IMG/VR virus record: IMGVR_UViG_3300025147_000002
Reading direction: 5' to 3' (one strand)
Length of the DNA: 64,000 nt
Source of the DNA: a virus
Part shown: one piece after another, positions 1 to 64,000 of the stretch
Layout of the letters: each line of letters opens with the position of its first letter
How positions within the stretch are numbered: the stretch's first letter is position 1
The notes under the pieces: model-generated
Databases searched by the model: none
What the model saw: the letters and a program-made list of their open reading frames with translations, nothing else
What the model was told of the DNA's origin: nothing
Made by a program: the position numbers and the translations under genes

Positions 1-67
1 AATCTATTCCCATAAGTATATTTATTTTATTGAATATATCAGTAGCTAATGCTAAATATGATTTATC

Positions 68-166
68 TCATAATAATAAAGCTGTAATTGATATTGTAAT
101 ATAAGCTATTGCTAAGAATGGAAATACTATTAAGTATTTAAATAAATATGTAATTATGTGTATCAT
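68..166 (-). CDS. small hydrophobic ORF (32 aa), hypothetical
   Basis: Hand-translated minus-strand ORF below the track cutoff: MIHIITYLFKYLIVFPFLAIAYITISITALLL. ATG at 166, TGA at 68-70. One TM-like stretch. Same orientation as the leftward gene block. No recognisable family. Confidence 0.15.
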   Translation of the reverse strand: MIHIITYLFKYLIVFPFLAIAYITISITALLL

Positions 167-189
167 TATAATAAATGTATTTGTAAAGA

Positions 190-369
190 TTACCAATATG
201 TACAAGCTATACATTGTCGTGTTATACATAACTTACAAGCATTGTATATGTTTTCAGATGTATGTAAAGATCTTATAGATAGTATTGATTTATCTAATTG
301 AATAGCTTTTAGTGAATGTTTATTGTAAATACTTGTTGAAACTGTTGAAACTGTTATAGATGATTGCAT
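190..369 (-). CDS. hypothetical small protein (59 aa) with Cys-rich C-terminus
   Basis: Hand-translated minus-strand ORF: MQSSITVSTVSTSIYNKHSLKAIQLDKSILSIRSLHTSENIYNACKLCITRQCIACTYW. ATG at 369, TAA at 190-192. It falls just under the 60-aa track cutoff. CxxC...CxxC pattern at the C-terminus. Confidence 0.2.
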   Translation of the reverse strand: MQSSITVSTVSTSIYNKHSLKAIQLDKSILSIRSLHTSENIYNACKLCITRQCIACTYW

Positions 370-467
370 AACTTCGGGATAGTTAATTAGAGAAGGATTT
401 AGATGTTGTGGTAATATGGTTGTAAATGGTGATTGCGGAGCTGGTACTATTACTCCAACACTTACTA

Positions 468-959
468 TTACTCTAAATTACAACTGTCACAATTATCTGC
501 TAAACATGTATTACAATCTTTAACAATAGTAAATTCATTAGTAGGTCGATCATTATCATCAAAATGTTCAATTACACCTGCCCAAACATCTATTACATGA
601 CTAGCAGGATCATATTCTCTACCATATTCAACAATATCCTCATTTATAGTAATAATACTAGTATTTACATAACCTTTAGCAAGATCTGCAATTGCACTTG
701 GCCAAGGACCTGCATCATCATTTAATTTAATATCTTTACCAATACCGACATTTGTACTAATAGTAGTAGGTAATTCTTTCCATGTAGCAATAGCTTTATA
801 ATGATCTTTACCATTACCTTTAGTATCTTCATCAAATGGTGTACCAATAATAGTTTTACCTTCACCTGTACTTTTACCATTATCTTCTTGAGGGTTATTA
901 ATAAACTCATTAAGAGCTTCTCTAGCACTATCTAATGCTTCTTGTAGTGTGCCTTTCAT
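468..959 (-). CDS. hypothetical acidic early-type protein with C-terminal Cys knuckle
   Basis: 163-aa ORF. About 20% Asp+Glu with few basic residues. C-terminal CNTCLADNCDSC (C-x2-C-x4-C-x2-C). No family recognised. Confidence 0.6.
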   Translation of the reverse strand: MKGTLQEALDSAREALNEFINNPQEDNGKSTGEGKTIIGTPFDEDTKGNGKDHYKAIATWKELPTTISTNVGIGKDIKLNDDAGPWPSAIADLAKGYVNTSIITINEDIVEYGREYDPASHVIDVWAGVIEHFDDNDRPTNEFTIVKDCNTCLADNCDSCNLE

Positions 960-962
960 AGC

Positions 963-1076
963 TTAAATAGAATTAAGTAATAAAGAGCAATTAAGTATCC
1001 AATTAGCAACTGTAATTATAGCAATAAATATAAGAACTTTATAGATCTTATTTAAAATATTAATTATATCTCTCAT
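963..1076 (-). CDS. small membrane peptide (37 aa), hypothetical
   Basis: Hand-translated: MRDIINILNKIYKVLIFIAIITVANWILNCSLLLNSI. ATG at 1076, TAA at 963-965. It ends 4 nt before the start of the 468..959 gene. Single TM-like segment. Confidence 0.3.
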   Translation of the reverse strand: MRDIINILNKIYKVLIFIAIITVANWILNCSLLLNSI

Positions 1077-1093
1077 AACTTATTTATTTTTAC

Positions 1094-1125
1094 GTGTATA
1101 TATTATAAGTGTGTATATTATAAGT
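1094..1125. repeat. imperfect tandem duplication (17 + 15 nt)
   Basis: gtgtatatattataagt (1094-1110) is directly followed by gtgtatattataagt (1111-1125). On the minus strand each unit contains TTATAATAT. The repeat lies 18 nt upstream of the minus-strand ATG at 1076. Confidence 0.7.
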
Positions 1126-1150
1126 GTTCGCAATATTACAAGTGCATCTT

Positions 1151-1186
1151 AAAAAAATACTAATAGGATTGTTAGTCCCATTAGTA
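1151..1186 (-). terminator. rho-independent terminator after the 1195..1746 gene
   Basis: Arms tactaatagga (1158-1168) and tcccattagta (1176-1186) form an 11-bp stem with one mismatch. On the minus strand the stem is followed by a T7 run (plus-strand A-run 1151-1157). It starts 9 nt downstream of the stop at 1195. Confidence 0.7.
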
Positions 1187-1194
1187 TAATATTA

Positions 1195-1746
1195 TTATTT
1201 ACTTGCACGTTTCAATTCAAGAAAAGCTGCTCTGTCTTCCTCATTCATTGGATTATATTCACGTCCAAACATTTCAGCGAAATCAAAAGTAGTTTGTTTA
1301 CTATCAATTTTCATGTTACGTACCTTTTCAGCATCCTTACCGCTAACTACACTAATTGTATCAAGTACATTAAAGCCTACTTTAGTGAATGCCTTAGGTA
1401 ATTTAGTCTCAGGATTAATAAAGCCAAAAGTTTCATCTACAAAACTACCTTTAAACAAAACATTCAAATTAGTATAACTACCAACCGGAATAATTTTATT
1501 CAAACGTTCGTAGAATAGTGAACTATTAACAAAACAATCACATTTAGCACCTGTAACGTTATCACGTGCATTGATAACAAAGTAATCATTACTTAAGATA
1601 TGTGTACCTTTGTCAATACCTTGTTCAACTTTTAATACTTCCAACTCTTTGTAAACTATTTCAGCTACTTTAAGTTGAGCATTAGTAATTAAAGTATTTA
1701 AAGCTGTTTGATTTGCAATAGGTGCAATACTTTCTAATTTCGGCAT
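1195..1746 (-). CDS. hypothetical protein (183 aa)
   Basis: Long clean ORF with its own terminator. No motif recognised. Confidence 0.7.
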   Translation of the reverse strand: MPKLESIAPIANQTALNTLITNAQLKVAEIVYKELEVLKVEQGIDKGTHILSNDYFVINARDNVTGAKCDCFVNSSLFYERLNKIIPVGSYTNLNVLFKGSFVDETFGFINPETKLPKAFTKVGFNVLDTISVVSGKDAEKVRNMKIDSKQTTFDFAEMFGREYNPMNEEDRAAFLELKRASK

Positions 1747-1817
1747 TGTATTAAGTATTTGTATTCGTTTCAGATTAATAGACTTTTACATTTAGTAATA
1801 CAATTAATTAAACTGTA

Positions 1818-2045
1818 CTATGTAGTAAATTTATCTATCTCTCCAAAATCAAGTGGGGGGTCTTCTACCCCGATAAGTGATGGGTCTGTTTCACTAGATG
1901 GTACTAGACTACTACCATTCATATGATCAGCTACTTCCATATTAACATACACATCTATACTAGCAATATTAACTTTACAAACTATAGTTTTACGATATAT
2001 AGCAGAAGAATCAATAACTATATCAAAATTATCAGAAAAATTCAT
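1818..2045 (-). CDS. hypothetical small acidic protein (75 aa)
   Basis: ORF packed tightly in the leftward operon, 9 nt from the upstream gene. No motif recognised. Confidence 0.5.
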   Translation of the reverse strand: MNFSDNFDIVIDSSAIYRKTIVCKVNIASIDVYVNMEVADHMNGSSLVPSSETDPSLIGVEDPPLDFGEIDKFTT

Positions 2046-2054
2046 ATACTTATT

Positions 2055-2402
2055 TTACTTAGATACTCCATATACATATTCATCATTAACTAAATTAGCG
2101 GTAATAATTTTAGAAGAATCTGTAGAGTTATAAGGATCAACTCCTATAATAAATTTAGGAAATTTACCAGCTTCTTCATATATAGGTTCACCAAATAAAG
2201 TATCTTTACTATATAGTTGATCTATAGTAAGATTCATTAATGATTTATTACATATTGTACATATATATTTACCGTTAATAATATTAACTTCTCTACTTGT
2301 TCCACAATCACAATAATTATTACCTATTGTTTCCATATTTTTAAATGTATAAATTACTTCTTTAAGAGCTTCACAAATTTGATCAATCCAATCTAGTGTC
2401 AT
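2055..2402 (-). CDS. zinc-ribbon protein, hypothetical
   Basis: 115-aa ORF with CDC...(17 aa)...CTIC, a four-Cys arrangement typical of a zinc ribbon. Confidence 0.6.
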   Translation of the reverse strand: MTLDWIDQICEALKEVIYTFKNMETIGNNYCDCGTSREVNIINGKYICTICNKSLMNLTIDQLYSKDTLFGEPIYEEAGKFPKFIIGVDPYNSTDSSKIITANLVNDEYVYGVSK

Positions 2403-2413
2403 TAGGTATAATA

Positions 2414-2680
2414 TTATATAGTTATATAGACATCTTTAATATCATTTACATTAGGTAGATTCTTATAATTAATATGAGCATCTTCTAGACGTTTAAGAGC
2501 AGCTTCAAAATCTTCTTTAGTAACTACTCTAATAGGTGTATCTATTAATTTATGATATTCAATATTTATAGGATTAACAGTAGGATAATACCAATACATA
2601 TTACCATTAATCATAGTAAATTTAATATCTTCCTTATCAGATTCATTAAGTTCTTCAAATGTATTACGTTCAGCTTCCAT
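2414..2680 (-). CDS. hypothetical protein (88 aa)
   Basis: ORF in the operon. It starts MEAERN. The first 17 nt match an internal ATG region of the next gene. Confidence 0.55.
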   Translation of the reverse strand: MEAERNTFEELNESDKEDIKFTMINGNMYWYYPTVNPINIEYHKLIDTPIRVVTKEDFEAALKRLEDAHINYKNLPNVNDIKDVYITI

Positions 2681-2683
2681 AAT

Positions 2684-2947
2684 TTATTGTTTTATAATAC
2701 CCATATTAAGTAACATAGTAAGTTTAGCGGATACTTCTTCAATTGTATGAGGTTCTTGATCAATAGGTTTACCAAAATTACCAAAAGTTTTACATTTATA
2801 AGATGCCGTTATTTGTTTAAGTTCAGATTCACTAACACCTTCTAATGCTTTATTCATACTATCTGTATAAACTATATAAGCATCTGATAGTTTATTAACT
2901 ATTATTTGTATACGTTCAGCTTCCATATTAAGATATTTATAAGTCAA
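2684..2947 (-). CDS. hypothetical protein (87 aa; possibly 80 aa from the internal MEAER start)
   Basis: ORF in the operon. Residues 8-12 are MEAER, encoded by the same atggaagctgaacgt string that starts the downstream gene. Confidence 0.55.
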   Translation of the reverse strand: MTYKYLNMEAERIQIIVNKLSDAYIVYTDSMNKALEGVSESELKQITASYKCKTFGNFGKPIDQEPHTIEEVSAKLTMLLNMGIIKQ

Positions 2948-2958
2948 TGATTTAGAAC

Positions 2959-3450
2959 CTATACTAACTTTTTAATAGTAAGAGATTTAAGTAACAACTG
3001 AAGTTCACCAGGTCTATCTGTATAATAAGTTTCATTAAGTATAATATTATCTATTGCATCTTTAACTCTAAGTTTGTAATCTTCAATAGATTCTTCTATA
3101 GGTACATCTTCTATTTTAATATCTTTATGACCAAGTGGAGTATTAACAACTACATTAGATTTAGGTAATAACTTATTAGTATCTATAATTTCTTGAACAG
3201 ATTCATTATGTGTAAGTATAGGTACATCTGTTAAACGACCCCATAAATTAATAGTATGATTAGTAACTAGCAGTTCATGTGTATCAGATCTTTCTATAAA
3301 ATGTTTTAATTCTAAATAAGCTTCTTTAGTAATAGATAACCATACAAAATAAGGATTACCTTTATCAAAAGGACTTCTATCAAATTTAAGATAATAATTC
3401 ATAGGAACTTCAACAACTTCTTCTTTAATAATAGATTCTGAATTGTTCAT
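2959..3450 (-). CDS. hypothetical protein (163 aa), first gene of the leftward block
   Basis: Clean ORF bordering the divergent non-coding region. No motif recognised. Confidence 0.65.
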   Translation of the reverse strand: MNNSESIIKEEVVEVPMNYYLKFDRSPFDKGNPYFVWLSITKEAYLELKHFIERSDTHELLVTNHTINLWGRLTDVPILTHNESVQEIIDTNKLLPKSNVVVNTPLGHKDIKIEDVPIEESIEDYKLRVKDAIDNIILNETYYTDRPGELQLLLKSLTIKKLV

Positions 3451-4053
3451 AACGTGTAATTTAAAATGTTTAATTAAATGATTGAAATATGTAATACCAA
3501 GTGTAATGCGACAATCGAGCCGTAATCTTCAACCTCCTTACCTACAGGGAAGTACAGTAGCTCAATAAGAATATCTATAAGTATCGTAGTAGGTGTAGGA
3601 GTAGGTATAAAATCTATTATATTTGTAGGTATATTATCAGGTATATCAAAATCTATACTATGAGTTGTAGTTACGAGTATAGTATCTATATGTTAATAAA
3701 TGTTAAATTTAATTTATTTTAACTATAATTATTTGGAGATTAAAAAAGAATTTCTATATTTTAGATTACGATGATAGACCCTTAAAAGTAATAATTTGTT
3801 AAAATTATTATACATATATCTTCAATTATATCTTCAAATATACATAAAATTATAGTAAAAATATAATACGATTTTACAACAAATATAAAATATTTTGCAG
3901 ATAAATTTATAGGTAATTTATTATATTTTACAATGCCTTCCGCAAAACATTTATAGGTACGTTTAGGAGTATCTTTATTAATACCTTTACATCTATGTGT
4001 AGTATTTTTATAATTTGTATCTATATAATAAAGCAATAAAGATACTCATTATA

Positions 4054-4085
4054 TTTGGTATATACAATACTATATGATATATTTG
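4054..4085 (+). promoter_or_regulatory. Bacteroidota-type promoter candidate (-33 TTTG / -7 TAnnTTTG)
   Basis: TATATTTG at 4078-4085 matches the -7 consensus TAnnTTTG. TTTG at 4054-4057 lies 20 nt upstream, within the consensus 19-21 nt spacing. The ATG of the first rightward gene is 40 nt downstream. A second identical TATATTTG sits at 4050-4057. Confidence 0.5.
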
Positions 4086-4124
4086 TACCCATAAGTAATT
4101 ACTAATACATATATAAATACTATT

Positions 4125-4571
4125 ATGGAATCACAAGTTATTAGAGAAGCTAAGAGTTTACATCATGTTAAACCTGTACTTAATAATCTATTAGTTAGAT
4201 ATAAGTATGAAGCCAAAGGAATGATTATTACTAATAAAGATGCACTCGGTAATGTTCAAGCTATTGAAAAAGTTATTGTAGGTTATGGTGAAACTACATT
4301 ACCTAGATATGATATCGGAATAGCTATTATAACTAAAGCTAATTGTTTTAGTTTACAACCTATTGTTATTACAGGTAATGATAAATCAGTTGCAAGTATT
4401 GCTAAATCTTTAAATCCTGCTAATAAAAATGTTAGAGTATTAGTACTTAATGAAAGTGATAAAGCAGATCGGAAAATAGATTTAGCTAAAGTATATACAA
4501 TGTACGAATATTATCTTATTAACGAAGGTGATATTATGGCTACAGATACAGATGTAATTGTAGAACTTTAA
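4125..4571 (+). CDS. GroES/Cpn10-like co-chaperonin (putative)
   Basis: By-eye alignment to GroES: [22 protein letters not shown] vs [35 protein letters not shown] vs GEVLAVGNG; C-terminal [13 protein letters not shown] vs EEVLIMSESDILA. At 148 aa it is longer than GroES and has an internal insertion. Confidence 0.45.
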   Translation: [148 protein letters not shown]

Positions 4572-4585
4572 TACCTATATCTTTA

Positions 4586-5005
4586 ATGACACCTCAACAA
4601 GAAAATAAAGTTATTAAAGATATTCCTCAAGCATTTGAAGAACTTAATAATTTGAGCTTAGAAGAACGTAATTGGTTAGCTGAGTTTGAAGGATTAAGTT
4701 CTTCTGATTTAAAGACTTTAGTTAAAGTATTTGAGAGAAGTCAATCTTTAAGTATAACTAAAGGTTTCCATTCATTAGATGAAAAGATATTTGTACCTAA
4801 ACTTGGTGTCTTTTATATTAAAGAAGCTAAGATGGATTTAGCTAGACTTACAGGAATGGAACCTTGTAAACTTGATCCTAAAACACATGCTGAAGTTATA
4901 GCAGAAATTAAACGTTTATATTTAGAACGTGCTACAAGTGGAGCTAATAATAATCGTAATAAAACACTTCATGTCAATCTTAACCGAACTAGTACCGAAA
5001 GGTAG
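4586..5005 (+). CDS. hypothetical protein (139 aa)
   Basis: Clean ORF. Its 3' end overlaps the nuclease gene by about 35 nt. No motif recognised. Confidence 0.55.
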   Translation: MTPQQENKVIKDIPQAFEELNNLSLEERNWLAEFEGLSSSDLKTLVKVFERSQSLSITKGFHSLDEKIFVPKLGVFYIKEAKMDLARLTGMEPCKLDPKTHAEVIAEIKRLYLERATSGANNNRNKTLHVNLNRTSTER

Positions 5006-5942
5006 AATACTATATTTTAATGAAGAAGCACATAAGTATAAAGATGATCTCGATCAACACTATACTAGTACTACTACAGTTGTAGGTAAATATACAGAAG
5101 AATTTAAGACTAAGGAAATAGCTAAAGCATGTGAACGTATAGGTCGTATGTCTCAACATCCTAAATATCTTTTATATCGTGGTAAATCTGCTAAACAACT
5201 TATATTTGAATGGGCTACTGAAACAGAACGAGCATGTGCTAAAGGTACAGTTAAACACAATACACTTGAAGATGCAGTTAAGAGTTCTAATAACTATAAG
5301 AAAAATGCTAATGGATTTGTTAATGATCGTATCTATACTATAGATGATATTATTAAGAAACATAAATACGGTAAACTTACTTTAAAGTACTTTAGTAAAA
5401 CAGGTATTGATATTAAGTATCCTACTATTTATGGTATTATTAAAGATCTTGTTGGTAAAGGTTTTAAGATATATGCAGAGATAGGTGTATATCATACAGG
5501 ATTTCTTATTAGTGGTTTGATAGATATATTACTTGTTAATGATGCAGGTGAATTTTATATATTAGATTGGAAAACTAATAAAGCACCATTACATTTTGAT
5601 TGTGGTTATTATGAGAAGAATTTAGATGCTACTCTTAATCTAGATAAATGGATTAATAAAGATAATTACTTTGCATATCCACTTAATAAATTAGTAGATA
5701 GTGTAGGTAATCATTATGCTATGCAACTATCTACTTATGCTTATCTTGTAGAAACATTTGGTTTGAAACTTATAGGTCTTATACTTTGTCATATACGTAC
5801 ACTTGAAAAGACATATGATGCTAATGGTAATGAAGTAGAAGAAGTTAAGTTTTATAAAATACCTTATCTTAAACAAGATGTTGAGAATATGCTTACAGAT
5901 CATTCACGTTCTATACAATCAACTAAAACATTATTTTCATGA
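4971..5942 (+). CDS. PD-(D/E)XK (RecB/Cas4/lambda-exo-like) nuclease
   Basis: Motifs GLIDIL...FYILDWKTNK (D...D-x-K) and QLSTYAYL (QxxxY). The track ORF opens at a GTG at 4929. The first ATG is 4971 (MSILTELVPKGR...). Confidence 0.75.
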   Translation: MSILTELVPKGRILYFNEEAHKYKDDLDQHYTSTTTVVGKYTEEFKTKEIAKACERIGRMSQHPKYLLYRGKSAKQLIFEWATETERACAKGTVKHNTLEDAVKSSNNYKKNANGFVNDRIYTIDDIIKKHKYGKLTLKYFSKTGIDIKYPTIYGIIKDLVGKGFKIYAEIGVYHTGFLISGLIDILLVNDAGEFYILDWKTNKAPLHFDCGYYEKNLDATLNLDKWINKDNYFAYPLNKLVDSVGNHYAMQLSTYAYLVETFGLKLIGLILCHIRTLEKTYDANGNEVEEVKFYKIPYLKQDVENMLTDHSRSIQSTKTLFS

Positions 5943-6541
5943 AAGCTACAATTGATGTTGGCAAATGTCTAGCTATTGCTAGTAGAGAGAAGTATCAAAT
6001 ATTTAGTAAACCTTATCAACTTAACATTTGGGGTGTTAGATCAGAAGATAAGAATACTAGAGAATTTAATGATACTTGTTTTATATTTTATAAGAATGAT
6101 AAAGGTACTTGGGTATATAATCAATTTGTTATTACTACAGATCCTAGTGACTTTTATTTACTTAAACCTATTAATCCTAAAGGTACAGCTATAGTTAAAT
6201 CAGGACAATATATAGATGTATGGAATTTTGGATATCACAAGAATAGAGATAATCATAAAGCATTAGTACAAGTGCAACCTATTAAAGTTTATAGAGATGC
6301 TACATTAGATGAATTTAAAACATTTAAAGAAGATTCAGTAGATGAAGGTTTATTTGGTATTAATATGCATCATGCCGCTAAAGGTATTATAAGTAAATGG
6401 ATAGGTGTTTATGGAGCAGGTTGTCAAGTACATACTGATTGTAATAAATATGATAATGAGTTTATACCATTAGTAGAACGTTCTGTACTATATGGTAATA
6501 GACATTTTAGTTACACACTTTTAACAGAAAATATGCTATGA
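5939..6541 (+). CDS. putative peptidoglycan hydrolase (YkuD / L,D-peptidase-like His...Cys motif)
   Basis: GINMHHAAKGIISKWIGVYGAGCQVH resembles the H-x(n)-(S/A)xGC catalytic signature of L,D-transpeptidase-fold enzymes. Its stop overlaps the start of two membrane-protein genes (ATGA junctions), which looks like a lysis cassette. Confidence 0.4.
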   Translation: MKATIDVGKCLAIASREKYQIFSKPYQLNIWGVRSEDKNTREFNDTCFIFYKNDKGTWVYNQFVITTDPSDFYLLKPINPKGTAIVKSGQYIDVWNFGYHKNRDNHKALVQVQPIKVYRDATLDEFKTFKEDSVDEGLFGINMHHAAKGIISKWIGVYGAGCQVHTDCNKYDNEFIPLVERSVLYGNRHFSYTLLTENML

Positions 6542-6876
6542 AAGAACTTTGGACTAAATATAAATTATATGTTTATGGAGTAGGTGTACTACTAGTTGTA
6601 CTGTTCCTATTATTTTACTTTATAGATAAGCGAGATAAAACATATCAGATTGAAGCAGATCAATGGCGTGATAAGTTTATAGTATATCAACATGATTATA
6701 ATGCTGCTATTGAGAAGATAAGTAAACAACAACTTACTATAGATTCATTAATTAAAGTTAAACAAATTAAAGATATTAAATATGTACACGATGTTAAAGA
6801 ATTTGGCAATCCTTATATTATTTCTAATGATTCCATTACTAAGTATATCACAAGTAAAATTCATAATAAAGAATGA
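6538..6876 (+). CDS. i-spanin-like type II membrane protein
   Basis: N-terminal TM segment (LYVYGVGVLLVVLFLLFYFI) followed by a charged helical region. ATGA overlap with the upstream enzyme gene. Confidence 0.45.
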   Translation: MKELWTKYKLYVYGVGVLLVVLFLLFYFIDKRDKTYQIEADQWRDKFIVYQHDYNAAIEKISKQQLTIDSLIKVKQIKDIKYVHDVKEFGNPYIISNDSITKYITSKIHNKE

Positions 6877-7192
6877 CACACTTGTTGGTTATACATTTAA
6901 TGAAAATAGACAGATAGCTTTAATATTTAAAGAAGGTGAATATTATAAAGAACTTAATAGTATTAATAATGGTTTAGTTAAATCTAAAGACAATATTATA
7001 GATGCTTATAAGATGCAATTAGCAACTTCAAACAGTCTTAACAGTGATCAACAGAAGCGATTACAGGAACTATTAACTTTAGCTAATAAGAACGTTAATG
7101 CGACTAATAAACTAAGGAAATCACGTAACTTCTGGTTTACTACGACAGGTACACTTACATTAGTAGTAACAGGTTTAATATTCATCAAATGA
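6782..7192 (+). CDS. membrane protein with N-terminal signal-like segment and C-terminal TM (spanin-like topology)
   Basis: N-terminus LAILILFLMIPLLSISQ. C-terminus FWFTTTGTLTLVVTGLIFIK. The first 95 nt are embedded out of frame in the previous gene. No lipobox Cys. Confidence 0.4.
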   Translation: MYTMLKNLAILILFLMIPLLSISQVKFIIKNDTLVGYTFNENRQIALIFKEGEYYKELNSINNGLVKSKDNIIDAYKMQLATSNSLNSDQQKRLQELLTLANKNVNATNKLRKSRNFWFTTTGTLTLVVTGLIFIK

Positions 7193-7569
7193 AAGGTACA
7201 TACTTTATTATACCTTTAATAATATATCCTTTTGATGTTATGGTATCTATAGATGAAACTGATAAAGTACTTTTAGATAGATTTGTTAGATATGGTAATA
7301 CTAAAGCAGAATGTCAACCTTTATTTCCTATGAGTAATACATGTAGAGGTAGATATTTTTTATTACCATCTAATCAAAGTGTAATACGATTAACCCATCA
7401 AGAAGATAAATATAGTATGCTTGAAACTATATCGCATGAGATATTTCATACAGTTACATATATAATGAATACACTTGGTGGTAAATTAAAATTAGCTGTT
7501 AGTGATGAACCATATGCTTATTTAACTGGATATTTAACTAAAGAGATTTGTAAAAGACTTAAAATATAA
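7189..7569 (+). CDS. HExxH zinc-metallopeptidase-like protein
   Basis: HEIFH at nt 7435-7449 in a 126-aa ORF. ATGA overlap with the previous gene. Confidence 0.45.
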   Translation: MKGTYFIIPLIIYPFDVMVSIDETDKVLLDRFVRYGNTKAECQPLFPMSNTCRGRYFLLPSNQSVIRLTHQEDKYSMLETISHEIFHTVTYIMNTLGGKLKLAVSDEPYAYLTGYLTKEICKRLKI

Positions 7570-7590
7570 ATTAATTTAATACTTAATATT

Positions 7591-7932
7591 ATGAATTTTG
7601 GAGAAGCAATTGAAGCAATTAAAAAAGGTAGTTTAGTTATTCGTGAAAAATGGAATAATGAATGTACATTTATTTTCATGAGACCAGAAGATAATTTGTC
7701 TTTTAATTTTGTTATAAATAATATTGAATCATTACCTAAATCACTTAAAGATTATTATAAACAACTTGTAGATTTAAGTATAAGTGATGATAATAGAGTA
7801 TTTACAAATAATAGACAAATTACATTTGCACCATGTATATGTATGAAAATAACAGATGAGTATATTATTAATGGTTGGATAGCAAGTCAAGAAGATATAC
7901 TTGCTACTGATTGGGAAGTTATTTGGCCATGA
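7591..7932 (+). CDS. DUF2829-family protein (Tad2-like candidate)
   Basis: N-terminus MNFGEAIEAIKKGSLVIREKWN and C-terminus GWIASQEDILATDWEVI match the two hallmark ends of DUF2829 as I recall them (M-FgeAlealk-G-kv-R-gW ... W-pSq-DlLA-DW). Confidence 0.65.
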   Translation: MNFGEAIEAIKKGSLVIREKWNNECTFIFMRPEDNLSFNFVINNIESLPKSLKDYYKQLVDLSISDDNRVFTNNRQITFAPCICMKITDEYIINGWIASQEDILATDWEVIWP

Positions 7933-8567
7933 TTCACTTATGGCAAACAACGGGTAATACACTTACTCTTAATGTTAGCGAGATACTTAAATATAAAGAA
8001 CTTGCTATTATTTATAAACGTGATGAAACAGATAATAAAGCATTTGCTCATAAAGAATTTAGGTATATAGACTTCTTATCTAATCGTGAAGGTTACTGTA
8101 TTATGAATGGTCTATCTAAGAAAGAAGCTCATTCACATGCTGTTAAGAATAGTAATCTACATCCCGATTATAAACCTGATACATTTATTAAGATAGCTAT
8201 ATCTAAAGTATATGATGAACTTAATGGTGGTGTAATAGAGAAACTTATAGATAGTAGTATTAGATCACTTCAAATTGCTGCAAGTGGTATAGTACAAATG
8301 ACAGATAAAGCAGAAGATATAATTGATAAAGCTTCTGGTACAGATGAAGATATTGCTAAACTAATAGGATTACTTACACAGATTACTACTATGTCTGCAA
8401 GTATACCTACTAAAGTACGTACATTATTAGATCTAAGAAAAGAATATGATATCTCAAGTAAAGGAACCGTTATCGAACGTGGAGGTAAAGCCTATACAGA
8501 CAGCCTTGACGGAAATGGCGATGTTGAATCTGAAGGCTCTGACGAAGACGATAGAATGGAGGACTGA
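7929..8567 (+). CDS. candidate small terminase subunit (by position only)
   Basis: It lies immediately upstream of, and overlaps, the large terminase. The ATG at 7929 overlaps the previous stop (ATGA). The track ORF opens at a TTG at 7911. Acidic C-terminal tail. No motif recognised. Confidence 0.3.
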   Translation: MIHLWQTTGNTLTLNVSEILKYKELAIIYKRDETDNKAFAHKEFRYIDFLSNREGYCIMNGLSKKEAHSHAVKNSNLHPDYKPDTFIKIAISKVYDELNGGVIEKLIDSSIRSLQIAASGIVQMTDKAEDIIDKASGTDEDIAKLIGLLTQITTMSASIPTKVRTLLDLRKEYDISSKGTVIERGGKAYTDSLDGNGDVESEGSDEDDRMED

Positions 8568-10854
8568 AACATTTGATTATAGACCTGGAGATAATACTTT
8601 TATAGATTATATCCTAGAAGATAAATCAAAATATATTAAGATGGTTGATGTGTTCAATGATAGAACAGGTCGTAATCATCGTGATGTAGATAATGATTTT
8701 CTTCTAGGAAATAGTGGTGGTGTTCTTATGAATATGAATTTTGTGTTTATTAATACAGATATATTTAGTAGAACTGCTGATCACTTTATGAAATTTGGTA
8801 CTTATTGTGAAGCACAAGTAGGTAGTCCTGAATATAATAAGTTTTGGAAACGTGAAACTACTAGACGTAAACGTGGTGCAGTAGCTAAATGTAAACTATA
8901 TTATAAAGATATAGATGAATACTTTGATGCTAGAACTACTGATGAACGTCAAAAAGAATTACTGCATGATCTACGTATAACAGGTGATCATTATAATTAT
9001 CTTAACTATGGTCGTATTGAACGCACACCTAATTCTGAAGAACGTAAGAAGTTAGATAATGAAGGTTTATATAAAGTTGAAACTGTTCCGGGTTTTCCAC
9101 GTTCTTGGGATGGTGATTATTGGAATTTTAAGATAGATGAATTTATAGGTAATAACAAATATCATCTAGCTAAAGCTAAAGCTCGACGTAAAGGTTTTAG
9201 TTATAAACGTGGGAGTCAAGCCGCAAATACACTTAATCTTAATAAAGGTGTTACAGTTGTACTAGCAGCAGATATAATAGATTATCTGACTGATCCTGAA
9301 GCTACAACTGATATGGCTAAAAAGAATCTAGATTGGTTAGAAACTAATACTTATTGGAGACGTGGTTATATATCCGAAAGTATGGAATCTATTGAACTAG
9401 GATATAAGAAGAAGAATGAAGGTAATAAGAAATTTGGATATAGAAGTAAACTACTAAGTGTTGCTATAGGTCGTAATGAATCCGCTGCTGTAGGTAAGAA
9501 AGCTATTGAGATTGACTTTGAGGAAAGTGGTAAATCACCTAATCTACAAAAAGCCTTAGATGTTACTCTATCGAATGTTGAATCAGGTGCTATTGTAGTA
9601 GGTACTATTCGTGTATATGGTACAGGTGGAACTAAAGGTGCAAACTGGAAAGCTTTTATGGATTGTTTTTTTAATCCTAGTAAGAACAGTATGTTACCTT
9701 TTGAGAATGTTTGGGACAAAGATAGTAGACATCAAGTATGTGGTTTTTTCTTTCCACAGATTTGGAACCTAGAACCATATATATGGCAAGCTAATAGTTT
9801 ACTTTTTGATGCATTTCTATGGGATCGTAAAGATAAACTTAGAGCTAAAGATCTTAAAGATAGTTATGAGTATATTATATATTGTGCTCAACGTGCTAAT
9901 ACTCCAGCAGAAGCATTTATTAATACAACTGAAAATCTATTTGCTACTCCTGAATTGAATGTTCATGTTAATAATTTACTTACTGATCCTAATACTAAGT
10001 TTTATCAAGATGGTTGGTATATTGTAGAAGATGGTAAAACACGTTTTATTAATAGAACAGAATGTATACAACGTAATATATTTAAAGATCACAAGTTTCA
10101 TGAATATATTATGGATGTTCCGCATAATAATAAAACAGATGTGCATGGATGCGTAAGAGAATACTATCCACCTTTTCATGTAGATGGTGAGATACCTAAA
10201 GATTTATACTTTGCTTCACTAGACCCTTACAAAGTTGATAAACTATCTAAAGAAGTTACAGGTAAACATTCTTTGTATAGCTTTAAGATATGGATGTATA
10301 ATAATAAATATACTCCTTATAGAGGTAAACGTATTGTAGCAGAATATTGTGGTAGATTAGATTCTATGGCAGACAATGATAGAGAACTTCTTAAAGCTTT
10401 AACTAGATGGAATTGTGGAGTTCTTATAGAAGCTGGTACAGGTGAAACTATTAATAACTTTAAAACATGGGGTTATCGTAATAAACTTATGAAAGACCCT
10501 ACTGCACTTACAGATCGAAGTATTGTTAATAGACAAAACGTTCCTTATGGTATTGTGATAGGTGATGGTGATACTAAGATTGAAGGTCTAGGTATGTTTA
10601 GAGATTATCTATATGAAATTATAGGACGTACTGATGATGGATCACCTATTTATAGATTACAAGATACATACTCTGTAGGACTTTGCCTAGAAGCCCAACG
10701 TTATAATAGTATTGATAACTTTGATCGTATTAGTGATGCTATTGTAGCTATGTATGAATTTCGTAAAGATACATTACTTAATCAAAAGAAACTAGAAAGT
10801 AGAGGTACTACTAATACTAAAAGATTAGCTGATCGTTTAAACTCAAAATCATAA
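8446..10854 (+). CDS. terL: terminase large subunit
   Basis: 802-aa ORF directly upstream of the portal-sized gene. KARRKGFSYKRGS resembles the K-A/S-R-Q-x-G-F/x-S P-loop variant of phage TerL. YFASLDPYKVD resembles the first acidic motif of the RNase H-like nuclease domain. The true start is uncertain (ATGs at 8446, 8515, 8521). Confidence 0.7.
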   Translation: MISQVKEPLSNVEVKPIQTALTEMAMLNLKALTKTIEWRTETFDYRPGDNTFIDYILEDKSKYIKMVDVFNDRTGRNHRDVDNDFLLGNSGGVLMNMNFVFINTDIFSRTADHFMKFGTYCEAQVGSPEYNKFWKRETTRRKRGAVAKCKLYYKDIDEYFDARTTDERQKELLHDLRITGDHYNYLNYGRIERTPNSEERKKLDNEGLYKVETVPGFPRSWDGDYWNFKIDEFIGNNKYHLAKAKARRKGFSYKRGSQAANTLNLNKGVTVVLAADIIDYLTDPEATTDMAKKNLDWLETNTYWRRGYISESMESIELGYKKKNEGNKKFGYRSKLLSVAIGRNESAAVGKKAIEIDFEESGKSPNLQKALDVTLSNVESGAIVVGTIRVYGTGGTKGANWKAFMDCFFNPSKNSMLPFENVWDKDSRHQVCGFFFPQIWNLEPYIWQANSLLFDAFLWDRKDKLRAKDLKDSYEYIIYCAQRANTPAEAFINTTENLFATPELNVHVNNLLTDPNTKFYQDGWYIVEDGKTRFINRTECIQRNIFKDHKFHEYIMDVPHNNKTDVHGCVREYYPPFHVDGEIPKDLYFASLDPYKVDKLSKEVTGKHSLYSFKIWMYNNKYTPYRGKRIVAEYCGRLDSMADNDRELLKALTRWNCGVLIEAGTGETINNFKTWGYRNKLMKDPTALTDRSIVNRQNVPYGIVIGDGDTKIEGLGMFRDYLYEIIGRTDDGSPIYRLQDTYSVGLCLEAQRYNSIDNFDRISDAIVAMYEFRKDTLLNQKKLESRGTTNTKRLADRLNSKS

Positions 10855-10861
10855 TATACAG

Positions 10862-13240
10862 ATGGTACAACAACCTGATCAATACGTTAGTTCTAACTTT
10901 AAAATGACTGATAAGAAATGGGGTATGGAAATGACAAATTTTGTTATTGATCTTGCTTCAAGTTTTAGTAATAAGTCAGACGTTCAAAAGTATTTAGATG
11001 CTGCTAATGGTATAGTAGATAAAGCTACTTATAAATATGTACTAGCTACATATAATACAGCACAAGGTAAGAAAGAAGATATGCCTGGTACTATTAGAGA
11101 TGTAGACTTTCTTAAACCTATTAAAGATAGATACATGGGTGAATTTATTGGTGCATATCATAACTATCAAGTATTCGCTAATGATCCTGATGTAGTACTT
11201 AAACGTAATGCTAAGATAGGTGAGAAGGTCTATGAGATGCTTATGCAGAAGTTAGTAAATGAACTTAATGCTAAAGGTGTTGAAACAGGTAAAGAATCTA
11301 AAGAAGTACCTGACATAGATAAATGGTTAGCTACTGCTACAGAAGATTGGTCAGATGATCAAGTTATAGATGGACAGAAACGTTTAGATTTACTCAATGC
11401 TTTAGTTGATGCTAAAGGTAAATATATACAGGCATATTTCTATTGGTGGGCTTGTGAAGAAGTTTATTCATATCGTGAAGTACATAAGAATGATGTTAAT
11501 TTTGATATCATTAGTCCACTAGAATATTTTAGAGTTCCTAGTGGTAATCAATTTGTAGAAGATGATGACTTTGGTATGCGTAAATATAAACTTAGTTTAC
11601 CACAAGTTATAGATAGATTTAGAGAAGAACTTTCTGAAAAGGAAATGAAATATCTTACTACTCTTAATAATACTCGTACAGGTAACAATACTGCTATAGT
11701 AGATTTTGAGATGATAATGCAACTAGATGATTTTGCTCAACGTAACATTAATCGTCAAAGTGGTAGTTTTCGTAAATCATTTACAGATAAATTATGGTGT
11801 ACTGAAATATATCATGCTGTTTATAAAACTCCTATCAAAGTAGGTATACTTACATTTATGGCTCCTAGTGGTAAAGTAGAAGAAATGGAAGTTGATACTG
11901 ATTATGAATTTGATAGTGAAGCTGGCGATATAGATATTAAATGGGATCATATTAATCAGTTTTGGGAAAGTTATAGAATAGGTCCAATGGATACAGGTAT
12001 ATATATTAAACCTAGACCTATTGAAGTACAACGTGAGAAGTTTAATGATAGTTCTATATGTAAGAACCCTTATAATGGTATTAGTTATCTAATGAAAGAT
12101 AATGAAAAAGCTCCTATACCATATAGAGTATTACCTTATCTTGCATTATATCGTATATATACATTACAACAAGAACGTGCTATTGCTAAGTTTAAGTCTT
12201 GGATAATGTTACCTGAAAGTCTTTTATCAGATACAGATGAAATGACTACAGAAGAACGTTTAGATCAAGCTAACAAAGATGGTACATTACCTTATGACGA
12301 TACAGCAAATGCTAATGTTGCTAACGGTGTTAAAGAAGTAGCAACTCAAGCTATTGTACAATACGTTCAGATTATAGATGGTATTCTAGCTAGACTTAAA
12401 GCAGATGCTTGGGAAGTATCTAATATGAATAACGCTAGAGTAGGTGCTGATAAAGGTGGTCAAGCAGGTAAAGCTGTTACAGAGTATAGTTATAATCAAG
12501 CTCTAACTGGTAGTGTATGGCATCTTGAAATATTTAATAATTTTAGAGAACGTGACTATATGGCTAATTTAGATTATTCTAAAGTAGCTTGGTTAGATGG
12601 TAAACAAGGTAGCTTCGTAGATCCTAATACTAATGAAGTAGTATATGTTAAAGTAGATGGTGAGAATCATCTTAGTCAGAATCTTGGTGTATTTGTTAGA
12701 AATAGTAATGAACTAGATGCTATGGCTAAACAACTTAAAGAAGTTGCATTTGCTGCTGCACAAAATGGTAATGAAGATATAGCAGTTGAAGCTATTACTA
12801 ATAAGAACATATCCCAACTCAAACAATTAGTTAAAGATGCAGCTAAGGCTAAACGTGATTTTGAACTACAAATGAAGGACATTGAAGGTAAAAATAACAT
12901 ACAGGTTCAACAGGTAGCACAACAGACTAAACAGCTTGAATTGGATGCTAAACGTTATGAAGTAGATGGTACATGGCAGAATAATATAGATGTAGCTTTA
13001 CTTGAAACAGATCGTACACTCGCTGAATGGGAACTTCGTATGACTCAAGATACGAATGGTAACGGATATGTAAGTGGTACTGAAATGGATACTAATGCTG
13101 TAGAAGCTACTAAGAAAGTTATAGCAGATCAGAAGCAAGCTCTAGCAGAACGTAAACAAGCATTTGCTGAAACTAAGTTTAATAAAGAACATGCACTTAA
13201 ACAGAAGATAGCAAATAAACCTAAACCAACTACACGATGA
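10862..13240 (+). CDS. portal protein
   Basis: 792-aa ORF immediately after TerL. Size and position match crAss-like portals. C-terminal coiled-coil, basic tail. No motif verified. Confidence 0.6.
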   Translation: MVQQPDQYVSSNFKMTDKKWGMEMTNFVIDLASSFSNKSDVQKYLDAANGIVDKATYKYVLATYNTAQGKKEDMPGTIRDVDFLKPIKDRYMGEFIGAYHNYQVFANDPDVVLKRNAKIGEKVYEMLMQKLVNELNAKGVETGKESKEVPDIDKWLATATEDWSDDQVIDGQKRLDLLNALVDAKGKYIQAYFYWWACEEVYSYREVHKNDVNFDIISPLEYFRVPSGNQFVEDDDFGMRKYKLSLPQVIDRFREELSEKEMKYLTTLNNTRTGNNTAIVDFEMIMQLDDFAQRNINRQSGSFRKSFTDKLWCTEIYHAVYKTPIKVGILTFMAPSGKVEEMEVDTDYEFDSEAGDIDIKWDHINQFWESYRIGPMDTGIYIKPRPIEVQREKFNDSSICKNPYNGISYLMKDNEKAPIPYRVLPYLALYRIYTLQQERAIAKFKSWIMLPESLLSDTDEMTTEERLDQANKDGTLPYDDTANANVANGVKEVATQAIVQYVQIIDGILARLKADAWEVSNMNNARVGADKGGQAGKAVTEYSYNQALTGSVWHLEIFNNFRERDYMANLDYSKVAWLDGKQGSFVDPNTNEVVYVKVDGENHLSQNLGVFVRNSNELDAMAKQLKEVAFAAAQNGNEDIAVEAITNKNISQLKQLVKDAAKAKRDFELQMKDIEGKNNIQVQQVAQQTKQLELDAKRYEVDGTWQNNIDVALLETDRTLAEWELRMTQDTNGNGYVSGTEMDTNAVEATKKVIADQKQALAERKQAFAETKFNKEHALKQKIANKPKPTTR

Positions 13241-13313
13241 CAAACGTGCGGGATACATTATTGGGCAGAGATCCACCTACCTAATATTATACCTATATAT
13301 AAGGTATATTGAT

Positions 13314-13321
13314 TACATTTG
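13314..13321 (+). promoter_or_regulatory. -7 box candidate (TACATTTG)
   Basis: Matches TAnnTTTG in the 126-bp intergenic gap, 46 nt upstream of the ATG at 13367. No convincing -33 TTTG at the proper spacing. Confidence 0.3.
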
Positions 13322-13366
13322 ACAAAGTTAATAAGTGAATTATAACACAATTAATAAATAGATATT

Positions 13367-14611
13367 ATGGCACTAAAAGTTAGAACACCATTACAAGGTG
13401 ATGCACCTGTAAATGATGATACAAAAGATAAAGTTGTTAAGACAGCAGATGAACTTGAAATTGAACGTCTAGCAGAAATAGATAGATTACAAGCTATCGA
13501 AGATGCTAAAATTGTTGTTGATGATGAACCTAATGAATTGATTATTAATGCTGATGGTAAAGATGTAAAATACGTTGTAGATGCAGAAGGTAATGCTACA
13601 CTAGATGGTAAAGTAGTTTATACTAAAGCCGAACTAGTAACATTAGAAGAAGGTGCAGATGATGATATGACTATTGAGTTACTAGAAAAAACATCAGGTA
13701 TTGAAGTACTAGATGAAACTGGTAAAAAGATTACATATGAACTTACACTCGAAGGTCTTGCAAAACGTGAATCAGACATTAAAGCATTAGGTCTTAAAGA
13801 AGGTCAGACAGTAGCTATTGAAAAGTTCTTTGAATCGAATCCTGACTTATATGATGCTTTTGTATATAAACAAACATATGGTACATTTGATGGATTTACT
13901 AATCATGTAGATTATTCTAAAGTTGTTTTGGTAGCAGATAATACAGATCAACTATATGACATTATTTATAAAGCTGAATTAGAAAAAGGTAATACACCTG
14001 CGAAAGCTAAACGTTATGCCGATCTTAGTAAGAATGATGAATCTCTATTGGTAGATGCTACAGAAGCTTTAAGTTTCCTTAGTACATCACAGAGTAAAAT
14101 TGTTACTGCTAAACAAGCAGAATCACAAGCTGTTATTCAGGCTGAAGCAGAAGCTGAAAATAAATATTATGGAGTTGCTTATGCAGAGGATGGCAAAGAA
14201 GTAATATTAGATGTTAAAGATTCTGTTTATGATATAGTTGTTAAGACAGGTAAAATTGGAGATTTATCTATTCCCTTAGAAGGTTTAAAAGTTAAAGGTA
14301 AAGATGGTAAAGTTATAGTTGCTACACGCAAACAGATATTTGATTATATATCCGTACCTGTTGCTGAAAATCATGGTGTAGTTTATACACAAGCACAACT
14401 AGATGATATTAATCGTACTAATGATAAATCTGAATTAGTACTTAGATATATTGGTAATCTTCTTGGTAATGATATTTCACAACTTACTAAGTCTGCAATT
14501 CGTAAAGATAATGTACTTAAAATAAAAGCTGGCACTGGAGATCAACGTAAGATAGTTATTAAATCTAACGTAGTAACAGGAAAAGTTCATGTAAATACTC
14601 CTCTAAAATAA
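13367..14611 (+). CDS. scaffold-like / head-associated acidic protein (putative)
   Basis: 414-aa, highly acidic, helix-prone sequence located between the portal and major capsid genes. Confidence 0.35.
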   Translation: MALKVRTPLQGDAPVNDDTKDKVVKTADELEIERLAEIDRLQAIEDAKIVVDDEPNELIINADGKDVKYVVDAEGNATLDGKVVYTKAELVTLEEGADDDMTIELLEKTSGIEVLDETGKKITYELTLEGLAKRESDIKALGLKEGQTVAIEKFFESNPDLYDAFVYKQTYGTFDGFTNHVDYSKVVLVADNTDQLYDIIYKAELEKGNTPAKAKRYADLSKNDESLLVDATEALSFLSTSQSKIVTAKQAESQAVIQAEAEAENKYYGVAYAEDGKEVILDVKDSVYDIVVKTGKIGDLSIPLEGLKVKGKDGKVIVATRKQIFDYISVPVAENHGVVYTQAQLDDINRTNDKSELVLRYIGNLLGNDISQLTKSAIRKDNVLKIKAGTGDQRKIVIKSNVVTGKVHVNTPLK

Positions 14612-14632
14612 TCATTTAAAAATTAAGTTACT

Positions 14633-16108
14633 ATGAGAGAAATTGGTGTCGTTAAATACGACAGTTCTACGTACAGTGATGAGAATATGCTTTTGAATTT
14701 TGGCATAGTTGATCCTGTTACACTTAATAAGAATCTTACATATCTTTGGGGTAAAGATTCTGACAAGTTTCCTTTGTTATCTATGACTGAAGGTAACAAT
14801 GCTATTAGTCCTAAGAAGGCTCTGAATGGTGTAGATACACAATACATTTGGAATGTAGCAGGTCGTATGCGTCATACTTCACAAGTCGTGAGATTAGTTA
14901 GTACTACTACTAAACCCGGACTTGGTTATACTGAATTTGAAGTAGAAATGAAAGATGCTTGGTTCATCTATCAGTATGGTGCTTTATCTCCTGATGGTGA
15001 ACATCAAATTCGTATTCAAAGTGAAGGTAAACCTACGTCTAATAATACATTTATTTATCGTTTCCAATTACAGGGTGGTAATGCTAATGAATTTATTCCA
15101 CTAGAGAACTTTGAAGCAGGTAAGTTTTGGGTACTTGGTGCACCTACTGTTGCTGCTAGTAAATCAGATGGTAATAGAAGTAATGCTCAATCTACATCTA
15201 AAGCTACTAATCAGTTTGGTTTCCATCGTTTTAGTAAACCTATTTCTGGTAACATTGCTAATAAAGTTGTAGACATTGAATTTGATGTTGATGGTGGTGG
15301 TACTACTAATCTATGGATGCCATATGAGATGAAGGTATTCGAGATGAATCGTAAACAGTTCTTAGAAGAAGATTTATGGTTCTCTGAATATAATCGTGAT
15401 GCTAAAGGTGTTATTCATCTTAAAGATCCTGAGACAGGCGAACCTATTCCACGTGGATCAGGTATTAAAGATACTCTGAAATCTGTAGGTAATTATGATA
15501 CTTATAGTAAACTTACACTAGAACGTTTTGATAGTACTATTAATAGGTTGTATGACAATCGTATTGATTCTACTCCTATTGAAATTATTCTTTATGCAGG
15601 TACTGGTTTTGCACGTGAGTTCTCTACTGCTATTGAAGAAGATGCTGCATTTAGAGGTTACTTTCAAGCTATTGGTGATCAGAAAGTAAAAGATGGTGGT
15701 GAATATATGTCATATGGTAAATACTTTAATCAGTATCAAACTATTGATGGTAAGATTGTCACTGTTAAACCTGTTCATCTGTTCAATCATGGATTACGTG
15801 CTGAACAAGATCGTTTGAATGGTCGTATGTATAAAGGTTTACCTTTAAGTTCATATACAGGTGTATTCCTTGATCACTCTCTTAATGATAGTGGAGATCG
15901 TAATATTCAGTTAGTATGTGAAGAAGGTCGTGAAGCTATTACAGGTGTTTACAAAGGTCTTACTAATCTACCTGGTTCTTGGGGTGCTGTTCAGAATCAA
16001 ATTCTTTCTACTAAGAAAGACGTTGCATCTTATGAAATGTTCTGTAGTCAAGGTATTAATATGCTTAATCCTACTACTAGTTTCTGGATGGATTTAGCAC
16101 TTGACTAA
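14633..16108 (+). CDS. major capsid protein (putative)
   Basis: 491-aa ORF at the canonical TerL-portal-X-MCP position of crAss-like genomes. Size fits crAss-like MCPs. No motif verified by eye. Confidence 0.6.
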   Translation: MREIGVVKYDSSTYSDENMLLNFGIVDPVTLNKNLTYLWGKDSDKFPLLSMTEGNNAISPKKALNGVDTQYIWNVAGRMRHTSQVVRLVSTTTKPGLGYTEFEVEMKDAWFIYQYGALSPDGEHQIRIQSEGKPTSNNTFIYRFQLQGGNANEFIPLENFEAGKFWVLGAPTVAASKSDGNRSNAQSTSKATNQFGFHRFSKPISGNIANKVVDIEFDVDGGGTTNLWMPYEMKVFEMNRKQFLEEDLWFSEYNRDAKGVIHLKDPETGEPIPRGSGIKDTLKSVGNYDTYSKLTLERFDSTINRLYDNRIDSTPIEIILYAGTGFAREFSTAIEEDAAFRGYFQAIGDQKVKDGGEYMSYGKYFNQYQTIDGKIVTVKPVHLFNHGLRAEQDRLNGRMYKGLPLSSYTGVFLDHSLNDSGDRNIQLVCEEGREAITGVYKGLTNLPGSWGAVQNQILSTKKDVASYEMFCSQGINMLNPTTSFWMDLALD

Positions 16109-16165
16109 TATATAGTCGAAGATGATCGTTAATGTGTAAAAGTAACTATTAAAACTTATAAACAA

Positions 16166-17209
16166 ATGATAACAAAAGAACGTAGTATTTCACTTTATTG
16201 GAAACTTAATCCATCAGTATTTCAAGTAATCAATCTTGAAGCTATGGGTGAATATACTAGGAAGTTAGGTTCAGCTGTAACTGTAGTTAATACTTTATGT
16301 AGTCTGACAGAAGAAATGAAGGTTCTGTTACCTACAGTATTAGGAGTTAGTCCTGATAATACAAGTGTTAATTGGCAAGCTAAGGTTTCTAATTATTGGC
16401 ATAATTTTGCATTAGATGTATTACCTACTGGTCTTACATTTGATATTGGATTTAGATTCAATCTACATGATACGAACGATGTTAAACGTATAAAAGCAAT
16501 TGAAGGTGCACTTAAAAAAGTTGGTGTTAAAGATACTGACAGTGATGCAGTAAAAGAAAAAGCACTAGTAGATTATTTATTTGGTACAGATAAAAGTGGT
16601 AATCGTAACGTATCGGAAGAAGAATTATATCAGTATGGAACACCTACTAATATTCCCAATTATTTATCTTGGAGATATTGTTTATTGACAAGTCAAGTCG
16701 CTAACAATCCAGAAGATGTTAATAAATCTAATAAGATAAGATTTTATTTACACAATCAAGAAGATGCTAAGAAAGCTAAGAAAGAAGCTAATCTTAAATC
16801 TACATCAGCTATTAAAACATATGCAACGATGTTAGGTAAAGATGATTCTCTGAAACTTATGGAAGCTATTTGTGTATCTAAGAAACTTACTACTTGGTTA
16901 GAATTTAACAATGCAGATTGGAAAGAAGATGATACGCAAGCAACGGTACTTCAATATGCAACAGATAAACCTATAGAATTTTTAGCTACAGTTGCAGATA
17001 AGAATTTATTAGTTAGAGGTACTATTCAATCGTATATATATGAAGGTTTACTTGTAGAGATTCCTTCTAGTTCAATTATTACTGATGCAACTGATCCGTC
17101 AATTGTATTAGGAGATAACATGGATGATGCGATTGCTTACTTTAGTAATGATACTAATAAAGCTTATCTTAGTGCATTAAAAGCTAAGTTTAAAAGTTTA
17201 AAACGATAA
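16166..17209 (+). CDS. virion structural protein, hypothetical (347 aa)
   Basis: Clean ORF in the head module. No motif recognised. Confidence 0.6.
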   Translation: MITKERSISLYWKLNPSVFQVINLEAMGEYTRKLGSAVTVVNTLCSLTEEMKVLLPTVLGVSPDNTSVNWQAKVSNYWHNFALDVLPTGLTFDIGFRFNLHDTNDVKRIKAIEGALKKVGVKDTDSDAVKEKALVDYLFGTDKSGNRNVSEEELYQYGTPTNIPNYLSWRYCLLTSQVANNPEDVNKSNKIRFYLHNQEDAKKAKKEANLKSTSAIKTYATMLGKDDSLKLMEAICVSKKLTTWLEFNNADWKEDDTQATVLQYATDKPIEFLATVADKNLLVRGTIQSYIYEGLLVEIPSSSIITDATDPSIVLGDNMDDAIAYFSNDTNKAYLSALKAKFKSLKR

Positions 17210-17212
17210 GCT

Positions 17213-18223
17213 ATGTATAGTACAGTTAAACAATGTCATGTTGCTATTGATTATGAATTACAACAAATTAATAGTAATCGTAAACAAGCTATTAGTCCTT
17301 ATTATTATGACATAGCACTTAATGAAGCTGTACTGCAATTTATTGAAACTCGTTCTAGTTCTAAACAGAATATTAAACGTGAAGGATTTGAAGAAAGTCA
17401 GAAACGATATGATGATCTTAAAGATTTAAAAGTACAAAGAGGTTTATCTTGTAGAAGACCTAATGGTTCAACATTTGGTTATAAAGCATTTGCTATACTT
17501 CCTGGTGATTATCTTAAAATGATACCATCGGAAGTAGCAATAGCTTATAATAAACAAGGTATGACACCGGTATTGTTAGATACAACTAATGTAATTAAAT
17601 TGTATGATTTAAGTCAGATCACATATCCTTTTACAGGTTCTCTTAAATTAGGAACTGGTAGTTCACAAATAGATGTAACTAAATATATTCAAACAGTTAA
17701 AACTGATAATGGTAAATTTTATGCAATTAATATTATTATAGATAAACTTAGACAACTTGGATATGATACATTTTATGAGGATTATGATGGTATGTATTTA
17801 CCTAACACATTATTTGTAGATACACCTAACATACCTATCGAGGGTATTAATTATACAACTCGTACTACTACTTATAAATCCATTACAAATTCTTTTACAC
17901 AACAACGTTCTTTAGAATTAGTGAGTACTAGTGATGTTCGTACTATATTAGATAATTATCATTCTAGTAGAAATCGTCATAGTAATCCTATTTGTGAACT
18001 GTTTGGAGATAGACTTAATGTTTATTACAATGCTGATTTTGTACCTGTATCTGTTATTTTAAATTATATTAAAAGACCTAGACTTATTGATCATATCAGT
18101 AATACTATGTGTGAGATAACAGTACCACAAGAAGTTATTAAATTAGCTGTACTACATTTAAAAGGTATACTTAAAGACGAAGGTTATAATATATCTGCAA
18201 ACGAAAAAATTATTAATGAATAA
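17213..18223 (+). CDS. virion structural protein, hypothetical (336 aa)
   Basis: Clean ORF, 3-nt spacing from the previous gene. No motif recognised. Confidence 0.6.
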   Translation: MYSTVKQCHVAIDYELQQINSNRKQAISPYYYDIALNEAVLQFIETRSSSKQNIKREGFEESQKRYDDLKDLKVQRGLSCRRPNGSTFGYKAFAILPGDYLKMIPSEVAIAYNKQGMTPVLLDTTNVIKLYDLSQITYPFTGSLKLGTGSSQIDVTKYIQTVKTDNGKFYAINIIIDKLRQLGYDTFYEDYDGMYLPNTLFVDTPNIPIEGINYTTRTTTYKSITNSFTQQRSLELVSTSDVRTILDNYHSSRNRHSNPICELFGDRLNVYYNADFVPVSVILNYIKRPRLIDHISNTMCEITVPQEVIKLAVLHLKGILKDEGYNISANEKIINE

Positions 18224-18235
18224 CATTTTAGAAAT

Positions 18236-19255
18236 ATGAAAAATTTACTTGTTAGTGCAGGTTCAACATTAGGGACTATTACGGATAGTTCGGATATGTT
18301 AGATAATGCTAAATTGGGTGACAAAGTTATTGCTTGTATTAGCTCTAACGGTAAAGTCGTAACTCCTACTGCTAATTTTAAAGCAGATTATCGTGGACAA
18401 GCTATTCAGTTTGTACAAGGTAGAGGTTTAGGCATGAATCCTAAATTAGGTTTAAAGCTTAATCCTTTTAAACTTAGTTATCTAGTTAATCCTTATGTGG
18501 CTGCTGTAGCTAAAGTTGTTAAGTTAGGTTATGCAGTAGGCGTTAATGCTACATCTAGTATTATTTTAGCTGCTGATGTTACTGCAAATGTAGGTAGAAT
18601 TATTGGAGTACGTATTATTTCTATGGAACTACAGAAACCTGCTTATACATTAGGTATTCCATTTGATCAAGTTGAAACTCAAGTTAAAATTGGTGATACA
18701 CCTCTTACTATTCAGACTAGACTTAAAGCTAAACTGGATATTTTATTTGCTAAATTAGGTCATGGTCTTGCTGCTACTACAACTAATGCAACTGTATATT
18801 ATGGTTTCGATTTTACAGCTGAGGCAGGTTATAATTTTACAGTTGCTGGATATGGTTTAGCTGAAACTGCTAAAGTAGCTAATACTACTAAAGTAGTTTT
18901 CCCTGAAGGTGCTTCGGCAGATATGCTTGCTCTTGAAAAAAGGATGGCTAGTCGTGATGGTTATAATGCTTCTTACCATAGTGATCAAGAATTATATACA
19001 GAAGAATGGGAAGTAGTTGATGGTGCTACATATGATATATGTATCATTGAAAGTGTAATGGATCCTGCATATGAAATCTTTCAAGATCATGCTAACATGC
19101 TAGTTCGTCAATGGATTATCATGCCTAGCGGTGGTGTTATTGGTACACCTGAAGTTCCTGCTACTGATTTACTTCCTAAGGTTGCTCGTGTTGCAGGTAC
19201 AGGTATATATCTAATTGCAGATATTCTTGATGCAGTTAAAGCAGCTAATAAATAA
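18236..19255 (+). CDS. virion structural protein, hypothetical (339 aa; possibly an auxiliary capsid protein)
   Basis: Clean Ala/Gly/Val-rich ORF in the head module. The assignment rests on position only. Confidence 0.55.
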   Translation: MKNLLVSAGSTLGTITDSSDMLDNAKLGDKVIACISSNGKVVTPTANFKADYRGQAIQFVQGRGLGMNPKLGLKLNPFKLSYLVNPYVAAVAKVVKLGYAVGVNATSSIILAADVTANVGRIIGVRIISMELQKPAYTLGIPFDQVETQVKIGDTPLTIQTRLKAKLDILFAKLGHGLAATTTNATVYYGFDFTAEAGYNFTVAGYGLAETAKVANTTKVVFPEGASADMLALEKRMASRDGYNASYHSDQELYTEEWEVVDGATYDICIIESVMDPAYEIFQDHANMLVRQWIIMPSGGVIGTPEVPATDLLPKVARVAGTGIYLIADILDAVKAANK

Positions 19256-19330
19256 AATAATTTAGGTCACGATAAATTACTTATTATCTCTACTAGTTAT
19301 AGGGATTAATTATTACTTAATTAGATAACT

Positions 19331-19849
19331 ATGTTTTGTCAAAATAAAGCAGTACTTCCTTTATCGTTAATGCCTAATGGTGTGATGCCTACAGTTAAAT
19401 GTGGTGTATCCACTTATTTGTATTATAGAGAAGATGGTGATTTATACTTTTATGATGCCGATAAAAAAATAGAATTTAATCTTTTTCATCTAACTTGTCG
19501 TACAGCTACTACTCCTGGCACTATACCTACAGATACTATGTATTTTGGTATAGCAAATCAACCAATTACAATAGATAACGTTAAAACATTATTAGGTGCA
19601 TATAGTTATGGTAATACTTCAATTGCTGTAACTATTTTTGCTACTCCTGAAGCTCCAAAACAAAATACAATTCATATAGTTATACCTGCTGTTAAAGCAT
19701 TTACAATTACTCAAAATGGTATTAATGTCAGACCTACTTTTACTGAAATAGGAACTATAGTTGTAGATACAGTAACATGTAAACTATATAGTACTGCTAG
19801 TAATAAGTATATTGATATGGATTCAACTTTTATTATTACACTTATTTAA
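19331..19849 (+). CDS. beta-rich structural protein, hypothetical (172 aa)
   Basis: ORF directly abutting the first fibre paralogue (its stop is adjacent to the next ATG). T/V/I-rich, beta-strand-like sequence. Confidence 0.55.
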   Translation: MFCQNKAVLPLSLMPNGVMPTVKCGVSTYLYYREDGDLYFYDADKKIEFNLFHLTCRTATTPGTIPTDTMYFGIANQPITIDNVKTLLGAYSYGNTSIAVTIFATPEAPKQNTIHIVIPAVKAFTITQNGINVRPTFTEIGTIVVDTVTCKLYSTASNKYIDMDSTFIITLI

Positions 19850-20914
19850 ATGGAAAGAAATACTATACCTCTTATAGGAGGACTTCATATTGGTGCACCC
19901 GAACCTATTGATGATAGACTATTAGGTGATAGTATAACTGAATATTTAGTTAGAGTTCCTAAACAACTTAGGTATATAGGTCTACCTGTTACTTTAGTTA
20001 TTAATGGAATCTCTACTAAGTATTGGTTTAAACAAGGTATTGAAGATGGAGATTTAGTATTAGATGTTACAGATGTCGGTAATCCTGCATTTACACCTAA
20101 AACTTTAACTAGTTTAGACGATACTATATTAATAACTGAATTTGATCAAACTACAGATTTATCTGCTACACCTAGATATACTAGTTTAATACCTACACCT
20201 GAACAAGTACATGGTATACCTAAAGATGCTGTATTTGATAAAGTTCTTATGGCTAAAGTAATAGATGATTTACTACATCCGTATCTAGCTCCTACATTAT
20301 ATAATTTTTATATAGATGGTGTACCTAGACTTATAGAAGTAGGTATAGATGTAAGTGGTACTAAAACATTTATGTGGTCTAAAACTAATTATGGTAATAT
20401 TAAAGTCAATAGTGGTACTATACAAAATTTAACAGATGCTTCTATAATTAAAACTGGTATTAATATCACTAGTTTAAGTAGAACATCTGAATTTGTTATT
20501 ATAGATAATACGGCTCCTTTCATTAAATCATTTAATCTTATTGGATTAGATATACATGAACAAGTTATTACAAGTAATACATTTACTATGGAATCAGTAT
20601 TTCCTATGTTCGTAGGTAGTGTAACAAACCTTAATCCTACAGAACAAGATATATCATTAATGGAACGTGTAGTTCAAACTAAAGGTGCTATTACACGATC
20701 TAATACAGTTACTTGGAAACGTCTATGTTTTGCTTATCCAGCTAATTATGGAAGTTTAATAAGTATTAAAGATACAAGTGGATTTGAGAATATTGGCGGA
20801 TTCACTAAAACAGATTTATATATATCTATCAATGGTATTAGTTGTTTGTACAATGTTTATACTCTAACTAAACCTACTACAATTGTCAATTTTAACATGT
20901 CATACATATTTTAA
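19850..20914 (+). CDS. fibre protein paralogue 1 (N-anchor + shared C-module)
   Basis: Its N-terminus is related to the N-termini of the next two genes (IPLIGG...YWF). The C-terminal ~235 aa are clearly homologous to the C-terminus of the 526-aa gene (e.g. FVGSVTNLNPTEQ...CFAYPANYGSLISIKDTSGFENIGGFTKT vs YIGSVTNAAPTEA...CFAYPTTYGDLVSITDTNGFENINGFTKT). Confidence 0.7.
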   Translation: MERNTIPLIGGLHIGAPEPIDDRLLGDSITEYLVRVPKQLRYIGLPVTLVINGISTKYWFKQGIEDGDLVLDVTDVGNPAFTPKTLTSLDDTILITEFDQTTDLSATPRYTSLIPTPEQVHGIPKDAVFDKVLMAKVIDDLLHPYLAPTLYNFYIDGVPRLIEVGIDVSGTKTFMWSKTNYGNIKVNSGTIQNLTDASIIKTGINITSLSRTSEFVIIDNTAPFIKSFNLIGLDIHEQVITSNTFTMESVFPMFVGSVTNLNPTEQDISLMERVVQTKGAITRSNTVTWKRLCFAYPANYGSLISIKDTSGFENIGGFTKTDLYISINGISCLYNVYTLTKPTTIVNFNMSYIF

Positions 20915-20926
20915 AACTATATAATC

Positions 20927-22507
20927 ATGCAAACAGGTATTCCATTAGTACTAGGTTTTCTACCTAATAGTCAAGTCCATTTAGATGCTAGATATATGAA
21001 TGGCGATGTACCTTACGCTAATACAGCAGAGGTATTTAGTTTATTACCTCTATATAGACGTAAGAAATATCTACCTGTTAATATAATGGGTGTAGATTAT
21101 TGGTTTGATACAGATACATTAGATACACTTGTACCTAAGACAAACGTAATAACTGTTCAAGAACCATTAGGTAAATCAGGTAATGATATTATATTACAAT
21201 ATGATACTAATACACTTGCTTTACTTACAGGTAAACTTAAAGTTAAAGATAATGTATTTCCTATATTAGATACTGGTGGTAAGATACCTAGTGCATATCT
21301 TCCTGGTACTACGTCGGATATTGTAGAGAAAGCTAATTACGCTGCAATGATTCTTGCAGTTGGTGCAGCAAATACATTATATGTTACTTTAGATAATAAC
21401 AAAATATATAGATGGTCTGGTACAGTATATACTGAATTACCTACATCTTTAGGATTAGGTACTAATCATGATTCAGCTGGTTATGGTGATGAATCTAGAG
21501 CAGCTTATGATCTTAGACATCAACATTTTCATGAAGGTGGTGCAATTAGTAATTTAGATGATCTAAACAGAGTATCTGGCACTAATACAGGTGATGAAAC
21601 TAAAGCATCTATTGAAGCTAAACTTACAGGTGCTATAACTTCACATACTCATGCTAGTACTAATCAAGGTGGTGTGGCTCCTATTAAGATAGTAGGCCTT
21701 GATATTATACTTGATTATGATCCTACGCAATTTAAATTAGTAGGTGGTCAACTAATACCCGTATATGTTAATGCAAGTGCTATGCCTGAAACTATTCATG
21801 GTCTTAATGCAGGTACATCATTTGCTTTACCAGGTGATACTATTAAAAGTGTACTAGATCGTTTATTATATCCTTATCAAACACCTGCTATTAATGCATT
21901 TGCTATAACTGGTTATTCACAAACTATTCCATTTGAAGTAGGTGTCAATTTAAATGGTAGTAAAACGTTTACATGGAATAGAGTTAATGGTGGTAATATT
22001 AATGCTAATTCAGGTATTATATATGATGGAGTTGCTACAGAAATTCAAACTGCTATCAATCTTACTCCGAATACACTTACTATGAATTTGGATATTCCTA
22101 ACATTACACCTATATCTAAATCTTTTAGAATAGAAGCAATTGCTACTAATGGTGCAATAGTTGTAAGTAATGACTTTAAGTTTACATCTGTATTTGCTAT
22201 GTATATTGGAAGTGTTACTAATGCAGCACCTACAGAAGCAATTGTTAAGTTGATGACTAAACGTGTACTTGCTAAAGGTAATCAATCAATAATTTATACA
22301 TTAGATTTTAAACGTTTTTGTTTTGCTTATCCTACAACATATGGTGATTTAGTTAGTATAACTGATACGAATGGTTTTGAGAATATCAATGGATTTACTA
22401 AGACTACACTTACTTTTACTACTAATGGTGTAACTCAATTATATAATATATATACTCTTACAATACCTGGTAGTCCTACTAATTTTACTGTTACTTATAA
22501 ATTTTAA
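20927..22507 (+). CDS. fibre protein paralogue 2 (N-anchor + insert + shared C-module)
   Basis: The N-terminal ~70 aa are about 50% identical to those of the 496-aa gene (GIPLVLGF..HLDARY...YWFDTDTL..LVP). The central region contains GGKIPSAYLPG, a motif common in phage tail fibres. The C-module is shared with paralogue 1. Confidence 0.7.
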   Translation: MQTGIPLVLGFLPNSQVHLDARYMNGDVPYANTAEVFSLLPLYRRKKYLPVNIMGVDYWFDTDTLDTLVPKTNVITVQEPLGKSGNDIILQYDTNTLALLTGKLKVKDNVFPILDTGGKIPSAYLPGTTSDIVEKANYAAMILAVGAANTLYVTLDNNKIYRWSGTVYTELPTSLGLGTNHDSAGYGDESRAAYDLRHQHFHEGGAISNLDDLNRVSGTNTGDETKASIEAKLTGAITSHTHASTNQGGVAPIKIVGLDIILDYDPTQFKLVGGQLIPVYVNASAMPETIHGLNAGTSFALPGDTIKSVLDRLLYPYQTPAINAFAITGYSQTIPFEVGVNLNGSKTFTWNRVNGGNINANSGIIYDGVATEIQTAINLTPNTLTMNLDIPNITPISKSFRIEAIATNGAIVVSNDFKFTSVFAMYIGSVTNAAPTEAIVKLMTKRVLAKGNQSIIYTLDFKRFCFAYPTTYGDLVSITDTNGFENINGFTKTTLTFTTNGVTQLYNIYTLTIPGSPTNFTVTYKF

Positions 22508-22510
22508 TAT

Positions 22511-24001
22511 ATGTCAGGCATTCCTATAGTTCTAGGATTTGATCCAAAAGCTCAAATTCATTTAGATACAAGGTATCAGAATAATGGAGTTCCTTATATA
22601 GATACAACGGAAGTACTTAGTGTGCTTCCTTTGTATAAACGTGCACTTCATCTTCCAGTAGATATACAAGGAACTCTTTATTGGTTCGATACAGATACAT
22701 TAAATCATTTAGTACCTATACCTGGAGTTAAAGTTATAACATCTGAAGACGGATCTATTATAGTAGTTCCTATTGAAAATGGATTTGATTTAAGTACTAG
22801 TGAAAAACGAACTATAAATATTGGTGCGGGTTTACAAGAAGGATATGGTCTATTTTATAATGGATACACTGTACGTAAACCTCATATTAATACTGATGGT
22901 TTAACTGTTGGTTATGCTATAGCTAATAGTGATTGGGCACCACTACAACAAATTCATTGGGATAATCTTATACTTAAATCTGGAGGAACTGCTCATGCTA
23001 GTGCTAAACTCAAACAATCAGGTAATACAACTTGGTTATTTAGAAGTGGTCAACCTGTAGATGTAGATTCTTTTGGATTTACAGCTGTAGGTTCTGGTAT
23101 TAGAGACGGTTCCACTGCTCTATTTAGATTTAAAAATGAATGGAATATTTGGTGGATTGCTAATCCTTTAGGATCTACTAATAATCTTGCTCAATATGCT
23201 ATAACTAATATAACCGATGATTTAGGTCTACGTAATTTTGGTATTACATCTGGTTTTTCTATTCGATTAGTAAAGAATTTTACAACTCTTACTACACAAG
23301 GTCAACGAGGTGAATATATAGGTAATGATGGTAAACATTATATAACTATACTTATTGGTGCTTATGAATATTTAACTTCAGACTTAGCAGAAACTAAATG
23401 GAGAGATGGAACGCTTATACATGTTGAATCTAATACAGATATATGGGTAGGTCTTACATCTGCTGCTGTATGTGCTTGGAATAATAATTGGAGTTACATT
23501 ACATCTGGAGATAAATCATTTATTGCTGATAAAAATAATATACTTAGTTTTAAAGGTGGAAATGGTATTAATGTGTCATCTAATATTATACCGGCAACTA
23601 TAAATGTTCCTGGTAAAGTTGAAGTAGTTATATCCAATACTAGTACTGTACCAACTGGCAGTACACCAACAGGATCAAATCCTATTGAATGGATTGATTT
23701 TACATTTAAAGATATAGTTGATTCAGCAGGAACAGAATATGTTTTAGATCTTTATGTTGCTGCTCCTTATACAATACTTGGAATAGCAATAGTGGTGAAT
23801 ACAGGAACAGCTGAAGCAACAGTTTCAATAAATAGTAATACCATAATAGGATTAACTGCAAAAGTCGCTACAGTTAATATACAATATTTTGAAGCAACAA
23901 ATAGTAATGTATCTGCACTACATGATAAAGTACATATTAGTATTGGTAATATTATAACTGCTACTTCTTTTACTGGTAAACTTATATATCAACGACTATG
24001 A
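22511..24001 (+). CDS. fibre protein paralogue 3 with diverged FISUMP-like lectin region
   Basis: Shares the N-anchor with paralogue 2. Internal segments YGLFYNGY...FGFTAVGSGIRDG...IWWIANP...GFSIRLVKN and YIGNDGKHYITILIG..YLTSDLAETKWRDG...AAVCAWNNNW parallel the FISUMP units of the next gene. Confidence 0.65.
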   Translation: MSGIPIVLGFDPKAQIHLDTRYQNNGVPYIDTTEVLSVLPLYKRALHLPVDIQGTLYWFDTDTLNHLVPIPGVKVITSEDGSIIVVPIENGFDLSTSEKRTINIGAGLQEGYGLFYNGYTVRKPHINTDGLTVGYAIANSDWAPLQQIHWDNLILKSGGTAHASAKLKQSGNTTWLFRSGQPVDVDSFGFTAVGSGIRDGSTALFRFKNEWNIWWIANPLGSTNNLAQYAITNITDDLGLRNFGITSGFSIRLVKNFTTLTTQGQRGEYIGNDGKHYITILIGAYEYLTSDLAETKWRDGTLIHVESNTDIWVGLTSAAVCAWNNNWSYITSGDKSFIADKNNILSFKGGNGINVSSNIIPATINVPGKVEVVISNTSTVPTGSTPTGSNPIEWIDFTFKDIVDSAGTEYVLDLYVAAPYTILGIAIVVNTGTAEATVSINSNTIIGLTAKVATVNIQYFEATNSNVSALHDKVHISIGNIITATSFTGKLIYQRL

Positions 24002-25281
24002 GTAGTTTAATATATATTTCTGCAAGAAAGATTATAGGTGGATATGGAAGGTTGTATAATTGGTTCTGTACGCAACCGCAAACGAAGGTTAAGTATGGAT
24101 ATTTGTATAATTGGTATGCTGCGACTGATAGTCGAAATATATCGGCGAGTAATGCACACGTTCCATCTATTGATGAGTATATGTCGTTACAGACATTTAT
24201 TGGCGGTGCGTCTCAAGGGGGTAAATTACGAGAATCCGCAATTCTATATTGGGATGCTCCAAACACGGGTGCAACAAATGAATTTGGTTTTAATTTATTT
24301 GGTGCAGGAATGCGAAACGGGTATTTTAGTGTAGGAGATTTTACCGGACTAAAAGGATTGACTAATTTATGGACATCTACTCCATATAATTCAGACTTTA
24401 GCAAAACTTTTTATTCCGACGAATCTTTTAGTGATTATTCTGCTAATCCGAATAAAGATGGTCTTTCTATTCGTTTAATTGTTGTTACTCCTATTGAGAT
24501 AGTTGGAAATTCAGCTATTTACGTAGGTAATGATCTTCGTAGATATAAATGTGTTTTTATTAATAGTGTTTGGTATCTTGCTGAAAATCTTGCAGAAACT
24601 AAATACAGAAATGGTGATCTTATTCCTAAAGTAACAGATAATACCGCTTGGGCTGCTCTTACAACAGGTGCTATGTGTGCCTATAACAATGACGAGGTAA
24701 ACGCATTTGAAACGGCAAGTATCGCTCCGGTGGGATTTCATGTGCCGACAAAGATTGAATTTGCGGATTTCAGAACGTTTTTAGGAACAAATTCAGGAGG
24801 CAAACTAAAGGAAATAGGTTTTAAATATTGGCTCGATCCTAATGTTGGTGCAACAAATGAGGTCGGATTTAATGCAAAAGGAACAGGAATAAGGCTTAAT
24901 AATACAGGGGTTTTTGGTAGGCTTAATGGCGAAGGCTCTTTGTGGTCTACGACAATCTACAATTCTACAATGTCCTATATTGGGGTGCTACAAAATATCA
25001 ACGCTGATTTCTGGGAAAATGGATATAATAATAAGACAGGATTACCGCTTCGCCTCCTAAAAGACGACTCAACATTTACCCCCGGAGATACCCTTACAGA
25101 TATAGACAGTAATACATATCCTTTAGTTAAAATAGGTAATCAGGTATGGACTGCTAGTAATTATAAATGTACTAAACTTAATGATGGTACACCTATACCT
25201 CTAATCGAAGATAATACAGTATGGGCAGCAAGAACGGAGATGGCACAATGTATATATGATAACAATATTGTAAACTTATAA
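23998..25281 (+). CDS. FISUMP (Fibrobacter succinogenes major paralogous, TIGR02145-like) repeat protein; putative glycan-binding fibre component
   Basis: Hallmarks seen: YGRLYNW / YGYLYNWYAA, HVPS..E, GGKL(R/K)E, YW...N.GATNE.GFN..G.G.R, LW(T/S)(S/T)T, G(L)(S/P)(I/L)RL(I/L). The layout is half unit + full unit + half unit. ATGA overlap with the upstream fibre gene. GC/CpG-rich from about 24040 to 25100. Confidence 0.85.
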   Translation: MSSLIYISARKIIGGYGRLYNWFCTQPQTKVKYGYLYNWYAATDSRNISASNAHVPSIDEYMSLQTFIGGASQGGKLRESAILYWDAPNTGATNEFGFNLFGAGMRNGYFSVGDFTGLKGLTNLWTSTPYNSDFSKTFYSDESFSDYSANPNKDGLSIRLIVVTPIEIVGNSAIYVGNDLRRYKCVFINSVWYLAENLAETKYRNGDLIPKVTDNTAWAALTTGAMCAYNNDEVNAFETASIAPVGFHVPTKIEFADFRTFLGTNSGGKLKEIGFKYWLDPNVGATNEVGFNAKGTGIRLNNTGVFGRLNGEGSLWSTTIYNSTMSYIGVLQNINADFWENGYNNKTGLPLRLLKDDSTFTPGDTLTDIDSNTYPLVKIGNQVWTASNYKCTKLNDGTPIPLIEDNTVWAARTEMAQCIYDNNIVNL

Positions 25282-25374
25282 CTGTAGATACAACTGTAGA
25301 TACAACTGAATATACAACTATTAACTTTAAAATAATAATTAACTTTAAAATAATAATTAACTTTAAAATAAAAA
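25282..25374. repeat. two adjacent tandem repeat arrays (3 x 12 bp, 3 x 18 bp)
   Basis: First array: ctgtagatacaa (25282-25293), ctgtagatacaa (25294-25305), ctgaatatacaa (25306-25317). Second array: ttaactttaaaataataa (25321-25338; 25339-25356) and ttaactttaaaataaaaa (25357-25374). The arrays fill the whole gap between the stop at 25281 and the ATG at 25376. Confidence 0.95.
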
Positions 25375-25375
25375 C

Positions 25376-25660
25376 ATGATATCAAATCAATTAAGTGATC
25401 TATTAGGAGAATATGGTGATTTTCCAATTAAAGGTACTGTAAAAGTTATTGCACCTGCTGGTTTATACTTTGCTTCTGCAAATGTATTTGGTGATACAAC
25501 TATGACTGCAATGGAAGTAAATGGAGTTGCTAATAATAGTGATTCATATTTTAATAAAATTATGCCTAATGGTATGTGGCATGTATTTACTAGTAGAATT
25601 ACTGCTATTACTTTATCTGGTGGTGAACTACAATGTTGGACAAAACCTATAGGAGGATAA
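25376..25660 (+). CDS. small beta-rich protein, hypothetical (94 aa)
   Basis: Clean AT-rich ORF between the two GC-rich patches. No motif recognised. Confidence 0.5.
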   Translation: MISNQLSDLLGEYGDFPIKGTVKVIAPAGLYFASANVFGDTTMTAMEVNGVANNSDSYFNKIMPNGMWHVFTSRITAITLSGGELQCWTKPIGG

Positions 25661-25662
25661 CT

Positions 25663-27303
25663 ATGTTAGGTATAACAACTATCGGTATAAAAACTGGTAT
25701 AGGAATAGTTAGACAAGGGGCACATGTGAACCTTTCGGAGCAATTCAATAACGGGAAACTTGTATTGAATTTTGACGATGGGGCAACATCTATGTACACA
25801 GATGCCCTACCTCTATTTGTCGAAAAAGGTGTTACCGCTACGATATGGGCAAATGGAATATTTCCAGATGCTAATGGAGGAACTGGCACGGCTAATTTTT
25901 GTACGTGGACGCAATTGCAGGCAATGTATGCTGCTGGCATCGACATACAATGCCACACATATTCACATATTCGATGTACCGAAAAAACAGATGGAGAAAT
26001 AGCAACTGATTTATTGCTTAATAATACTGCGTTACTCGCTTATGGAATACCAGCACCCACCTGTATGGCATGGCCAGAGGGATTATATGATGCTCGAACA
26101 AAATCAGCCGTTGCGCCATATCGCAAAATGGCGAGATGTTCAGCACCCAATTATGTTTTTACGTATCGTAGTTCTGACAAATACGCCTTAACGTCCTTTT
26201 GGCTTGATAATGGTACGGATGCAACCACAGTAACGGCAAAATCACTACTTGACGGGGCAAAAGCGAATAAGGCGGCAATATTAATGTCAGCACATGGAGT
26301 AAGCGTTGCGGGGAGTTCTGCAACCGTAAAAACATCAAGACTGGCCGAAATAATCGATTATGCGTTAAGTATTGGCGTTGATATTATTTCCGCGAAGCAA
26401 CTTGAAACTCAAATGATGCATAATGAGATATTTGTAGAACCATCTACAAATTTAACCATTACGTCAACAGGTACAGGTGCTGGTGTCGCAAATCTTGTTC
26501 TTGATGTTACAGAGGACACGACATTTACGATTGTAGGTAATGCAAGATTCTATACGGATGCAGGAGGAATAGCTAATGAATCAAATACATGGTATGTAAA
26601 GGCTGGACACGGAATCATTTATATTAAATGTAGTTCTGGTGTATCTACGATAACGGTAGGCAACAGGAAACTATACAAGATAGAATCATGGACTGCAAGT
26701 ACTAACGCTCCATCTCTGGGCGGTAACATATCGTTATTTATTAATTTAGTTATTTTATCGGTGACAGGCAATAACAACCTTTCTGGAAGTATATCAGGAT
26801 TAATAAAATTAATTAAATTATGGTGTTTAGGAAGCAATACTTTATCTGGCAGTATTGCATATCTTCTTTATTTGGCTCAGTATTGGGTTGTTGGTAGTAA
26901 TACAATAGGTGGAGATGCTTCTGGAAATAGTTTATTAACGTCATTTATTGTTGATGGGAACAGTGCAATTTCCGGTAATTCTGACAATATGACGCTTTTA
27001 CAAAGCGCAACGATTGCAAAAGGCACATTCCAATTTTTACGCACAATTACAAATAAACAACTAAGTAGCCTAACAATAGGGAATATAATTCTTGCATCTG
27101 CAAGTATTAATAAAATATTGGCAGACTTCGTGGCCAATAAAGACGAAGCAAAACCATTAACAACAAGAAATATATCATTGTTTGGTTTAGGCGGTTCAAG
27201 TGCGCCAACGGGTCAGGGATTAACGGATAAGGCGACACTTCAGGCATATCACTCTCCAAATAATGATTTAGCATATGTTGTATGGGCGGTTGGAACTCGT
27301 TAG
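25663..27303 (+). CDS. CE4 (NodB-homology) polysaccharide deacetylase fused to LRR-like repeats
   Basis: CE4 motif 1 NFDDG (nt 25768-25782), motif 2 HTYSH (nt 25954-25968), and a later AILMSAH (LxH-type motif). The C-terminal half has ~24-aa repeats with L..L.....GNN.LSGSI (nt ~26695-27045). The ATG at 25663 is preceded by AGGAGG and does not overlap the previous gene. The track ORF opens at an ATG at 25633. Confidence 0.75.
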   Translation: MLGITTIGIKTGIGIVRQGAHVNLSEQFNNGKLVLNFDDGATSMYTDALPLFVEKGVTATIWANGIFPDANGGTGTANFCTWTQLQAMYAAGIDIQCHTYSHIRCTEKTDGEIATDLLLNNTALLAYGIPAPTCMAWPEGLYDARTKSAVAPYRKMARCSAPNYVFTYRSSDKYALTSFWLDNGTDATTVTAKSLLDGAKANKAAILMSAHGVSVAGSSATVKTSRLAEIIDYALSIGVDIISAKQLETQMMHNEIFVEPSTNLTITSTGTGAGVANLVLDVTEDTTFTIVGNARFYTDAGGIANESNTWYVKAGHGIIYIKCSSGVSTITVGNRKLYKIESWTASTNAPSLGGNISLFINLVILSVTGNNNLSGSISGLIKLIKLWCLGSNTLSGSIAYLLYLAQYWVVGSNTIGGDASGNSLLTSFIVDGNSAISGNSDNMTLLQSATIAKGTFQFLRTITNKQLSSLTIGNIILASASINKILADFVANKDEAKPLTTRNISLFGLGGSSAPTGQGLTDKATLQAYHSPNNDLAYVVWAVGTR

Positions 27304-27367
27304 TTCGCATTTGGAAACAACTTGAACTATATATCTATCATTTATTATTAATTTTATACTTATTACT

Positions 27368-27463
27368 ATGAAACAAGTTATCAGACTTTATAAAAATATA
27401 GTTGCACCATCTCCTCTTCCAGATGAAGATCTTTCTCTTATTATAGCTGATGGTGGTAGTTGA
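27368..27463 (+). CDS. micro-ORF A (31 aa), paralogue of micro-ORF B
   Basis: Hand-translated: MKQVIRLYKNIVAPSPLPDEDLSLIIADGGS. It is preceded by atatctatcatttat (27331-27345) and ttattactATGaaa, both of which recur upstream of micro-ORF B. Confidence 0.35.
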   Translation: MKQVIRLYKNIVAPSPLPDEDLSLIIADGGS

Positions 27464-27574
27464 CATTTAAGTTTATATCTATTGTAATATAGTTCTTTGC
27501 TTTATTTACTAAACGAAAGTAAAGTTATTAAATAATATCTATCATTTATATTTACACTTAATACATTTATTACT

Positions 27575-27670
27575 ATGAAAACTATTAGAATTTTTAATGA
27601 AACTCCTACTACACCTGAAGATGAAGATCTTCCTCCTATTAGAACTGGTGGTGGTGTGCCTCGTGTATGA
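27575..27670 (+). CDS. micro-ORF B (31 aa), paralogue of micro-ORF A
   Basis: Hand-translated: MKTIRIFNETPTTPEDEDLPPIRTGGGVPRV. Same leader elements (27535-27549). Its stop overlaps the ATG of the downstream 4-TM gene (ATGA at 27667-27670). Confidence 0.4.
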   Translation: MKTIRIFNETPTTPEDEDLPPIRTGGGVPRV

Positions 27671-28107
27671 ATAAATTAGTTTATAAAATAATAGATATTT
27701 TATCTATTGAGATTATTAAAGTAGTTCCTATTATAATCACTATGTGGTTACTAGTAGTAACTACTTTACTATTAAATCATGTTAAACATGCAGATTTAGA
27801 ATATTCTATACTTGGACATTCACTTATATATAATGTTAGTTGGTTATGTCTATCTATTAAATATAGATTTTGTATTTGGCATAGAGTATTAATATATAAT
27901 CTTATACTTATAAATATACTTGAATGGATTAATAATAGATTTCAAGTATTTACTAATAAAGAAGTAATATACACTATGACTGTATTACTTTGTGTAACTA
28001 TATTTATTTCATTAATACTTAAATTTAAATATGGGTGTATTAAAAGAGTTACCAATAATCATATTAAGAAAATTACTACTACATGCTATAGAAATGATAG
28101 ATACTAA
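27667..28107 (+). CDS. polytopic membrane protein (about 4 TM), hypothetical
   Basis: 146-aa ORF with four hydrophobic segments (VVPIIITMWLLVVTTLLL, SLIYNVSWLCLSI, VLIYNLILINILEWI, YTMTVLLCVTIFISLIL). Basic C-terminus. Confidence 0.55.
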   Translation: MNKLVYKIIDILSIEIIKVVPIIITMWLLVVTTLLLNHVKHADLEYSILGHSLIYNVSWLCLSIKYRFCIWHRVLIYNLILINILEWINNRFQVFTNKEVIYTMTVLLCVTIFISLILKFKYGCIKRVTNNHIKKITTTCYRNDRY

Positions 28108-28357
28108 TCAATGTCCTCGTATATCGGATGATGATATTATTATAATATCTAATATTTTAAATCCTCCTAAAACACTTGGTCGAGAAGCAGCAGCTAAACA
28201 TCTTAAAGTTAGTTTAACTGAATTTCATAAACTTAGAAATGATCATATTATACCTGATCCACGATCTGTTGTAGGACTTAAAGAATTACAATACTACACA
28301 TTAGATTTAGATAAATGTTTGCCATTAATACAATTACGAGCTACTAACACACGTTAG
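28094..28357 (+). CDS. HTH_17 / excisionase-MerR-like DNA-binding protein
   Basis: LGREAAAKHLKVSLTEFHKLRNDHIIPDP fits the L-x-x-EAA-x-x-L-x-VS-x-x-T-x-x-x-L-x-x-x-x-x-IP helix-turn-helix pattern. The track ORF opens at 28031. The internal ATG at 28094 cuts the overlap with the membrane gene to 14 nt. Confidence 0.55.
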   Translation: MIDTNQCPRISDDDIIIISNILNPPKTLGREAAAKHLKVSLTEFHKLRNDHIIPDPRSVVGLKELQYYTLDLDKCLPLIQLRATNTR

Positions 28358-28377
28358 TGGCTCTTTTGTTTAGTATA

Positions 28378-28385
28378 TATCTTTG
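28378..28385 (+). promoter_or_regulatory. -7 box candidate (TATCTTTG)
   Basis: Matches TAnnTTTG, 28 nt upstream of the ATG at 28414. A TTTG at 28365-28368 is only 9 nt upstream, too close to serve as a canonical -33 element. Confidence 0.35.
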
Positions 28386-28413
28386 AGTATTATTAATTTA
28401 ATACTTATAAGTT

Positions 28414-29226
28414 ATGACATTAGGTGAATCAGCCGTAGTACCCGTATTAGGTGGAAACGGCATGGGTGGAGCAGGTTTAGGTATTGGTGGTGGTGTACTT
28501 GGAGGTCTACTTGCGGGTGGATTAGGTGGTGCGCTAGTAGGTGGATTAATGGGAAATCGTGGTGGATGGGGTGGAAATGGTTATGGTGGTGGTGCTCCAG
28601 CTGCATCAGCAGTAGCATCTGAAATTGTATTAACTCCAACACTGAATGCAATTCAAAATCAAATTAATGGGATTAGTGATACACTAAATGCTCACAACAT
28701 TGATGCAGGTTTAACATCAATTAATCAGAACATCTCCGGCACATCTCGTGATTTAGGAAGAGATGTTGCTAATCTTTCGACTGCTCAGGCGAATGGTAAT
28801 TTTGTAACACTTACTTCTATCAATGGATTAGGTCGTGATGTAGCTGCACAAGCTAACCAGAATGCACTTCAACAGCTGAATAGCTTTAATAATCTTACTA
28901 CAACTACATTACAGGGTTTTAATAGTTCTGCGATGCAGATTCAAAATGCAACTAACCAAATTATTGCACAAGGTTCTGCTAATGCTGCTGCTGTTGCTAC
29001 TGGATTTTGTAATATTAGTAAAGAATTAGCAACTTGTTGTTGCGAAGTAAAACAAATGATTCAGTCAGATGGTAATCTTACTCGTGCACTTATTAATGAT
29101 ACTAACATGCAAAATCTTAGGGATCAACTTGCAACGGCTAATGGTAAAGTTAGTAACAATGAACAGAATCAGTATTTATTAAATACTATTCTTACTCATG
29201 TTAAACCTAGTTCTACAATTGTTTAA
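28414..29226 (+). CDS. glycine-zipper / N,Q-rich protein with Cys cluster, hypothetical
   Basis: N-terminal ~65 aa: GGNGMGGAGLGIGGGVLGGLLAGGLGGALVGGLMGNRGGWGGNGYGGG. This is followed by an N/Q/A-rich helical region with an internal LGRDVA repeat and a CNISKELATCCC cluster. The gene is flanked by a promoter-like box and a strong terminator. Confidence 0.7.
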   Translation: MTLGESAVVPVLGGNGMGGAGLGIGGGVLGGLLAGGLGGALVGGLMGNRGGWGGNGYGGGAPAASAVASEIVLTPTLNAIQNQINGISDTLNAHNIDAGLTSINQNISGTSRDLGRDVANLSTAQANGNFVTLTSINGLGRDVAAQANQNALQQLNSFNNLTTTTLQGFNSSAMQIQNATNQIIAQGSANAAAVATGFCNISKELATCCCEVKQMIQSDGNLTRALINDTNMQNLRDQLATANGKVSNNEQNQYLLNTILTHVKPSSTIV

Positions 29227-29234
29227 TTTAAACC

Positions 29235-29264
29235 AAAAGGAGGTGTAACAACTTCCTTTTATTT
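29235..29264 (+). terminator. rho-independent terminator
   Basis: aaaaggaggt (29235-29244), loop gtaaca, acttcctttt (29251-29260). This is a 10-bp stem with one G-U pair, and the 3' arm ends in TTTT followed by ATTT. It starts 9 nt after the stop at 29226. Confidence 0.7.
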
Positions 29265-29278
29265 AAAACTTAAAAGTC

Positions 29279-29575
29279 ATGATAAGCCCACTACCAATTG
29301 GTATATTTGCTGTTACAGTTGCAGTAGTTAATAAACATAGGTCTTTAATTAGATTTCAAAATACTTCAGCTGCACAAGTTATATATTTAAAAAAGATACC
29401 TTTAGCTGGTGTTATAACACCTGTATCTTTTTCTGATTATGAAGTTATATTATTTCCTCTTGCAAGTGTTACTGAAGTAGGAGATGATTTTTCTACAAAT
29501 TCAATATCTGGATTTCAAGCTATAAGTTCTGCTATTGGTGGAACATTAGCAATTTATGAAACTCAAAAATTATAA
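29279..29575 (+). CDS. hypothetical protein (98 aa)
   Basis: Clean ORF, first in a tight four-gene cluster. No motif recognised. Confidence 0.5.
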   Translation: MISPLPIGIFAVTVAVVNKHRSLIRFQNTSAAQVIYLKKIPLAGVITPVSFSDYEVILFPLASVTEVGDDFSTNSISGFQAISSAIGGTLAIYETQKL

Positions 29576-29578
29576 GTT

Positions 29579-29767
29579 ATGACAGATGAAACTTATCAGG
29601 AACCAGTATATAGTATACCTGTTTCTAAAGTAATGGAAATTGTTCTTACAGAAGAACGTACTAAGATACGTAAATATCTATATGATAGTTATGGTGAAAC
29701 TACAGCTAAATGTTTAGATACATATCCTATTACAGAATCTGAAATACTCAAACTTTTTAAAGCATAA
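29579..29767 (+). CDS. hypothetical protein (62 aa)
   Basis: Small ORF with 3-nt spacing on both sides. No motif recognised. Confidence 0.45.
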   Translation: MTDETYQEPVYSIPVSKVMEIVLTEERTKIRKYLYDSYGETTAKCLDTYPITESEILKLFKA

Positions 29768-29770
29768 ATA

Positions 29771-30046
29771 ATGGAAACTTTAACAGCTGATCTTGGAGTT
29801 AAACAAGTACCTGCTTATATGGCAATATCTGGTACACCTGATGTATATCCTAAAGTAGAAGATTTAACATTTAGAACATATGTAATTAGTGAAGATCAAG
29901 CACGTAGATTATTGATTGGTATTCAAGCTCTAGTTAATGCTATAGGTGCTGAACCAATAATACAAGTTGTATCAGCTATAGAAAAGAATCCCAGTTTACT
30001 TTCAAAAGCTATGAATTATTTACCTACTTTAATGAAGTTTGTATGA
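29771..30046 (+). CDS. hypothetical protein (91 aa)
   Basis: Clean ORF. ATGA overlap with the next gene. Confidence 0.5.
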   Translation: METLTADLGVKQVPAYMAISGTPDVYPKVEDLTFRTYVISEDQARRLLIGIQALVNAIGAEPIIQVVSAIEKNPSLLSKAMNYLPTLMKFV

Positions 30047-30525
30047 AAGATATAAGTAAGTTTAGAAGTATGATTGATCTTACTTCTAGTAAACCTGATG
30101 CAGATGTTTTAATGAAAGAGTTGACAACTATCATTGAAGGTCATCTTATAGATGTAAAAGAAGTTAATCCTAAACTCTATTGGGAAACTATAAATAAAAT
30201 ACATGTACTATTAAATGGTTATTCTTTTGACGAAGAATATGCTTTATACGCAGTATCACAAATGGATAATGAGGATGGCACTAAAGGTGAACATTGGAAT
30301 ATCGTAGATACAACTAATGCTGCTAGAAGTGTAGGTATAACTTTTGATAAATGTAATGAATGGGATTGGTACTATGTACTTAACATGATATATTCAGATT
30401 ATTTTAAAACTATTGTTAGTAATACTAGTATGTATATATCGTTAACTAAAGATTGGCTTATGGATAAAGATGCTCCACAAGGTAAGGCTTTCCGATATTG
30501 GTGTATGGTGTCACAACATTGTTAA
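30043..30525 (+). CDS. hypothetical protein (160 aa)
   Basis: Clean ORF, W/Y-rich. No family named with confidence. Confidence 0.55.
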   Translation: MKDISKFRSMIDLTSSKPDADVLMKELTTIIEGHLIDVKEVNPKLYWETINKIHVLLNGYSFDEEYALYAVSQMDNEDGTKGEHWNIVDTTNAARSVGITFDKCNEWDWYYVLNMIYSDYFKTIVSNTSMYISLTKDWLMDKDAPQGKAFRYWCMVSQHC

Positions 30526-30564
30526 GATGATAGTTTAGTTGTTGATTTATGTATTAGTGAATGT

Positions 30565-30597
30565 AATGGTGGACTGTCTTAACGATAGTTCACCATT
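30565..30597 (+). terminator. hairpin terminator candidate
   Basis: aatggtggac (30565-30574) pairs with gttcaccatt (30588-30597). The 10-bp stem includes one G-U pair, with a 13-nt loop, and is followed by tgtatttatatat. Confidence 0.5.
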
Positions 30598-30731
30598 TGT
30601 ATTTATATATAGGTCTTATGATCATTCTAATACGATATTGAATAGATAGTTACCTTTTGATACTATAACATAGCTATTTTAAATAGATTCATTAAACCTA
30701 TTAAAATGTAGGTAGTTATGGCAAATTATTG

Positions 30732-30739
30732 TATATTTG
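30732..30739 (+). promoter_or_regulatory. -7 box candidate (TATATTTG)
   Basis: Same 8-mer as at 4050 and 4078. It lies 24 nt upstream of the ATG at 30764, inside a 238-bp intergenic gap. No clear -33 TTTG. Confidence 0.4.
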
Positions 30740-30763
30740 TGATACTCAAATGTTAATAAGTTA

Positions 30764-31168
30764 ATGATGATACAATCTGATATACCTGTTAATTATCCTG
30801 TAGATACACTTCCATCTATACCTGGTACTGTGATAGCTACATATCAGCAACCTTTAGATTTTATGAGTATGGTAAATGTACCTTTCATAGTTTGTACTAT
30901 AACTACTATATATTTTATAATCAAAAGTATTGAAGGTGGTACAGGTAAAGCAATTAGTACATGGCGTAAGAGTGCCATCGTTATATTAGTTGGTGCTATA
31001 TATGCTACGATATTTAATATATATTTTAATGCAGATCATAGTGCATTACTTCTATCATTTGTTGTTTCTACATTTGGCTATGATATAGTAATCAAACCTT
31101 TACTACGTAAGATTGGTATTCATTATAAAGATTATAAAACAACAGATAAACCTATAACTAAAATATAA
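30764..31168 (+). CDS. membrane protein (about 3 TM), holin-like topology, hypothetical
   Basis: 134-aa ORF with segments VPFIVCTITTIYFII, IVILVGAIYATIFNIYF and LLLSFVVSTFGYDIVI. Basic C-terminus. Confidence 0.5.
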   Translation: MMIQSDIPVNYPVDTLPSIPGTVIATYQQPLDFMSMVNVPFIVCTITTIYFIIKSIEGGTGKAISTWRKSAIVILVGAIYATIFNIYFNADHSALLLSFVVSTFGYDIVIKPLLRKIGIHYKDYKTTDKPITKI

Positions 31169-31172
31169 TAGT

Positions 31173-31742
31173 ATGGCTGTTAAAAAGATTGTTGAACCTA
31201 CAGTAACAGATGCAACTATGGCAGATATTATAACCCTTATAAATGATAAATTTACAAGTTCAGATAAGTATTCTAAATTACAATTTGATGCAATTCAGTT
31301 ACAACTTAAAATAGTTACTACTGATGTAGCTAATGTAAGAGCAGAGGTTAAAGATATAAATGCTAAATTAGTACTTATAGATAAAGCTGATGCAATACAT
31401 TATTTAGCTTGTCCTAATACTCTTCAAGCACCTAAAGTAGAAACTATGCTTGCTGAATTTCCTGCTGTTAAAGATGTTACAGATGAATTAACAATTATGC
31501 GTAAATGGTTTAAACCTACTTTAATAACTAGTGCTGTAGCTATATTGGTTGCTATAATTACTTTTGGAGTTACTATATTTAAAGTACAACCAGAAGTTAA
31601 TATACTACAAGATAGAGCTACAGTTAATGCTAAAAACATTCAATCTAATACTAATGCTTTAACTGAAGAACAACTTAGACAAATTAATGGTATTCTACAT
31701 AAAGGTAATTGGGATAAAGAAAATACTACTATAAAACCATAA
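31173..31742 (+). CDS. single-pass membrane / coiled-coil protein, hypothetical
   Basis: 189-aa ORF with one central TM segment (TLITSAVAILVAIITFGVTIF) flanked by helical regions. Confidence 0.5.
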   Translation: MAVKKIVEPTVTDATMADIITLINDKFTSSDKYSKLQFDAIQLQLKIVTTDVANVRAEVKDINAKLVLIDKADAIHYLACPNTLQAPKVETMLAEFPAVKDVTDELTIMRKWFKPTLITSAVAILVAIITFGVTIFKVQPEVNILQDRATVNAKNIQSNTNALTEEQLRQINGILHKGNWDKENTTIKP

Positions 31743-31745
31743 GTT

Positions 31746-32459
31746 ATGCCAACACTTAATCAATATGCTAGTAAGATTGCTAATATGGTTGGTAGACCTG
31801 GCGATCATGAAGTTAAGGAACGTATTAAAGATGCCTTTAAAGCGACATTTGCCAATCGCATTAGACAATCATCTGAACGTAATGGTATAGATAGTATTCT
31901 TACACTTACTTATATAGCCGAAGTAGTTGAAGTAGGATTGAATAGTGCAATACCTAAACCTACAGATTATAAAACTACAATTAAAGAATTTACTACACTT
32001 AATAAAGTTCCTGTTCCTATACGTATTAAATCAGATGCTCCATTTATATCTGTAACAGATGATGATGAACGTTTTAATTTTATTAATTGTAGTAGAGCAG
32101 AGCACCGTCTCAGAGCCAGTTCCCTTCCTACAGGGATACTATGTAGCTACACTTTAATTAATAGTAAGTTAATACTTAATATTGTTACAGATGTAAAAGA
32201 TATAACGTTTAATAATTGGTGGGGTTTTGCTGCAATAGGTGACACTGTTATGCCAAAATATATTAAAATTACTGCTATATGGGAAAGTCCAGAAGATGTA
32301 CTTGGTATGTATGCAACAGATGATGGACAAGATATTGAATTACCTTTACCTAATGATATGTTAGAAGATATAATGTATCAGATACTTAAAGTAGAATTTG
32401 GTGTTATACCTAAAGAAATGGAAGTTAAGATTAATACACCTATTCCTACAACTCGTTAA
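31746..32459 (+). CDS. tail-module structural protein, hypothetical (237 aa)
   Basis: Clean ORF with tight spacing. Assignment by position only. Confidence 0.55.
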   Translation: MPTLNQYASKIANMVGRPGDHEVKERIKDAFKATFANRIRQSSERNGIDSILTLTYIAEVVEVGLNSAIPKPTDYKTTIKEFTTLNKVPVPIRIKSDAPFISVTDDDERFNFINCSRAEHRLRASSLPTGILCSYTLINSKLILNIVTDVKDITFNNWWGFAAIGDTVMPKYIKITAIWESPEDVLGMYATDDGQDIELPLPNDMLEDIMYQILKVEFGVIPKEMEVKINTPIPTTR

Positions 32460-32462
32460 GTT

Positions 32463-33290
32463 ATGGACAAAGAAGATTTTTATGAGGATTTTGTTAATCT
32501 CAATTTGATTAAACTTGATGATCTTATTAAAGAACTTCATATTGCTCATCTTACACGTAATTATTTATATACTTCATTGTTAGATAATGAAGATGCCATA
32601 TCTAGTTCAGGTATTAATTTTAAAGTTATATTAGAATTAGTTCAATATGATATTAGACATGCTCAACCTGATATTAGTAAATTAGATATGGGTGATAAGA
32701 CTAGAACTAAACTTGCAGGTATGACTATTACAAGTTTATTTTATACAGTTAATCAACGTATACCCGCACTTATAAAACAAATCAAATTTATACAAGTACT
32801 TAGTAGAATACCTAGAGATTTATATTATACTCTACAAGAAACTATTAATTGGAATATTAGTAATGCTATACTTAAAGGTGATTATTATAATTTTGGTAGA
32901 GGTCTTGGTAGAGTAGTAATTAAGTTTTGTCAACGTAATTTTAAGAAACTTGTTATAGATTGGGGTAGTAGTATTAAATTTAAAGACAATTTAGTTAGTC
33001 GTGGTATACAACCTTATAGTGCTAATAGTGGAGGTGCTAAATGGTTTATATATCATACCGATGATGACTTCTGTTACTGGTCATGGATAAAGTCAGGATG
33101 CACAATCAAACATTATAGGTACTACACTTTCAGAGCAATACGTACAGGTAAAGCAGGTATGGAAGATTGGTGTAAAGATAAAACAATACCCGAAGTATTA
33201 GCTATAAAGAATCTTGGTAACTTTGATCGTATGATGGCTATAATTCGTATTAATCCAAAACATAAACAACTATATCAAAATGCAGTATAA
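32463..33290 (+). CDS. tail-module structural protein, hypothetical (275 aa)
   Basis: Clean ORF. Assignment by position only. Confidence 0.55.
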   Translation: MDKEDFYEDFVNLNLIKLDDLIKELHIAHLTRNYLYTSLLDNEDAISSSGINFKVILELVQYDIRHAQPDISKLDMGDKTRTKLAGMTITSLFYTVNQRIPALIKQIKFIQVLSRIPRDLYYTLQETINWNISNAILKGDYYNFGRGLGRVVIKFCQRNFKKLVIDWGSSIKFKDNLVSRGIQPYSANSGGAKWFIYHTDDDFCYWSWIKSGCTIKHYRYYTFRAIRTGKAGMEDWCKDKTIPEVLAIKNLGNFDRMMAIIRINPKHKQLYQNAV

Positions 33291-34191
33291 TTATATAAAT
33301 AGTAAACAAGTTGTATTAGAAGCTGTAGATAATTTTAATATACAGAGTTTTGAATTTCTTGGTAGAGTACCTATGTGGATTATTAATTGTCTTAATGATT
33401 TACATATATATCAAGTATATGTAGATAGATTTGCTGAAATACCATTTAATAATTATAGATGTAAACTACCAGATCATTGTAAACGTATTAATGGAGTACT
33501 TGTAAATGGTCATAAAGCTGATTACAAAGATACTGTATTTGATGGTTATCGTAAAGAAACTATTACTCCACTGAATCGTCCTGTACTTACTGTAGGATCC
33601 ACAGAAGGTATGGACGTACTTGTTCAAAGTCCTACTTACAGTCCAGAAGATGCTCCGCTGGCTGTAGTAGGCACAAGTAATGGTATATATAATCCAGGTG
33701 GTCTATATGATAATAATACAGGTAAATATGTAGGTGGTTCAGCATTTGACATTCCTAGATTTACTAGTAATCTTTTAGCTGAATCAGGTTATACATATAC
33801 ACTTAATAATGGATGGATGCACTTAGACGTAGAAGAAGGTACTGTAACACTTGCTTATGCTTCTATGCCTATTGATCTTGATGTAGATAGTAAATTATAT
33901 TATCCTTTAATACCTGATGTAGAACCTTTAAAAGAAGCTATTAGATGGTATGTAATGCGTATATTATTATATCGTGGTTATATACATCCTCTATTTAATC
34001 TTAAAGAGAACAATGTATATACTAATCCAGGTATGGCTTATGATAAAGTTAAACCTATTGCTAGAGTTAAATGTAATGCTATGAATTTAGATAGACGTAA
34101 GAATCTAGCTAATGTTATGAATACATTTATTAAACAACAAGATGTAGCAGTTAATCATTCAATGAACTATGGAACTTACAAAGAAGCTTAA
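33280..34191 (+). CDS. tail-module structural protein, hypothetical (303 aa)
   Basis: Clean ORF overlapping both neighbours by 11 nt and 23 nt. Assignment by position only. Confidence 0.55.
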   Translation: MQYNYINSKQVVLEAVDNFNIQSFEFLGRVPMWIINCLNDLHIYQVYVDRFAEIPFNNYRCKLPDHCKRINGVLVNGHKADYKDTVFDGYRKETITPLNRPVLTVGSTEGMDVLVQSPTYSPEDAPLAVVGTSNGIYNPGGLYDNNTGKYVGGSAFDIPRFTSNLLAESGYTYTLNNGWMHLDVEEGTVTLAYASMPIDLDVDSKLYYPLIPDVEPLKEAIRWYVMRILLYRGYIHPLFNLKENNVYTNPGMAYDKVKPIARVKCNAMNLDRRKNLANVMNTFIKQQDVAVNHSMNYGTYKEA

Positions 34192-37100
34192 TTTAGATGC
34201 TACTCCTTTAGATGCTGGATTAGGTGATATGTCGTATGCAAGGAACATTGTTGCTACACCTAATAATGTTATTAATGAACCAGGATTTAAAAAACTTATT
34301 ACACTTACAGATAAAACCATTATTGGGATAGTTTCAGTCCCTAATGGTTTTGTTGTATTTTGTAAAGGTGCTATTATAGATAGTATAATGTACTTTGAAA
34401 ATAATGATCCGGATCCTAAGAAAGTATTAGAAAGTGCATTTTTTAATTTTAATGCTACTATAGATAAAGGCAGACCTATATTTGGAGAATATACTTATAA
34501 TTATAAAAAAGATCTTATTATAAGTTTCAGTGAAGGTGTAACTCCAGAAGCTAATGAAACTCGTATAGTTAATATGAATGCCTATACAGATGTACAATAC
34601 ACTAGACTTGATGCTAAACAAGTTGAATTACTAAGTTTAATACCTAATATACAATATCCTAAATTAGATTTTGAAATAGTTAAAGAAGGTAGTAATAAAG
34701 TAGGTACTTATCAAATTGCGGTTGCTTATAAGTTACAAGATGATACATATAGTAACTTTAGTATACTACATAAGACTGTCCATATTATACCTGACACATT
34801 AGATGATAATAAACCAGGCACTAGTATATCTAAATCTATTAAAGTTATTGCTAGTAATATTGATACTAAATATGTTTACTGTAAATTAGGTATAGTATAT
34901 AAAGAAGAAACTGCTGAACTTGCATATGAAACAGGAGATATACTAGTAACAGAACTTAATAACTATTTAATTACATCTGTATCTGCTATGAATAGTATTG
35001 CTATAGATACAATTGTATTAAGCAGTATATCATATATTAAAGATAATGCACATTGTAGTTTTAACGCTAATTTAATTAGAGGTAATGTCACAACAGTTGA
35101 TTATACAGGTTTGGATGCTATTGGGAAAACGATTGCGGATGCTTGCAAAGTTGATATTAATTGGATTGATTTACCTAATCCACTTAATAATGATTTATCT
35201 AATGCTAAGTATTTTCGTGAAGATGAAATGTATGCTTTATATTTAGGTTTATTAGATTATAAAGGTAATGTTATAAATTCATATCCAATACACCATAAAT
35301 TAGCAGATACTACCATATCAGCATCAAATGGTAATGCACATCAAATTCCTGTATACGCAGGTGAGGGTGCCAATAGTATTACTATAAATAGTGGTTATGC
35401 TTCATTAGAATATGATAGAGTTATAACTACTGTTACTACAGATTATAATGCTATTAACTTTTCATTTAATAAACCTAATGGAGGTTTAGTATCACCTGGT
35501 ACTAATCTGTTTATGTCACAAGGTAGTTCTAAGATATTCGATGGTAGTTATATAACTAATCCTACAGCCGATCCTATATCTGTTAATTTAAATCTATCAT
35601 TTAATGTGGCAACTAATACAGCATTAGATACACGTTTAGCAGTTGTTAAAATATATAATTATAATGCTACAACTAAAGTTTTAGGTACTTTAATAGATTC
35701 GATTGTTAGTCCTTATACATCTGGTGGTTTTACATTTAATTATAATCGTGTAACAGCTATTGCCGGTAATGCATCTATTGCTATATTTGTAGGTCTAAAT
35801 GAGATATATAATCAAACTCCTGTACCTAGTTATACAGATACATTATTAAATAACGCAACACTTACTATGACAGATGGTAGTGTTACAACTATACTTAATA
35901 AACCAGCTGCTTTACTTAAAGTAATTATACCTTCAAATGTAGTTACTTTACTAGGTACATTATCTTCGACTATTAAACAATGTTGTATATTTTATGCAGA
36001 GCACAATACAGATAATTCTAAAGTACTTAGTCAAGCATTTGCTACACGTGATACTCATATCAATAATATAAGTGATAATGCATACCACTGTGCATTTAAA
36101 AGTCATACTAAACTTAGACTTTATTCATTTGATTATTTATTTAATAAAAAAAATATATCTAATGCTGATATTAAATCTCAATATAAGCTAGGTGGTTTTG
36201 CAGGTACTTCCGATAGAGATATCAATGAAGATATCCCTAATCATTCGTGGGGTCATCTTACTAAAATATTTGAAGAACCTAGCTATATAAATAAAAGTAT
36301 TACTTCAATTACTCCACAAAGTGCTATAGAATATGTTGGATTAGATAATTCAGTACAAAATAATACAGCTAGTGATTCATTCTATAGAGCTAATCTTACA
36401 TATCAGCAAGTTAATACTTTATTAGGTGGTAATGCTAGTAAAGCTGAAGGATCAGAACTTATAGATATAGTATATTTATATGATAATTTTTGGCATGATA
36501 ATGGTTGGGGAGATGGCCCTTATCCTTCTGATGTAGCTGGTTATAACGCTCCTGAAGGTAGAGACGTTATTAAATTTAGATTTGCTTTAGTTAATATAGT
36601 TAATCGTTCTATTAATTTATATTCTAATTTATATAATCAAACATTAGTTATATGTAGTTCTATAATTAATCTAACACCTAACGCTATATTAAATTGTAGT
36701 GGTGATACATTCTATGGTAATTTTACATTTAGAATGACTGCCCCTATCACTAGTTATTTCTATGGTAATTCAGATGGTTCTAGAGATGGTAATGTATTTA
36801 AAGTAATTATATCTATTGCAATTGAAAGTAGATATAATATTCAAGGTAGATTTAGTGGTGCTAATCCATATCAAAAGGTATTTAATATAGGTACTCGTAG
36901 TCCTACTAATGAAACAGATCGTAAAGCATTATTTGCTATTAGTTATAAGTATGATAATTTTATTAATACATCTGAAGGCAAAGGTTATAGTAATGCTCTA
37001 CATGAAAATGGTATGGCTGTTAATGTATATGTAAAAGAACTTAAAGGTATATCAAAACTTATTAATAGAGTTATACGTAGTAATGCTAATAATAGTGAAT

Positions 37101-38341
37101 CTATGACACTTGGTTGGAGATATTATAATGCTAAAAATTATAAAGATCTTCCATTACAACGTGGTGGTATACAAGTTTTAAGTTCTACAGATAGATATCT
37201 ATATATACAACAAGAATATGGTTTAAGAGTTGCTAGTGTACAAGATAAACTTAGTGCTGAATCTACTACTGTATTAGGATCAAGTGATCTATTTGATAGA
37301 GAACCTGTAGAAGTACTATATGATAAGTTTGGATATATAAGTTGTGCTAATAAGTTTGGTACTACTTTAACACCTATCGGATATGTAGTAGTAGATCCAT
37401 TGAAAGCTAAGATATTCCTAGTTAATGGACTTGAAGCAGTAGAACTTACTAAAGACAATGTTAAAGATTGGTTTGTATATAATATTAATAATACAGATGT
37501 AGCTTTAGATAATCCTTTTACTACTAACGGTATACATATAACTTATGAAGATATACATAAACGATTACTTTTTACATATAAAAGTAGTGTCGAAGATAAA
37601 CGTATTACTCTATCTTATAGTTTGCTTAGAGGTGGTTTTACTTGTTTTCATGATTATAATGGTGATTATTCCTTCTATAATAACTTAGGTACATATCATA
37701 TTAGTCATATTATTAGTAAAGATGGTCTTACTACATTTACTACTATTTATAAAATGAATGATAGTTGTAAAGCATTATACTTTGATGAAAAAGACATTAA
37801 TGGTAATATAATTAGACTTGTTAAAGAATCTGTTGTTAGACTTATATGGAACCCTGAAAGTACAATTAGTAAACTACTTCAAGAAGTTGAATGGCAAACA
37901 CTTATTAATACTAAAGGCAATAGTGGAAGTCTATATCATTATGATGCTACTGTTAGTAAATTGATGTTACACAATGATACACAATGTACGGATATAGTAA
38001 ATGTTAATGATAATATAGATTGGTTTGATGCTACTAGTGGTACTCTTAAAGCTGGTAAATGGTTCTTTAATGCTATCAATGATACTGTAATTAATGACTA
38101 TCTGCCGTTCATTAAGGACTTTGACAAGCTCCAATTAAATAACTTAAGTAATACTAAGGAGTGGTTTGATATATCGAAATTTATATGTACATTCGCCTAC
38201 GTTACAATGATTTATGACAATTACTACTATGACAGTATAGATCGTGATTGGTACGCAAATGATGATACATTACATACACGTACGCAAGCTGACTTTGTTC
38301 TGAATAATGTTAATGTAAAAGCTATAAAAGATAACCGTTAA
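34169..38341 (+). CDS. large tail barrel / muzzle-type structural protein (putative)
   Basis: 1390-aa beta-rich ORF preceding the cargo and RNAP genes. Its size and position resemble the large tail proteins of crAss-like phages. No motif verified. Confidence 0.5.
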   Translation: MELTKKLNLDATPLDAGLGDMSYARNIVATPNNVINEPGFKKLITLTDKTIIGIVSVPNGFVVFCKGAIIDSIMYFENNDPDPKKVLESAFFNFNATIDKGRPIFGEYTYNYKKDLIISFSEGVTPEANETRIVNMNAYTDVQYTRLDAKQVELLSLIPNIQYPKLDFEIVKEGSNKVGTYQIAVAYKLQDDTYSNFSILHKTVHIIPDTLDDNKPGTSISKSIKVIASNIDTKYVYCKLGIVYKEETAELAYETGDILVTELNNYLITSVSAMNSIAIDTIVLSSISYIKDNAHCSFNANLIRGNVTTVDYTGLDAIGKTIADACKVDINWIDLPNPLNNDLSNAKYFREDEMYALYLGLLDYKGNVINSYPIHHKLADTTISASNGNAHQIPVYAGEGANSITINSGYASLEYDRVITTVTTDYNAINFSFNKPNGGLVSPGTNLFMSQGSSKIFDGSYITNPTADPISVNLNLSFNVATNTALDTRLAVVKIYNYNATTKVLGTLIDSIVSPYTSGGFTFNYNRVTAIAGNASIAIFVGLNEIYNQTPVPSYTDTLLNNATLTMTDGSVTTILNKPAALLKVIIPSNVVTLLGTLSSTIKQCCIFYAEHNTDNSKVLSQAFATRDTHINNISDNAYHCAFKSHTKLRLYSFDYLFNKKNISNADIKSQYKLGGFAGTSDRDINEDIPNHSWGHLTKIFEEPSYINKSITSITPQSAIEYVGLDNSVQNNTASDSFYRANLTYQQVNTLLGGNASKAEGSELIDIVYLYDNFWHDNGWGDGPYPSDVAGYNAPEGRDVIKFRFALVNIVNRSINLYSNLYNQTLVICSSIINLTPNAILNCSGDTFYGNFTFRMTAPITSYFYGNSDGSRDGNVFKVIISIAIESRYNIQGRFSGANPYQKVFNIGTRSPTNETDRKALFAISYKYDNFINTSEGKGYSNALHENGMAVNVYVKELKGISKLINRVIRSNANNSESMTLGWRYYNAKNYKDLPLQRGGIQVLSSTDRYLYIQQEYGLRVASVQDKLSAESTTVLGSSDLFDREPVEVLYDKFGYISCANKFGTTLTPIGYVVVDPLKAKIFLVNGLEAVELTKDNVKDWFVYNINNTDVALDNPFTTNGIHITYEDIHKRLLFTYKSSVEDKRITLSYSLLRGGFTCFHDYNGDYSFYNNLGTYHISHIISKDGLTTFTTIYKMNDSCKALYFDEKDINGNIIRLVKESVVRLIWNPESTISKLLQEVEWQTLINTKGNSGSLYHYDATVSKLMLHNDTQCTDIVNVNDNIDWFDATSGTLKAGKWFFNAINDTVINDYLPFIKDFDKLQLNNLSNTKEWFDISKFICTFAYVTMIYDNYYYDSIDRDWYANDDTLHTRTQADFVLNNVNVKAIKDNR

Positions 38342-38356
38342 TAATACAATAAAGAT

Positions 38357-40366
38357 ATGAAACGAAGATATAAAGAAGGTGGTGTACTACCTAATGGTAT
38401 GTTAGAAGAAGTAAGTATAACGGCTAAACGTCAAATTGCTCAACCGGTACAAATTGATACTGCTACAATTACAGCTAAACGTAGACCTAAACCAGAAGCA
38501 ATGTTGCCTGTTAGATCAGTTAAAGATATTGTTGCTGCACATGGTAATATATTTGGTAGTTCACCTGAACAACGTGATATAGCAGTTGAATATAAACAAG
38601 CACAGCAAGGTAAGAAGTTTATGCCTGCTAGTTATATTACACCTAGACGTAAAATGGCTATTGGTGGTGTTGTTAAATCTAAATGGTCAGGTAGTGAATA
38701 TGGTCAAGCAGCAGTAAGTGCAGGTAGTGGTATACTATCTGGTATGGGTACAGGAGCTATGTTGGGTACTGTAGCTGGTGTTCCTGGTATGGTAGCCGGT
38801 GCTATTATAGGAGGTGTAGTCGGTTTAGCATCTGGCATAATAGGAGGTGGTGCTGCTGCTAAACAACGTGCTGCTGCTCAAGAACAACAACGTCAAGGTT
38901 ATCTTGCTGCTGTAGATGAAAAGAAAACTATGGATGCTACTCGTTTAAGTGAAGCTACATTTAATGAGAAGTCTACACAATTCTATGCTAAACTTGGTGG
39001 TAGAATACCTAGGGCTAGTGGTGCAGGTTTAGTTCCAATTGCTAGAGATATGAAAGCCGTATATGGACCTACACATGAACAATCAGATGGTAATGGTGGC
39101 ACAGGTGTATCATTAGATGATCAGACAGAAGTTGAAGGTGGTGGTAATGGTAAACGTGGTGAAGTTATAGTTGATACTGCAAAAGAATCTAAAGTATATT
39201 CAGATGCCTTTGGTATTAATGGTAATACATTTGCAGATATGGCTATGGCAGTTGGTACACGTAAAGGTCAGATAGAAAATGCTGTTAAAACAAATGAAGA
39301 TATGTTAGATAGAACTTTACAAGCAGTTGATAAAACTGTTTATAATCCTACTAAAGGAACACATACACGTAATGCTCAAAAACTTGCATTTCGTAGTCAG
39401 AAACTTATTGCCAGAGTTGCACAAGCAGATGGTCAACTTGCTAGTTTATTTGATATACAAGAACAAGCTAAAGGTGATATTCAAGCTCAAGGTGAACAAA
39501 TTCGTAAGATGGCTTGGGGTGGAACTAAACCTTTAAACTTAGATCCTCTATCAGGTGGAAGTATATCTACAATGTCACCTAGATATACACCTCTACAACT
39601 TAGTAAAACTTTAAAAGCTATGGGTAATACACCTGATGTATATAATCCTAAAGGTTCGATTGGAGTATCTGGTATGTCAGCAGGTACTATGCAACTTGCT
39701 ACTAATGTAGGTTCTACTTTACTACAAGGTGTTGGTAATATGATTACACTTAATCAAATGAGTAAGATACCTACACCTAAACGTGCACCTATTCAAGGAG
39801 CCAGACTTAATAGTAATTTTGATGTTAGTAATCAATTAGAACAAATAGATTCTACTACAGGTCAGGCTATGAAGTTTATAGGTGATAATGTATCTAATAG
39901 TAATGTTGCAACTCAACATATGAAAGAGATACTACTTAATAAAGGTCGTAGTAAGAATCAATTATATGCACAGAAATATGCACAAGAACGTGGTGTAGAG
40001 AATCAGAATGTACAACTTGATTATCAGAATAGAGTAGCTAATAGTGAAATTGATTATGAGAATCAAACTAATCAGTTTAATAGAACTATGGATTACTATA
40101 CTAAACAAAGTCAAGCTATAGCTCAAGCTACACAAGGTGCTCAAGATGCTGCTTCACAATATGCACAATCTGAATATCAACAACAGCAACTTGCTATGTA
40201 TAGTAGTTTAAATCCTACAGGTGTTAATACTACAATGAATCGTGCTTTTGATCCTAATGCTAAATATGATATATTGCCTGAATATGATGCACAAGGTAGA
40301 CGTATTAAAAAACAACGTTATGGTGGTGCAATACCTCGATCTAGACGTAAACTTAAAGTAGCTTAA
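38357..40366 (+). CDS. glycine-zipper, Q/N-rich putative ejected (cargo) protein
   Basis: 669-aa ORF with GAMLGTVAGVPGMVAGAIIGGVVGLASGIIGGGAAA, a duplicated ITAKR motif, recurring hydrophobic-x-GG motifs and a basic C-terminus. Confidence 0.55.
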   Translation: MKRRYKEGGVLPNGMLEEVSITAKRQIAQPVQIDTATITAKRRPKPEAMLPVRSVKDIVAAHGNIFGSSPEQRDIAVEYKQAQQGKKFMPASYITPRRKMAIGGVVKSKWSGSEYGQAAVSAGSGILSGMGTGAMLGTVAGVPGMVAGAIIGGVVGLASGIIGGGAAAKQRAAAQEQQRQGYLAAVDEKKTMDATRLSEATFNEKSTQFYAKLGGRIPRASGAGLVPIARDMKAVYGPTHEQSDGNGGTGVSLDDQTEVEGGGNGKRGEVIVDTAKESKVYSDAFGINGNTFADMAMAVGTRKGQIENAVKTNEDMLDRTLQAVDKTVYNPTKGTHTRNAQKLAFRSQKLIARVAQADGQLASLFDIQEQAKGDIQAQGEQIRKMAWGGTKPLNLDPLSGGSISTMSPRYTPLQLSKTLKAMGNTPDVYNPKGSIGVSGMSAGTMQLATNVGSTLLQGVGNMITLNQMSKIPTPKRAPIQGARLNSNFDVSNQLEQIDSTTGQAMKFIGDNVSNSNVATQHMKEILLNKGRSKNQLYAQKYAQERGVENQNVQLDYQNRVANSEIDYENQTNQFNRTMDYYTKQSQAIAQATQGAQDAASQYAQSEYQQQQLAMYSSLNPTGVNTTMNRAFDPNAKYDILPEYDAQGRRIKKQRYGGAIPRSRRKLKVA

Positions 40367-40372
40367 TCATAC

Positions 40373-40398
40373 AGTCCGATTGTTAATTCAGTCGGACT
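40373..40398 (+). terminator. weak hairpin after the 669-aa gene
   Basis: agtccga (40373-40379) pairs with tcggact (40392-40398). 7-bp stem, 12-nt loop, followed by ttcacattt. No strong U-tract. Confidence 0.3.
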
Positions 40399-40423
40399 TT
40401 CACATTTAAAACAATATACAATT

Positions 40424-43162
40424 ATGGCTCAACCATTGAACTTTGGACAACTTACATATAAACAAGGTATGAATACTTTGGTAGGTGCTCCTGTAGAAAC
40501 TTATGCTAAAGTAGGTGCAGAACTAACTGATAGATATTGGAAAGTTAGACAAGGTGTAGCTGATACTAAGAATGCACTAGCTAATATGTCTATTAATAAA
40601 GAGTACGCTAGTGATAGTTTAGTACTTAAACAAGCTGCTGATGAACTAGAGAATGATTTTAGACAAGCTAGTGAATCTGGTATGTGGCATACTGCACAAG
40701 GTACACTTATAAATAGTATTAGTAAGATTAATAATAATGCAGGTTTGAAACTTGTATTAGCTTCTAAGGCTGCCAAAGATAAAGTTAATAAAGAAATTGA
40801 TGATGCACCTGATTGGTCATCTGAACAGAAACAATCATGGAAACTTAAGAATGAACTTAATAATAATGGAGTAGTTAAAGATCCTACTACAGGAGTTTAT
40901 ACAGGTGGATTTCAAGGTACATCGCTTCCTAAATATATTAGTACTATATCAGTACTTAAAGAAGCTAGTGATATAGTTGGTAAGTTTAATCCTAGTTCTG
41001 ATACACAAGAAAGTTTTACTAGTGAAGCAAAACGATTAGGTATTGGTGCTATGACTACTGTCATAGATGGTAAAGAAATGTCATTAGATGCTTTTGTTAG
41101 TAGTCGCAAAGTTAGTAATAAAGAGTTAAGTGAAGAAGTAGTAGCTGATTTTGTTAGAAATGCTATGTTAAGTAATGGTGCTTATATTCAAAGTCTTAAT
41201 GCAGAACATAGTATGGATTTATTTAATACTCGTTTGCAAACAGATGATAAAGGTAATTTACTTAAAACTGCAAATGGCCAACCTATACTTAAACCTGTAG
41301 ATAATTCTGTTATAGCTAATGAAATTAGAAATAGTCCTATGACTAAAGTTGATATTTTATATGGTGCTTTAGGAGAAGATGCAAAAGTATTTGATGTTAA
41401 AAAACCTACTGCTATACAAGTAGTTCAACAGAAGGCATTACTTAATAAATTAGGTATTACAAGTTTAGAAGGTATTGCTGGAAGTAAAGTAGCAATGGAT
41501 ATGTATGTAGCTAATGCTATGAATTTAGTATTATCGGATGGTAAAGGTGGATTAATACAAGATGATAATACTAAAGCAAAAATATATTCTAAGCTTAGGA
41601 CTAATATAGATATTAATCGTAATGCTAATTCTTTAGGATCTGGTATTGGATTTAAAGAATATAGTAGTACATTAGAATATAAAGCTATGCCTGGATATGC
41701 ACAACTACTTGGACAGAAACATAAAAAGGCTTTGGAAGATATGACTAAAGGTATGACTGTAATGCAAGGTATGACTGTACCTATTAGTCCTTCTAGAACT
41801 ATTAAAACTATGGCTCAAACTACAGATGCCTTAAATGCTAATGGTCTTAAAATAAGTGTAGCTGAAAATAATCTTAAATTAATAGAAGGTTCTACTGTAG
41901 AAAATATGCCATCTGATATTAAAACTAATTTTATTATTAAAGATAATAAAGATAGAGAGGCTGTTATAGCAAGACTTAAAACAGATATATCTCATGATAA
42001 AAATATACAAGCTTCATTACTTATGAAAAAAGATAATTCAGAATATGAATTACAACGTGTATTTAAGAAAGCTGCTGAAAGTGGTATAACAAGTATGGCT
42101 AAAGTATCTACTAATGTAGTTCCTTTGAATGATAAAGAATATATGAGTACTTTTCAATTACCTTCCGTTCAAGCTGGTATACCATTTGATGAAGCTATGA
42201 TAAAGAACAATATTAAAGTTGATTCTAAATATTATAAAGCAGCTAAAGCAGAATACGATAATCAATTAAGTCAACAGGCAGAAACACTTAATACTAGAAT
42301 GATCGAAAAAGGTATTGAACTGCAAGATGTATCTAATCTTACAGTGGTAGATGGTAGAAATAATCCTGCATATCAAGCTACTATGACACAAATTAAACGT
42401 CAATTACTTGAAAATAGTATTGTAGGAACAGTTAGAGATACAAAACATAGTGATAATCCTGAACTTCAAACTAGTGATACATCATGGAGAGATTTAGCTA
42501 ATCTTAATTCAGAAGATGTGCAAGTTAGTAGGATTATTGTTGAAGAAGGTGCATTAGGTACTGATCCAGGAGATGCTGTATTTCAAGTTACTAAGTTTTA
42601 TCCTAAAGATTATAAAGAAGGCAGTAGTAGTAATCAATCTCCTAAAGCAGGTACTATGCAAGATAAAAGTATTATAAGTTTTCCGGCTGCACAACTTAAT
42701 CAAGATCTAAATGTACAAATGATAAGAAGTGCTAAGAGTGCTTGGGCTGATCCTGAGTATAGAGCAGATGCTAGTTTAACCATGGAGGTTGCTTATAAAG
42801 ATTTAGCTGCATCTTTACCATTTGCTGATTATAATGATGGTAAATATGGTAAAGTGCTGGCTATTGATAATAACAGATCATTAGGTAGTAATATGAATGT
42901 TCTTGTTAAAGATTTAATACCAGGTGATCCATTTAAAGCATTAATTAATAATACACCTGTTACTATTACTAAAAATAGAGATGGTAATATGACATTTGTA
43001 GTTATGAAAGAAAATGGTATAACCCCTTTATATCAAGAAGAATATGATGCGCGTATTAAACAACATCTTCCTACAGAATCACTCGAACCTTTTTTAGGTA
43101 GACCCACAACGGCTTCTAAATTTATGGCTGGATTTGCTGCTCAAATATTTCAAATTAAATAA
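40424..43162 (+). CDS. putative internal virion / cargo protein (912 aa)
   Basis: Long helical, K/N/Q-rich ORF between the glycine-zipper protein and the giant ORFs. Assignment by position only. Confidence 0.5.
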   Translation: MAQPLNFGQLTYKQGMNTLVGAPVETYAKVGAELTDRYWKVRQGVADTKNALANMSINKEYASDSLVLKQAADELENDFRQASESGMWHTAQGTLINSISKINNNAGLKLVLASKAAKDKVNKEIDDAPDWSSEQKQSWKLKNELNNNGVVKDPTTGVYTGGFQGTSLPKYISTISVLKEASDIVGKFNPSSDTQESFTSEAKRLGIGAMTTVIDGKEMSLDAFVSSRKVSNKELSEEVVADFVRNAMLSNGAYIQSLNAEHSMDLFNTRLQTDDKGNLLKTANGQPILKPVDNSVIANEIRNSPMTKVDILYGALGEDAKVFDVKKPTAIQVVQQKALLNKLGITSLEGIAGSKVAMDMYVANAMNLVLSDGKGGLIQDDNTKAKIYSKLRTNIDINRNANSLGSGIGFKEYSSTLEYKAMPGYAQLLGQKHKKALEDMTKGMTVMQGMTVPISPSRTIKTMAQTTDALNANGLKISVAENNLKLIEGSTVENMPSDIKTNFIIKDNKDREAVIARLKTDISHDKNIQASLLMKKDNSEYELQRVFKKAAESGITSMAKVSTNVVPLNDKEYMSTFQLPSVQAGIPFDEAMIKNNIKVDSKYYKAAKAEYDNQLSQQAETLNTRMIEKGIELQDVSNLTVVDGRNNPAYQATMTQIKRQLLENSIVGTVRDTKHSDNPELQTSDTSWRDLANLNSEDVQVSRIIVEEGALGTDPGDAVFQVTKFYPKDYKEGSSSNQSPKAGTMQDKSIISFPAAQLNQDLNVQMIRSAKSAWADPEYRADASLTMEVAYKDLAASLPFADYNDGKYGKVLAIDNNRSLGSNMNVLVKDLIPGDPFKALINNTPVTITKNRDGNMTFVVMKENGITPLYQEEYDARIKQHLPTESLEPFLGRPTTASKFMAGFAAQIFQIK

Positions 43163-43168
43163 GAAGTT

Positions 43169-46100
43169 ATGGATAATAGATTTAATACAGATACATCAGG
43201 TGGTCCATATAGTACCTTTCTTACTACTCCTATGCCTAAAGTAGGACTTGCTGATCTAAGTAAAACACCTATTGGAGAAAGATCTTTAATATCTGGTAGA
43301 GGTGATCAATTCAATACTTCTTTTAAAGCTGCTTATGATTCATATGATTCATATGTACATGGGGCTAATTATAAACTAGGTGGTTTAGATGAAATGCGTG
43401 CTCAGAATCAAGGCGGTTGGGAACGTACAGGTAGATCATTTGCACAATTAGGCGGTACTATACTTGGTCAAGTAATTGCAGGTAGCGGTAGTATTCTTAA
43501 ATTACTTGGTAATCCTATTGATACAGGTCAAATGTTATATGGAGATACTAGTGCTGAAAACTATGAAGATACTAAAAATGGTATTATAGGTTCTTTTGGA
43601 CATATGCTTGAAACATCTGGTATAGCTATTCAAAAAGGTATTGAAGAAGCTATGCCTATATATCAAACACAAGTTGCTCAAGAAGGTGGTTGGGGTAAGT
43701 TTGGAGATTCTAGTTGGTGGGCTGCTATGTTTCCTACTGTAGGTTCTGCTATGGCTAGTTTTGTACCTGTATTAGGTGCTATGAAAGGGCTTAATGTTGC
43801 CGCTGGATTGCTACGTGAAGCTGGTGCCATAACTGGTATTGGTCGAGGTATAGGTCTAGCTAAAGGTTTGGCAACAGTTGGAAAAGCTTTTCAAACTAGT
43901 AATGTAGCACAAGTTTTGACAGGTACTATGTTTAGCACTCACCTAGATGTTATGCAAGAAATTGCTAATCAGTATGACAGTGAACTTAAATATGGTAAAG
44001 AACAGTTAGGTATGAATGATAAGGAAGCTTTAGATTATGCTTCTAACTGGGCTGCTAGTTCATATCGTAAAGGTGTTATGGCTACATCTGTATTTGAACT
44101 TGGTCAGATGAAAGTTCTGTTAGGTTCAGGTAAATTTATGACAAGTATGGCAACTGCTAATGCCAAAAAAGCTACAAAGCAATATTTGAAAACTATATTT
44201 ACAAAAGGTGTGGCAGCAGCTGATGCTGAAATTGGTGCTATTGCTGCCAAGACTATTAAGAAAACATTTGTTAAAGAAGCTTTCAATTTAGGTAGTGTTG
44301 CTTTAGGAGAAGGTTTTCAAGAGATGGGTGTTGATGTTGCTTTAGCAGAAGGTAAACGTGAAGCTAAAATGAATGCAGGATTTGAAGATTTTAGTCCTAC
44401 AGCTATAGGTGATAGATTATCCGATTTTGCTAGTAAAGGTAAGAATTGGGATAGTTTTATTTGGGGAGCATTTGGTGGTATGCTTATGACAGGTGGTAGA
44501 AGTGCTATTGATTCTATTCTATATAAAGATACTGCTAATAAAGAATTAGATATAATTAAGAATCATCTAGATACACTTTCTAATCTTACAAAAGGTCTAG
44601 CTAGTTATGATAGTACGGCATCTACTGTAGATCAACATGGTAACAACTTTAAATTACTCTTACCGTTAATTCATAATTCTATTAAAAATGGTACATTTGA
44701 TGTTACCAATAAGTTTATAGCAGATATGTCTAAATTAAATGGTATATCTGATACTGAACTTAAAGTATTAGGATTTACTATAGACTCTATAGAAGGTGCT
44801 AAAGTTATTAAAACTGAATTAGAACGTGCTAGTAAAATATATCAAGAAGCTTTTAAAAAGAAGTTTTCAGAAGATGATACTGAAAATAAGATTACTCAAA
44901 TTAATTATGCTCATTCTAAACATTCTTTTGAATATTGGAATGACTTTGATAAGAAATATGCAGATTTAATAGCAGAACGTAGAATTGAATTAAGTAAACA
45001 AATAACTGATTTAAATAAAGATTATAGTGCTAATGAAATACTTAAAGATCATACTAAATTTGAAATAGATGATATTCAAGTTCAGATAGATGGTATGACA
45101 TCTGCCAGAAATCAAGCACAAACTAATTTAAGTAATGCTCAATCAGAACGTCTAGATTTAGTAGATCAGATTAAAAGAGTTAAAGATAAATTTACAGATA
45201 ATGCTGTAACTAATAATAATCTTGTAAATGTATCTGATTTTGAAGCAATTCGTGTAAATGCTCGTATATCTAATTTCAGACATTTAGCTACATTAGAATT
45301 AGCACTTAAAGCATTAGAAGGTGAAGTATATAATCAAACTACTCTACGTAATGGTTTAGATAAATCAATTGCTGACAGTAAATCTAAGAAGGTACTAAAA
45401 GCTACTGAATTAGCTGCATTACGAGTTCAAATAGCAAGTCTTAAAATTACTATAGAATCTACTACAAAAGATGTTGAACTTAGTAAAAAACCTGAATTAT
45501 CAACTGTAACTGATATTGAACTTAATAGATTAATGTTAGAGCGTGCTGTTATAGCTAAACAAACGGCAGAGAATGTTACAAAGTTAAAGATATATGATGA
45601 TCCTATTAAATTAGCTGAATATTTAGCTAAACAAAAAGAATTTAGAGATATAGCAACTGCCACTTATTTAACTGATTTAAAGAATCAAATGGTAAACGCT
45701 TTAACTAGTCTTAATATAGATACGATTGTTAAAGAAGCTAAAGATGCAGGTTTAGATTTATCCAAAGAAGGTATTGCACGTAAGAAACAAATAGTTATAA
45801 ATAATAATAATAATAGAGTTGTTCCACCAGTTATTAAACCTATTATTAATAATAAATTGACAGATAGTATTGGAACACCTTACACTATATCTCCAACAAG
45901 TGACATACTTACTGTAGGAATACATAATGGTACAATCATAAGTATTGGAGATACTATTATACCATATAATTCTGCTCAACCTAAACTAAAAGGTACTCCG
46001 TTAGTTGTTACTAAATTTAGTAAATCTACTAGTGGAGGTTCAATTAGTATAAGTGTACATACTGAAAATAATGTATTTAGACCAGATGATCTTATTAAAG

Positions 46101-49100
46101 AAGGTGAAGTAAATCCACTTACTGTACAATCTCCTGAAGGCATAGTCGCAGTACAAATATTAGAAAATACTGTTCTTAAAGCTGAATCAGAATTTGAAAA
46201 AGGTTTATCTGAATCTACTGTAAAAGATATACAATTTCTATTTTCAGATGTAGCTTTTCAAGATGAAATGATTAAGATATTTAGTGAAACCGATGCACTA
46301 CGTAAGAAAGATCTATTAACACGTTTATTTAAAGTTTCTTCTAAAATAGATAATACAGTAATAATTAATGAAGAAGCTTACACTAAATATATAGCTAATA
46401 GAGATTCTTTAAAATTTACAGTTGGACCTGTTATAGAACAATATTTAGCAGTTATTAGTTTAGATGCTAAATTAACAGATATATTTAGATGGGATACAAA
46501 TACTATGACTGATGGTATTGCTAAATCTTTATATGTTAGTTTTAAAGCAGGTGTATTAAAACAATTAGCTAGTTCATGGAAATATGGTACTAGTCCTAAT
46601 AATAAACATGGTAGATTTATTAATTATAATCCCGAAAGCGGTGTAATGAATGTATCATTTGATGCACGTATTCAAAGTGAAATTAATACATTAACTGATT
46701 ATATTAATCAAGGATACAATGATACTACCGATACTAAAGGTAACGTTATAGCTTCTACTATGACTGCTGAATCCATGGGTCAATTAACAGCATTATTAGA
46801 TGAATATATAGTTATTAAAAATAAACTAACAGCTTTAACTAAGATACTTCTTAGAGAAACTATAGGTAAAGATAACATATATATTGAAAATACTTTTAAT
46901 ACTTATATTGAAACTCTTAAGTTAGATTATGATAAACTTATTGCTGAAGCTGATAATAAAGCAGATAAAACTAAGTTATCACAAGAATATGATACGGTAA
47001 AGAAAGAACTTATTAAACTTAAAAATTTATCCAAAAGTTTATCAGATAGTTCAGCTAATACACTAACAGCACAAGGTCAATTTCAAGCAGGTAGTATTAC
47101 AGATTTAAATACTATATTTGATAATATTAATACATTACTTGGTAAAGAACTTAAAGATACAGCTGCATATGGTAATATCAATATTATAGTTGATGGTATT
47201 AATAAAGGATACAGTGTATTTAATAATGTAAATAATTTAAATAATAATGGTATTGAAGGTTTATACTTTACTAGATTAAAGTTTGCTTTGCAAGGTCTTA
47301 GATCTATTAGAAGTAATCCTGAATATGATGAAGTTGAAACTATAGAATCTAGTAATAATTCTGAAATACTAGATGATAGTATTCTTAGAGATATTATAAT
47401 GAATTATTCTGAAAGTCTTTCAGATAAAACAGCTGTATCTTATTTTACAGATAGTCTTAAGAATACATATTTTGCAGAAGCTGAAGTTAGTATTTCAGTA
47501 CTTCAAGATTTGATTAATACATATAAAACGTTTCATCTACATACACAAGATGATGTACCAATTACATTTGATAATATATTAACTGTACTTAGAGGTAAGA
47601 ATAAAATAGATGCTGATTTTCAGAATCAAGTTATGATAGTATATGATAGTATTAGACATATACAAGAACTGTTTCTTAATAAGAGTATGCTTACGTATAT
47701 GGCTAAACAAGTATCTATGATGGATATAGAAGATGCTGACTATTATGCCATGAAAAGTACTTTAGATGCTCTTACAACGCTTAGTAAGAATCTTGTTAAA
47801 GTACCTACTAGAGATGATTATAGTCCTATGTCTAAAGAATATACAAATTACTTTACTGAAAAAGGAGATTTGAAATGGGCTTATGTACAAAAATGGTTAG
47901 ATAGTTATGAAGGTGGTAGAGTAGATTATGAATATAAACCGGGTATTACTTTAGAAACTATATATGGTAAAGCTATTTCAGAATTAAATGAATCATTTGA
48001 TGTAGTTACTGATATGTATAAAGTAAATACTGTTGAAATAGAGGGTGTATCTTTTACTGTTTCAGAAGTATATCAAGCTGTAGCACAATTAAGTCTTAAT
48101 AGTGAAATACATATTGACACTACAGGTATTGACATGAAAGACACATCAGCTTCTTTAAATGCTTATATAATAATTAATAATAAACGATTTGTAATAGGTA
48201 GAATAAAACCTTCAGAATTACGTATAGGTGAAAAGATTGTAGATGGTACAGTTGTAAGTAATGGTATAGCTTTAACTATAATCGATCCTAAAACAGGAAC
48301 TACTACATTTAGTAATTATTTAACTAGTACTAAATTAAAATCTATAACTGATATGATAGCAGTTAAAACTTTGTTGAATCCTATTAAAGAATTTTATAAA
48401 GTATATACAGTTAATAGACAATCTAATAAACACAATGAAGTTAAATATCTTAAATTATTGGAAGATATTAAAAATGCTAGAACCACTAATCCTATAGGTG
48501 AAACATTTTATAATTGGTTACTTACTGCTACAGGTGATATAGATATAGTTAATCCTCATAAAGCATATACTGTATTATCTACTATATTTTATAGAATAGA
48601 AGACAATCTTGTAGATTCTTATAAACCTAATGGTATAGAAATATATAATAAGTTTAGAGCATATGAAGAATCATTACTTAATAATTTTAATAAAGGTAAT
48701 ATTCTTAAACAACGTATAGCAGATACAATAACACCTAATAATCAAATAGAATTAAAAATATCACATTTAGGTAGTCCATCACCTAATTTTTCAGATAAAT
48801 ATAGTGAGGCTAATAAAGTCAATGATGTTATTAAACCTAACACTATGATTAATGGGCAACCTGATGTAATGATTGTTCATACTATGAATGTAGAGCAAGA
48901 GCATGTTATATCTAATTTATCTAATGATACTACAATACCTATGTCAGTAGATGATATGAATGCTCTATTAGCTAAAGATGCGTATGTATATGCTCAAATA
49001 GCATATTATGGTAGTCAACCATCTTATATACCTCTTCGTAGTGCTACTTTAAATACATTTGGTAAGAAATCTACAGCTAGTTACAATGATCATGCTAGAG

Positions 49101-50941
49101 ATTTTCTTATAATTAAGATGATGGAATTACTTAATAATACTGTTATGGAATTACCTAATACAAAAGGTACTCCTAGTGGTAATTATCAAATGGAAGGTGG
49201 TTATACAAGTAATGATGTATTGGATGATTTAAAAGAAATTACAATTATATCTCAAAGTATAAATCGTAGTATAGCAGCTGCTGCACTAGCCGGTGATACA
49301 GTATGGTTTAAATTTCATAAAGTATATAAAGATGCTAATGGAACTACACATAAGATAGAATTTAGAACAGTTGATGCTAAAGGTGTTGTTAAATTTTATA
49401 AATTAGAAAAGATTGTACGATCTGATGGTACTATTGAATATTCTTTAAGAACAGTAGGCACTAAATTTGCAAATACAGTTAAAGGTAAAAAACGAATAGC
49501 TAATACTAGATTTAATAGTAAAGGTGAAATTAGAACTAAATGGAGTGATAATTTATTAAGTTCTAAACATACTACTAATGTAGGTGCTGTGAATGTAGAA
49601 CTTATACTTAAAGAAAAGCTTAAAGGTATAGTCGGAGATATGACTAGAAATTTACCTGTAATGGATGGAGCATCCAATAAGATATATGATATTAGATCAC
49701 ATGGTAGATCAGTAGGTAAAAATCTAAATATTATGGATGAAAACAATCCTGCTATACCTTATGATTTATCTAAATCTTATACATCTGTTGTTACAGGTGA
49801 AACATATAAACACTTTCAAGATTTCTTACTTTCTACAGGAGCTGTATATTCTAACATACAGGCTATTAGAGATAAAAATGGTAACATTGTTAGTAATTAT
49901 ACATTACAAGGTAAGATACCAGCTAAAATTAATATAGATTTTGAAGTAGTTAAAAAGGTAGAAAGTGTATTAGATGTACTTAATAATATAAAAGCTAACA
50001 CTTTACTTGAAAGTATTCTTACTAACAATAATGGTATATCTACTAAATTAGGATTAGATAATAATGCTTTAATGAAACAGTTTCTAGAAGAAATTAAAGT
50101 AGATGGTGATGTATCATATAAACATTTTTCAACATATAAAGCCTATACTGAATATTTCAAACGTACATATCCTAATTCAGAAGTTCCTACTAAAGATGAT
50201 ATGCAGAAAGTATTAGCTAAATATACTTCATCTAATAGAAATATAGCTACCTTTTGGGGACTATCTCAACAAACTGATACTAGAGTTAGAGCTGAAATAT
50301 TTCATGAACTACTACATAGCTTTATTAAAACTAAACTTACTACTGCATCTTTAGTGGATAAGGCTAAAGCACAAATAAATGAATATGTAACTCAATTAAA
50401 GATAGCTGTAAAAGATAGTACTATATTATCTGAAAATGAAATAAATTTATTGAATGATTGGTTTACTAAAATAGAAGGTTCTAATAAAACTAGTTATGAA
50501 GAACTTATAACATATGGTATAACTGAAGCAAATATAGCTAGAATACTTAATAAATTATTAGTTGCTAATCCTACAACTACAAATGAAACGTGGCTTACTA
50601 AGTTTATAGATATGTTATTAAATCTATTACATGGTTTAAGTATTATACAAGGTAGTCAGTTAAGCGAACTCAAAGGTTTGATTAGTAATATACTTCTTAA
50701 AGAAAGTGTTAATACCAATGAAAGTTCTAAACCTAATAATCCTGAAATTCTAGATATGGAATTTGATGAATCTATTAATTTAAGTAATGATAGTATTATA
50801 CTTGAAGATGAACTACCTAGTTCCCCTGTAGAAATGGATTTTAGTGATTACGGTAATGCGACTACTAATTTGGAAATGTCAAATTATATTACTACATTTA
50901 ACGATAATTATACTGATTCAAACAATTTAAAAATTTGCTAA
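43169..50941 (+). CDS. giant virion cargo protein (2590 aa) with C-terminal HExxH motif
   Basis: N-terminal Gly/Ala-rich hydrophobic segments (WWAAMFPTVGSAMASFVPVLGAM; FIWGAFGGMLMTGG), then a long coiled-coil-like middle. HELLH at nt 50303-50317 (about aa 2379). Acidic C-terminal tail. Confidence 0.6.
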   Translation: MDNRFNTDTSGGPYSTFLTTPMPKVGLADLSKTPIGERSLISGRGDQFNTSFKAAYDSYDSYVHGANYKLGGLDEMRAQNQGGWERTGRSFAQLGGTILGQVIAGSGSILKLLGNPIDTGQMLYGDTSAENYEDTKNGIIGSFGHMLETSGIAIQKGIEEAMPIYQTQVAQEGGWGKFGDSSWWAAMFPTVGSAMASFVPVLGAMKGLNVAAGLLREAGAITGIGRGIGLAKGLATVGKAFQTSNVAQVLTGTMFSTHLDVMQEIANQYDSELKYGKEQLGMNDKEALDYASNWAASSYRKGVMATSVFELGQMKVLLGSGKFMTSMATANAKKATKQYLKTIFTKGVAAADAEIGAIAAKTIKKTFVKEAFNLGSVALGEGFQEMGVDVALAEGKREAKMNAGFEDFSPTAIGDRLSDFASKGKNWDSFIWGAFGGMLMTGGRSAIDSILYKDTANKELDIIKNHLDTLSNLTKGLASYDSTASTVDQHGNNFKLLLPLIHNSIKNGTFDVTNKFIADMSKLNGISDTELKVLGFTIDSIEGAKVIKTELERASKIYQEAFKKKFSEDDTENKITQINYAHSKHSFEYWNDFDKKYADLIAERRIELSKQITDLNKDYSANEILKDHTKFEIDDIQVQIDGMTSARNQAQTNLSNAQSERLDLVDQIKRVKDKFTDNAVTNNNLVNVSDFEAIRVNARISNFRHLATLELALKALEGEVYNQTTLRNGLDKSIADSKSKKVLKATELAALRVQIASLKITIESTTKDVELSKKPELSTVTDIELNRLMLERAVIAKQTAENVTKLKIYDDPIKLAEYLAKQKEFRDIATATYLTDLKNQMVNALTSLNIDTIVKEAKDAGLDLSKEGIARKKQIVINNNNNRVVPPVIKPIINNKLTDSIGTPYTISPTSDILTVGIHNGTIISIGDTIIPYNSAQPKLKGTPLVVTKFSKSTSGGSISISVHTENNVFRPDDLIKEGEVNPLTVQSPEGIVAVQILENTVLKAESEFEKGLSESTVKDIQFLFSDVAFQDEMIKIFSETDALRKKDLLTRLFKVSSKIDNTVIINEEAYTKYIANRDSLKFTVGPVIEQYLAVISLDAKLTDIFRWDTNTMTDGIAKSLYVSFKAGVLKQLASSWKYGTSPNNKHGRFINYNPESGVMNVSFDARIQSEINTLTDYINQGYNDTTDTKGNVIASTMTAESMGQLTALLDEYIVIKNKLTALTKILLRETIGKDNIYIENTFNTYIETLKLDYDKLIAEADNKADKTKLSQEYDTVKKELIKLKNLSKSLSDSSANTLTAQGQFQAGSITDLNTIFDNINTLLGKELKDTAAYGNINIIVDGINKGYSVFNNVNNLNNNGIEGLYFTRLKFALQGLRSIRSNPEYDEVETIESSNNSEILDDSILRDIIMNYSESLSDKTAVSYFTDSLKNTYFAEAEVSISVLQDLINTYKTFHLHTQDDVPITFDNILTVLRGKNKIDADFQNQVMIVYDSIRHIQELFLNKSMLTYMAKQVSMMDIEDADYYAMKSTLDALTTLSKNLVKVPTRDDYSPMSKEYTNYFTEKGDLKWAYVQKWLDSYEGGRVDYEYKPGITLETIYGKAISELNESFDVVTDMYKVNTVEIEGVSFTVSEVYQAVAQLSLNSEIHIDTTGIDMKDTSASLNAYIIINNKRFVIGRIKPSELRIGEKIVDGTVVSNGIALTIIDPKTGTTTFSNYLTSTKLKSITDMIAVKTLLNPIKEFYKVYTVNRQSNKHNEVKYLKLLEDIKNARTTNPIGETFYNWLLTATGDIDIVNPHKAYTVLSTIFYRIEDNLVDSYKPNGIEIYNKFRAYEESLLNNFNKGNILKQRIADTITPNNQIELKISHLGSPSPNFSDKYSEANKVNDVIKPNTMINGQPDVMIVHTMNVEQEHVISNLSNDTTIPMSVDDMNALLAKDAYVYAQIAYYGSQPSYIPLRSATLNTFGKKSTASYNDHARDFLIIKMMELLNNTVMELPNTKGTPSGNYQMEGGYTSNDVLDDLKEITIISQSINRSIAAAALAGDTVWFKFHKVYKDANGTTHKIEFRTVDAKGVVKFYKLEKIVRSDGTIEYSLRTVGTKFANTVKGKKRIANTRFNSKGEIRTKWSDNLLSSKHTTNVGAVNVELILKEKLKGIVGDMTRNLPVMDGASNKIYDIRSHGRSVGKNLNIMDENNPAIPYDLSKSYTSVVTGETYKHFQDFLLSTGAVYSNIQAIRDKNGNIVSNYTLQGKIPAKINIDFEVVKKVESVLDVLNNIKANTLLESILTNNNGISTKLGLDNNALMKQFLEEIKVDGDVSYKHFSTYKAYTEYFKRTYPNSEVPTKDDMQKVLAKYTSSNRNIATFWGLSQQTDTRVRAEIFHELLHSFIKTKLTTASLVDKAKAQINEYVTQLKIAVKDSTILSENEINLLNDWFTKIEGSNKTSYEELITYGITEANIARILNKLLVANPTTTNETWLTKFIDMLLNLLHGLSIIQGSQLSELKGLISNILLKESVNTNESSKPNNPEILDMEFDESINLSNDSIILEDELPSSPVEMDFSDYGNATTNLEMSNYITTFNDNYTDSNNLKIC

Positions 50942-50942
50942 T

Positions 50943-53900
50943 ATGTCATGTTCTCTCAATCCTATAATCACAGATGATTCTGTAACTATTGAAATTGTTA
51001 TCAACGAAGAACCTATAAGAGTTCCTAGTTTACTATTTATGGAAGCTTCTAATAAAGCTAGAGAATTATCTACAGAACAATTTAATGAATTAGGTTTTAA
51101 AGATGCCGATATTGCTATTAATCGTAGAGAATTTGCTAAAGCTATGTTTGCTATTATTCATGTATATGAAATTAATCCCCTATCAGAATTTAATAAGTAT
51201 GGTGAACCTACATTAAATAGTGTATTTAAACATTTAGCTTTAACTAATAATCCTTATACAAAATTAGCTAATCAACAAATAGCTATTGATAGTAACAAAC
51301 GCCTTAGTTTTAAAAGTTTAGCTAATGAAGGTGTTACATTAGATGATACACATTTTTACAATCTTACTTTATCATCTTTGTTTATACTTAATATGGATTC
51401 TTTACGAAGACTTAAGAATACAGATACATATTCTAATGGTAAACGTAAAACTATTAAAAGTGAATTACTTAAATATCTGAATACTTATAAAGATACTCAA
51501 AAAGCAGAACATCAATTTGCAATTAATAATTATGAAAAAGATATAAAAACATTTACAGAAGATTATAATAAAGTTGATAGTAAAATATATAATAGTTTTA
51601 TAGATTATTTAAAACAAACTTATGGTGTTGTTATAACCGATATAACAGAAACTAGTAATATTGATAAAACAGATATAGATGTAGATGAAGCATATCTAGC
51701 TGAACGTTGGGATGATGGTGCTCAATCTAAGACTAATCGCATTAATACAGTATCGTCTATTACTAAATTAGAAATAGCTAAACTTATAGCGAATACTCCT
51801 AATTATAGTAAGCAACGTATTAAGATGTATATAACAGAACCTTATGATATTAATAGTATATGGGCTAGACTTATTACTGCACATTTACATGATACAACAT
51901 TAGATGCTGTTAAAAATACGTTAGGTAGATTAGCACAAGATAATTCTATATTTCAGACAATATTAGATAAATTTAATAATGCTGAAAATAATGTCGAAGC
52001 TGATGTACATTTTAGAAGTAACTATATGGGAAGTATAAATATGGCGGTTATACCTTCTACTAAATTACTTATTGAAGGTACTAAAATATCTGAATTTACT
52101 AATAATAGAGATTCATTTGCCAACAGTGTTTTATTTGATATATATCAAAATACTATAACTAATAATATATCTTCTCAGAATTACAGTGTAACTAATAAAG
52201 GTACTAAAACTACTAAGAATATAGAAATATCTTTTATAGAATCTATTATAGTTAATAATATTAAAAAATATAATCTTGGAGAAGTTTACAGTAAACTTGA
52301 ATATTTAGGTTTAGATATTACTAAATATGCTATTGAAAGTTATCTTCAAGAAAATAGAGAAGATTATGATGGAGCGTTAGCTATATTAGTTCAAGATATT
52401 AATCGTGTTATAAATGAAATTAATAATTATATATCTAATAGAAGTGATCGTAATAAAATAGATTTTAATGAAAAAGGTGCTTTAAATAGACTTGCCTATA
52501 TAGGTTCTTATGATTTTAATACTGCTATTAGTTTAAGTTATTTAGATGTTAAAGGTTCACTTAATTATAGTCCTCAATTTGATAGTTTTTTAACTAAATC
52601 ATTTAGAGGTCTTGTTAAATTTGGTAAAGTTGATACAGATGAAGTTATACGTGTATTTGAAAAGTATACACTTACACCTGATTTTGCTAATGATAATTTT
52701 TTATGGCATGATAAGACTCAACATTATGGATATGGTATATTTGAAAGTGAATTAGATAAAACAGGTATTAAAGTTATTAAAAAAGATGATAAAGGTAAAC
52801 CTGTAATAAATGAAGATTTTGTTAAAGCTATATCACTATTTCAATTTAATGGTAGTACATCTAATCATAATGGTATGTTGTATGCTGATATATTAAATGA
52901 TAACTGGGCATATACACAGATTACATTTAGTATGTTAGGTAAACAAATTATACCTACATCTGATAGTGCTAGATCATATGGTCTTAATATACCATTAATG
53001 CAAATTGAGGGATTGTATAATCGAGATAATAGTCTGAATAATCAACATTCTATATTCAAATCTCTACGTAATATAGTTGTACAAAATATAAATGATTATT
53101 TTATAGCTAAATCAAAAGTATTTAAACAAGATAATACACTATATGATTTAAAAGATCTTAAGAAATTACATACTATTAGAGATGTACAGTTAGATAAACA
53201 GAATAATATAGTTGCTATTAAAAATGGTGTTCCAACAGGTATGGCATTTCATTTTCCAGATCTTTCTTATAAAGTTAATAGCAATAGTTATACATTTGAG
53301 AATCATATTATAGATAGTTTAGGTATTACTGCTGCTGATATATTATCTTTAGATAAAACTCAAATGGAAACTCTAATAGATAGTTTTGTAGCTAATCATA
53401 TACATACTACTAAAACTAATATATTAGCTGAATTTGAATCTATATCAGATATATTACTTAAACAGGTTACTACTGTAAAGCGTAATGTATTAGGTACAGA
53501 TAATAGAACTATTGCTGCTGATGGTACTAGATTTCTTGTTAATAGAGTTGAATATATACCATTGAGTAAAGAAGTAGTTATTAAACAAGCTAAAGTTATT
53601 TATAAAGAACGTGCTAAACAAGCCAAACTTGAAAATAGATCATATGCAAGTGAAGAAGTAATGTTACAAGTTATTGAGAATGAACTGAAGAATAATAGAG
53701 CTTCTGAATTTTTCAATACTAAAGAATTTAAAGATGGTTATGATTTATCTATATTAGAAGCTGCATTAAATACTATTATAAATAGTGTAAGTATTAACAA
53801 TATATTTATAGGTAAACTTAATGAATATAAAAATGCTTTAGATTGGAATAAACGTGCATCAATGATTGTTAAAAATGGTTTTCATGCAACAGTAAATGAA

Positions 53901-56900
53901 GGTACAGATGAATTTAGAGTATTGGTAGTTAAAGATATTACTAAAGATTCTAATATGCTTGACTTACTTAAAGATTATTTACCTGCTAAAAGTATGACTG
54001 CATTAGATAAACTAGCTAATACTACCGATGGTTTTTCTATTATAACCAGTAATCATTATAAAACACTTATGACCAATTTTGGTAGATTCTCAAAGGATTT
54101 AGAACGTCTATTTGACAATATTACTAAAGGTCAAACATTTAATCCGTCTGAACTAAATACGTTAATAGAACAGCTTAAATTGTTTGGTACAAGCAGAGAA
54201 TTAAGCCAAATCGAAAGACAGTTGGAAGATGGTTCAACAGTCATAGATAAATCAATAACATCTATACAACTTAAAGATTCGACAGGTATACTATTTGATA
54301 AAACATTTAAAGGTACTAGACTTGAAGAATTATATAATAAAATGAAACAACGAGGTATTGATCAAATATCTTTTGCTAGTGCTGTTAAAGTTAGTGGTGT
54401 AATACCTATTGATATAGAAGAATTTCTTAGTGATGCTAATCCTAATTTAGATGATAGTATTATTAAGATGAAATTCTCTAATATGGTTATACAACAAGAT
54501 ACTCCTTCTCATATACTTGATGAATACAATAAATTAAGTAATCAATTACAGAAACGTATATTAGAAGGTATTAACTTTGATGAAGCTATATATTCATTAG
54601 ATGGTACTAAATATACAGGTACTGAATTAGCTAAGATATTTCATGATTTAATGGGTTCTAATTTTGAAGAAGCCTCATATGATCTACTTAGAGAATTAGG
54701 TGTATTAGATGGATATAATATTAGATTAGATTCTAATGGTCATATTGATGTAAATACTAAACTACTTCAAGAAGCACTTGAAAAGTATGTTAAGAATGAT
54801 ACTAACAATCAAAATTCATTAGATAGTGTTAAGATAAGTGAAGAAGGTACACCTAATCTTCCATTTTCATCACCTTTAATATATAATCATTTTGTCAGTA
54901 TATTACTTAGTAAATTAACTAAAACTGTAATAGATTATAAAGTTGATGGTATGCACGTACCTATTATGCCTAATTTACTTATGAATCCTTCTAATATATC
55001 AGAAGAAGCATTTCGTAATAGTACAGGTATAGAACGTTCTAATATTGTTGATAATAAATCTTTAGAAGAATATGTTACTTATGATGCTCAATTTATAGCA
55101 GAAGTTAAATTAGGTGGTACTTATGAAAAAGTAATTGAATTGGATAAAGCTGGTAAAGAAGTTACTAGAAAACAATTTGTTCCTAATAAAGGATTTCATA
55201 ATAGTGAAACTATATATGGTAGAGAAGATTATCAATTAAGATCAGAAAATGGTTATGATGATAATGGTAATCTTATATATCCGGCTGATGTTATTATCAA
55301 TCCTTGGAAATCTGATTTCTATACTAATTTAGTTGTTACTAAAGATGTATCATATACAGATGAAAATGGTAATATTACAACGGATAGAAGATCTTATGTA
55401 GATATTAATAGACTATCTAATGAAGCACGTACAATGCTTAGTACTCGTATTCCTCATGAAGGTAAACAATCTACTACTATATTTAAAGTAATTGGATTTC
55501 TTAATACAGGTGCTAGTCAAGCTACGTTTCCATTTACTATGATGACTCGTACAGGATGGGACTTTGACATTGATACTGTTTATATTCAATATAAAGCTTT
55601 AGAATATATAAATGGTGAATATGGAGTTGTTAAGTTTGATAATAAATATAATAAAGCTAATCAACAAAAATATGTTGAAAGAGTATATGCAGATACTATA
55701 CTAGATATAAAATCTGGCTATGGTGAATATATAGATGAACCTAATTTATTGAATAATGAACTACTTAAGGGTTCACATGAATATATGGTTACATTAGATT
55801 ATACAAATGTAGAAACCATTATAGATAATCTTAAAGAAGTTGAAAAAGATGTAAGAAGAGCTTTTGCTAAGATTACTATTACTGAATTTTCTGAATTATC
55901 TACCAATACTGAATATCTTAAACTTAATGATACACTTACTAAAATAGCTAAACTTAAGAGTGAACTTATATCTGTAACTAAAAATAAAACTAAATTTAAT
56001 AATGCTATTCAAGAACGTACATCTATTATGAAGATAATAGATAAAGCTAACAAAAACAGTATTAAAGAAACTATCACAGATGAACTAGAAACTAAATATA
56101 AAAATTTAGGTATTAAATTTCAAAATATTATTACTTCTATAAACGATATAGTTGCTAAAGATAATATACAAAATCAATTAACTAATATACAAGATACGTT
56201 AGAATCCATTAAATATTTTAATATAGACAATATAGAAGATATAAAAAGTTTAATTCATATAGCTAATTATATAGGTAACGAAAAGACTAAAACTAGTTTT
56301 CTATATGCTAAGAGTTTTTATGATATAGTTGAAGATAATATTGATGTGTTTGTTACAAGCAAAACTGAAGAATTTAAAAGATTAGATAATAATCTTCAAA
56401 ATACTAAAGAAGCTAGAGGTAACAAATTATTAGATATATTTATATCTATATTAGGTAATATTGAACATGCTTCGGAGTTGAATAAACCTAATGAAACGAA
56501 TAATATAGAAGCTGTATCTAAAGAAGTCAATGAAGCTTATGGTAAATCTAATAAAGGGCTTAATCCTAATAATTTAGAAGATCAGATTACACTTAATAAT
56601 CTGAATATGAATGTTCGTAAACTTAAAGCATTTAGTGTATCATGGGATAACCTTATGTCTGTAACAGGTTTTCTTAAAGCTAAATTAGGAGAAGGTGTTA
56701 AACGTACATATTATCCAGGTGAATTAGGAGAAATTACTAAAACACAATTACATGAAGCATTTGGTAATAATTTTAATATATTTAGTGAGGGTAAACATGT
56801 TACATTTAAGAAAGCACCAGAAGATTTAACAGGATACACTATTAAAGTTTCTGATACTAATTTAAATAATAATAATTCTAATAATTGGAAAGATATATCT

Positions 56901-59900
56901 GGAGAACGTTTATCTATTCAAGCATCTGAATTTAGTGCTAATGTATTCGATGCTGTTAAAAAACCTATGGGATTTAATATGAATGCAGATACACATTCTA
57001 TAATGAGATTACTTAGTAGTGGAGCTTCTAGTAGTTTTAATGGTAAAACATGGAATAGATTTAGATATGGTATGTTGTTTATACATCAACCTGTTATTGT
57101 AGATGCTATAAAACAACTTAATAAACTACGTATTGAAAACGCATATGTAAAATTAGAAACTGGTTTGGAAGAAGCTGTTAGAAAAGAACATCTAGCTATA
57201 TATGAATTATTTGTAGAAAGTTTTAAAGAAACTAATGAATTTCAAAATGAAATAGCTCGTATAGAAAAGACTAAGAATCTTCCATATAAATATCGTAATG
57301 ATCAAGTTGTACTTACTAAAGATATGTTACTTAGTATAACTAATAAATATCCTAATTTACAGAAGTATTTAGAAGTTTCATCTAAGTATCAATTAAAAGA
57401 AAATACAGGTACTGATAATATATCTGGTAAATCTATACAAACTATATATTTTGGAGAAAATGAACTAAAAGATTTTATTACTAACAGAAATATACCTAAT
57501 GATTCTCCTATTGAAAAACGTATAGAACAACATCTACAACAATTACATGTGGTTCAGATGTTTAATGCTTATTTAAAAATAGCAAATAGAGTTACTAAAT
57601 TAGGTCCTCTTTTTAAAACAGAAAATAGTGTTGGTCCAACATTTAATGAAGTTAATAGTAGAGATATTAATCTAGCAGATGCCTATATGGATCGAGCACA
57701 ATTTGCAAATGAATTAAATAAACTATCTATACAAACTCAACCAGGAGATATGTATAAGTTTATAATGCAAGATAAAGTAAAATTAGAAGGATTAGAAACA
57801 ACAGAAGATTTAACTATAATACCAAAAATTAGTAAGTCTGATATTATATTACGTTTAGAAGAATTTGATACAACATCTAATATTACAGAACGTAAAGAAT
57901 TTGTCGATAGAATATTAGGTGAATCTGACACTAAACATCCTATAATGGTTGATGGTAAATCTATTATAGAAGTTGTATTTCCTGGTGCATTTACAGGTTA
58001 TACTACTAAATCTACAGATGCAAATGAATTAGATATTTTAACATTTAATCAATCTTATAAAAATAGTGCATATGGTAATATTGAAGCTAAGTATCAATAC
58101 GGTCATTATCTAGCATCTATACTTTTTGATAAGATATTTATTCAACAGAATCCTATATTTAAAAGTGTTATTAATACAATACTTAAAAAAGCAGGTTTAT
58201 CATATAATAGTGAGATTAGATCAGAACTAGCATTTAAACTTATTAATTATGATATTAATAAATCTCCTATATTTAAACATATTACTAATGAAGAATGGAA
58301 TAGGATACTAGGAGTTGAAATGCCATTAGTTGCAGAAGTAACAATAGATGGAGTTAAATCTATGTGGTCTGATATTATATCTAAAGATACTATAACAGAA
58401 GCTGAATTTAAAGAATGGCTTAAGCTTAGTACTGCTAGTAAGATACATATTATAAAGAATACTCCTAAATATAAAACTTATATCAATAGAACTGAATTTA
58501 GAAATAGTCATGTACTTAAAACTCTTAGAGTAGCTAAACTTAGTAAGAAAACTAATTATAGAAGAATTGAATATAAGACTGAATCTGAAAATGCTAATAT
58601 AGCTATACATAGTTTTGATAATATGTATATGTCTGAAAATCCTTATTTAGCTAATACTGCTAGAGATTTAATACTATACACATATAGGACTAAAGGTTTT
58701 GAATTTGGTTTTAATTTAACTAAAGCTATACCTGTTAAAATATTTTATAATCAAGATTATAATAATACAGATTATGATAATTTTATTAGTTTTATAAATG
58801 AATCAGTAAGTAATGATGCAGATAAGATTTTAGAGAATACTAAGTTTATAGGCGATTATACTAAAGTATTTAAAGCTTTACAACAAATTGTAAATAAACT
58901 AGGCTCTAATTTAGATTATAGTGAAGCTGTAAGTGTTATACATAGACAGATGTATAGTAATTTTAGATTAAATCCTTTAACACCTAAACAAAAAGTAATT
59001 GATGCTAATACAAAATCTGGTAAAGTTACTGCTCATTTTAATGAAGCTTATTTAATAAAACTAGAAGATAATAAAACAGTAGAAGTTCTTATTGAAACTA
59101 GAGGTAGATTAGTTAATAGTAAATATAGCTCAGCACAATATATTACTAAAAAATCTAAAAGTGGTACTGTATTATATCGTAGATTTGAACATATATATAC
59201 AGTGCCTAGTGCTAATGATATAGTTATATTCTATCCTGTTAATAAACTTGAAAATAATGAATGGAGTGAATTTAGTAGTAATCCTATAAATAATATTACA
59301 GATGTATCTGAAATAGTTATTAAAGAAAATCTTATAAATCTAATAGGTACTAGTAAATTAGATACTTATAAAATTGGATTTAAAGAAGAAGTTAAGAAAT
59401 CAGATACGGCTACTACAGAATTAGGTAAAGTAGATTATGAAGAAGATGTAAATAAAGATGAAGATAATAATAGTGAAATACTATCTTCAAGTACTGAATC
59501 TATCGAATCTGATGAATCTACCGAATTGGAAGATCTATCAGAATATGATACTATATCTACTATTAATCCCAAACAATTATATTTTAATAAAGAACAGATA
59601 ATAACTAATGATTCAGTTAGTAGTACAATCAATACTATTGTAAATGATTCAGATACAGTTATATTTATTGGTAATACTAATACATTTATTGGTAAACAGT
59701 TTAAATCTAAAGCTAGTAATTTAATAATTATAGATCCATCTAAAAATGCTCAAGATGAAGCTTTTAGAATATTAGAAGAATTGAAAGATTCTAAAGTAGT
59801 TAATATATCTGGTAATAATATTTCAGAATTAGGTTTTGATCAAGATTATTCTAATAATTGGGTATCAGAATTTATGCATACTATTGCATTTACACATCCT

Positions 59901-62900
59901 AATATTGAATTGATAACTACATATGGTAATAATGGTATAGGTTATTCGGTAGATAGATATGAAGGTTCTATACAACAGAAAACATATATTACTGAATTTA
60001 GTAAAAACTTTAGTATTATATTGAATAATACGCCTAGTGTTTCTGTATCAACTATTATAGATTATAAAGAAAAGTTAAAATTAACGTCTAATACTATTTT
60101 AGAAACTATTGCTTTAATGGATAATATTATTAGACAAGCTGATATTAAAAGTATTTATTATAAAAATATAAATACATTAGCCGAAGCATCTAAAGCACTA
60201 AGTACTGATATGATTAGAGATAATATTCTTAATCAAGAACTTACTGAACTTAGAGATGCTCTGGAGATATTAGCAGGTACTGAAAAAGGCAAAGGTGCAG
60301 TGACTAATATGTATATGTTAGTTAAACAAATTAAACTAGAATCTTCTAATGTAGTATATGACGATCTATTTAGAAATAAAGTAGCTAGAGAAGAATATTA
60401 TGCAAAACTTAGTTTAGCTTTACAATTAGTAAGTAGACTTGTAGATTATTCCAAACTTAAAAAAGTTAATATGGAAGATCTATATACATATACTTTAGAT
60501 GCCAATGATAATAAAGTATTTTCACAAGTTGATATAGATGAATTTAAAGACAATTACGAAAAGTTAAATAAATATATTGCTACGCTTAAAGGATATGGTA
60601 ATAATGCAATTACATTAAAAGGTGAATTAGAGATACTATCTAAAAAACTTATAGTAGTTATTGCAATACGTACTAGTTCTAATCCTAAAATAGCTACAGT
60701 TCACAATAAAATTATAGATCAACTTTTAGCTAATAAATTAGATCCTACCCAACAAATAGATATATCTATAACAGATGGATATGATGAAATTTCAAATACT
60801 ATAGATTTTATATTTGAAAAAGGTAATGTAGATTTAACATGGGCGCAAACTAATTTTGATAGTGCATTTAAAACATATTCACCATTCAATGATAATATTA
60901 CTAAGCAATATCAACATATGCAAGGTAGTAATAAGATTGAAGAACTAGAAATGTATGATAAATATAATGCTTTACTCAAAGCTTATGATGAATCATTGCT
61001 TTCTGATACAGGTAAACGTAGAGAAGCACTTGCTAAGTTTGTTACAGATAGAGGTGGATTAATAGCAGATTATGATTATTTATCTTTTATAGATACATGG
61101 CGTAAACTTAAACGTGATTTAGCCAAACTACATAGAGATTTAGTAGGTACATCTACATCTAGAATTGATGTTGCTAATTATCTAACTGCTGCTAAAAAAG
61201 TAACAGATGAATGGATAGTTAATGAAACAGATAATAATACTATTTATTTAACACCTGATCAGATTACAGATATTGAGAATATAACACAAGATAAAACTAA
61301 TAGACAAAAATCTCAATATTATATTACTAATGGTATATATATATTACCTAAAAGTAAATATGGTAAACAATGGTTAAAAGTTCAACCTAATAATAAATTT
61401 ATAAATAATGAATATACATCACTTAGTAATAAAGATAAAACATTTGTAGAAGATGTACGTACTATATTTAAAGAAATATTATTACGCACTAAGCCTAGTT
61501 ATATACCTACTCCTGACTTCTTGCCATTCATAGATACTATATCTAGTGGTAAAGCTATAAAAGGTACATTAGGTGTACAAGGTGTTGCAGATGAACATTC
61601 ATATGTGCAGATAAGTAATGATATTGGTTATTTTATAGAAGCTTCTACAGTAACACGTCCTGAAAAATATACATTACTTAAACAACGTGAAATTAAAAAT
61701 AGTGAATCATTTGCAGAATATACAACTAATTTACTTAGTGAACTTAATACAATATATAAGAAACTTAAAAATAAAGCTATAGATGATTTTGAATTTAAAA
61801 GTATAGATGATATACAAGAATATAATGAAGCTGCGGCTAGATTAAATATAACAGCTTCTACTAAAACTATGAATAAAGACCTTAGTGATATTATGAAAGG
61901 TTTTACATCAGAGATGTATCATATTAAAACAGTTAATGATTTTATGGATTTATATCATATGGCTACATATCATATGAAAAATACTGTAAAAGTATCTACT
62001 GTAAATACTAAAGGCAAGACCTATATTGATGGTGTAATGAGTCGCATATTAGGTAGAGCTGTGCCACATTATGAATCTGCTGAAAATAGTAATCTTAGAC
62101 AATCATTAGATAGACTTGAAAAGTTACTTAATAATGCAGGTAGAGTAAATAGTGGATGGGCACAAACAGCCGCAGTTGTTGGTAGAATTGGTAGTATGAC
62201 TTTCATGTGGGGCAATTATTTAGGTGCTATAAAGAATGTTGCGGCAGGTCTTATCAATATGACTATTACAGCGCATGGTGATTATTTTGTAGATAAATCT
62301 GCATTAGGTTGGGCATTAAGTCATTATCCTACATCTGAATTACTTACATCGCTTAATCCACAATTTGAACATGAATATAGTAATGATAAACGTTTAGCAT
62401 TAATTAAACATTTTGATTATATATTTCAAGATGCTAGAGATGGAAGAATGGCTATATCTGGTAGCGGATTTTTAGTTAAAGTCTTATCAGGTTTGGATAA
62501 TTTGATGTATTCTCCTAGTAATATAACTGAACATTATATGCAATATAGTATGTTACTTGCTATGGCTAAATCAAATAGAGTTATAGAAGGTAGAATATAT
62601 AGTAAAGGGGATTTTGTTAATAAACGTATAGATGATATGGCTAGAACTATACTTACTCCTAAACAAATTATTGAACTAGAAGAATATATTAAAAATAAGA
62701 AAGATCAACAGAAAGATATAGCACAAGCTGAAAATCATACTTTAGATTTTGTAGGATTGATTACTAATCGTCTTACTGAAGATCAACGTAAATCTTTTCT
62801 ACAACTTAAAAAAGTAGATAAAAAAGAAATAACAGAAGCATTTAATAAATTACCTAGTTTATATGATATTATAGATGTAGAAAATGGTAGGCTAAGTACT

Positions 62901-63752
62901 AAAGATATAATATTAAATGAAAATGCACTTACTAATTTCGGTAGTAAAGTTATGGATGTTAATCAATCTATGCATGGTATATATGATACTATTAATAGAA
63001 TGGCTTTACAAGATAGTATGATGGGAGAACTTATGGTGCAATTTAGAAAATGGATGCGACCTACATTTAAAAGATTTTTTGGTCCAGTATTTGGTGAAAC
63101 TAGATTTAATGAAGCTACAGGAACTTATGATGATGGTATATATTCACCTATATTTAGACTACTAAATCAACCATTTAAAGAATATAAATATGATAAAAGT
63201 ATTAATCCCGCTGAAGCAAGTATTCGTAATATATTTAGTGGATATCTTAGATTAGTTACACAGTTTAAATGGTATTATGGTAAGATGGCGCCTCATGAAC
63301 AAGCTAGTGTTAGAATGTTTGCTGCACATATAACAGGTATAATTGGATTTAGTGCTGCTTTGTTTATGCTTGGCAGATTAAAAGATGATGAAGAACCGAG
63401 TATGGCAATGGCTACTTTTATGTATGAAGTTACAGCTACATATTCAGAGCTTATACAGCCTGTTCCTATATATGGTTGGTGGAGTACTATATCTTTAGCT
63501 AGACAACAATCTATGGTAGGTGAAAAAGTACTTGTTGATTTAGAAAAAGTATTACGTTATGGTATACTTGAATTAGCACCTAATGATTTAGTAGATCAAG
63601 ATAATTTAATATACGATAGAGGTGTATATAAAGGACGTAGTAAATTCGATGTTGCACTTCAAAAAGTATCACCTCTTATTAGACAAAAACATAAACAAGA
63701 ATTTATACCTAGTAATACAGCATTTTACAAGATGTATAATCCGTTCTTATAG
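50943..63752 (+). CDS. giant protein (4269 aa) containing the putative virion RNA polymerase module (DxDxD)
   Basis: Uninterrupted 12.8-kb ORF starting 1 nt after the previous stop. TGWDFDIDTVYIQ gives a DxDxD motif at nt 55560-55574 (aa 1540-1544). Acidic Ser-rich linker at nt ~59439-59549. Hydrophobic segments near the C-terminus. Its position matches the RNAP genes of crAss-like phages. Confidence 0.6.
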   Translation: MSCSLNPIITDDSVTIEIVINEEPIRVPSLLFMEASNKARELSTEQFNELGFKDADIAINRREFAKAMFAIIHVYEINPLSEFNKYGEPTLNSVFKHLALTNNPYTKLANQQIAIDSNKRLSFKSLANEGVTLDDTHFYNLTLSSLFILNMDSLRRLKNTDTYSNGKRKTIKSELLKYLNTYKDTQKAEHQFAINNYEKDIKTFTEDYNKVDSKIYNSFIDYLKQTYGVVITDITETSNIDKTDIDVDEAYLAERWDDGAQSKTNRINTVSSITKLEIAKLIANTPNYSKQRIKMYITEPYDINSIWARLITAHLHDTTLDAVKNTLGRLAQDNSIFQTILDKFNNAENNVEADVHFRSNYMGSINMAVIPSTKLLIEGTKISEFTNNRDSFANSVLFDIYQNTITNNISSQNYSVTNKGTKTTKNIEISFIESIIVNNIKKYNLGEVYSKLEYLGLDITKYAIESYLQENREDYDGALAILVQDINRVINEINNYISNRSDRNKIDFNEKGALNRLAYIGSYDFNTAISLSYLDVKGSLNYSPQFDSFLTKSFRGLVKFGKVDTDEVIRVFEKYTLTPDFANDNFLWHDKTQHYGYGIFESELDKTGIKVIKKDDKGKPVINEDFVKAISLFQFNGSTSNHNGMLYADILNDNWAYTQITFSMLGKQIIPTSDSARSYGLNIPLMQIEGLYNRDNSLNNQHSIFKSLRNIVVQNINDYFIAKSKVFKQDNTLYDLKDLKKLHTIRDVQLDKQNNIVAIKNGVPTGMAFHFPDLSYKVNSNSYTFENHIIDSLGITAADILSLDKTQMETLIDSFVANHIHTTKTNILAEFESISDILLKQVTTVKRNVLGTDNRTIAADGTRFLVNRVEYIPLSKEVVIKQAKVIYKERAKQAKLENRSYASEEVMLQVIENELKNNRASEFFNTKEFKDGYDLSILEAALNTIINSVSINNIFIGKLNEYKNALDWNKRASMIVKNGFHATVNEGTDEFRVLVVKDITKDSNMLDLLKDYLPAKSMTALDKLANTTDGFSIITSNHYKTLMTNFGRFSKDLERLFDNITKGQTFNPSELNTLIEQLKLFGTSRELSQIERQLEDGSTVIDKSITSIQLKDSTGILFDKTFKGTRLEELYNKMKQRGIDQISFASAVKVSGVIPIDIEEFLSDANPNLDDSIIKMKFSNMVIQQDTPSHILDEYNKLSNQLQKRILEGINFDEAIYSLDGTKYTGTELAKIFHDLMGSNFEEASYDLLRELGVLDGYNIRLDSNGHIDVNTKLLQEALEKYVKNDTNNQNSLDSVKISEEGTPNLPFSSPLIYNHFVSILLSKLTKTVIDYKVDGMHVPIMPNLLMNPSNISEEAFRNSTGIERSNIVDNKSLEEYVTYDAQFIAEVKLGGTYEKVIELDKAGKEVTRKQFVPNKGFHNSETIYGREDYQLRSENGYDDNGNLIYPADVIINPWKSDFYTNLVVTKDVSYTDENGNITTDRRSYVDINRLSNEARTMLSTRIPHEGKQSTTIFKVIGFLNTGASQATFPFTMMTRTGWDFDIDTVYIQYKALEYINGEYGVVKFDNKYNKANQQKYVERVYADTILDIKSGYGEYIDEPNLLNNELLKGSHEYMVTLDYTNVETIIDNLKEVEKDVRRAFAKITITEFSELSTNTEYLKLNDTLTKIAKLKSELISVTKNKTKFNNAIQERTSIMKIIDKANKNSIKETITDELETKYKNLGIKFQNIITSINDIVAKDNIQNQLTNIQDTLESIKYFNIDNIEDIKSLIHIANYIGNEKTKTSFLYAKSFYDIVEDNIDVFVTSKTEEFKRLDNNLQNTKEARGNKLLDIFISILGNIEHASELNKPNETNNIEAVSKEVNEAYGKSNKGLNPNNLEDQITLNNLNMNVRKLKAFSVSWDNLMSVTGFLKAKLGEGVKRTYYPGELGEITKTQLHEAFGNNFNIFSEGKHVTFKKAPEDLTGYTIKVSDTNLNNNNSNNWKDISGERLSIQASEFSANVFDAVKKPMGFNMNADTHSIMRLLSSGASSSFNGKTWNRFRYGMLFIHQPVIVDAIKQLNKLRIENAYVKLETGLEEAVRKEHLAIYELFVESFKETNEFQNEIARIEKTKNLPYKYRNDQVVLTKDMLLSITNKYPNLQKYLEVSSKYQLKENTGTDNISGKSIQTIYFGENELKDFITNRNIPNDSPIEKRIEQHLQQLHVVQMFNAYLKIANRVTKLGPLFKTENSVGPTFNEVNSRDINLADAYMDRAQFANELNKLSIQTQPGDMYKFIMQDKVKLEGLETTEDLTIIPKISKSDIILRLEEFDTTSNITERKEFVDRILGESDTKHPIMVDGKSIIEVVFPGAFTGYTTKSTDANELDILTFNQSYKNSAYGNIEAKYQYGHYLASILFDKIFIQQNPIFKSVINTILKKAGLSYNSEIRSELAFKLINYDINKSPIFKHITNEEWNRILGVEMPLVAEVTIDGVKSMWSDIISKDTITEAEFKEWLKLSTASKIHIIKNTPKYKTYINRTEFRNSHVLKTLRVAKLSKKTNYRRIEYKTESENANIAIHSFDNMYMSENPYLANTARDLILYTYRTKGFEFGFNLTKAIPVKIFYNQDYNNTDYDNFISFINESVSNDADKILENTKFIGDYTKVFKALQQIVNKLGSNLDYSEAVSVIHRQMYSNFRLNPLTPKQKVIDANTKSGKVTAHFNEAYLIKLEDNKTVEVLIETRGRLVNSKYSSAQYITKKSKSGTVLYRRFEHIYTVPSANDIVIFYPVNKLENNEWSEFSSNPINNITDVSEIVIKENLINLIGTSKLDTYKIGFKEEVKKSDTATTELGKVDYEEDVNKDEDNNSEILSSSTESIESDESTELEDLSEYDTISTINPKQLYFNKEQIITNDSVSSTINTIVNDSDTVIFIGNTNTFIGKQFKSKASNLIIIDPSKNAQDEAFRILEELKDSKVVNISGNNISELGFDQDYSNNWVSEFMHTIAFTHPNIELITTYGNNGIGYSVDRYEGSIQQKTYITEFSKNFSIILNNTPSVSVSTIIDYKEKLKLTSNTILETIALMDNIIRQADIKSIYYKNINTLAEASKALSTDMIRDNILNQELTELRDALEILAGTEKGKGAVTNMYMLVKQIKLESSNVVYDDLFRNKVAREEYYAKLSLALQLVSRLVDYSKLKKVNMEDLYTYTLDANDNKVFSQVDIDEFKDNYEKLNKYIATLKGYGNNAITLKGELEILSKKLIVVIAIRTSSNPKIATVHNKIIDQLLANKLDPTQQIDISITDGYDEISNTIDFIFEKGNVDLTWAQTNFDSAFKTYSPFNDNITKQYQHMQGSNKIEELEMYDKYNALLKAYDESLLSDTGKRREALAKFVTDRGGLIADYDYLSFIDTWRKLKRDLAKLHRDLVGTSTSRIDVANYLTAAKKVTDEWIVNETDNNTIYLTPDQITDIENITQDKTNRQKSQYYITNGIYILPKSKYGKQWLKVQPNNKFINNEYTSLSNKDKTFVEDVRTIFKEILLRTKPSYIPTPDFLPFIDTISSGKAIKGTLGVQGVADEHSYVQISNDIGYFIEASTVTRPEKYTLLKQREIKNSESFAEYTTNLLSELNTIYKKLKNKAIDDFEFKSIDDIQEYNEAAARLNITASTKTMNKDLSDIMKGFTSEMYHIKTVNDFMDLYHMATYHMKNTVKVSTVNTKGKTYIDGVMSRILGRAVPHYESAENSNLRQSLDRLEKLLNNAGRVNSGWAQTAAVVGRIGSMTFMWGNYLGAIKNVAAGLINMTITAHGDYFVDKSALGWALSHYPTSELLTSLNPQFEHEYSNDKRLALIKHFDYIFQDARDGRMAISGSGFLVKVLSGLDNLMYSPSNITEHYMQYSMLLAMAKSNRVIEGRIYSKGDFVNKRIDDMARTILTPKQIIELEEYIKNKKDQQKDIAQAENHTLDFVGLITNRLTEDQRKSFLQLKKVDKKEITEAFNKLPSLYDIIDVENGRLSTKDIILNENALTNFGSKVMDVNQSMHGIYDTINRMALQDSMMGELMVQFRKWMRPTFKRFFGPVFGETRFNEATGTYDDGIYSPIFRLLNQPFKEYKYDKSINPAEASIRNIFSGYLRLVTQFKWYYGKMAPHEQASVRMFAAHITGIIGFSAALFMLGRLKDDEEPSMAMATFMYEVTATYSELIQPVPIYGWWSTISLARQQSMVGEKVLVDLEKVLRYGILELAPNDLVDQDNLIYDRGVYKGRSKFDVALQKVSPLIRQKHKQEFIPSNTAFYKMYNPFL

Positions 63753-63807
63753 ATGCTAATAAAGATGATAGTGAAGATACTACTATAGATAATCGGGCAA
63801 AAAGCAT

Positions 63808-63851
63808 ATGCGGAACAGTACTTAGATGTTTAGTCTAAATACGTTCCGCAT
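63808..63851. terminator. hairpin between convergent genes (possible bidirectional terminator)
   Basis: atgcggaac (63808-63816) pairs perfectly with gttccgcat (63843-63851). 9-bp stem, 26-nt loop. It lies between the end of the giant gene and the 3' end of a leftward gene. No clear U-tract. Confidence 0.35.
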
Positions 63852-63927
63852 TGCTATGTCAGGACGTTTCTATGACCTTTAAAATTAAAAGTAATATAAA
63901 GTATTAACTTAAATATAGAATAGTTAT

Positions 63928-64000
63928 TTAATATGTAAGTGCTTCATTAAGACTATAGTTTTGCTTATATAATCTTCTATATACAGTCTTATATTCTTTA
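63928..64000 (-). CDS. 3' end of a leftward gene (partial, runs off the window)
   Basis: Minus-strand reading from the window edge gives ...KEYKTVYRRLYKQNYSLNEALTY followed by TAA (plus-strand TTA at 63928-63930). Only 24 codons are visible. Confidence 0.3.
   Translation of the reverse strand, partial: KEYKTVYRRLYKQNYSLNEALTY

Follow-up and report, generated by a model that had tools for sequence, protein, structure and literature searches.

Compositionally foreign tracts in the host-recognition block of a new crAss-like phage

Genes of the block and their surroundings

The window, the whole stretch of 64,000 nt that was analysed, is a new crAss-like (Crassvirales) phage. Its genes for TerL, portal, MCP (55.5% identity) and neighbouring structural proteins are homologous and syntenic with those of the nearest known crAss-like phage, cr127_1 (Crevaviridae, Kahucivirus; NC_055886), and neither a DNA-level match to any GenBank phage nor a close relative of the same genus was found. 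The genes matching cr127_1 (L010) lie to the left (TerL, portal, MCP, 347/336/339 aa) and to the right (237/275/303/1390/669 aa) of a block of 13 ORFs (354, 526, 496, 427, 94, 546, 146, 108, 270, 98, 62, 91 and 160 aa), none of which (0/13) has a homologue in cr127_1; the latter instead has gp33-gp41 at the corresponding position, including one 789-aa protein. In phmmer searches the block genes matched only non-crAss phage loci (L005, L007, L092, L114 and others), and they are native in composition except for two genes that we regard as recent imports. An earlier note on this DNA had described two GC/CpG-rich patches with a native-looking spacer between them; this picture is incomplete in that the entire 19850-30525 block is common to non-crAss phages. 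The features are as follows.

19850..30525, + strand: host-recognition and accessory block, 13 ORFs, about 10.7 kb (phmmer of window proteins against the loci)
22511..24001, + strand: ORF496, tail-fibre-like, native composition (GC3 0.078)
23998..25281, + strand: ORF427, stand-alone three-unit FISUMP (Fib_succ_major) protein, 427 aa (Pfam PF09603, 132.9 bits, three stretches)
24040..24435, + strand: foreign tract 1, N-terminal scaffold and HV1 (HMM posterior 0.89; GC3 0.24-0.36)
24436..24639, + strand: native-composition island, end of unit 1 and conserved N-terminal half of unit 2
24640..24745, + strand: left edge of tract 2, with DNA conserved across the family down to synonymous sites; candidate anchor for homologous recombination
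24640..25107, + strand: foreign tract 2, conserved junction segment and HV2 (HMM posterior 0.93; GC3 0.32-0.40)
25108..25281, + strand: C-terminal half-unit of ORF427, composition native-like to intermediate (GC3 and CpG counts)
25280..25371, no strand: intergenic tandem repeats, AACTGTAGATAC x3.3 and ATTAACTTTAAAATAATA x2.9 (TRF and sequence)
25376..25660, + strand: ORF94, small 94-aa protein, native composition (0 CpG, GC3 0.084)
25663..27303, + strand: foreign whole gene, CE4 polysaccharide deacetylase with LRR-like body, 546 aa (Pfam PF01522, 71.5 bits; GC3 0.272; CpG o/e 1.05)
27667..30525, + strand: seven native-composition genes (146, 108, 270, 98, 62, 91 and 160 aa), colinear with L005/L091 and L114

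ORF496 consists of an N-terminal anchor of about 68 aa common to ORF526 (the two N-termini are 63% identical), a central part weakly resembling FISUMP (Pfam PF09603, 28.7 bits, under the cut-off) and a C-terminal domain of 112 aa (23663-23998), which is also found upstream of the FISUMP gene in other phages. In L163/L164, a 69% identical domain is followed by a FISUMP gene with the same ATGA overlap. ORF427 itself has no fibre anchor, and we infer that it is a fibre-associated receptor-binding adhesin. The family alignment (A1, per-segment identities) showed conserved scaffold at aa 15-56, 159-245 and 357-427, alternating with two hypervariable units, HV1 (aa 57-158) and HV2 (aa 246-356).

In agreement with the earlier note, the spacer between the patches contains the final FISUMP half-unit at 25108-25281, the 94-aa ORF and, between them, two tandem arrays found by TRF: a 12-nt unit with 3.3 copies (25280-25319) and an 18-nt unit with 2.9 copies (25320-25371). 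The separately assembled 2677-nt contig L162 (99.85% identity to 25068-27744) aligns ungapped over the arrays, implying the same copy numbers there. ORF94 has 62% identity to a 95-aa gene directly 3' of the FISUMP gene in L007/L097 and 34% identity to a 106-aa gene directly 5' of the CE4-LRR gene in L092. The view of the spacer as native holds for the composition of ORF94, yet elsewhere among phages this gene is a member of the same conserved module. Downstream of the patches, the genes in 27667-30525 have 32-68% identity, in the same order, to those of L005/L091 (a 67-kb integrase-bearing phage) and L114.

The 546-aa gene most likely starts at ATG 25663, which follows an AGGAGG motif and matches database protein P0001 (a start at 25633 was rejected), so that the second patch would correspond to exactly one gene. 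The protein has a CE4 head (aa ~28-250), a beta-sandwich (~260-345), an LRR-like solenoid (~345-475) and a C-terminal cap. Foldseek with its AlphaFold model (pLDDT 74) returned CE4 esterases and peptidoglycan deacetylases, the top match being the virion turret protein of Haloferax tailed virus 1; the body (aa 239-546) also occurs in proteins with GH16 or SGNH heads. The protein is probably a virion-associated enzyme removing acetyl groups from host surface polysaccharide, with virion association and substrate both predicted. Pfam supports the domain calls (three FISUMP units and a CE4 polysaccharide deacetylase). The glycan-directed functions that the earlier note ascribed to both patches are plausible for the CE4 enzyme, whereas the structure search with the ORF427 model (pLDDT 77) gave no significant structural relative.

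Base composition and tract map

The window as a whole has a GC content of 29.6% and a CpG observed/expected ratio (o/e) of 0.52. In 500-nt windows across 23751-27500, CpG o/e was 0.75-1.38 and GC 0.34-0.43, except for 25251-25750 (GC 0.28, CpG o/e 0.20), and CpG density was about threefold higher within 23998-27303 than outside (32.7 vs 10.0/kb). We counted 41 CpG in 24040-25107 (same-length windows elsewhere: mean 10.8, maximum 28) and 65 in 25663-27303 (mean 16.5, maximum 34). Since other GC-rich stretches (28251-29000, 38501-39500 and 43251-44500) have a CpG o/e of 0.2-0.6, the specific signal is CpG and not G+C alone. GC3 of the two patch genes was 0.243 (ORF427) and 0.272 (546-aa gene), compared with 0.112±0.038 (maximum 0.219) in 37 other genes, and NCG accounted for 51/261 (19.5%) of their NCN codons vs 120/3851 (3.1%; Fisher P=1.3e-22). 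GC1 and GC2 were ordinary and the CpG excess extended across codon boundaries; the anomaly lies in synonymous sites and codon-boundary CpG, not in amino-acid composition. It is also the strongest dinucleotide-signature outlier of the window, the top five 1200-nt windows by delta* all having their start between 25201 and 26201. The earlier observation of two patches that break the AT-rich, CpG-poor pattern was thus confirmed, and the three strings quoted as examples are present at 24071, 24121 and 26105.

A two-state HMM run on third codon positions placed foreign tracts at 24040-24435, 24640-25107, 25705-26787 and 26932-27303. These limits are nearly those given before, but a native-like island at 24436-24639 splits the first patch into two foreign tracts, and ORF427 is a mosaic of these tracts with the island between them. 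The earlier description of the patches as compositionally foreign, mosaic replacements in a host-recognition module agrees with this map. In tract 1, aa 57-144 have 91% identity, in DNA and protein alike, to a gene of contig L009 (40% GC, CpG o/e 0.97), which is 82.6% identical in DNA over 24026-24818; the syntenic neighbour proteins of the two have only 34-42% identity. The GC3 of the island (7/76, 0.09, over 24430-24657) has P=1e-4 under the foreign rate and fits the native rate well; the homologous L009 segment encodes the same conserved amino acids with a GC3 of 0.29. HV2 has 30-45% identity to all 16 aligned homologues, and none above about 45% was found. The tail (25101-25281, GC3 10/60) is statistically ambiguous (P=0.04 for the foreign and 0.07 for the native rate), and the opening 14 codons do not suffice for a classification. 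Note that the last 213 nt of ORF427 contain 3 CpG, where the homologous tails in L005, L007 and L009 have 8-11. The closest neighbour also varies by segment: P0025 for HV1 (91%), P0030/P0034 for the central scaffold (93%) and P0038 for the tail (80%).

Of the four tract ends in ORF427, three match the three stretches where the family's DNA is most conserved; the fourth, at ~24435 on the right of tract 1, lies outside highly conserved DNA. In 24640-24745, the mean nucleotide identity among nine phage homologues was 0.87-0.91 and that of third positions 0.79-0.87, compared with 0.3-0.6 in most of the gene; for L005, L007 and L092 the identity over aa 215-245 is 95-96%, and no RNA structure signal was detected in 24640-24745 (z=+0.9). 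The left junction, mapped at about 24040, falls a few dozen nt inside the 427-aa ORF, and the right end, at about 25083-25107, falls between FISUMP units at the start of the third half-unit, both as proposed earlier. The FISUMP-gene boundaries sit in conserved, repeat-unit-derived segments, which are possible recombination anchors, consistent with the role suggested for the repeat units.

Origin of the foreign tracts

The homologue-bearing phage genomes are 40-67 kb in size, with GC 0.35-0.41 and CpG o/e 0.9-1.2, as in the patches, and the homologue neighbourhoods include NinG, DnaB, lysozyme, a GH108 lysin and integrase. The gene order FISUMP, ORF94-like, CE4-LRR was seen again in L092, which shows the reverse pattern, an AT3-rich tract within a 39% GC phage. 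In L090, an AT-rich, CpG-poor 40.6-kb phage, the FISUMP gene alone stands out (GC3 0.33, CpG o/e 1.02), an independent replicate of the single-gene anomaly.

The patches had been read as probably host-derived, a proposal that was not supported: viral matches were far closer than bacterial ones, and for each of the two genes the nearest homologue neighbourhoods inspected lay in phage genomes. Direct copying from bacterial FISUMP and CE4 cell-surface protein genes is nevertheless suggested by the abundance of FISUMP domains in Bacteroidota and Fibrobacterota genomes, and we found 182 stretches of relatives in bacterial genomes and MAGs, mostly of Bacteroidales. Phage and host are often similar in composition, so that composition alone cannot tell a host from a phage donor, and the bacterial set comprised one genome per species (185,579 bacterial and archaeal species), so that a host outside this sample may carry a closer gene. 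However, searches of bacterial genomes for closer homologues gave distant or partial matches only: best-segment identity with the ORF427 family alignment was at best 38-45% (E 3e-40), compared with full-length matches of 47-56% (E 1e-110 to 1e-140) among IMG/VR viral contigs, single-protein scans of bacterial genomes for the patch genes gave nothing, and no full-length bacterial CE4-LRR homologue was found, with partial matches on short MAG contigs. Moreover, the phage fibre modules inspected contain this 427-aa architecture of three units, conserved scaffolds included, and the N-terminus of ORF427 is not of the lipoprotein type reported from bacterial FISUMP members (PMC11661182). Horizontal acquisition is supported but host origin is not, and we consider host capture quite improbable.

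Import of the whole ORF427 from a foreign phage in one step, with sampling noise or subsequent back-conversion or local amelioration accounting for the low-GC3 island and tail, is unlikely. The ambiguous tail and the few initial codons would allow it, and because low-GC3 tracts occur in alleles circulating in GC-richer phages (L092), the donor allele could already have been a mosaic; the significance of the island and its fit to the native rate argue against it. So do the ORF496 C-terminal domain and ORF94, FISUMP module partners in other phages that are fully native here, which implies a long-resident module including a FISUMP gene. An assembly chimera, in which reads of a GC-richer phage were joined to a crAss-like contig at shared k-mers in conserved segments, is very improbable. 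The junctions are at or close to stretches of conserved DNA, at which an assembler may change path, and the left junction at 24040 is outside the independently assembled contig, but L162 spans those at ~25107, 25663 and 27303, at least 5-6 composition switches with one intact reading frame and family architecture are unlikely in a misassembly, and the unrelated contig L090 has the same anomaly. It is hardly credible that no transfer occurred and that GC/CpG-rich codons were kept by gene-specific selection, for example on translation or amino-acid content. The L090 gene could be taken to show an intrinsic family property; however, GC1 and GC2 are ordinary, the CpG excess includes codon boundaries, the island in the conserved scaffold has AT-rich third positions in this phage though not in L009, and the FISUMP gene of GC-richer phages simply fits its own genome background. 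The crAss-like contig L105 encodes a 1991-aa protein into which FISUMP units are fused; these units are fully AT-rich (GC3 0.078, CpG o/e 0.23), so the family has no intrinsic GC or CpG requirement.

We therefore consider it likely that the two ORF427 tracts and the whole deacetylase gene are recent imports into this crAss-like phage from unrelated phages of about 36-41% GC. The 19850-30525 block would be part of a gene pool common to unrelated 40-67 kb phages, and most of it would have acquired the phage's own composition (AT-rich third positions, CpG depletion); the donors would be phages of about 36-41% GC without CpG depletion. No near-identical donor was found (best 91% over HV1), and the deacetylase had no match above 51% identity. 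The ORF427 imports, 24040-24435 and 24640-25107 with one hypervariable unit each, may have entered by homologous recombination, either with a co-infecting phage or with a prophage. Crossovers would have occurred in DNA-conserved scaffold segments of the resident allele, so that the hypervariable units were exchanged and 24436-24639, probably with the tail, remained from that allele. The deacetylase gene would have been replaced as a unit at gene boundaries. Such swaps would retarget host recognition.

Comparison with known systems

The process is already known, and the present phage appears to be a clear example of it, a new case of unrelated phages exchanging receptor-binding modules. Alteromonas schitovirus A5 and myovirus V22 are morphologically and phylogenetically distant, one being N4-like with a virion RNA polymerase, and a tail-fibre module with an accessory gene was transferred horizontally between such phages (PMC10579305). 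Similarly, the crAss-like phage has a block in common with 40-67 kb phages. The module here has a FISUMP adhesin-like protein and a CE4-LRR enzyme instead of a knob fibre and chaperone, and its codon/CpG footprint, known from sequence alone, is resolved to intragenic tracts.

The gp38 adhesins of T2/T6-type phages have hypervariable segments between conserved glycine-rich motifs (PMC3157838). Like gp38, ORF427 is a small protein with its own gene immediately downstream of that for the fibre, and conserved segments alternate with hypervariable ones, the former being the proposed sites of recombinational shuffling; judging from this organisation, it may work in the same way. However, it belongs to FISUMP/TIGR02145 and has two hypervariable units of about 100 aa, whereas gp38 has short loops.

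Deacetylating tail fibres/tailspikes are known from the Pectobacterium N4-like phage Possum (PMC9569702). As in Possum, a host-recognition module protein has a carbohydrate-esterase domain, and modification of surface polysaccharide at adsorption is plausible. The 546-aa protein differs in having an N-terminal CE4 metal-dependent deacetylase followed by a beta-sandwich and LRR-like body, and its virion association is predicted. To our knowledge, the phage deacetylases described so far have the SGNH fold.

Finally, fragment shuffling in phage host-interaction proteins has been surveyed (PMC10684548), and exchange of sub-genic pieces among phage proteins that are unrelated in other respects, with a concentration in receptor binding and depolymerase activity, is common to that survey and the present phage; ours is a single worked case in which the fragments are dated by their composition.

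Composition of the two patches

The window as a whole has a GC content of 29.6% and an observed-to-expected CpG ratio of 0.52, whereas 500-nt windows in 23751-27500 have GC contents of 0.34-0.43 and CpG ratios of 0.75-1.38, and this CpG-rich region is interrupted at 25251-25750 (CpG ratio 0.20, GC 0.28). The two GC- and CpG-rich patches in the fibre module, which the earlier note had noticed by reading the sequence, are real: the strings quoted there were found at 24071, 24121 and 26105, and the sliding-window GC and CpG values both deviate. The features considered here are the following.

19850-20914, ORF354, fibre-module ORF
20927-22507, ORF526, fibre-module ORF
22511-24001, ORF496, fibre-module ORF
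23998-25281, ORF427, three-unit FISUMP protein of 427 aa
24040-25107, patch 1, within ORF427
25663-27303, patch 2, the deacetylase gene, encoding a CE4-LRR protein of 546 aa
28414-29226, ORF270

The density of CpG is 32.7 per kb in 23998-27303 and 10.0 per kb elsewhere. Patch 1 holds 41 CpG (same-size windows elsewhere: mean 10.8, maximum 28) and patch 2 holds 65 (mean 16.5, maximum 34). The CpG ratio stays low wherever else the window is GC-rich, so it is CpG that sets the patches apart. In a scan of the dinucleotide signature, the five most deviant 1200-nt windows all start between 25201 and 26201. The third-position GC content (GC3) is 0.112±0.038 over 37 other genes but reaches 0.243 in ORF427 and 0.272 in the deacetylase gene, and NCG accounts for 19.5% of the NCN codons in these two genes versus 3.1% in the others (Fisher P = 1.3e-22). 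Both genes also have an excess of CpG where two codons meet, and their GC1 and GC2 are ordinary. The anomaly lies at synonymous sites; amino-acid composition is not its cause and was rejected, together with gene-specific codon selection, on the codon-position data and the comparisons with homologues. Scans for promoters and terminators revealed no enrichment.

Outside 23998-27303, the native depletion of CpG depends on context, with observed/expected ratios of 0.18-0.56 for the NCGN tetramers, TCGA and GCGC being the most depleted, except for ACGT (1.13). Our unchecked guess is that the exception comes from CGT arginine codons following codons that end in A.

No composition is intrinsic to the FISUMP family. 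In L105 (IMGVR_UViG_3300045973_000209, 92.7 kb), a crAss-like contig, an ORF of 1991 aa (4638-10610) in which FISUMP units are fused to a homologue of the 1390-aa tail protein of the window is fully native and AT-rich. The 40.6-kb phage L090 (IMGVR_UViG_3300028864_000048) has 31% GC and is CpG-poor, and its FISUMP gene (7995-9368) is the sole outlier, with a GC3 of 0.33 and a CpG ratio of 1.02 versus 0.2-0.6 in all neighbours. The reverse pattern is seen in the phage contig L092 (39% GC), where part of the FISUMP gene is AT3-rich. The L090 case suggests that genes of this family have been imported recurrently.

A chimeric assembly was considered as another cause. A separately assembled contig, L162, is 99.85% identical to 25068-27744 and crosses three of the junctions (the left junction is outside its span), which argues against a chimera, and we rejected this explanation. 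A 100% identical database protein (P0024) is encoded on a 16-kb contig.

Structure of the FISUMP gene, the deacetylase gene and the fibre module

ORF427 belongs to the FISUMP family (Pfam PF09603, TIGR02145), scoring 132.9 bits against a cut-off of 33.9 over three matched stretches; ORF496 scores 28.7 bits against PF09603, under the gathering cut-off of 33.9. By inspection, the N-terminus of ORF427, MSSLIYISARKIIGGYGRLYNW, has no hydrophobic signal and no lipobox cysteine; bacterial members of the family are reported to carry a lipoprotein-type N-terminal signal sequence (PMC11661182). By sequence, ORF427 could be linked to no solved structure, and Foldseek found no significant fold match in the PDB, the best non-significant matches being Bd2740 (E = 0.6) and the C-terminal domain of Lcl (E = 1.2).

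Among 16 homologues, the conserved segments of ORF427 (aa 15-56, 159-245 and 357-427) are mostly 60-93% identical, and between them lie two hypervariable units, HV1 (aa 57-158) and HV2 (aa 246-356), which are 25-45% identical. The nearest neighbour differs segment by segment: the database protein P0025 is 91% identical in HV1 and just 42% identical in HV2. A protein search with HV2 alone scored 90 candidates and missed the identical database protein, so that its best value of 45% is untrustworthy. At the DNA level, the contig L009 (40% GC) is 82.6% identical over 24026-24818 and 91% identical over HV1, whereas its syntenic neighbour proteins are merely 34-42% identical to those of the window. 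A two-state HMM of the third positions divided patch 1 into two foreign tracts (24040-24435 and 24640-25107) with a native island (24436-24639) between them. Only 7 of the 76 third positions in 24430-24657 are G or C (P = 1e-4 under the foreign rate), and GC3 is 0.29 over the same conserved residues in L009. The tail of ORF427 (25108-25281) is intermediate, and its last 213 nt hold 3 CpG versus 8-11 in the tails of three homologues. ORF427 is thus itself a mosaic.

The family has its three most strongly conserved DNA stretches at 24043-24100, 24640-24745 and 25048-25200, and three of the four tract ends lie within them. In the second of these stretches, nine otherwise diverged phage homologues have a nucleotide identity of 0.87-0.91 and a third-position identity of 0.79-0.87, compared with a third-position identity of 0.3-0.6 over most of ORF427. 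The stretch is 95-96% identical to the phage contigs L005, L007 and L092, and it stops sharply at the HV2 boundary. RNA structure as the cause of this conservation gave no signal (z = +0.9) and was rejected. The stretch is a candidate recombination anchor or embedded DNA element.

The deacetylase gene most likely starts at the ATG at 25663, behind an AGGAGG motif, as in the database protein P0001. The protein consists of a CE4 deacetylase head, a beta-sandwich, an LRR-like solenoid and a C-terminal cap. The head scores 71.5 bits against a cut-off of 23.1 (Pfam PF01522, Polysacc_deac_1), and its Foldseek matches to CE4 esterases and to peptidoglycan deacetylases (among them 2cc0, 6h8l and 2c1g) have target-normalised TM-scores of 0.6-0.77. 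Residues assigned by inspection as the canonical CE4 set (Asp-Asp, H-x3-H and a distal His) appear to be present: F37-D38-D39, H98 and H211 are invariant in the CE4 family alignment, and H102 (HTYSH) is present in the window protein and missing in some distant homologues. The beta-sandwich/LRR body was also found with other enzyme heads, namely GH16 (in a 52-kb phage) and SGNH. As a separate observation, the CE4 head (aa 28-250) is structurally closest to the turret protein in the capsid of Haloferax tailed virus 1 (8qpg_TA, E = 3e-8), and the head also has a weak PHROG match annotated 'minor head protein', a hint that some virions are decorated with CE4-like domains.

Upstream, ORF526 and ORF496 have an N-terminal segment of about 68 aa in common (63% identical), presumed to be a fibre anchor, and this segment is absent from ORF427. 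ORF354 and ORF526 have a C-terminal segment of 250 aa in common (43% identical). The fibre module is thus assembled from paralogous, recombined parts. The start of ORF427 overlaps the stop codon of ORF496 (ATGA), and the same overlap is found in the phage contig L163. In the spacer between the patches, ORF94 contains no CpG. The 94-nt gap before ORF94 is filled by two adjacent tandem arrays (25280-25371; 12 nt x 3.3 and 18 nt x 2.9), whose copy numbers are the same in L162, as implied by the ungapped alignment. In the AT-rich gap past the deacetylase gene, a segment of about 125 nt is directly but imperfectly repeated (27331-27457 and 27535-27655, about 72% identical), and each copy carries one of two paralogous 31-aa ORFs (27368-27463 and 27575-27670).

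Source of the patches

The window is from a member of the Crassvirales: TerL (E = 0), the portal (2e-205) and the MCP (4e-190, 55.5% identity) are homologous to those of cr127_1 (Crevaviridae, Kahucivirus) in a shared gene order, and all three also match crAss-type PHROGs. The giant ORFs downstream encode 2590 and 4269 aa. No GenBank phage matched the window at the DNA level (the megablast search with 23000-28000 was empty), and IMG/VR searches with ORF496, ORF270 and ORF354 found no close relative of the phage. A metagenome scan with ORF496 returned two short contigs, both from a GC-richer phage, and no others. The only known relative, cr127_1 (MCP 55%), is without the whole block at 19850-30525 (about 10.7 kb), and no closer relative turned up: none of the 13 genes in the block has a homologue in cr127_1, and both flanks do. 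The genes in the block match those of non-crAss phages in a conserved order, colinear with parts of genomes of 45-67 kb. The order of the FISUMP gene followed by ORF94 is also found in L007 (62% identity), and in L092 the order is the FISUMP gene, four small genes, an ORF94-like gene and a CE4-LRR gene. Seven consecutive genes, from ORF146 to ORF160, are shared with L005 (67 kb, integrase-bearing) and L114 at 32-68% identity. No gene of the shared block is better conserved than ORF270 (68% to L005 and L114), which has a glycine-rich N-terminus, a Q/N-rich body and a CCC motif and whose PHROG matches are all of unknown function. Except for the two patches, the composition of the block is native; the module is therefore an old resident, and the patches replaced parts of it later.

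The earlier note had read both patches as probably host-derived mosaic replacements in which repeat units served as recombination anchors. Dozens of proteins have the same length as ORF427 and match it over their full length with 50-72% identity. The contexts of its homologues that we read are phage genomes, in which the gene closes the fibre module and frequently lies directly upstream of the lysis genes.

Genomic contexts of ORF427 homologues
L005/L091: 67.5 kb, with lysozyme and integrase
L007: 48.5 kb, with GH108 lysin
L009 and L163: phage genomes

With the alignment of the ORF427 family, viral contigs gave full-length matches with 47-56% identity (E down to 1e-140), whereas in bacterial and archaeal genomes the best-segment identity was at most 38-45% (E = 3e-40). 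Scans of bacterial genomes with the single proteins found no match for ORF427 or the deacetylase, and tblastn against GenBank phages gave one match of 31% for ORF427, nothing else, and none for the deacetylase. The nearest proteins to the deacetylase (51% and 49%) are on short contigs, and its next relatives are in the phage contigs L001 (45.7 kb), L092 (44.7 kb; 38%, full length) and L145; its matches in bacterial genomes are all partial. The phages bearing homologues have GC contents of 0.35-0.41 and CpG ratios of 0.9-1.2, and the homologous gene fits its own background there. Since these contexts are phage genomes with a patch-like composition, the donor pool consists of other phages and a host origin is unsupported. 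The atypical synonymous-site composition of the patches fits this candidate pool, as expected for recent horizontal acquisition. The part of the earlier interpretation that holds is mosaic horizontal replacement with anchors in the conserved units; its host origin does not, as bacterial chromosomal homologues are not closer and the viral relatives are much closer, full-length and, in the contexts examined, in phage genomes.

Proposed mechanism of exchange and comparison with known systems

The mechanism with the best support is homologous recombination between this phage and GC-richer phages, either co-infecting or resident. Crossovers in the conserved scaffold DNA of the resident FISUMP allele would have swapped the hypervariable units, and the deacetylase gene would have been replaced whole. 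Virion association, receptor and substrate are inferences here. A diversity-generating retroelement (DGR) and an invertible shufflon were also considered. FISUMP has been reported among the DGR target domains (PMC11661182), which fits a ligand-binding scaffold tolerant of variation. Apart from a chance match of 19 nt, neither strand of the window holds a second copy of any part of 23998-27303, and Pfam or PHROG scans of 23 proteins revealed no reverse transcriptase. Both mechanisms were rejected because the window has no template/variable repeat pair and no inverted copy, and, for the DGR, because the scanned proteins include no reverse transcriptase.

We also entertain, as a possible but rather improbable extension, that a mobile FISUMP adhesin cassette, the anchor of about 100 nt and the LRR family with swappable heads form a plug-in toolkit for host range. 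The three-unit FISUMP protein of about 430 aa may then be an adhesin cassette that is widely mobile and has so far escaped recognition, exchanged whole or per hypervariable unit among unrelated phages including crAss-like ones; 24640-24745, near-identical even at synonymous sites, may be a dedicated recombination anchor; and the cassette may travel with CE4, GH16 and SGNH heads that are interchangeable on the beta-sandwich/LRR body.

It is well established that receptor-binding modules are exchanged in mosaic fashion, and, to our knowledge, host choice is almost unexplained in the crAss-like phages, few of which have been cultured. At this locus a crAss-like phage takes host-recognition genes from a pool common to quite different phages, and the codon and CpG footprint allows single import events to be located with a precision of tens of bases. 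Two candidate families of host-range determinants that can be tested or engineered are the stand-alone FISUMP protein and the LRR proteins with CE4, GH16 or SGNH heads. The value of the locus is as a clean, datable example and as a pointer to candidate adhesins; it brings no new principle. There are published precedents both for a recognition module common to unrelated phage families (PMC10579305) and for the shuffling of fragments in phage host-interaction proteins (PMC10684548). ORF427 resembles the gp38-type adhesin (PMC3157838) in layout only, as a small separate protein after the fibre gene in which conserved segments frame hypervariable ones, and the CE4-LRR protein may be likened, in role only, to the deacetylating fibres of N4-like phages (PMC9569702).

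What the first reader, a model, noticed from the sequence alone, without database searches (positions are those of the whole stretch)
25663..27303. Fibre-module CE4 polysaccharide deacetylase fused to LRR-like repeats
The ORF carries the CE4 / NodB-homology signature in the correct order: NFDDG (Asp-Asp motif 1), HTYSH (H-S/T-x-x-H motif 2) and a later AILMSAH (LxH-type motif). The C-terminal half has roughly five 24-aa repeats of the form L..L.....GNN.LSGSI, which is an LRR-type consensus. It sits at the end of the fibre gene run, but it lacks the N-terminal anchor shared by the neighbouring fibres. Phage tailspikes that deacetylate surface polysaccharides are known, but those I can recall use SGNH-type esterase folds. 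A CE4-LRR fusion in a crAss-like fibre locus would therefore be an unusual receptor-modifying enzyme. It could matter for phage interaction with Bacteroides capsular polysaccharides. That it is virion-associated is inferred from position only.
Basis: partly seen in the sequence, partly recalled or inferred. Interest (0 to 1): 0.75.

Follow-up and report, generated by a model that had tools for sequence, protein, structure and literature searches.

The report
Phage fibre-locus CE4 deacetylase–LRR protein
A crAss-like phage encodes, at the end of its tail-fibre genes, a protein that joins a metal-dependent sugar deacetylase (CE4 fold) to a leucine-rich-repeat rod; it probably rides on the virion and strips acetyl groups from the host's surface sugars, which differs from the SGNH-type deacetylases shown to work on phage tails so far.

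Summary
Window 25663-27303 (+) is a 546-aa ORF with a strong ribosome-binding site. Residues 29-150 match Pfam Polysacc_deac_1 (E 7.9e-20). The model has a confident (beta/alpha) barrel whose best PDB matches are CE4 enzymes. The Asp-Asp, H-T-Y-S-H and late His motifs are present.

The C-terminal half is a beta-sandwich followed by an LRR solenoid (pLDDT 95). The repeat period is 21 aa, not 24. LRR profiles hit relatives but not this protein.

The window is a crAss-like phage, and the gene closes a block of modular fibre genes. The C-terminal module defines an unannotated family of 433 cluster representatives, mostly metagenomic. Its N-terminal enzyme domain is swapped among CE4, SGNH, GH16 and beta-helix. 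In the four relatives whose contigs I read, the gene sits in or just after the structural or tail genes of podo-like, sipho-like and unclassified phages.

A disordered N-terminal peptide of about 25 aa recurs across these swaps. I propose it is the virion docking element, by analogy with crAss001 gp22.

Virion attachment, activity and substrate are all inferred. CE4 domains on virions or in tail modules have precedents (HFTV1 turret, actinophage "glucosaminyl deacetylase"). I rate this a new variant of a known kind, of moderate interest.

The parts
25651..25656 (+). Shine-Dalgarno-like AGGAGG, 6 nt upstream of the ATG at 25663
   Evidence: Read directly from the sequence. It supports the 546-aa start over the in-frame ATG at 25633.
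25663..27303 (+). Complete ORF, 546 aa plus TAG stop: the CE4-LRR protein
   Evidence: ORF list. An identical 546-aa metagenomic protein, P0001, was found.
25663..25737 (+). N-terminal Gly/Ile-rich peptide, aa 1-25 (MLGITTIGIKTGIGIVRQGAHVNLS). Predicted disordered; proposed virion-docking peptide.
   Evidence: pLDDT is about 30. The '..GIxIG..[QL]G[ST]K[LV]N' form recurs in 11 relatives, directly ahead of CE4, of SGNH or of the beta-sandwich. About 47 of 155 full-length relatives carry a related GI-rich or SYWT peptide. The docking role is an inference by analogy with crAss001 gp22 residues 1-26 (PMC10172136).
25738..26436 (+). CE4 / NodB-homology deacetylase domain, aa 26-258. Candidate catalytic residues: D38 (25774-25776), D39 (25777-25779), H98 (25954-25956), H102 (25966-25968), R158 (26134-26136), H211 (26293-26295).
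   Evidence: PF01522 E 7.9e-20. NCBIfam HfsH model E 2.5e-20 over aa 27-245. AF2 pLDDT about 90. Foldseek matches CE4 structures with TM-to-target 0.72-0.77. The family profile matches PplD 6dq3 at E 5e-21.
26437..26703 (+). All-beta sandwich domain, aa 259-347, carrying the family signature T-x-T-G-T-G-A-G-V ... F-Y-T-D-A-x-G ... E-S
   Evidence: AF2 pLDDT 90-98. G270, G272, G274, F296 and Y297 are nearly invariant. There is only a weak resemblance to CBM6/CBM35 or cupin folds (probability 0.25-0.6).
26704..27090 (+). LRR-type solenoid, aa 348-476. Five clear 21-aa units lie at aa 351-455 (L..L..L.V.G.N.LSGSI), followed by a degenerate sixth unit.
   Evidence: Autocorrelation peaks at lag 21 and the units fall in register. 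In the model a short beta-strand recurs every 21 residues. All top PDB matches are LRR proteins: BRI1, BRL2, SERK2, InlJ and InlB. LRR_14 and LRR_4 hit relatives.
27091..27300 (+). C-terminal helix-containing end of the solenoid, aa 477-546 (INKILADFVANKDE ... APTGQG ... WAVGTR). It is one of three alternative C-terminal tails in the family.
   Evidence: pLDDT 95-98 in the C-terminal model. The same tail occurs in P0002-4, P0011, P0014 and P0018.
19850..25281 (+). Upstream block of four modular fibre-like genes: 19850-20914, 20927-22507, 22511-24001 and 23998-25281
   Evidence: 20927 and 22511 share a 68-aa N-terminus. 19850 and 20927 share a 250-aa C-terminal region. 22511 and 23998 carry Fib_succ_major/FISUMP domains. 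In the closest annotated relative, cr127_1, the corresponding post-capsid block encodes different, unrelated proteins.
25376..25660 (+). 94-aa ORF of unknown function immediately upstream. Whether it belongs with the target is unknown.
   Evidence: ORF list. It has no Pfam or PHROG hit. It is not conserved next to the closest homologue, P0002.

Best explanation
The gene encodes a virion-borne accessory enzyme of the tail-fibre apparatus of a crAss-like phage.

Proposed mechanism:
- A disordered N-terminal peptide of about 25 residues plugs the protein into the tail or fibre assembly (inferred).
- Next comes a metal-dependent CE4 deacetylase with a complete Asp39/His98/His102 metal triad, Asp38 as the candidate base and invariant His211 as the candidate acid. 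The residues are shown at sequence level and the fold by a confident model. The geometry was not measured.
- A beta-sandwich and a 21-aa-period LRR solenoid follow. They act as a rigid arm and/or a glycan- or protein-binding module that holds the enzyme at the cell surface (inferred).
- On contact with the host, the enzyme removes acetyl groups from a surface polysaccharide. The target is most likely N-acetyl groups of GlcNAc-type residues in capsule or exopolysaccharide, because the closest characterised relatives (HfsH, PplD, PgaB/IcaB) are de-N-acetylases. Deacetylation would change the glycan layer so that the phage can bind, move through it or expose a secondary receptor. This is what the SGNH deacetylase fibres of phages G7C and Possum do.
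For: Domain identity:
- PF01522 E 7.9e-20.
- HfsH model E 2.5e-20 over the whole domain.
- Family profile against PDB: PplD 5e-21, then BA0330/BC0361, IcaB and PgaB.
- AF2 model with pLDDT about 90 across the barrel. Foldseek matches CE4 enzymes at E 1e-7 to 1e-9. The top hit is the HFTV1 virion turret protein 8qpg.
- D38 is conserved in 32/32 related domains, D39 in 28/32, H98 in 31/32, R158 in 31/32 and H211 in 32/32. H102 is present here.

LRR: model with pLDDT 95.4 and pTM 0.89, LRR-only top PDB hits, period 21, and LRR_14/LRR_4 hits in relatives.

Phage and fibre context:
- Crassvirales terminase, portal and major capsid protein.
- The gene is last in a block of shuffled fibre-like genes.
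- It has no signal peptide (sequence), so a virion ride or host lysis is needed to reach an extracellular substrate.

Family logic:
- The C-terminal module has 433 representatives.
- The N-terminal domain is swapped among CE4 (18/75), SGNH (13/75), beta-helix, GH16 and metallophosphatase. These are the usual repertoire of phage surface-glycan enzymes.
- The four relatives whose contigs I read lie in or just after phage structural or tail genes. P0011 is just before a GH108 endolysin. P0020 follows the tape-measure and distal tail genes. P0017 is in an SU10-like prophage and has a fibre-like N-terminal extension. P0005 precedes small membrane proteins.
- Related CE4 domains sit at the C-terminus of 549-697-aa proteins in IMG/VR phage contigs. 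One of these proteins matches a 'virion structural protein' PHROG, and another lies downstream of a portal gene.
- The N-terminal peptide is conserved across the enzyme swaps.
- crAss001 fibre protein gp22 docks through residues 1-26 only (PMC10172136).
Against: - There is no proteomic or structural evidence that this protein is in the virion.
- The closest homologue (P0002, 51% identity) sits in a non-syntenic context on a short contig.
- The conserved C-terminal module also occurs in proteins with signal peptides or pilin-like N-termini. These are bacterial secreted proteins, so the module is not itself a virion marker.
- In the P0017 prophage the gene follows the lysis genes.
- LRR proteins are usually monomers, whereas classical fibres are trimers.
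- The canonical MT3 Arg is absent (A-W-P-E-G). The role I assign to R158 is inferred from strand order only.
- 15 of 32 related domains lack the second metal His, so part of the family may not be catalytic.
- The metal-site geometry could not be measured, because model coordinates are not exposed.
- De-N- versus de-O-acetylation cannot be told from sequence.
Confidence: 0.55

Rival explanations
1. The protein is a soluble, non-virion enzyme made late in infection. It acts either inside the cell, on polysaccharide precursors, or after lysis, on debris and neighbouring cells. It would deacetylate capsule or exopolysaccharide to free progeny from glycan traps, destroy receptors or block superinfection.
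For: Virion association is inferred only from gene position. The gene is the last one before an AT-rich gap and a 146-aa multi-pass membrane ORF that could be a holin. In the P0017 prophage the relative follows the holin-like and SLT genes. The closest full-domain model, HfsH, belongs to a polysaccharide-biosynthesis pathway. Bacterial relatives with signal peptides are free secreted proteins.
Against: The protein has no signal peptide. The conserved disordered N-terminal peptide that persists across enzyme swaps has no obvious use in a soluble enzyme. P0017 carries a long fibre-like N-terminal extension. Related CE4 domains are fused to virion-structural-like N-terminal parts.
Confidence: 0.2
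2. The CE4 domain is a catalytically silent glycan-binding module, a pseudo-enzyme. The whole protein is then a receptor-binding fibre that recognises acetylated sugars without removing the acetyl groups.
For: 15 of 32 related CE4 domains lack the second metal-binding His. CE4 pseudo-enzymes exist: BA3943 is among the structural matches. The canonical MT3 Arg and the MT4 Asp are not recognisable.
Against: This particular protein keeps D38, D39, H98, H102 and H211. The active enzymes PplD, PgaB and IcaB also lack the MT3 Arg and MT4 (PMC8807736). Its paralogous slot in the family is filled by bona fide hydrolase folds such as SGNH and GH16.
Confidence: 0.12
3. The enzyme is a peptidoglycan-directed deacetylase that modifies the cell wall during genome delivery or lysis. 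It does not act on capsule or O-antigen.
For: Many CE4 structural neighbours are peptidoglycan GlcNAc/MurNAc deacetylases: PgdA, PdaA, PdaC and Bc1960.
Against: The best sequence-level relatives are exopolysaccharide or wall-polysaccharide de-N-acetylases, not PgdA-type enzymes (HfsH, PplD, IcaB, PgaB). Deacetylating peptidoglycan does not open it; established knowledge of PgdA is that it generally protects the wall from lysozyme. The alternative heads in the family (GH16, beta-helix, SGNH) point to surface glycans.
Confidence: 0.06

Closest known systems
SGNH-type deacetylating tail fibres or tailspikes of phages (E. coli phage G7C gp63.1; Pectobacterium phage Possum gp66; PMC9569702)
   Same: The proposed job is the same: a virion-attached esterase that deacetylates a host surface polysaccharide to allow adsorption. 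The gene lies in the fibre locus. In the present family an SGNH domain occupies exactly the slot that CE4 occupies here (13 of 75 relatives).
   Different: The catalytic fold and chemistry differ: a metal-dependent CE4 (beta/alpha) barrel instead of a Ser-His SGNH hydrolase. The rest of the protein is a beta-sandwich plus LRR solenoid, not a trimeric beta-helix or fibre. No activity or virion data exist for this protein.
HFTV1 turret head protein gp31 (PDB 8qpg; PMC12494034)
   Same: It is the only solved virion protein with a CE4-like Zn site. It is the top Foldseek PDB hit of the full model (E 3.3e-9) and is hit by the family profile. It is also proposed to modify host glycans on contact.
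   Different: It comes from an archaeal virus and sits on capsid turrets, not in a tail-fibre locus. Its CE4 domain is C-terminal, after a galactose-binding-like domain and a stalk. It has no LRR. Sequence identity is about 16%.
PplD / PgaB / IcaB / HfsH group of CE4 de-N-acetylases of wall and exopolysaccharides
   Same: These are the best sequence relatives (PplD 5e-21 with the family profile; HfsH model 2.5e-20 over aa 27-245). They share the A-[YW]-P-x-G variant of motif 3, which lacks the Arg.
   Different: The motif order here is canonical (MT1, MT2, MT3, late His), not circularly permuted as in PplD. The HfsH equivalog cut-off is missed by a wide margin (73 against 400 bits). Those enzymes are cellular, not viral, and are not fused to an LRR.
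Actinobacteriophage 'glucosaminyl deacetylase', 'esterase' and 'minor tail protein' genes with a CE4 fold (e.g. Arthrobacter phage EvePickles gp30; BFVD entries from phages Qui, Mudcat, Adaia and Atraxa; Lactococcus phage phi7 BppU-N protein; Bacillus phage G gp673)
   Same: They have a CE4 fold in phage proteins. In EvePickles the gene is the last one after the minor tail genes.
   Different: Similarity is only structural or very weak in sequence (tblastn E 0.02). They have no LRR module, their hosts are Gram-positive, and they are likewise uncharacterised experimentally as far as I could find.
Plant-type and bacterial LRR proteins (BRI1/SERK ectodomains, Listeria internalins)
   Same: The repeat motif L..L..L.V.G.N.LSGSI resembles the plant-specific L.L..N.LSG.IP consensus (my own knowledge of LRR classes). 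These proteins are the top structural matches of the C-terminal model.
   Different: The period is 21 aa rather than 24. The Foldseek E-values are weak (1.5e-3 or worse). No LRR Pfam model reaches significance on this protein.

Membership tests
Carbohydrate esterase family 4 / NodB homology (Pfam PF01522) | Profile match above the curated threshold | tested here: met
   71.5 bits against a cut-off of 23.1, E 7.9e-20, aa 29-150.
Carbohydrate esterase family 4 / NodB homology (Pfam PF01522) | Distorted (beta/alpha) barrel fold | tested here: met
   The AF2 model has pLDDT about 90 over aa 30-255, with alternating strands and helices. Foldseek TM-to-target is 0.72-0.77 for 2cc0, 5lgc and 7fbw over about 225 columns. 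This is a model, not a solved structure.
Carbohydrate esterase family 4 / NodB homology (Pfam PF01522) | Motif 1, Asp-Asp (catalytic base plus metal ligand) | tested here: met
   F37-D38-D39-G40. D38 is conserved in 32/32 and D39 in 28/32 related domains. It aligns to the TFDD motif of PplD and of the Xyl-CE4 domain.
Carbohydrate esterase family 4 / NodB homology (Pfam PF01522) | Motif 2, H-[ST]-x-x-H (two metal-binding His) | tested here: met
   H98-T-Y-S-H102. It aligns to the HTVNH of PplD. H102 is present in only 17/32 relatives.
Carbohydrate esterase family 4 / NodB homology (Pfam PF01522) | Motif 3, R-x-P-Y, with the Arg holding the catalytic Asp | tested here: inconclusive
   The sequence here is A136-W-P-E-G140, with no Arg. 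The active enzymes PplD, PgaB and IcaB have the same variant and supply the Arg from elsewhere (PMC8807736). R158 (31/32 conserved) is a candidate substitute, but this was not verified in 3D.
Carbohydrate esterase family 4 / NodB homology (Pfam PF01522) | Motif 5, catalytic His at the end of a late beta-strand | tested here: met
   H211 follows strand aa 205-210 and is invariant in 32/32. The literal L-x-H spelling is not kept (S-A-H).
Carbohydrate esterase family 4 / NodB homology (Pfam PF01522) | Asp/His/His converging on one metal site; measurable deacetylase activity | not testable with these tools
HfsH holdfast oligosaccharide deacetylase (NCBIfam NF050820, equivalog) | Score above the equivalog cut-off | tested here: not met
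   73.2 bits against a cut-off of 400. It is a relative, not an orthologue.
Leucine-rich repeat proteins | Tandem 20-30-aa units with an L..L.L..N.L-type core | tested here: met
   Five 21-aa units lie in register at aa 351-455, and the autocorrelation peaks at lag 21 only. Across the family, G.N[TSN] motifs are spaced 21 aa apart 240 times and 22 aa apart 82 times.
Leucine-rich repeat proteins | Significant match to an LRR profile | tested here: not met
   No LRR family hits this protein at E<=1. Relatives do match: LRR_14 in 28/75 (best 9.9e-16) and LRR_4 in 24/75.
Leucine-rich repeat proteins | Solenoid with one parallel beta-strand per repeat | tested here: met
   The C-terminal model (pLDDT 95.4, pTM 0.89) has a short strand every 21 residues. 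The top PDB matches are BRI1, BRL2, SERK2, InlJ and InlB, with probability about 1 but E-values of only 1.5e-3 to 0.1.
Phage tail-fibre / tailspike surface-glycan enzymes (functional class) | Physical presence on the virion | not testable with these tools
   The only evidence is positional and comparative.
Phage tail-fibre / tailspike surface-glycan enzymes (functional class) | N-terminal virion-attachment element | tested here: inconclusive
   The protein lacks the 68-aa N-terminus shared by ORFs 20927 and 22511. It does have a disordered 25-aa peptide that is conserved across family members with different enzyme heads. The docking role is inferred by analogy with crAss001 gp22 residues 1-26.
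Phage tail-fibre / tailspike surface-glycan enzymes (functional class) | Gene located in the tail or fibre module | tested here: met
   It is the last gene of the fibre-like block 19850-27303 in a Crassvirales-type structural region. The four relatives whose contigs I read lie in or just after the structural or tail genes of other phages.
SGNH-type phage deacetylases (G7C gp63.1-like) | SGNH hydrolase fold with a Ser-His catalytic centre | tested here: not met
   The catalytic domain is CE4. SGNH occurs in paralogous family members, not in this protein.

The most novel reading that the evidence does not exclude
The protein belongs to a previously undescribed, widespread class of modular phage fibre proteins built on an LRR scaffold rather than a trimeric beta-helix or fibre.

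The core has three parts: a docking peptide of about 25 aa, a signature beta-sandwich and a 21-aa plant-like LRR solenoid, which ends in one of three alternative tails. Enzyme 'heads' (CE4, SGNH, GH16, beta-helix, metallophosphatase) are inserted into this core as cassettes.

The system moves between crAss-like, podo-like and sipho-like phages and into bacterial secreted proteins. On this reading, the window protein would be the first CE4 de-N-acetylase shown to work from a bacteriophage tail, and LRRs would become a new receptor-binding scaffold in phages.
Probability: 0.3. Interest if true: 0.75.

Novelty: new variant of a known kind. Interest (0 to 1): 0.55.

Why it matters
crAss-like phages are among the most abundant viruses of the gut. 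Their hosts are wrapped in variable, heavily acetylated capsules, and how these phages get through that layer is largely unknown.

A tail-borne CE4 deacetylase would add a second, metal-dependent chemistry to the SGNH esterases known on phage tails. De-N-acetylation would also change glycan charge, which de-O-acetylation does not.

The family-level pattern is a conserved peptide, beta-sandwich and LRR chassis with interchangeable carbohydrate-active heads. It offers a compact system for studying how phages re-tool host range. It also provides a set of small, probably monomeric glycan-targeting enzymes that could be tested on Bacteroidota capsules and biofilms.

None of the 50,697 GenBank phage records searched contains a detectable sequence homologue at E<=1e-5. 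The family is therefore currently invisible to annotation.

Tried and rejected
- tblastn of the protein against 50,697 GenBank phage records found nothing at E<=1e-5. At E<=1 it found only three distinct weak CE4 hits, in five records.
- The PHROGs search gave only a weak match of the CE4 part to a 'minor head protein' family (phrog_28468, E 1.8e-4). This is too weak to assign a location in the virion.
- A word-indexed search with the CE4 domain alone returned a single new protein, so the domain is divergent.
- The search for related loci failed with the 21-sequence alignment because it had no conserved stretch. With the single protein it found no relatives in IMG/VR. Only the 4-sequence alignment worked.
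- The scan of GTDB species genomes found only relatives at 22-25% identity, in Proteobacteria MAGs: four Gammaproteobacteria, one unclassified Pseudomonadota and one deltaproteobacterium. It gave no clue to the host and no close prophage copy.
- I looked for synteny around the closest homologue, P0002. Its neighbouring genes are unrelated to the window's 94-aa and 427-aa ORFs. The idea of a conserved partner or chaperone gene was dropped.
- I compared the window fibre ORF 20927 with the 789-aa protein that follows the capsid genes in cr127_1 and found no similarity.
- I considered a signal peptide or lipoprotein for the window protein. I rejected it by eye from the sequence, which has no charged n-region followed by a long hydrophobic h-region.
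- I considered a circularly permuted PplD/PgaB-type topology. I rejected it because the invariant catalytic His lies C-terminal to MT1-MT3, and Foldseek aligns about 225 columns to canonical CE4 structures.
- Literature searches for CE4 or deacetylases in Crassvirales and for LRR-based phage receptor-binding proteins found nothing relevant in the held library.
- The promoter and terminator scan around the gene was not above background for promoters, and it gave no terminator directly after the ORF.
Full report
**1. What is at the coordinates**

The mechanical ORF runs 25633-27303 on the + strand. An AGGAGG box lies at 25651-25656, 6 nt upstream. An identical 546-aa protein was called from that start in a JGI metagenome (P0001). 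The two closest homologues align from that Met.

**2. The CE4 domain is real**

- Pfam Polysacc_deac_1 matches aa 29-150 with E 7.9e-20, at 71.5 bits against a curated cut-off of 23.1.
- NCBIfam's HfsH model covers the whole domain (aa 27-245, E 2.5e-20). The score is far below the equivalog cut-off (73 against 400 bits), so this is a relative and not an orthologue.
- An AlphaFold2 model built on 21 homologues gives pLDDT of about 90 for aa 30-255, with alternating strands and helices.
- Foldseek against the PDB returns only CE4 enzymes at E 1e-7 to 1e-9, with TM-to-target of 0.72-0.77 for the acetyl-xylan esterases 2cc0 and 7fbw and the deacetylase 5lgc.
- The top hit is the turret head protein of the archaeal tailed virus HFTV1 (8qpg).
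- A profile of 21 related CE4 domains finds PplD of S. pyogenes best (6dq3, E 5e-21), followed by BA0330/BC0361, IcaB and PgaB.

Conservation across 32 related domains:

| Residue | Conserved in |
|---|---|
| D38 | 32/32 |
| D39 | 28/32 |
| H98 | 31/32 |
| G140 | 32/32 |
| R158 | 31/32 |
| H211 | 32/32 |
| H102 (second metal His) | 17/32, present in the window protein |

Motif 3 reads A-W-P-E-G and lacks the canonical Arg. The active de-N-acetylases PplD, PgaB and IcaB have the same variant and supply the Arg from another position (PMC8807736).

Unlike those enzymes, the motif order here is canonical, with the invariant His after motif 3. I suggest that R158, at the end of the fifth strand, replaces the motif-3 Arg. 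This is an inference from strand order, not a measurement, because the tools do not return model coordinates.

**3. The C-terminal half**

The repeats exist, but their period is 21 aa. A BLOSUM autocorrelation of aa 345-475 is positive only at lag 21. Five units fall in register at aa 351-455, with a degenerate sixth unit after them. Across the family, successive G-x-N-[TSN] motifs are 21 aa apart 240 times and 22 aa apart 82 times.

No Pfam LRR model reaches E<=1 on this protein. Among 75 relatives, however, LRR_14 hits 28 and LRR_4 hits 24.

A second AlphaFold2 model of aa 255-546, built on 55 sequences, is very confident (pLDDT 95.4, pTM 0.89). It shows three parts:
- an all-beta sandwich at aa 259-347;
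- a solenoid with one short strand per 21 residues;
- a helix-containing end.

Its best PDB matches are all LRR proteins (BRI1, BRL2, SERK2, a plant ice-binding LRR protein, InlJ, InlB). The probability is about 1, but the E-values are weak, at 1.5e-3 or worse. The sandwich resembles CBM6, CBM35 and cupin folds only weakly. I therefore accept 'LRR-type solenoid' and leave the sandwich unassigned.

**4. Genomic setting**

The window is a crAss-like phage:
- PHROG terminase, portal and major-head families hit ORFs 8446, 10862 and 14633.
- The capsid protein is 55% identical to that of Crassvirales phage cr127_1 (Crevaviridae) and 37-39% identical to other crAss-like phages.
- Giant ORFs of 2590 and 4269 aa lie downstream.

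Between the capsid-proximal genes and the target lie four fibre-like genes built from shuffled modules:
- ORFs 20927 and 22511 share a 68-aa N-terminus (63% identity, E 1e-26).
- ORFs 19850 and 20927 share a 250-aa C-terminal region (43% identity).
- ORFs 22511 and 23998 carry Fib_succ_major/FISUMP domains.

In cr127_1 the genes that follow the capsid block in the same order encode different proteins. The largest of them, at 789 aa, shows no similarity to ORF 20927. This is what one expects of a hypervariable fibre locus.

The target is the last gene of the block. An AT-rich gap of 360 nt follows it, and then a 146-aa multi-pass membrane ORF. In crAss001 the fibre cluster gp22-26 is likewise followed by lysis genes.

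**5. The family**

The exhaustive HMMER search with aa 255-546 found 433 cluster representatives at E<=1e-3 and 277 at E<=1e-10. Nearly all are unnamed metagenomic proteins.

Pfam scans of 75 of them show that the domain in front of the conserved sandwich-LRR module is interchangeable:

| N-terminal domain | Members (of 75) |
|---|---|
| CE4 (Polysacc_deac_1) | 18 |
| SGNH (Lipase_GDSL_2) | 13 |
| Right-handed beta-helix | 4 |
| Metallophosphatase | 2 |
| GH16 | 1 |
| Laminin-G-like | 1 |

Short members of 250-340 aa have no enzyme domain at all. In total, 31 of the 161 sequences then in hand carry the same CE4 domain across its full ~230 aa. The CE4-LRR fusion is therefore a recurrent architecture and not a one-off.

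The four longer contigs I read are phage contigs or prophages:
- P0011 (GH16 head) lies just before a GH108 endolysin in a 52-kb phage.
- P0020 follows the tape-measure and distal tail genes of a siphovirus-like contig.
- P0017 (SGNH head, with a 350-aa fibre-like N-terminal extension) is in an SU10-like prophage.
- P0005 (CE4 head) precedes small membrane proteins in a 45.7-kb phage contig.

In IMG/VR, related CE4 domains form the C-terminus of 549-697-aa proteins. The N-terminal part of one matches a 'virion structural protein' PHROG, and another lies downstream of a portal gene.

Some members instead carry signal peptides or type-IV-pilin-like N-termini. The sandwich-LRR module is therefore a general extracellular module and not a virion-specific one.

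**6. The N-terminal peptide**

Residues 1-25 are predicted to be disordered (pLDDT about 30). They are not random. A Gly/Ile-rich start followed by [QL]-G-[ST]-K-[LV]-N occurs in 11 family members. It comes immediately before a CE4 domain, before an SGNH domain or directly before the sandwich.

A related 'MPGIGIGI...SSYWT' form occurs in many more members. About 47 of 155 full-length members carry one form or the other.

A peptide that stays in place while the catalytic domain behind it is exchanged behaves like an attachment element. In the crAss001 virion, fibre protein gp22 is held in its docking hub by residues 1-26 alone, and further fibre proteins attach to gp22 (PMC10172136).

I therefore propose that this peptide is the anchor. 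This would explain why the protein can do without the 68-aa N-terminus of its neighbours. The proposal is an inference. There is a faint resemblance to the first residues of ORFs 20927 and 22511 (M-x-G-I-P-[IL]-V-L-G-F), which is only a lead.

**7. Most likely mechanism and rivals**

My best reading (confidence 0.55) is a virion-borne accessory enzyme of the fibre apparatus:
- the peptide docks the protein to the tail;
- the CE4 domain removes acetyl groups from a host surface polysaccharide;
- the sandwich-LRR arm positions or targets the enzyme.

De-N-acetylation of GlcNAc-type residues is the more likely chemistry, because HfsH, PplD, PgaB and IcaB are the nearest characterised relatives. 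De-O-acetylation cannot be excluded, since acetyl-xylan esterases are equally good structural matches.

The rivals are:
- a soluble late enzyme that is not packaged (0.2);
- a catalytically silent glycan-binding head (0.12), kept in play because nearly half of the family lacks the second metal His;
- a peptidoglycan-directed deacetylase (0.06).

**8. Comparison with what is known, and novelty**

CE4 on a virion has one structural precedent, the HFTV1 turret head protein. Its authors found no bacteriophage homologue for it (PMC12494034).

Annotated but uncharacterised CE4-fold proteins exist in phage tail regions. Examples are Arthrobacter phage EvePickles gp30, a 'glucosaminyl deacetylase' that is the last gene after the minor tail proteins. 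BFVD adds Arthrobacter minor tail proteins, a Lactococcus phi7 BppU-N protein and Bacillus phage G gp673.

I found no paper that links CE4 or deacetylases to Crassvirales, and none that describes LRR-based phage receptor-binding proteins. No GenBank phage record has a sequence homologue at E<=1e-5.

The finding is therefore a real and correctly read domain fusion. It is a new variant of a known kind of system, namely phage surface-glycan-modifying fibre enzymes. The added, previously undescribed element is the modular peptide-sandwich-LRR chassis.

I score interest at 0.55. This is not higher because activity, substrate, host and virion location are all untested. It is not lower because the family is sizeable, unannotated and directly testable.

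Noticed in passing
window 27368-27463 and 27575-27670 (+): Two tandem paralogous mini-ORFs of 31 aa lie in the AT-rich gap after the target gene: MKQVIRLYKNIVAPSPLPDEDLSLIIADGGS and MKTIRIFNETPTTPEDEDLPPIRTGGGVPRV. Each follows a similar upstream block (TA.A.TTATTACTATGAAA). Direct repeats of 37 nt (86% identity) and 19 nt link the two units. The second mini-ORF ends overlapping the ATG of ORF 27667.
   Followed up: partly
window 19850-25281 (+): The fibre-like genes are built from shuffled modules. ORFs 20927 and 22511 share a 68-aa N-terminus (63% identity). ORFs 19850 and 20927 share a 250-aa C-terminal region (43% identity). ORFs 22511 and 23998 overlap by 4 nt (ATGA). Both carry Fib_succ_major/FISUMP domains: ORF 23998 gives three Pfam stretches (two with NCBIfam), and ORF 22511 gives only sub-threshold matches.
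   Followed up: partly
Family-wide, at the position of window aa 102 (nt 25966-25968): The second metal-binding His of CE4 motif 2 is replaced, mostly by Gly, in 15 of 32 related CE4 domains (for example Q-C-H-G-Y-T-G). The Cys before the first His is conserved in 23 of 32. These members either bind metal differently or are pseudo-enzymes.
   Followed up: partly
window 28414-29226 (+): A 270-aa ORF has a Gly-rich, hydrophobic N-terminal third (GGxGxG runs) and an Asn/Gln-rich remainder with a C-C-C-E motif. Its only matches are to PHROGs of unknown function (phrog_9288, phrog_8119).
   Followed up: no
window 27667-28107 (+): A 146-aa ORF with several hydrophobic segments lies directly after the fibre block. 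It could be a holin-like membrane protein, as in crAss001, where lysis genes follow the fibre cluster. It has no family hit.
   Followed up: no
L001 1-609 (phage contig carrying P0005): The gene immediately upstream of the CE4-LRR homologue P0005 encodes a different kind of LRR, a BspA-like repeat (CNSL..L.LP.LTS.G..CF.GC). That phage therefore carries two unrelated LRR proteins side by side.
   Followed up: no
window 43169-50941 and 50943-63752 (+): Two giant ORFs of 2590 and 4269 aa lie at the 3' end of the window. Their size and position fit the virion-packaged cargo or RNA-polymerase proteins of crAss-like phages. They were not analysed here.
   Followed up: no
Family C-termini (P0006, P0007, P0009, P0012, P0015, P0019, P0021, P0022): There are three mutually exclusive C-terminal tails after the LRR. 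One ends ...S-M-A-D-T-x-Q-G-G-I-W-G-x-F ... G-D-G-T-G-F-P-A-G-F-G-[DN]-W-[YW]-R-[ST]. Another ends ...G-S-N-A-x-R-T ... T-N. The window type ends ...A-P-T-G-Q-G ... W-T-V-x-T-R. Their functions are unknown.
   Followed up: no

Follow-up and report, generated by a model that had tools for sequence, protein, structure and literature searches.

A conserved micro-protein gene overlapping a membrane-protein gene, and a probable scar of tail-fibre exchange beside it, in a phage genome

We found a conserved and previously unannotated set of three genes in the window (the whole 64-kb stretch of DNA that was analysed), including a 31–40-aa gene that is easily missed by gene callers and databases. A leader, three overlapping open reading frames, namely a micro-ORF (uORF2), a gene for a membrane protein with four predicted helices (4-TM) and a gene for a winged helix-turn-helix (wHTH) protein, and a conserved terminator form a predicted compact unit. 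As an explanation of the locus as a whole, one functional cassette plus one scar, with a lysis-associated reading of the 4-TM protein and the micro-protein, is plausible and in our estimate just short of probable.

Results

A compact cassette downstream of a tail-fibre gene

The features of the locus (25633–29226) lie on the plus strand. Outside the cassette and upstream of it is a tail-fibre-like gene with a polysaccharide deacetylase domain (25633–27303; Pfam Polysacc_deac_1, E = 8e-20). A first leader copy (27331–27367), made of the box ATCTATCATTTA plus TTAATTTTATACTTA, 5 nt 5′ of the ATG, precedes a 31-aa micro-ORF, uORF1 (27368–27463). The second leader copy (27535–27574) is identified by the repeat and by its conservation in relatives as the resident, orthologous one, and is followed by uORF2 (27575–27670, 31 aa, MKTIRIFNETPTTPEDEDLPPIRTGGGVPRV), the first cistron, with orthologues in the related loci L003, L005 and L006. 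The stop codon of uORF2 overlaps the start of the 146-aa 4-TM ORF (27667–28107) as ATGA. The 4-TM protein has a basic C-terminal tail and the motif GHS...(R/K)FCxWHR...YxKxGC, and the 3′ end of its gene is overlapped by the next ORF, as had been claimed, by 77 nt if that ORF starts at 28031 (28031–28357; gene callers sometimes choose 28094, giving 28094–28357). This ORF encodes 108 aa, with an N-terminal helical domain and a C-terminal excisionase/AlpA/MerR-like wHTH.

The cassette is closed by an intrinsic-terminator-like hairpin with an 11-bp stem and a T-run (28338–28373), which is kept in L006, L007 and L008 with one compensatory change of a G-C to an A-T pair. Beyond it, a separate unit (28375–29226) consists of a leader with TTAATTTAATACTTA and a gene for a 270-aa glycine-zipper protein, often found in synteny with the cassette.

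The original prediction had placed the ORFs, the leader repeat and the ATGA overlap correctly, and the 31-aa peptides read as it had quoted them. The arrangement of peptide, membrane protein and DNA binder that it pointed out is real, and is unannotated in the libraries searched.

The leader box stands at a fixed distance upstream of the micro-ORF also in L003, L005 and L006, and the leader 15-mer recurs before two other genes; the element looks like a promoter or a translation-initiation leader. An inverted copy of the box (28090–28103) was considered as an operator and set aside as unproven, as it lies within the conserved AIEMID codons and is lost in L006. Rfam returned only sub-threshold noise on the locus.

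uORF2 and its conservation in related phages

A small ORF precedes the 4-TM gene, with its frame open, in all 15 phage lineages examined. Its end falls within −4 to +2 nt of the 4-TM start in 14 of the 15, compared with a random-ATG baseline of 4%, and the two ORFs meet as ATGA or with a 1-nt overlap in 13; within the window clade, all four orthologous micro-ORFs have the ATGA overlap. Across the C-terminal 16 codons, pS is 0.53–0.54 and pN 0.03–0.09 (window versus L003 and L005), and variable sites are distributed 5/3/10 over the three codon positions. Furthermore, 61 loci of the csAssE group carry 11 synonymous polymorphisms, many at n = 20–28, versus 3 nonsynonymous singletons.

The original prediction had held that the peptides are translated and selected, and had named the comparison of open frames and of synonymous versus nonsynonymous change in relatives as the way to check it. 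For the proximal peptide, uORF2, the comparison comes out in its favour, with an ORF open in 15 of 15 lineages and mostly synonymous changes. We have little doubt that uORF2 is a real gene, widely conserved in crAss-like phages, and both the translation of its peptide and purifying selection on it are almost certain. The contrary reading, in which the repeat is regulatory DNA only (tandem promoters or operators) and neither micro-ORF is translated, can point to the promoter- or operator-like character of the leader box and 15-mer and to their recurrence elsewhere. It appears largely refuted by the coding-type substitution pattern in the uORF2 orthologues and the 61 csAssE loci and by the open frames, with a peptide motif kept across deep divergence, and we give it almost no credence.

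The predicted product, a micro-protein of the cytoplasm, has many acidic, Pro and Gly residues, and a hydropathy scan found neither a hydrophobic segment nor a signal peptide. Its tail motif, an acidic run followed by PP(I)RTGGG(T/V), is kept where the 4-TM proteins are only ~30% identical. An RTGGG-type tail is common to the window clade, L009, L011, L077 and csAssE (as RQGG, twice), at a 4-TM identity of ~27–37%; in L077 it ends a 111-aa membrane protein. Pro-rich tails occur in most of the 15 lineages, and L014, L020, L091, L092, L094 and L017 have them without RTGGG, so that a single conserved binding motif is not universal.

Neither micro-ORF matches Pfam or PHROGs, and a micro-protein profile run against a 5.8-billion-protein database recovered the input sequences and one match at E = 0.1. 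Two other identities were tried and rejected: an o-spanin, as the Pro-rich micro-protein has no signal peptide and no lipobox Cys, and a programmed frameshift that would join micro-ORF and 4-TM protein in one product, as there is no slippery site and the offset is that expected from ATGA/TAATG overlaps.

uORF1 as a probable scar of fibre-module exchange

Exact copies of TATCTATCATTTAT lie at 27332 and 27536 and of TTACTATGAAA at 27363 and 27570, and a 37-nt block is 86% identical between 27421 and 27619. The homologous part of the two units comprises the leader and ~27 codons, at 71% identity. Because the same leader and peptide recur in other phages, we read this similarity as real homology and not chance. 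The 205-bp duplicated unit described originally is therefore borne out in its homology and overstated in its extent, with only ~115–127 nt per unit being homologous and the stretch 27449–27535 being the relic of another gene.

This stretch is the decayed 3′ end of the ancestral upstream fibre gene, which in relatives lies before the micro-ORF, a pseudogene relic (blastn) with a frameshift and an in-frame stop, which encodes a remnant of ...DGGGN[TS]GWTFKF[IV]PIVMWFF..RKVIK*. It aligns with the 3′-terminal 100 nt of the fibre genes in L006 and L003 at 74–76% identity over 74–86 nt (blastn, E = 9e-12 and 3e-11), by far the best match to these fibre ends in the 64-kb window. uORF1 is accordingly chimeric and truncated, with ~27 micro-ORF-homologous codons followed by fibre-relic codons; it lacks the invariant PPIRTGG tail, having lost P, P, R and T, and is coupled to no ORF.

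The two copies also fail to bear out the statement that the peptide pattern is conserved while the surrounding nucleotides diverge. Between uORF1 and uORF2, pN is 0.32 and pS 0.28, and all five nucleotide differences in the DLPPIRTGG block are nonsynonymous. As pN is not below pS, the pair taken alone holds no evidence of peptide-level selection, and that evidence comes from the uORF2 orthologues only. uORF1 is as distant from uORF2 (71% identity) as from orthologues in other phages (69–75%), and therefore it is not a recent tandem duplication in place.

The region upstream is variable. Relatives carry other genes at the position of the deacetylase fibre (L003/L006/L007 and L005), and the upstream fibre genes differ among L003/L006, L005 and the window while the leader and micro-ORF are conserved. 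The deacetylase-fibre gene has a GC content of 0.34–0.35 versus ~0.30 genome-wide, and it does look acquired, as originally suggested. We consider it very likely that uORF1 is a by-product, or scar, of a tail-fibre module exchange. The incoming segment would have comprised the deacetylase fibre, its leader and the 5′ part of its own micro-ORF, and would have been joined inside the 3′ end of the old resident fibre gene at a GGTGGT(GG) microhomology; the join would have left, ahead of the intact cassette, the chimeric 31-codon ORF, 87 nt of fibre relic and a further leader copy. As no donor genome was found, import of uORF1 is indistinguishable from an old duplication followed by decay.

Phages are known to swap tail-fibre and receptor-binding modules mosaically, with junction scars. 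The present case resembles such exchanges in having different fibres before a conserved leader and micro-ORF and in the relic left by the displaced gene, and differs in that the junction fell within the micro-gene, making a new chimeric 31-codon ORF and a second leader.

The original prediction saw here twin peptides, a duplicated unit kept by selection. Under that reading both micro-ORFs would be functional, the duplication being selected since two related peptides are needed. uORF1 does keep the leader and the same start context, and its frame is open over 31 codons, which by an estimate from base composition would happen by chance in this genome with a probability of ~0.08; it is also present and identical in every compared contig of this phage, and these contigs are identical across the whole locus, so that within-species polymorphism is nil. 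Against this, relatives have a single micro-ORF, pN is close to pS between the copies, the tail residues were lost through the five nonsynonymous changes and the last codons come from the fibre relic. What a selected tandem duplication should retain is missing from copy 1, which has neither tail nor coupled gene, and the spacer belongs to a different gene. We regard the twin-peptide reading as very improbable.

A phage-restricted family of membrane proteins

Judged by its sequence, the 4-TM protein is a member of a large, phage-restricted and undescribed family, with 82 cluster representatives at E ≤ 1e-3 and 223 matches in IMG/VR, on contigs mostly of 80–155 kb. A single motif pattern, run in one scan of GTDB genomes, found no relatives there; IMG/VR searched with the single 4-TM or glycine-zipper protein as query gave no match, and neither did a JGI metagenome scan with the 4-TM alignment. 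Residues P21, G50, S63, C69, W71 and H72 are near-invariant in the family alignment. The claim of four transmembrane segments received divided support: AlphaFold2 modelled four long helices (3–38, 42–65, 70–92 and 98–122) at a pLDDT of 56, whereas a simple hydropathy scan finds the first and fourth only. Residues 119–146 carry a net charge of +7, and the basic tail runs across the family alignment.

The 74 members searched had no consistent match in Pfam, NCBIfam or PHROGs; weak single matches to DUF7442/DUF7443 were not reproduced across them and were rejected. A sequence profile search of the PDB was without match and BFVD gave nothing significant; the model, at a pLDDT of 56, is too poor for fold search. 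No known holin, enzyme, superinfection-exclusion (Sie) or peptidase family in the libraries searched matches the protein. A near-invariant Cys/Trp/His/Arg motif in a family of ~25% identity is unusual for holins. It may mark a catalytic site, or a place where a cofactor or another specific ligand binds.

An accessory winged-HTH protein

The assignment of the third protein to HTH_17 holds through its orthologues and its predicted fold and fails for the window protein itself, which has no Pfam match even at E ≤ 10. Close orthologues give sub-threshold HTH_17 matches (E = 0.023 and 0.16), and that of L012, which shares 40% identity with the window protein (E = 1e-12), reaches 27.4 bits and so passes the Pfam HTH_17 (PF12728) cut-off of 27. 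The predicted model has a pLDDT of 67 overall and 83–85 over the HTH. Foldseek places it with winged-helix folds of the MerR/Xis type: its best PDB matches are all MerR, Xis or RacA proteins (CvkR, NmlR, the RdfS excisionase and RacA; E ~0.04–0.1), and its BFVD matches include an "Excisionase" (E = 5e-6), an HTH protein of crAss-like cr128_1 (E = 2e-5), PrtN and AlpA. By profile search of the PDB the sole HTH-type match was CvkR, at a non-significant E = 1.5. PHROGs and a tblastn search of phages gave no match for the window HTH protein, and only its own clade was recovered from the 5.8-billion-protein database.

Collectively, the C-terminal 60 of the 108 residues are predicted to fold as a MerR/Xis-like wHTH, like HTH_17, excisionase, AlpA, PrtN and MerR proteins. 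Unlike these, the protein has an additional conserved N-terminal helical domain with a conserved Cys and lies below every Pfam threshold. The N-terminal 21 residues are kept in P0007, and all orthologues retain LRKLL..AIEM. In L010, L011, L077 and L091–L094 the wHTH part is cut short or absent, and it is therefore accessory; a TerS identity was rejected, the domain being missing in several lineages.

Lysis genes near the cassette in relatives

In six lineages, endolysins that belong to three unrelated families lie within 0.7–2.6 kb of the micro-ORF/4-TM pair, on either side. L011 has a muramidase (PF11860, E = 3e-35); L014 and L020 have a GH19 and a GH24 endolysin, respectively, two genes upstream of the pair, with a 204–205-aa protein bearing an N-terminal TM segment in between; downstream of the pair come a PG_binding plus GH19-like gene in L077, at a distance of two genes, and a GH19-like gene in L092/L093, at ~2.5 kb; and in L009/L090, which show full synteny with the window, GH24 and then an N-TM coiled-coil protein follow ~2.5 kb downstream. 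This link to lysis genes, visible in relatives only, had been missed in the original prediction.

In the window itself, tblastn with GH19, GH24 and muramidase queries and Pfam on the scanned ORFs found no endolysin, and none is near the cassette in the csAssE group. Another protein of the window, of 134 aa with several TM segments and a basic tail (30764–31168), is also a candidate holin, and its gene lies immediately before that of a TM plus coiled-coil protein; as this is the more canonical holin-like protein, the 4-TM protein need not be "the" holin. Of the features of holins, the 146-aa protein has predicted TM helices and a basic C-terminal tail, and it has no similarity to a described holin family. 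The locus DNA has no similarity to GenBank phages, and p-crAssphage and cr127_1 have no recognisable equivalent of the cassette at the syntenic place. In crAss-like phages, late, structural and lysis genes are described as one unit, and the portions of these accounts drawn on here name lysins and spanins and no specific holin (PMC10136315; bioRxiv 10.1101/2021.08.26.457843).

As a best guess, held with moderate confidence, we take the 4-TM protein to be holin-like and lysis-associated, with its synthesis gated by the micro-protein and with the micro-protein as its probable partner. Alternatively, the 4-TM protein, with the micro-protein as partner, could exclude superinfecting phage, act as an enzyme that modifies the envelope or lipid-linked molecules, or be a membrane tether controlling the wHTH protein, the closeness to lysis genes then reflecting the packing of late genes between fibres and ring proteins. 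Such a role fits the invariant FCxWHR, GHS and GC motifs, which suggest chemistry or metal binding over a pore, the missing endolysin in the window and the csAssE group, the different holin-like gene that adjoins the spanin-like gene in the window, and the position of the cassette, which is always after fibre or receptor-binding genes. It is harder to reconcile with three unrelated endolysin families in six lineages on both sides of the pair, with the six endolysin-bearing loci, where no other small multi-TM holin candidate was noticed, and with a 4-TM protein that resembles no enzyme or Sie family. On balance we find a non-lysis role rather unlikely. For the cassette as a whole, a toxin/immunity or superinfection-exclusion role is possible.

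Possible translational coupling of uORF2 to the 4-TM gene

The 25 nt before the 4-TM ATG are G+C-rich in a genome of 30% G+C whose other leaders are A/T-rich, which suggests that the 4-TM gene lacks its own initiation region. An alternative is that uORF2 is a purely cis-acting leader, in which a nascent polyproline/RTGGG segment would pause the ribosome and control the overlapping 4-TM start, the released peptide being functionless. The short overlap in 13 of 15 lineages, the G+C-rich sequence, the Pro-rich tails and a conservation that is strongest in the C-terminal 12–16 residues, which would be in the exit tunnel near termination, all agree with it. However, the distance from RTGGG to the stop varies by lineage (3, 4, 5, 6, 9 or ~11 residues), in csAssE a gap of 62 nt separates the end of the micro-ORF from the 4-TM start, and the same tail ends a 111-aa membrane protein in L077. 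The window peptide has no N-terminal signal or TM sensor, and the junction RNA, folded with RNAalifold over four orthologues, gave −5 kcal/mol, 0 compensatory pairs and an unpaired 4-TM start, which is thus not sequestered by a conserved RNA structure.

Regulatory leader and arrest peptides, TnaC and SpeFL among them, offer a comparison. Like SecM, MifM, VemP and the ApdA/ApcA RAPP class, as far as covered by the parts of the literature used (PMC7897499, PMC10951233, PMC12992588), uORF2 is a short upstream ORF with a conserved C-terminus, containing Pro and an R-x-G element, directly before a membrane-related gene. It departs from them in its variable motif-to-stop distance and in lacking both an N-terminal sensor and a conserved mRNA hairpin; the gene that follows encodes no Sec/YidC component, and the RTGGG tail falls outside the RAPP, RGPP, RAPG and RAGP-type arrest motifs, the classes named in the same parts (PMC10951233, PMC12992588). 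We judge the purely cis-acting reading improbable; leader-peptide control of the membrane gene, one of the roles first put forward, is conceivable in a weak form, as translational coupling.

Discussion

A tentative mechanism for the cassette

We propose a mechanism that combines coupled dosage, action in trans and a holin-like 4-TM protein; it is an inferred model, and we hold it as a tentative one that falls below probable. The micro-ORF is the predicted first cistron of a self-contained late transcription unit running from leader through micro-ORF, 4-TM and wHTH genes to the terminator. Ribosomes would reach the 4-TM start mainly by termination-reinitiation at AUGA, and translation of the micro-ORF would thereby set a fixed, low dose of membrane protein. 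The micro-protein would probably also act in trans, at the side of the 4-TM protein that faces the cytoplasm, because the peptide is conserved far beyond the needs of coupling and because its tail is found on the 111-aa membrane protein of L077. The repeated presence of endolysin and spanin-like genes next to the pair in relatives makes a holin-like or lysis-timing role the most likely one for the 4-TM protein. The micro-protein would be coupled to it as a partner or an antiholin-like regulator, and the wHTH protein would be an accessory regulator of the AlpA/PrtN/excisionase type. Gene order and coupling are what suggest that micro-protein and 4-TM protein are probably partners.

A more specific version, in which the micro-protein and the FCxWHR 4-TM protein are an undescribed two-component lysis-control system, widespread in crAss-like phages, is in our view doubtful. 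There the peptide, produced at a constant ratio through termination-reinitiation, would bind the 4-TM protein or be cleaved by it after Gly-Gly, and the timing of host lysis would be set in this way.

The conserved tail R-[TQ]-G-G with its short variable extension also allows a reading in which the micro-protein is processed or exported, be it as a signal of the arbitrium or Agr kind, as a GG precursor cleaved by the 4-TM protein, or as a Ub/SUMO-like diglycine decoy of host conjugation. RTGG/RQGG resembles, we presume, the LRGG/QTGG tails of Ub and SUMO, and we likewise assume the likeness to Agr; the partner has near-invariant Cys and His, and an HTH protein sits in the same operon. However, only 3–11 residues follow the GG, several lineages have no GG, no peptidase family matches the 4-TM protein, and no C39/ABC transporter was found among the called genes within ~6 kb on either side, unlike in double-glycine/C39-ABC exporter systems. 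The hydrophobic positions of the double-glycine leader consensus do not fit the micro-protein. In contrast to arbitrium AimP/AimR, the peptide has no hydrophobic N-terminus, and the only DNA binder has 108 aa and no TPR-type receptor domain. The peptide signal or sensor circuit proposed earlier is thus left with neither a signal peptide nor a receptor-type partner, and we rate a processed peptide as highly unlikely.

Relation to known systems

The closest described counterpart is in csAssE-Sib (OR575929.1), a 151-kb genome from the human gut, whose CDS WOZ57278 (40 aa), WOZ57279 (138 aa) and WOZ57280 (129 aa) are all annotated "hypothetical protein". It shares with the window the order of carbohydrate-binding fibre, small ORF, 4-TM homologue (59% of the window protein aligned, at 37.5% identity), an HTH-like protein whose gene overlaps the 4-TM 3′ end, and ring protein, and its micro-ORF, too, is under purifying selection. 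It differs in a Lys-rich micro-protein with two RQGG motifs, in the 62-nt gap in place of the overlap, and in having no duplication or scar.

Holin/antiholin pairs and other means of lysis dosage control are well known from lambda S105/S107, T4 T with RI/RIII and P1 LydA/LydB, and in MS2 the L gene is expressed through reinitiation, once translation of an overlapping frame has terminated. The cassette is like the holin/antiholin systems in having a small membrane protein with a basic tail, in the late region, with endolysin and spanin-like genes nearby in relatives; by analogy with these systems and with MS2 L, its expression may be tied to a second small product, and its translation may depend on an upstream or overlapping frame. 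It is unlike them in that the 4-TM protein has no holin-family similarity and has four predicted helices with an invariant Cys/Trp/His/Arg motif, in that the partner would be a separate 31-aa soluble peptide and not a dual-start isoform or a periplasmic protein, and in that no endolysin is near in the window.

Significance

The crAss-like phages rank among the most abundant human-gut viruses and also occur commonly in the environment, and many of their late accessory genes are "hypothetical"; to our knowledge, holin/antiholin function has not been pinned down for Crassvirales. The scar offers a clean record of the swapping of tail-fibre, and hence host-range, modules, in which conserved small genes at module borders can act as junctions, and it illustrates that "twin micro-ORFs" can be recombination debris. 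If the two-component system is real, it would supply the holin or antiholin function of Crassvirales, and a lysis role, if true, would provide a testable handle on Crassvirales lysis timing and an example of a micro-protein as a coupled regulator.

Organisation of the locus

The window comes from a divergent crAss-like phage and represents its structural arm. Matches to crAss-type PHROGs were obtained for TerL, portal and major head protein, and CrAss_Ring_1, CrAss_Ring_2 and DUF7841 genes lie downstream of the locus described here. The source contig measures 95.5 kb, the product of the gene preceding the locus has a polysaccharide deacetylase domain, and no DNA match to the locus was found among GenBank phages. 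In L101/L104 (a contig of this phage from JGI 3300010331), gene calling splits this deacetylase fibre into 471 aa + 57 aa in place of 546 aa, which points to a frameshift or nonsense variant in one population. A short tandem repeat (AACTTTAAAATAATAATT, ~2.5 copies, 25311-25372) lies directly 5' of a 94-aa gene at 25376.

The observation behind the original prediction is confirmed. Two 31-codon ORFs, uORF1 (27368-27463) and uORF2 (27575-27670), lie where they had been placed, and the repeat elements are as described, with TATCTATCATTTAT exact at 27332 and 27536. Furthermore, TTACTATGAAA is exact at 27363 and 27570, and a 37-nt block has copies at 27421 and 27619 with an identity of 86%. The stop of uORF2 overlaps, within ATGA, the start of a 146-aa ORF (27667-28107) encoding a 4-TM protein, whose 3' end is in turn overlapped by an ORF for a 108-aa HTH protein (28031-28357). 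The description as duplicated units holds for the leader, the repeated element before each micro-ORF, and for ~27 codons, which are homologous at 71% identity, while the rest of the units is without homology. The two peptides have 10 of 28 residues in common, and pN between the copies (0.32) is not below pS (0.28); the pair alone is therefore no demonstration of the peptide-level selection that had been argued from it.

uORF2 is a conserved gene coupled to a membrane-protein gene

Three relatives of the 4-TM protein, 72-79% identical, were found in public assemblies, and on every one of these contigs a single 32-35-aa ORF meets the 4-TM start in an ATGA overlap, encoding MKKFTKIYDVPKPPIPPPDDDLPPIRTGGSVPRV in L003, MKQFTRIYEIIPVPPPKPPDEDLPPIRTGGGVPRV in L005 and MKTLIRIYNDPPTNPPTDDIPPIRTGGGTPRR in L006. 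Over the C-terminal 16 codons, comparison of the window with L003 and L005 gives a pS of 0.53-0.54 and a pN of 0.03-0.09 (pN/pS of the 4-TM gene for comparison, ~0.4-0.6), and the variable sites fall at codon positions 1/2/3 as 5/3/10. A small ORF precedes the 4-TM gene in all 15 distinct lineages examined, and in 14 of them it lies -4 to +2 nt from the 4-TM start, a spacing found for 4% of random ATGs in the same DNA.

The tail motif of the peptide is retained at only ~27-37% identity of the 4-TM protein. It reads ...NDPPIRTGGGTTP in L009, ...EEPPRTGGGTGGKQ in L011, ...EKPTTGGGSIPTKP in L012 and ...ARQGGEV...MRQGGSVGGK... in the csAssE group (csAssE-Sib and relatives); in L077 it forms the C-terminal end of a 111-aa membrane protein (...ATPRTGGGTGGGTKPDQ). 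Purely Pro-rich tails are found in L014, L020, L091, L092, L094 and L017. Across 61 loci of the csAssE group, the corresponding 40-codon ORF shows 11 synonymous polymorphisms, many of high frequency, and 3 nonsynonymous polymorphisms, all singletons. In the GenBank entry of csAssE-Sib (OR575929.1), the three genes are annotated as hypothetical proteins.

Frameshifts or stops in relatives had been named as an observation that would speak against translation. For uORF2, the ORF is kept in relatives and the outcome therefore favours a translated peptide. Comparison among the phages shows that uORF2 is coding and constrained, and likewise that uORF2 and the start of the 4-TM gene are physically coupled. 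Collectively, the proximal micro-ORF is real and marks a conserved, unannotated crAss-like cassette, the core of which is a micro-protein coupled to a membrane protein of a new family.

uORF1 as the probable product of a fibre-gene exchange

The upstream copy has a different character. From 27449, a position inside the end of uORF1, up to 27535, the sequence can be aligned with the final 74-86 nt of a fibre gene; in L003, L006 and L007 this gene lies ahead of the micro-ORF and encodes ...DGGGN[TS]GWTFKF[IV]PIVMWFF..RKVIK*. This match (74-76% identity, E=9e-12 and 3e-11) is by far the best in the window, where the fibre-like stretch is broken by a frameshift and an in-frame stop. Micro-ORF-like sequence gives way to fibre-like sequence at GATGGTGGT, a point of microhomology between micro-ORF (ACTGGTGGTGGT) and fibre gene (GATGGTGGTGGT). 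In the DLPPIRTGG block, all five nucleotide differences between uORF1 and uORF2 are nonsynonymous, and the residues lost from uORF1 (P, P, R, T, G) are invariant among orthologues. Furthermore, uORF1 is as far from uORF2 (71%) as from the orthologues of other phages (69-75%), and the same leader follows different upstream genes in relatives. Across the locus, no differences were found among the compared contigs of the same phage.

On these alignments, the simplest history would be the replacement of most of an old fibre gene by a segment bearing the deacetylase fibre gene, a leader and a 5' fragment of a micro-ORF. Alternatively, and with lower probability, uORF1 may be an old duplication that subsequently decayed; a donor genome for such a segment was not found. 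The reading of the two peptides as twins is wrong, because one copy is most probably debris of this fibre swap. The recombination junction falls within GGTGGT(GG) (27449-27457 and 27634-27645). This run forms a G-rich island against a genome G+C of 30%, and we take it to resemble the E. coli Chi site GCTGGTGG.

The 4-TM protein family

A profile search with the 4-TM proteins yielded 82 cluster representatives, and the family was located at 223 places in IMG/VR, mostly on contigs of 80-155 kb. No consistent match to the family was found in Pfam, PHROGs, NCBIfam, PDB or BFVD, and no relative turned up when GTDB genomes were scanned once with a single motif pattern. P21, G50, S63, C69, W71 and H72 are kept in at least 90% of 74 family sequences, as is a C-terminal YxKxGC in the family. 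The AlphaFold2 model has four helices at low confidence. The C-terminal tail has a net charge of +7 and the short loop preceding helix 3 is basic; this charge distribution suggests an N-in/C-in topology.

The wHTH gene and the boundaries of the cassette

The HTH and 4-TM genes overlap by 77 nt (28031-28107), where the HTH frame is conserved (LRKLL..AIEM) and the 4-TM frame variable. This conserved N-terminus supports the longer HTH start at 28031; gene callers place it at 28094 (87 aa) or, in L099, drop the 4-TM gene altogether. The assignment to HTH_17 holds in part, as the window protein itself has no Pfam match, while an orthologue 40% identical to it (L012) reaches the HTH_17 cut-off and the predicted fold is similar. 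The predicted HTH region (pLDDT 83-85) matches structures of MerR, excisionase and RacA, and matches among viral models include 'Excisionase' (E=5e-6), a crAss-like cr128_1 HTH protein, PrtN and AlpA. Several lineages have a truncated wHTH part or lack it; the protein is therefore an accessory, and micro-ORF and 4-TM protein make up the core pair.

Upstream, a box (ATCTATCATTTA) followed by ~20-25 nt of A/T-rich sequence and ATGAAA is conserved in L003, L005 and L006. Downstream, the cassette ends at the HTH stop with an 11-bp hairpin and a T-run, and this hairpin is kept in L006, L007 and L008 with one compensatory pair. By comparison, the three genes are shown to make up one bounded unit. 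No Rfam families were found, nor any conserved RNA structure at the junction of micro-ORF and 4-TM gene.

A leader 15-mer, TTAATTTWATACTTA, has three exact copies in the window (7571, 27348 and 28393; 0.45 expected at <=1 mismatch), all on the + strand and 5-6 nt upstream of an ATG, and may serve otherwise unrelated genes as a shared phage promoter or leader for translation initiation. Besides uORF1 and the Gly-zipper gene, the next unit downstream of the cassette, it precedes (7571-7585, TTAATTTAATACTTA, 5 nt upstream) the gene of a Tad2-like (Thoeris anti-defence 2-like) protein (7591-7932; PF11195, E=1e-18). The heptamer TATCTAT occurs 7 times in ~770 nt (27332-28103) and 68 times in the whole window, both strands counted. 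An inverted copy of the leader box (13/14 match, 28090-28103) lies at the HTH gene start in the AIEMID codons, is retained in L003 and L005 and absent in L006, and could be a wHTH operator or a by-product of coding constraint.

The Gly-zipper protein (28414-29226) shares 67-68% identity with its counterparts in L012 and L020, where the 4-TM protein reaches only ~35%, and only 50% with that of L006, though the L006 4-TM protein is 72% identical. Such identities show mosaic exchange between neighbouring genes. L012 (3744-4661) and L091 (4018-4842), otherwise different lineages, both have a PAPS-reductase-like gene after the module, with weak sub-threshold Pfam matches.

Endolysin neighbours and a possible role of the cassette

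In several relatives, the pair of micro-ORF and 4-TM gene lies near endolysin genes. It is followed directly in L011 by a TM + coiled-coil protein and a PF11860 muramidase, and in L077 by a TM + coiled-coil protein and a PG_binding + GH19-like enzyme. Just upstream of the micro-ORF, L014 has a GH19 endolysin and L020 a GH24 endolysin, and in both cases a 204-205-aa protein that bears a TM segment at its N-terminus comes next. A GH19-like gene lies ~2.5 kb downstream in L092/L093, and in L009/L090, fully syntenic with the window, the DUF7841 gene is followed by GH24 and then by an N-TM coiled-coil protein. The enzymes come from three unrelated families and lie on one side or the other of the pair, the pattern expected of a lysis neighbourhood. 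Published accounts place crAss-like lysin and spanin genes inside the late structural unit near tail-tube/ring genes, and the available text of these accounts identifies no specific holin (PMC10136315; 10.1101/2021.08.26.457843).

Our best guess, a tentative one, is a lysis-associated role of the cassette, in which the pair would work in lysis timing as a holin-like protein and its regulator. Against this, no endolysin homologue was found within the window, and the spot syntenic to the L009/L090 lysozyme and coiled-coil genes instead holds a 134-aa multi-TM protein with a basic tail (30764-31168) and a 189-aa TM + coiled-coil protein (31173-31742). A non-lysis membrane role for the 4-TM protein is a serious rival, favoured by the same absence of a nearby endolysin and by the invariant Cys/Trp/His/Arg motif.

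Initiation of the 4-TM gene would depend on termination-reinitiation, as suggested by the sequence upstream of its start, which is G+C-rich and in this atypical among the leaders of this genome. The micro-protein probably also acts in trans on the 4-TM protein, given that conservation is seen at the peptide level, that the motif lies at varying distances from the stop and that in L077 a longer membrane protein bears the tail.

Other readings of the micro-protein do not stand up to the tests applied. For a pure arrest peptide, the motif position is variable, and no known arrest motif, sensor segment or mRNA hairpin was found; signal-peptide-dependent communication systems and a double-glycine bacteriocin-type precursor fail as well. 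In type, the system would belong with small membrane-protein cassettes of phages that include a coupled regulator.
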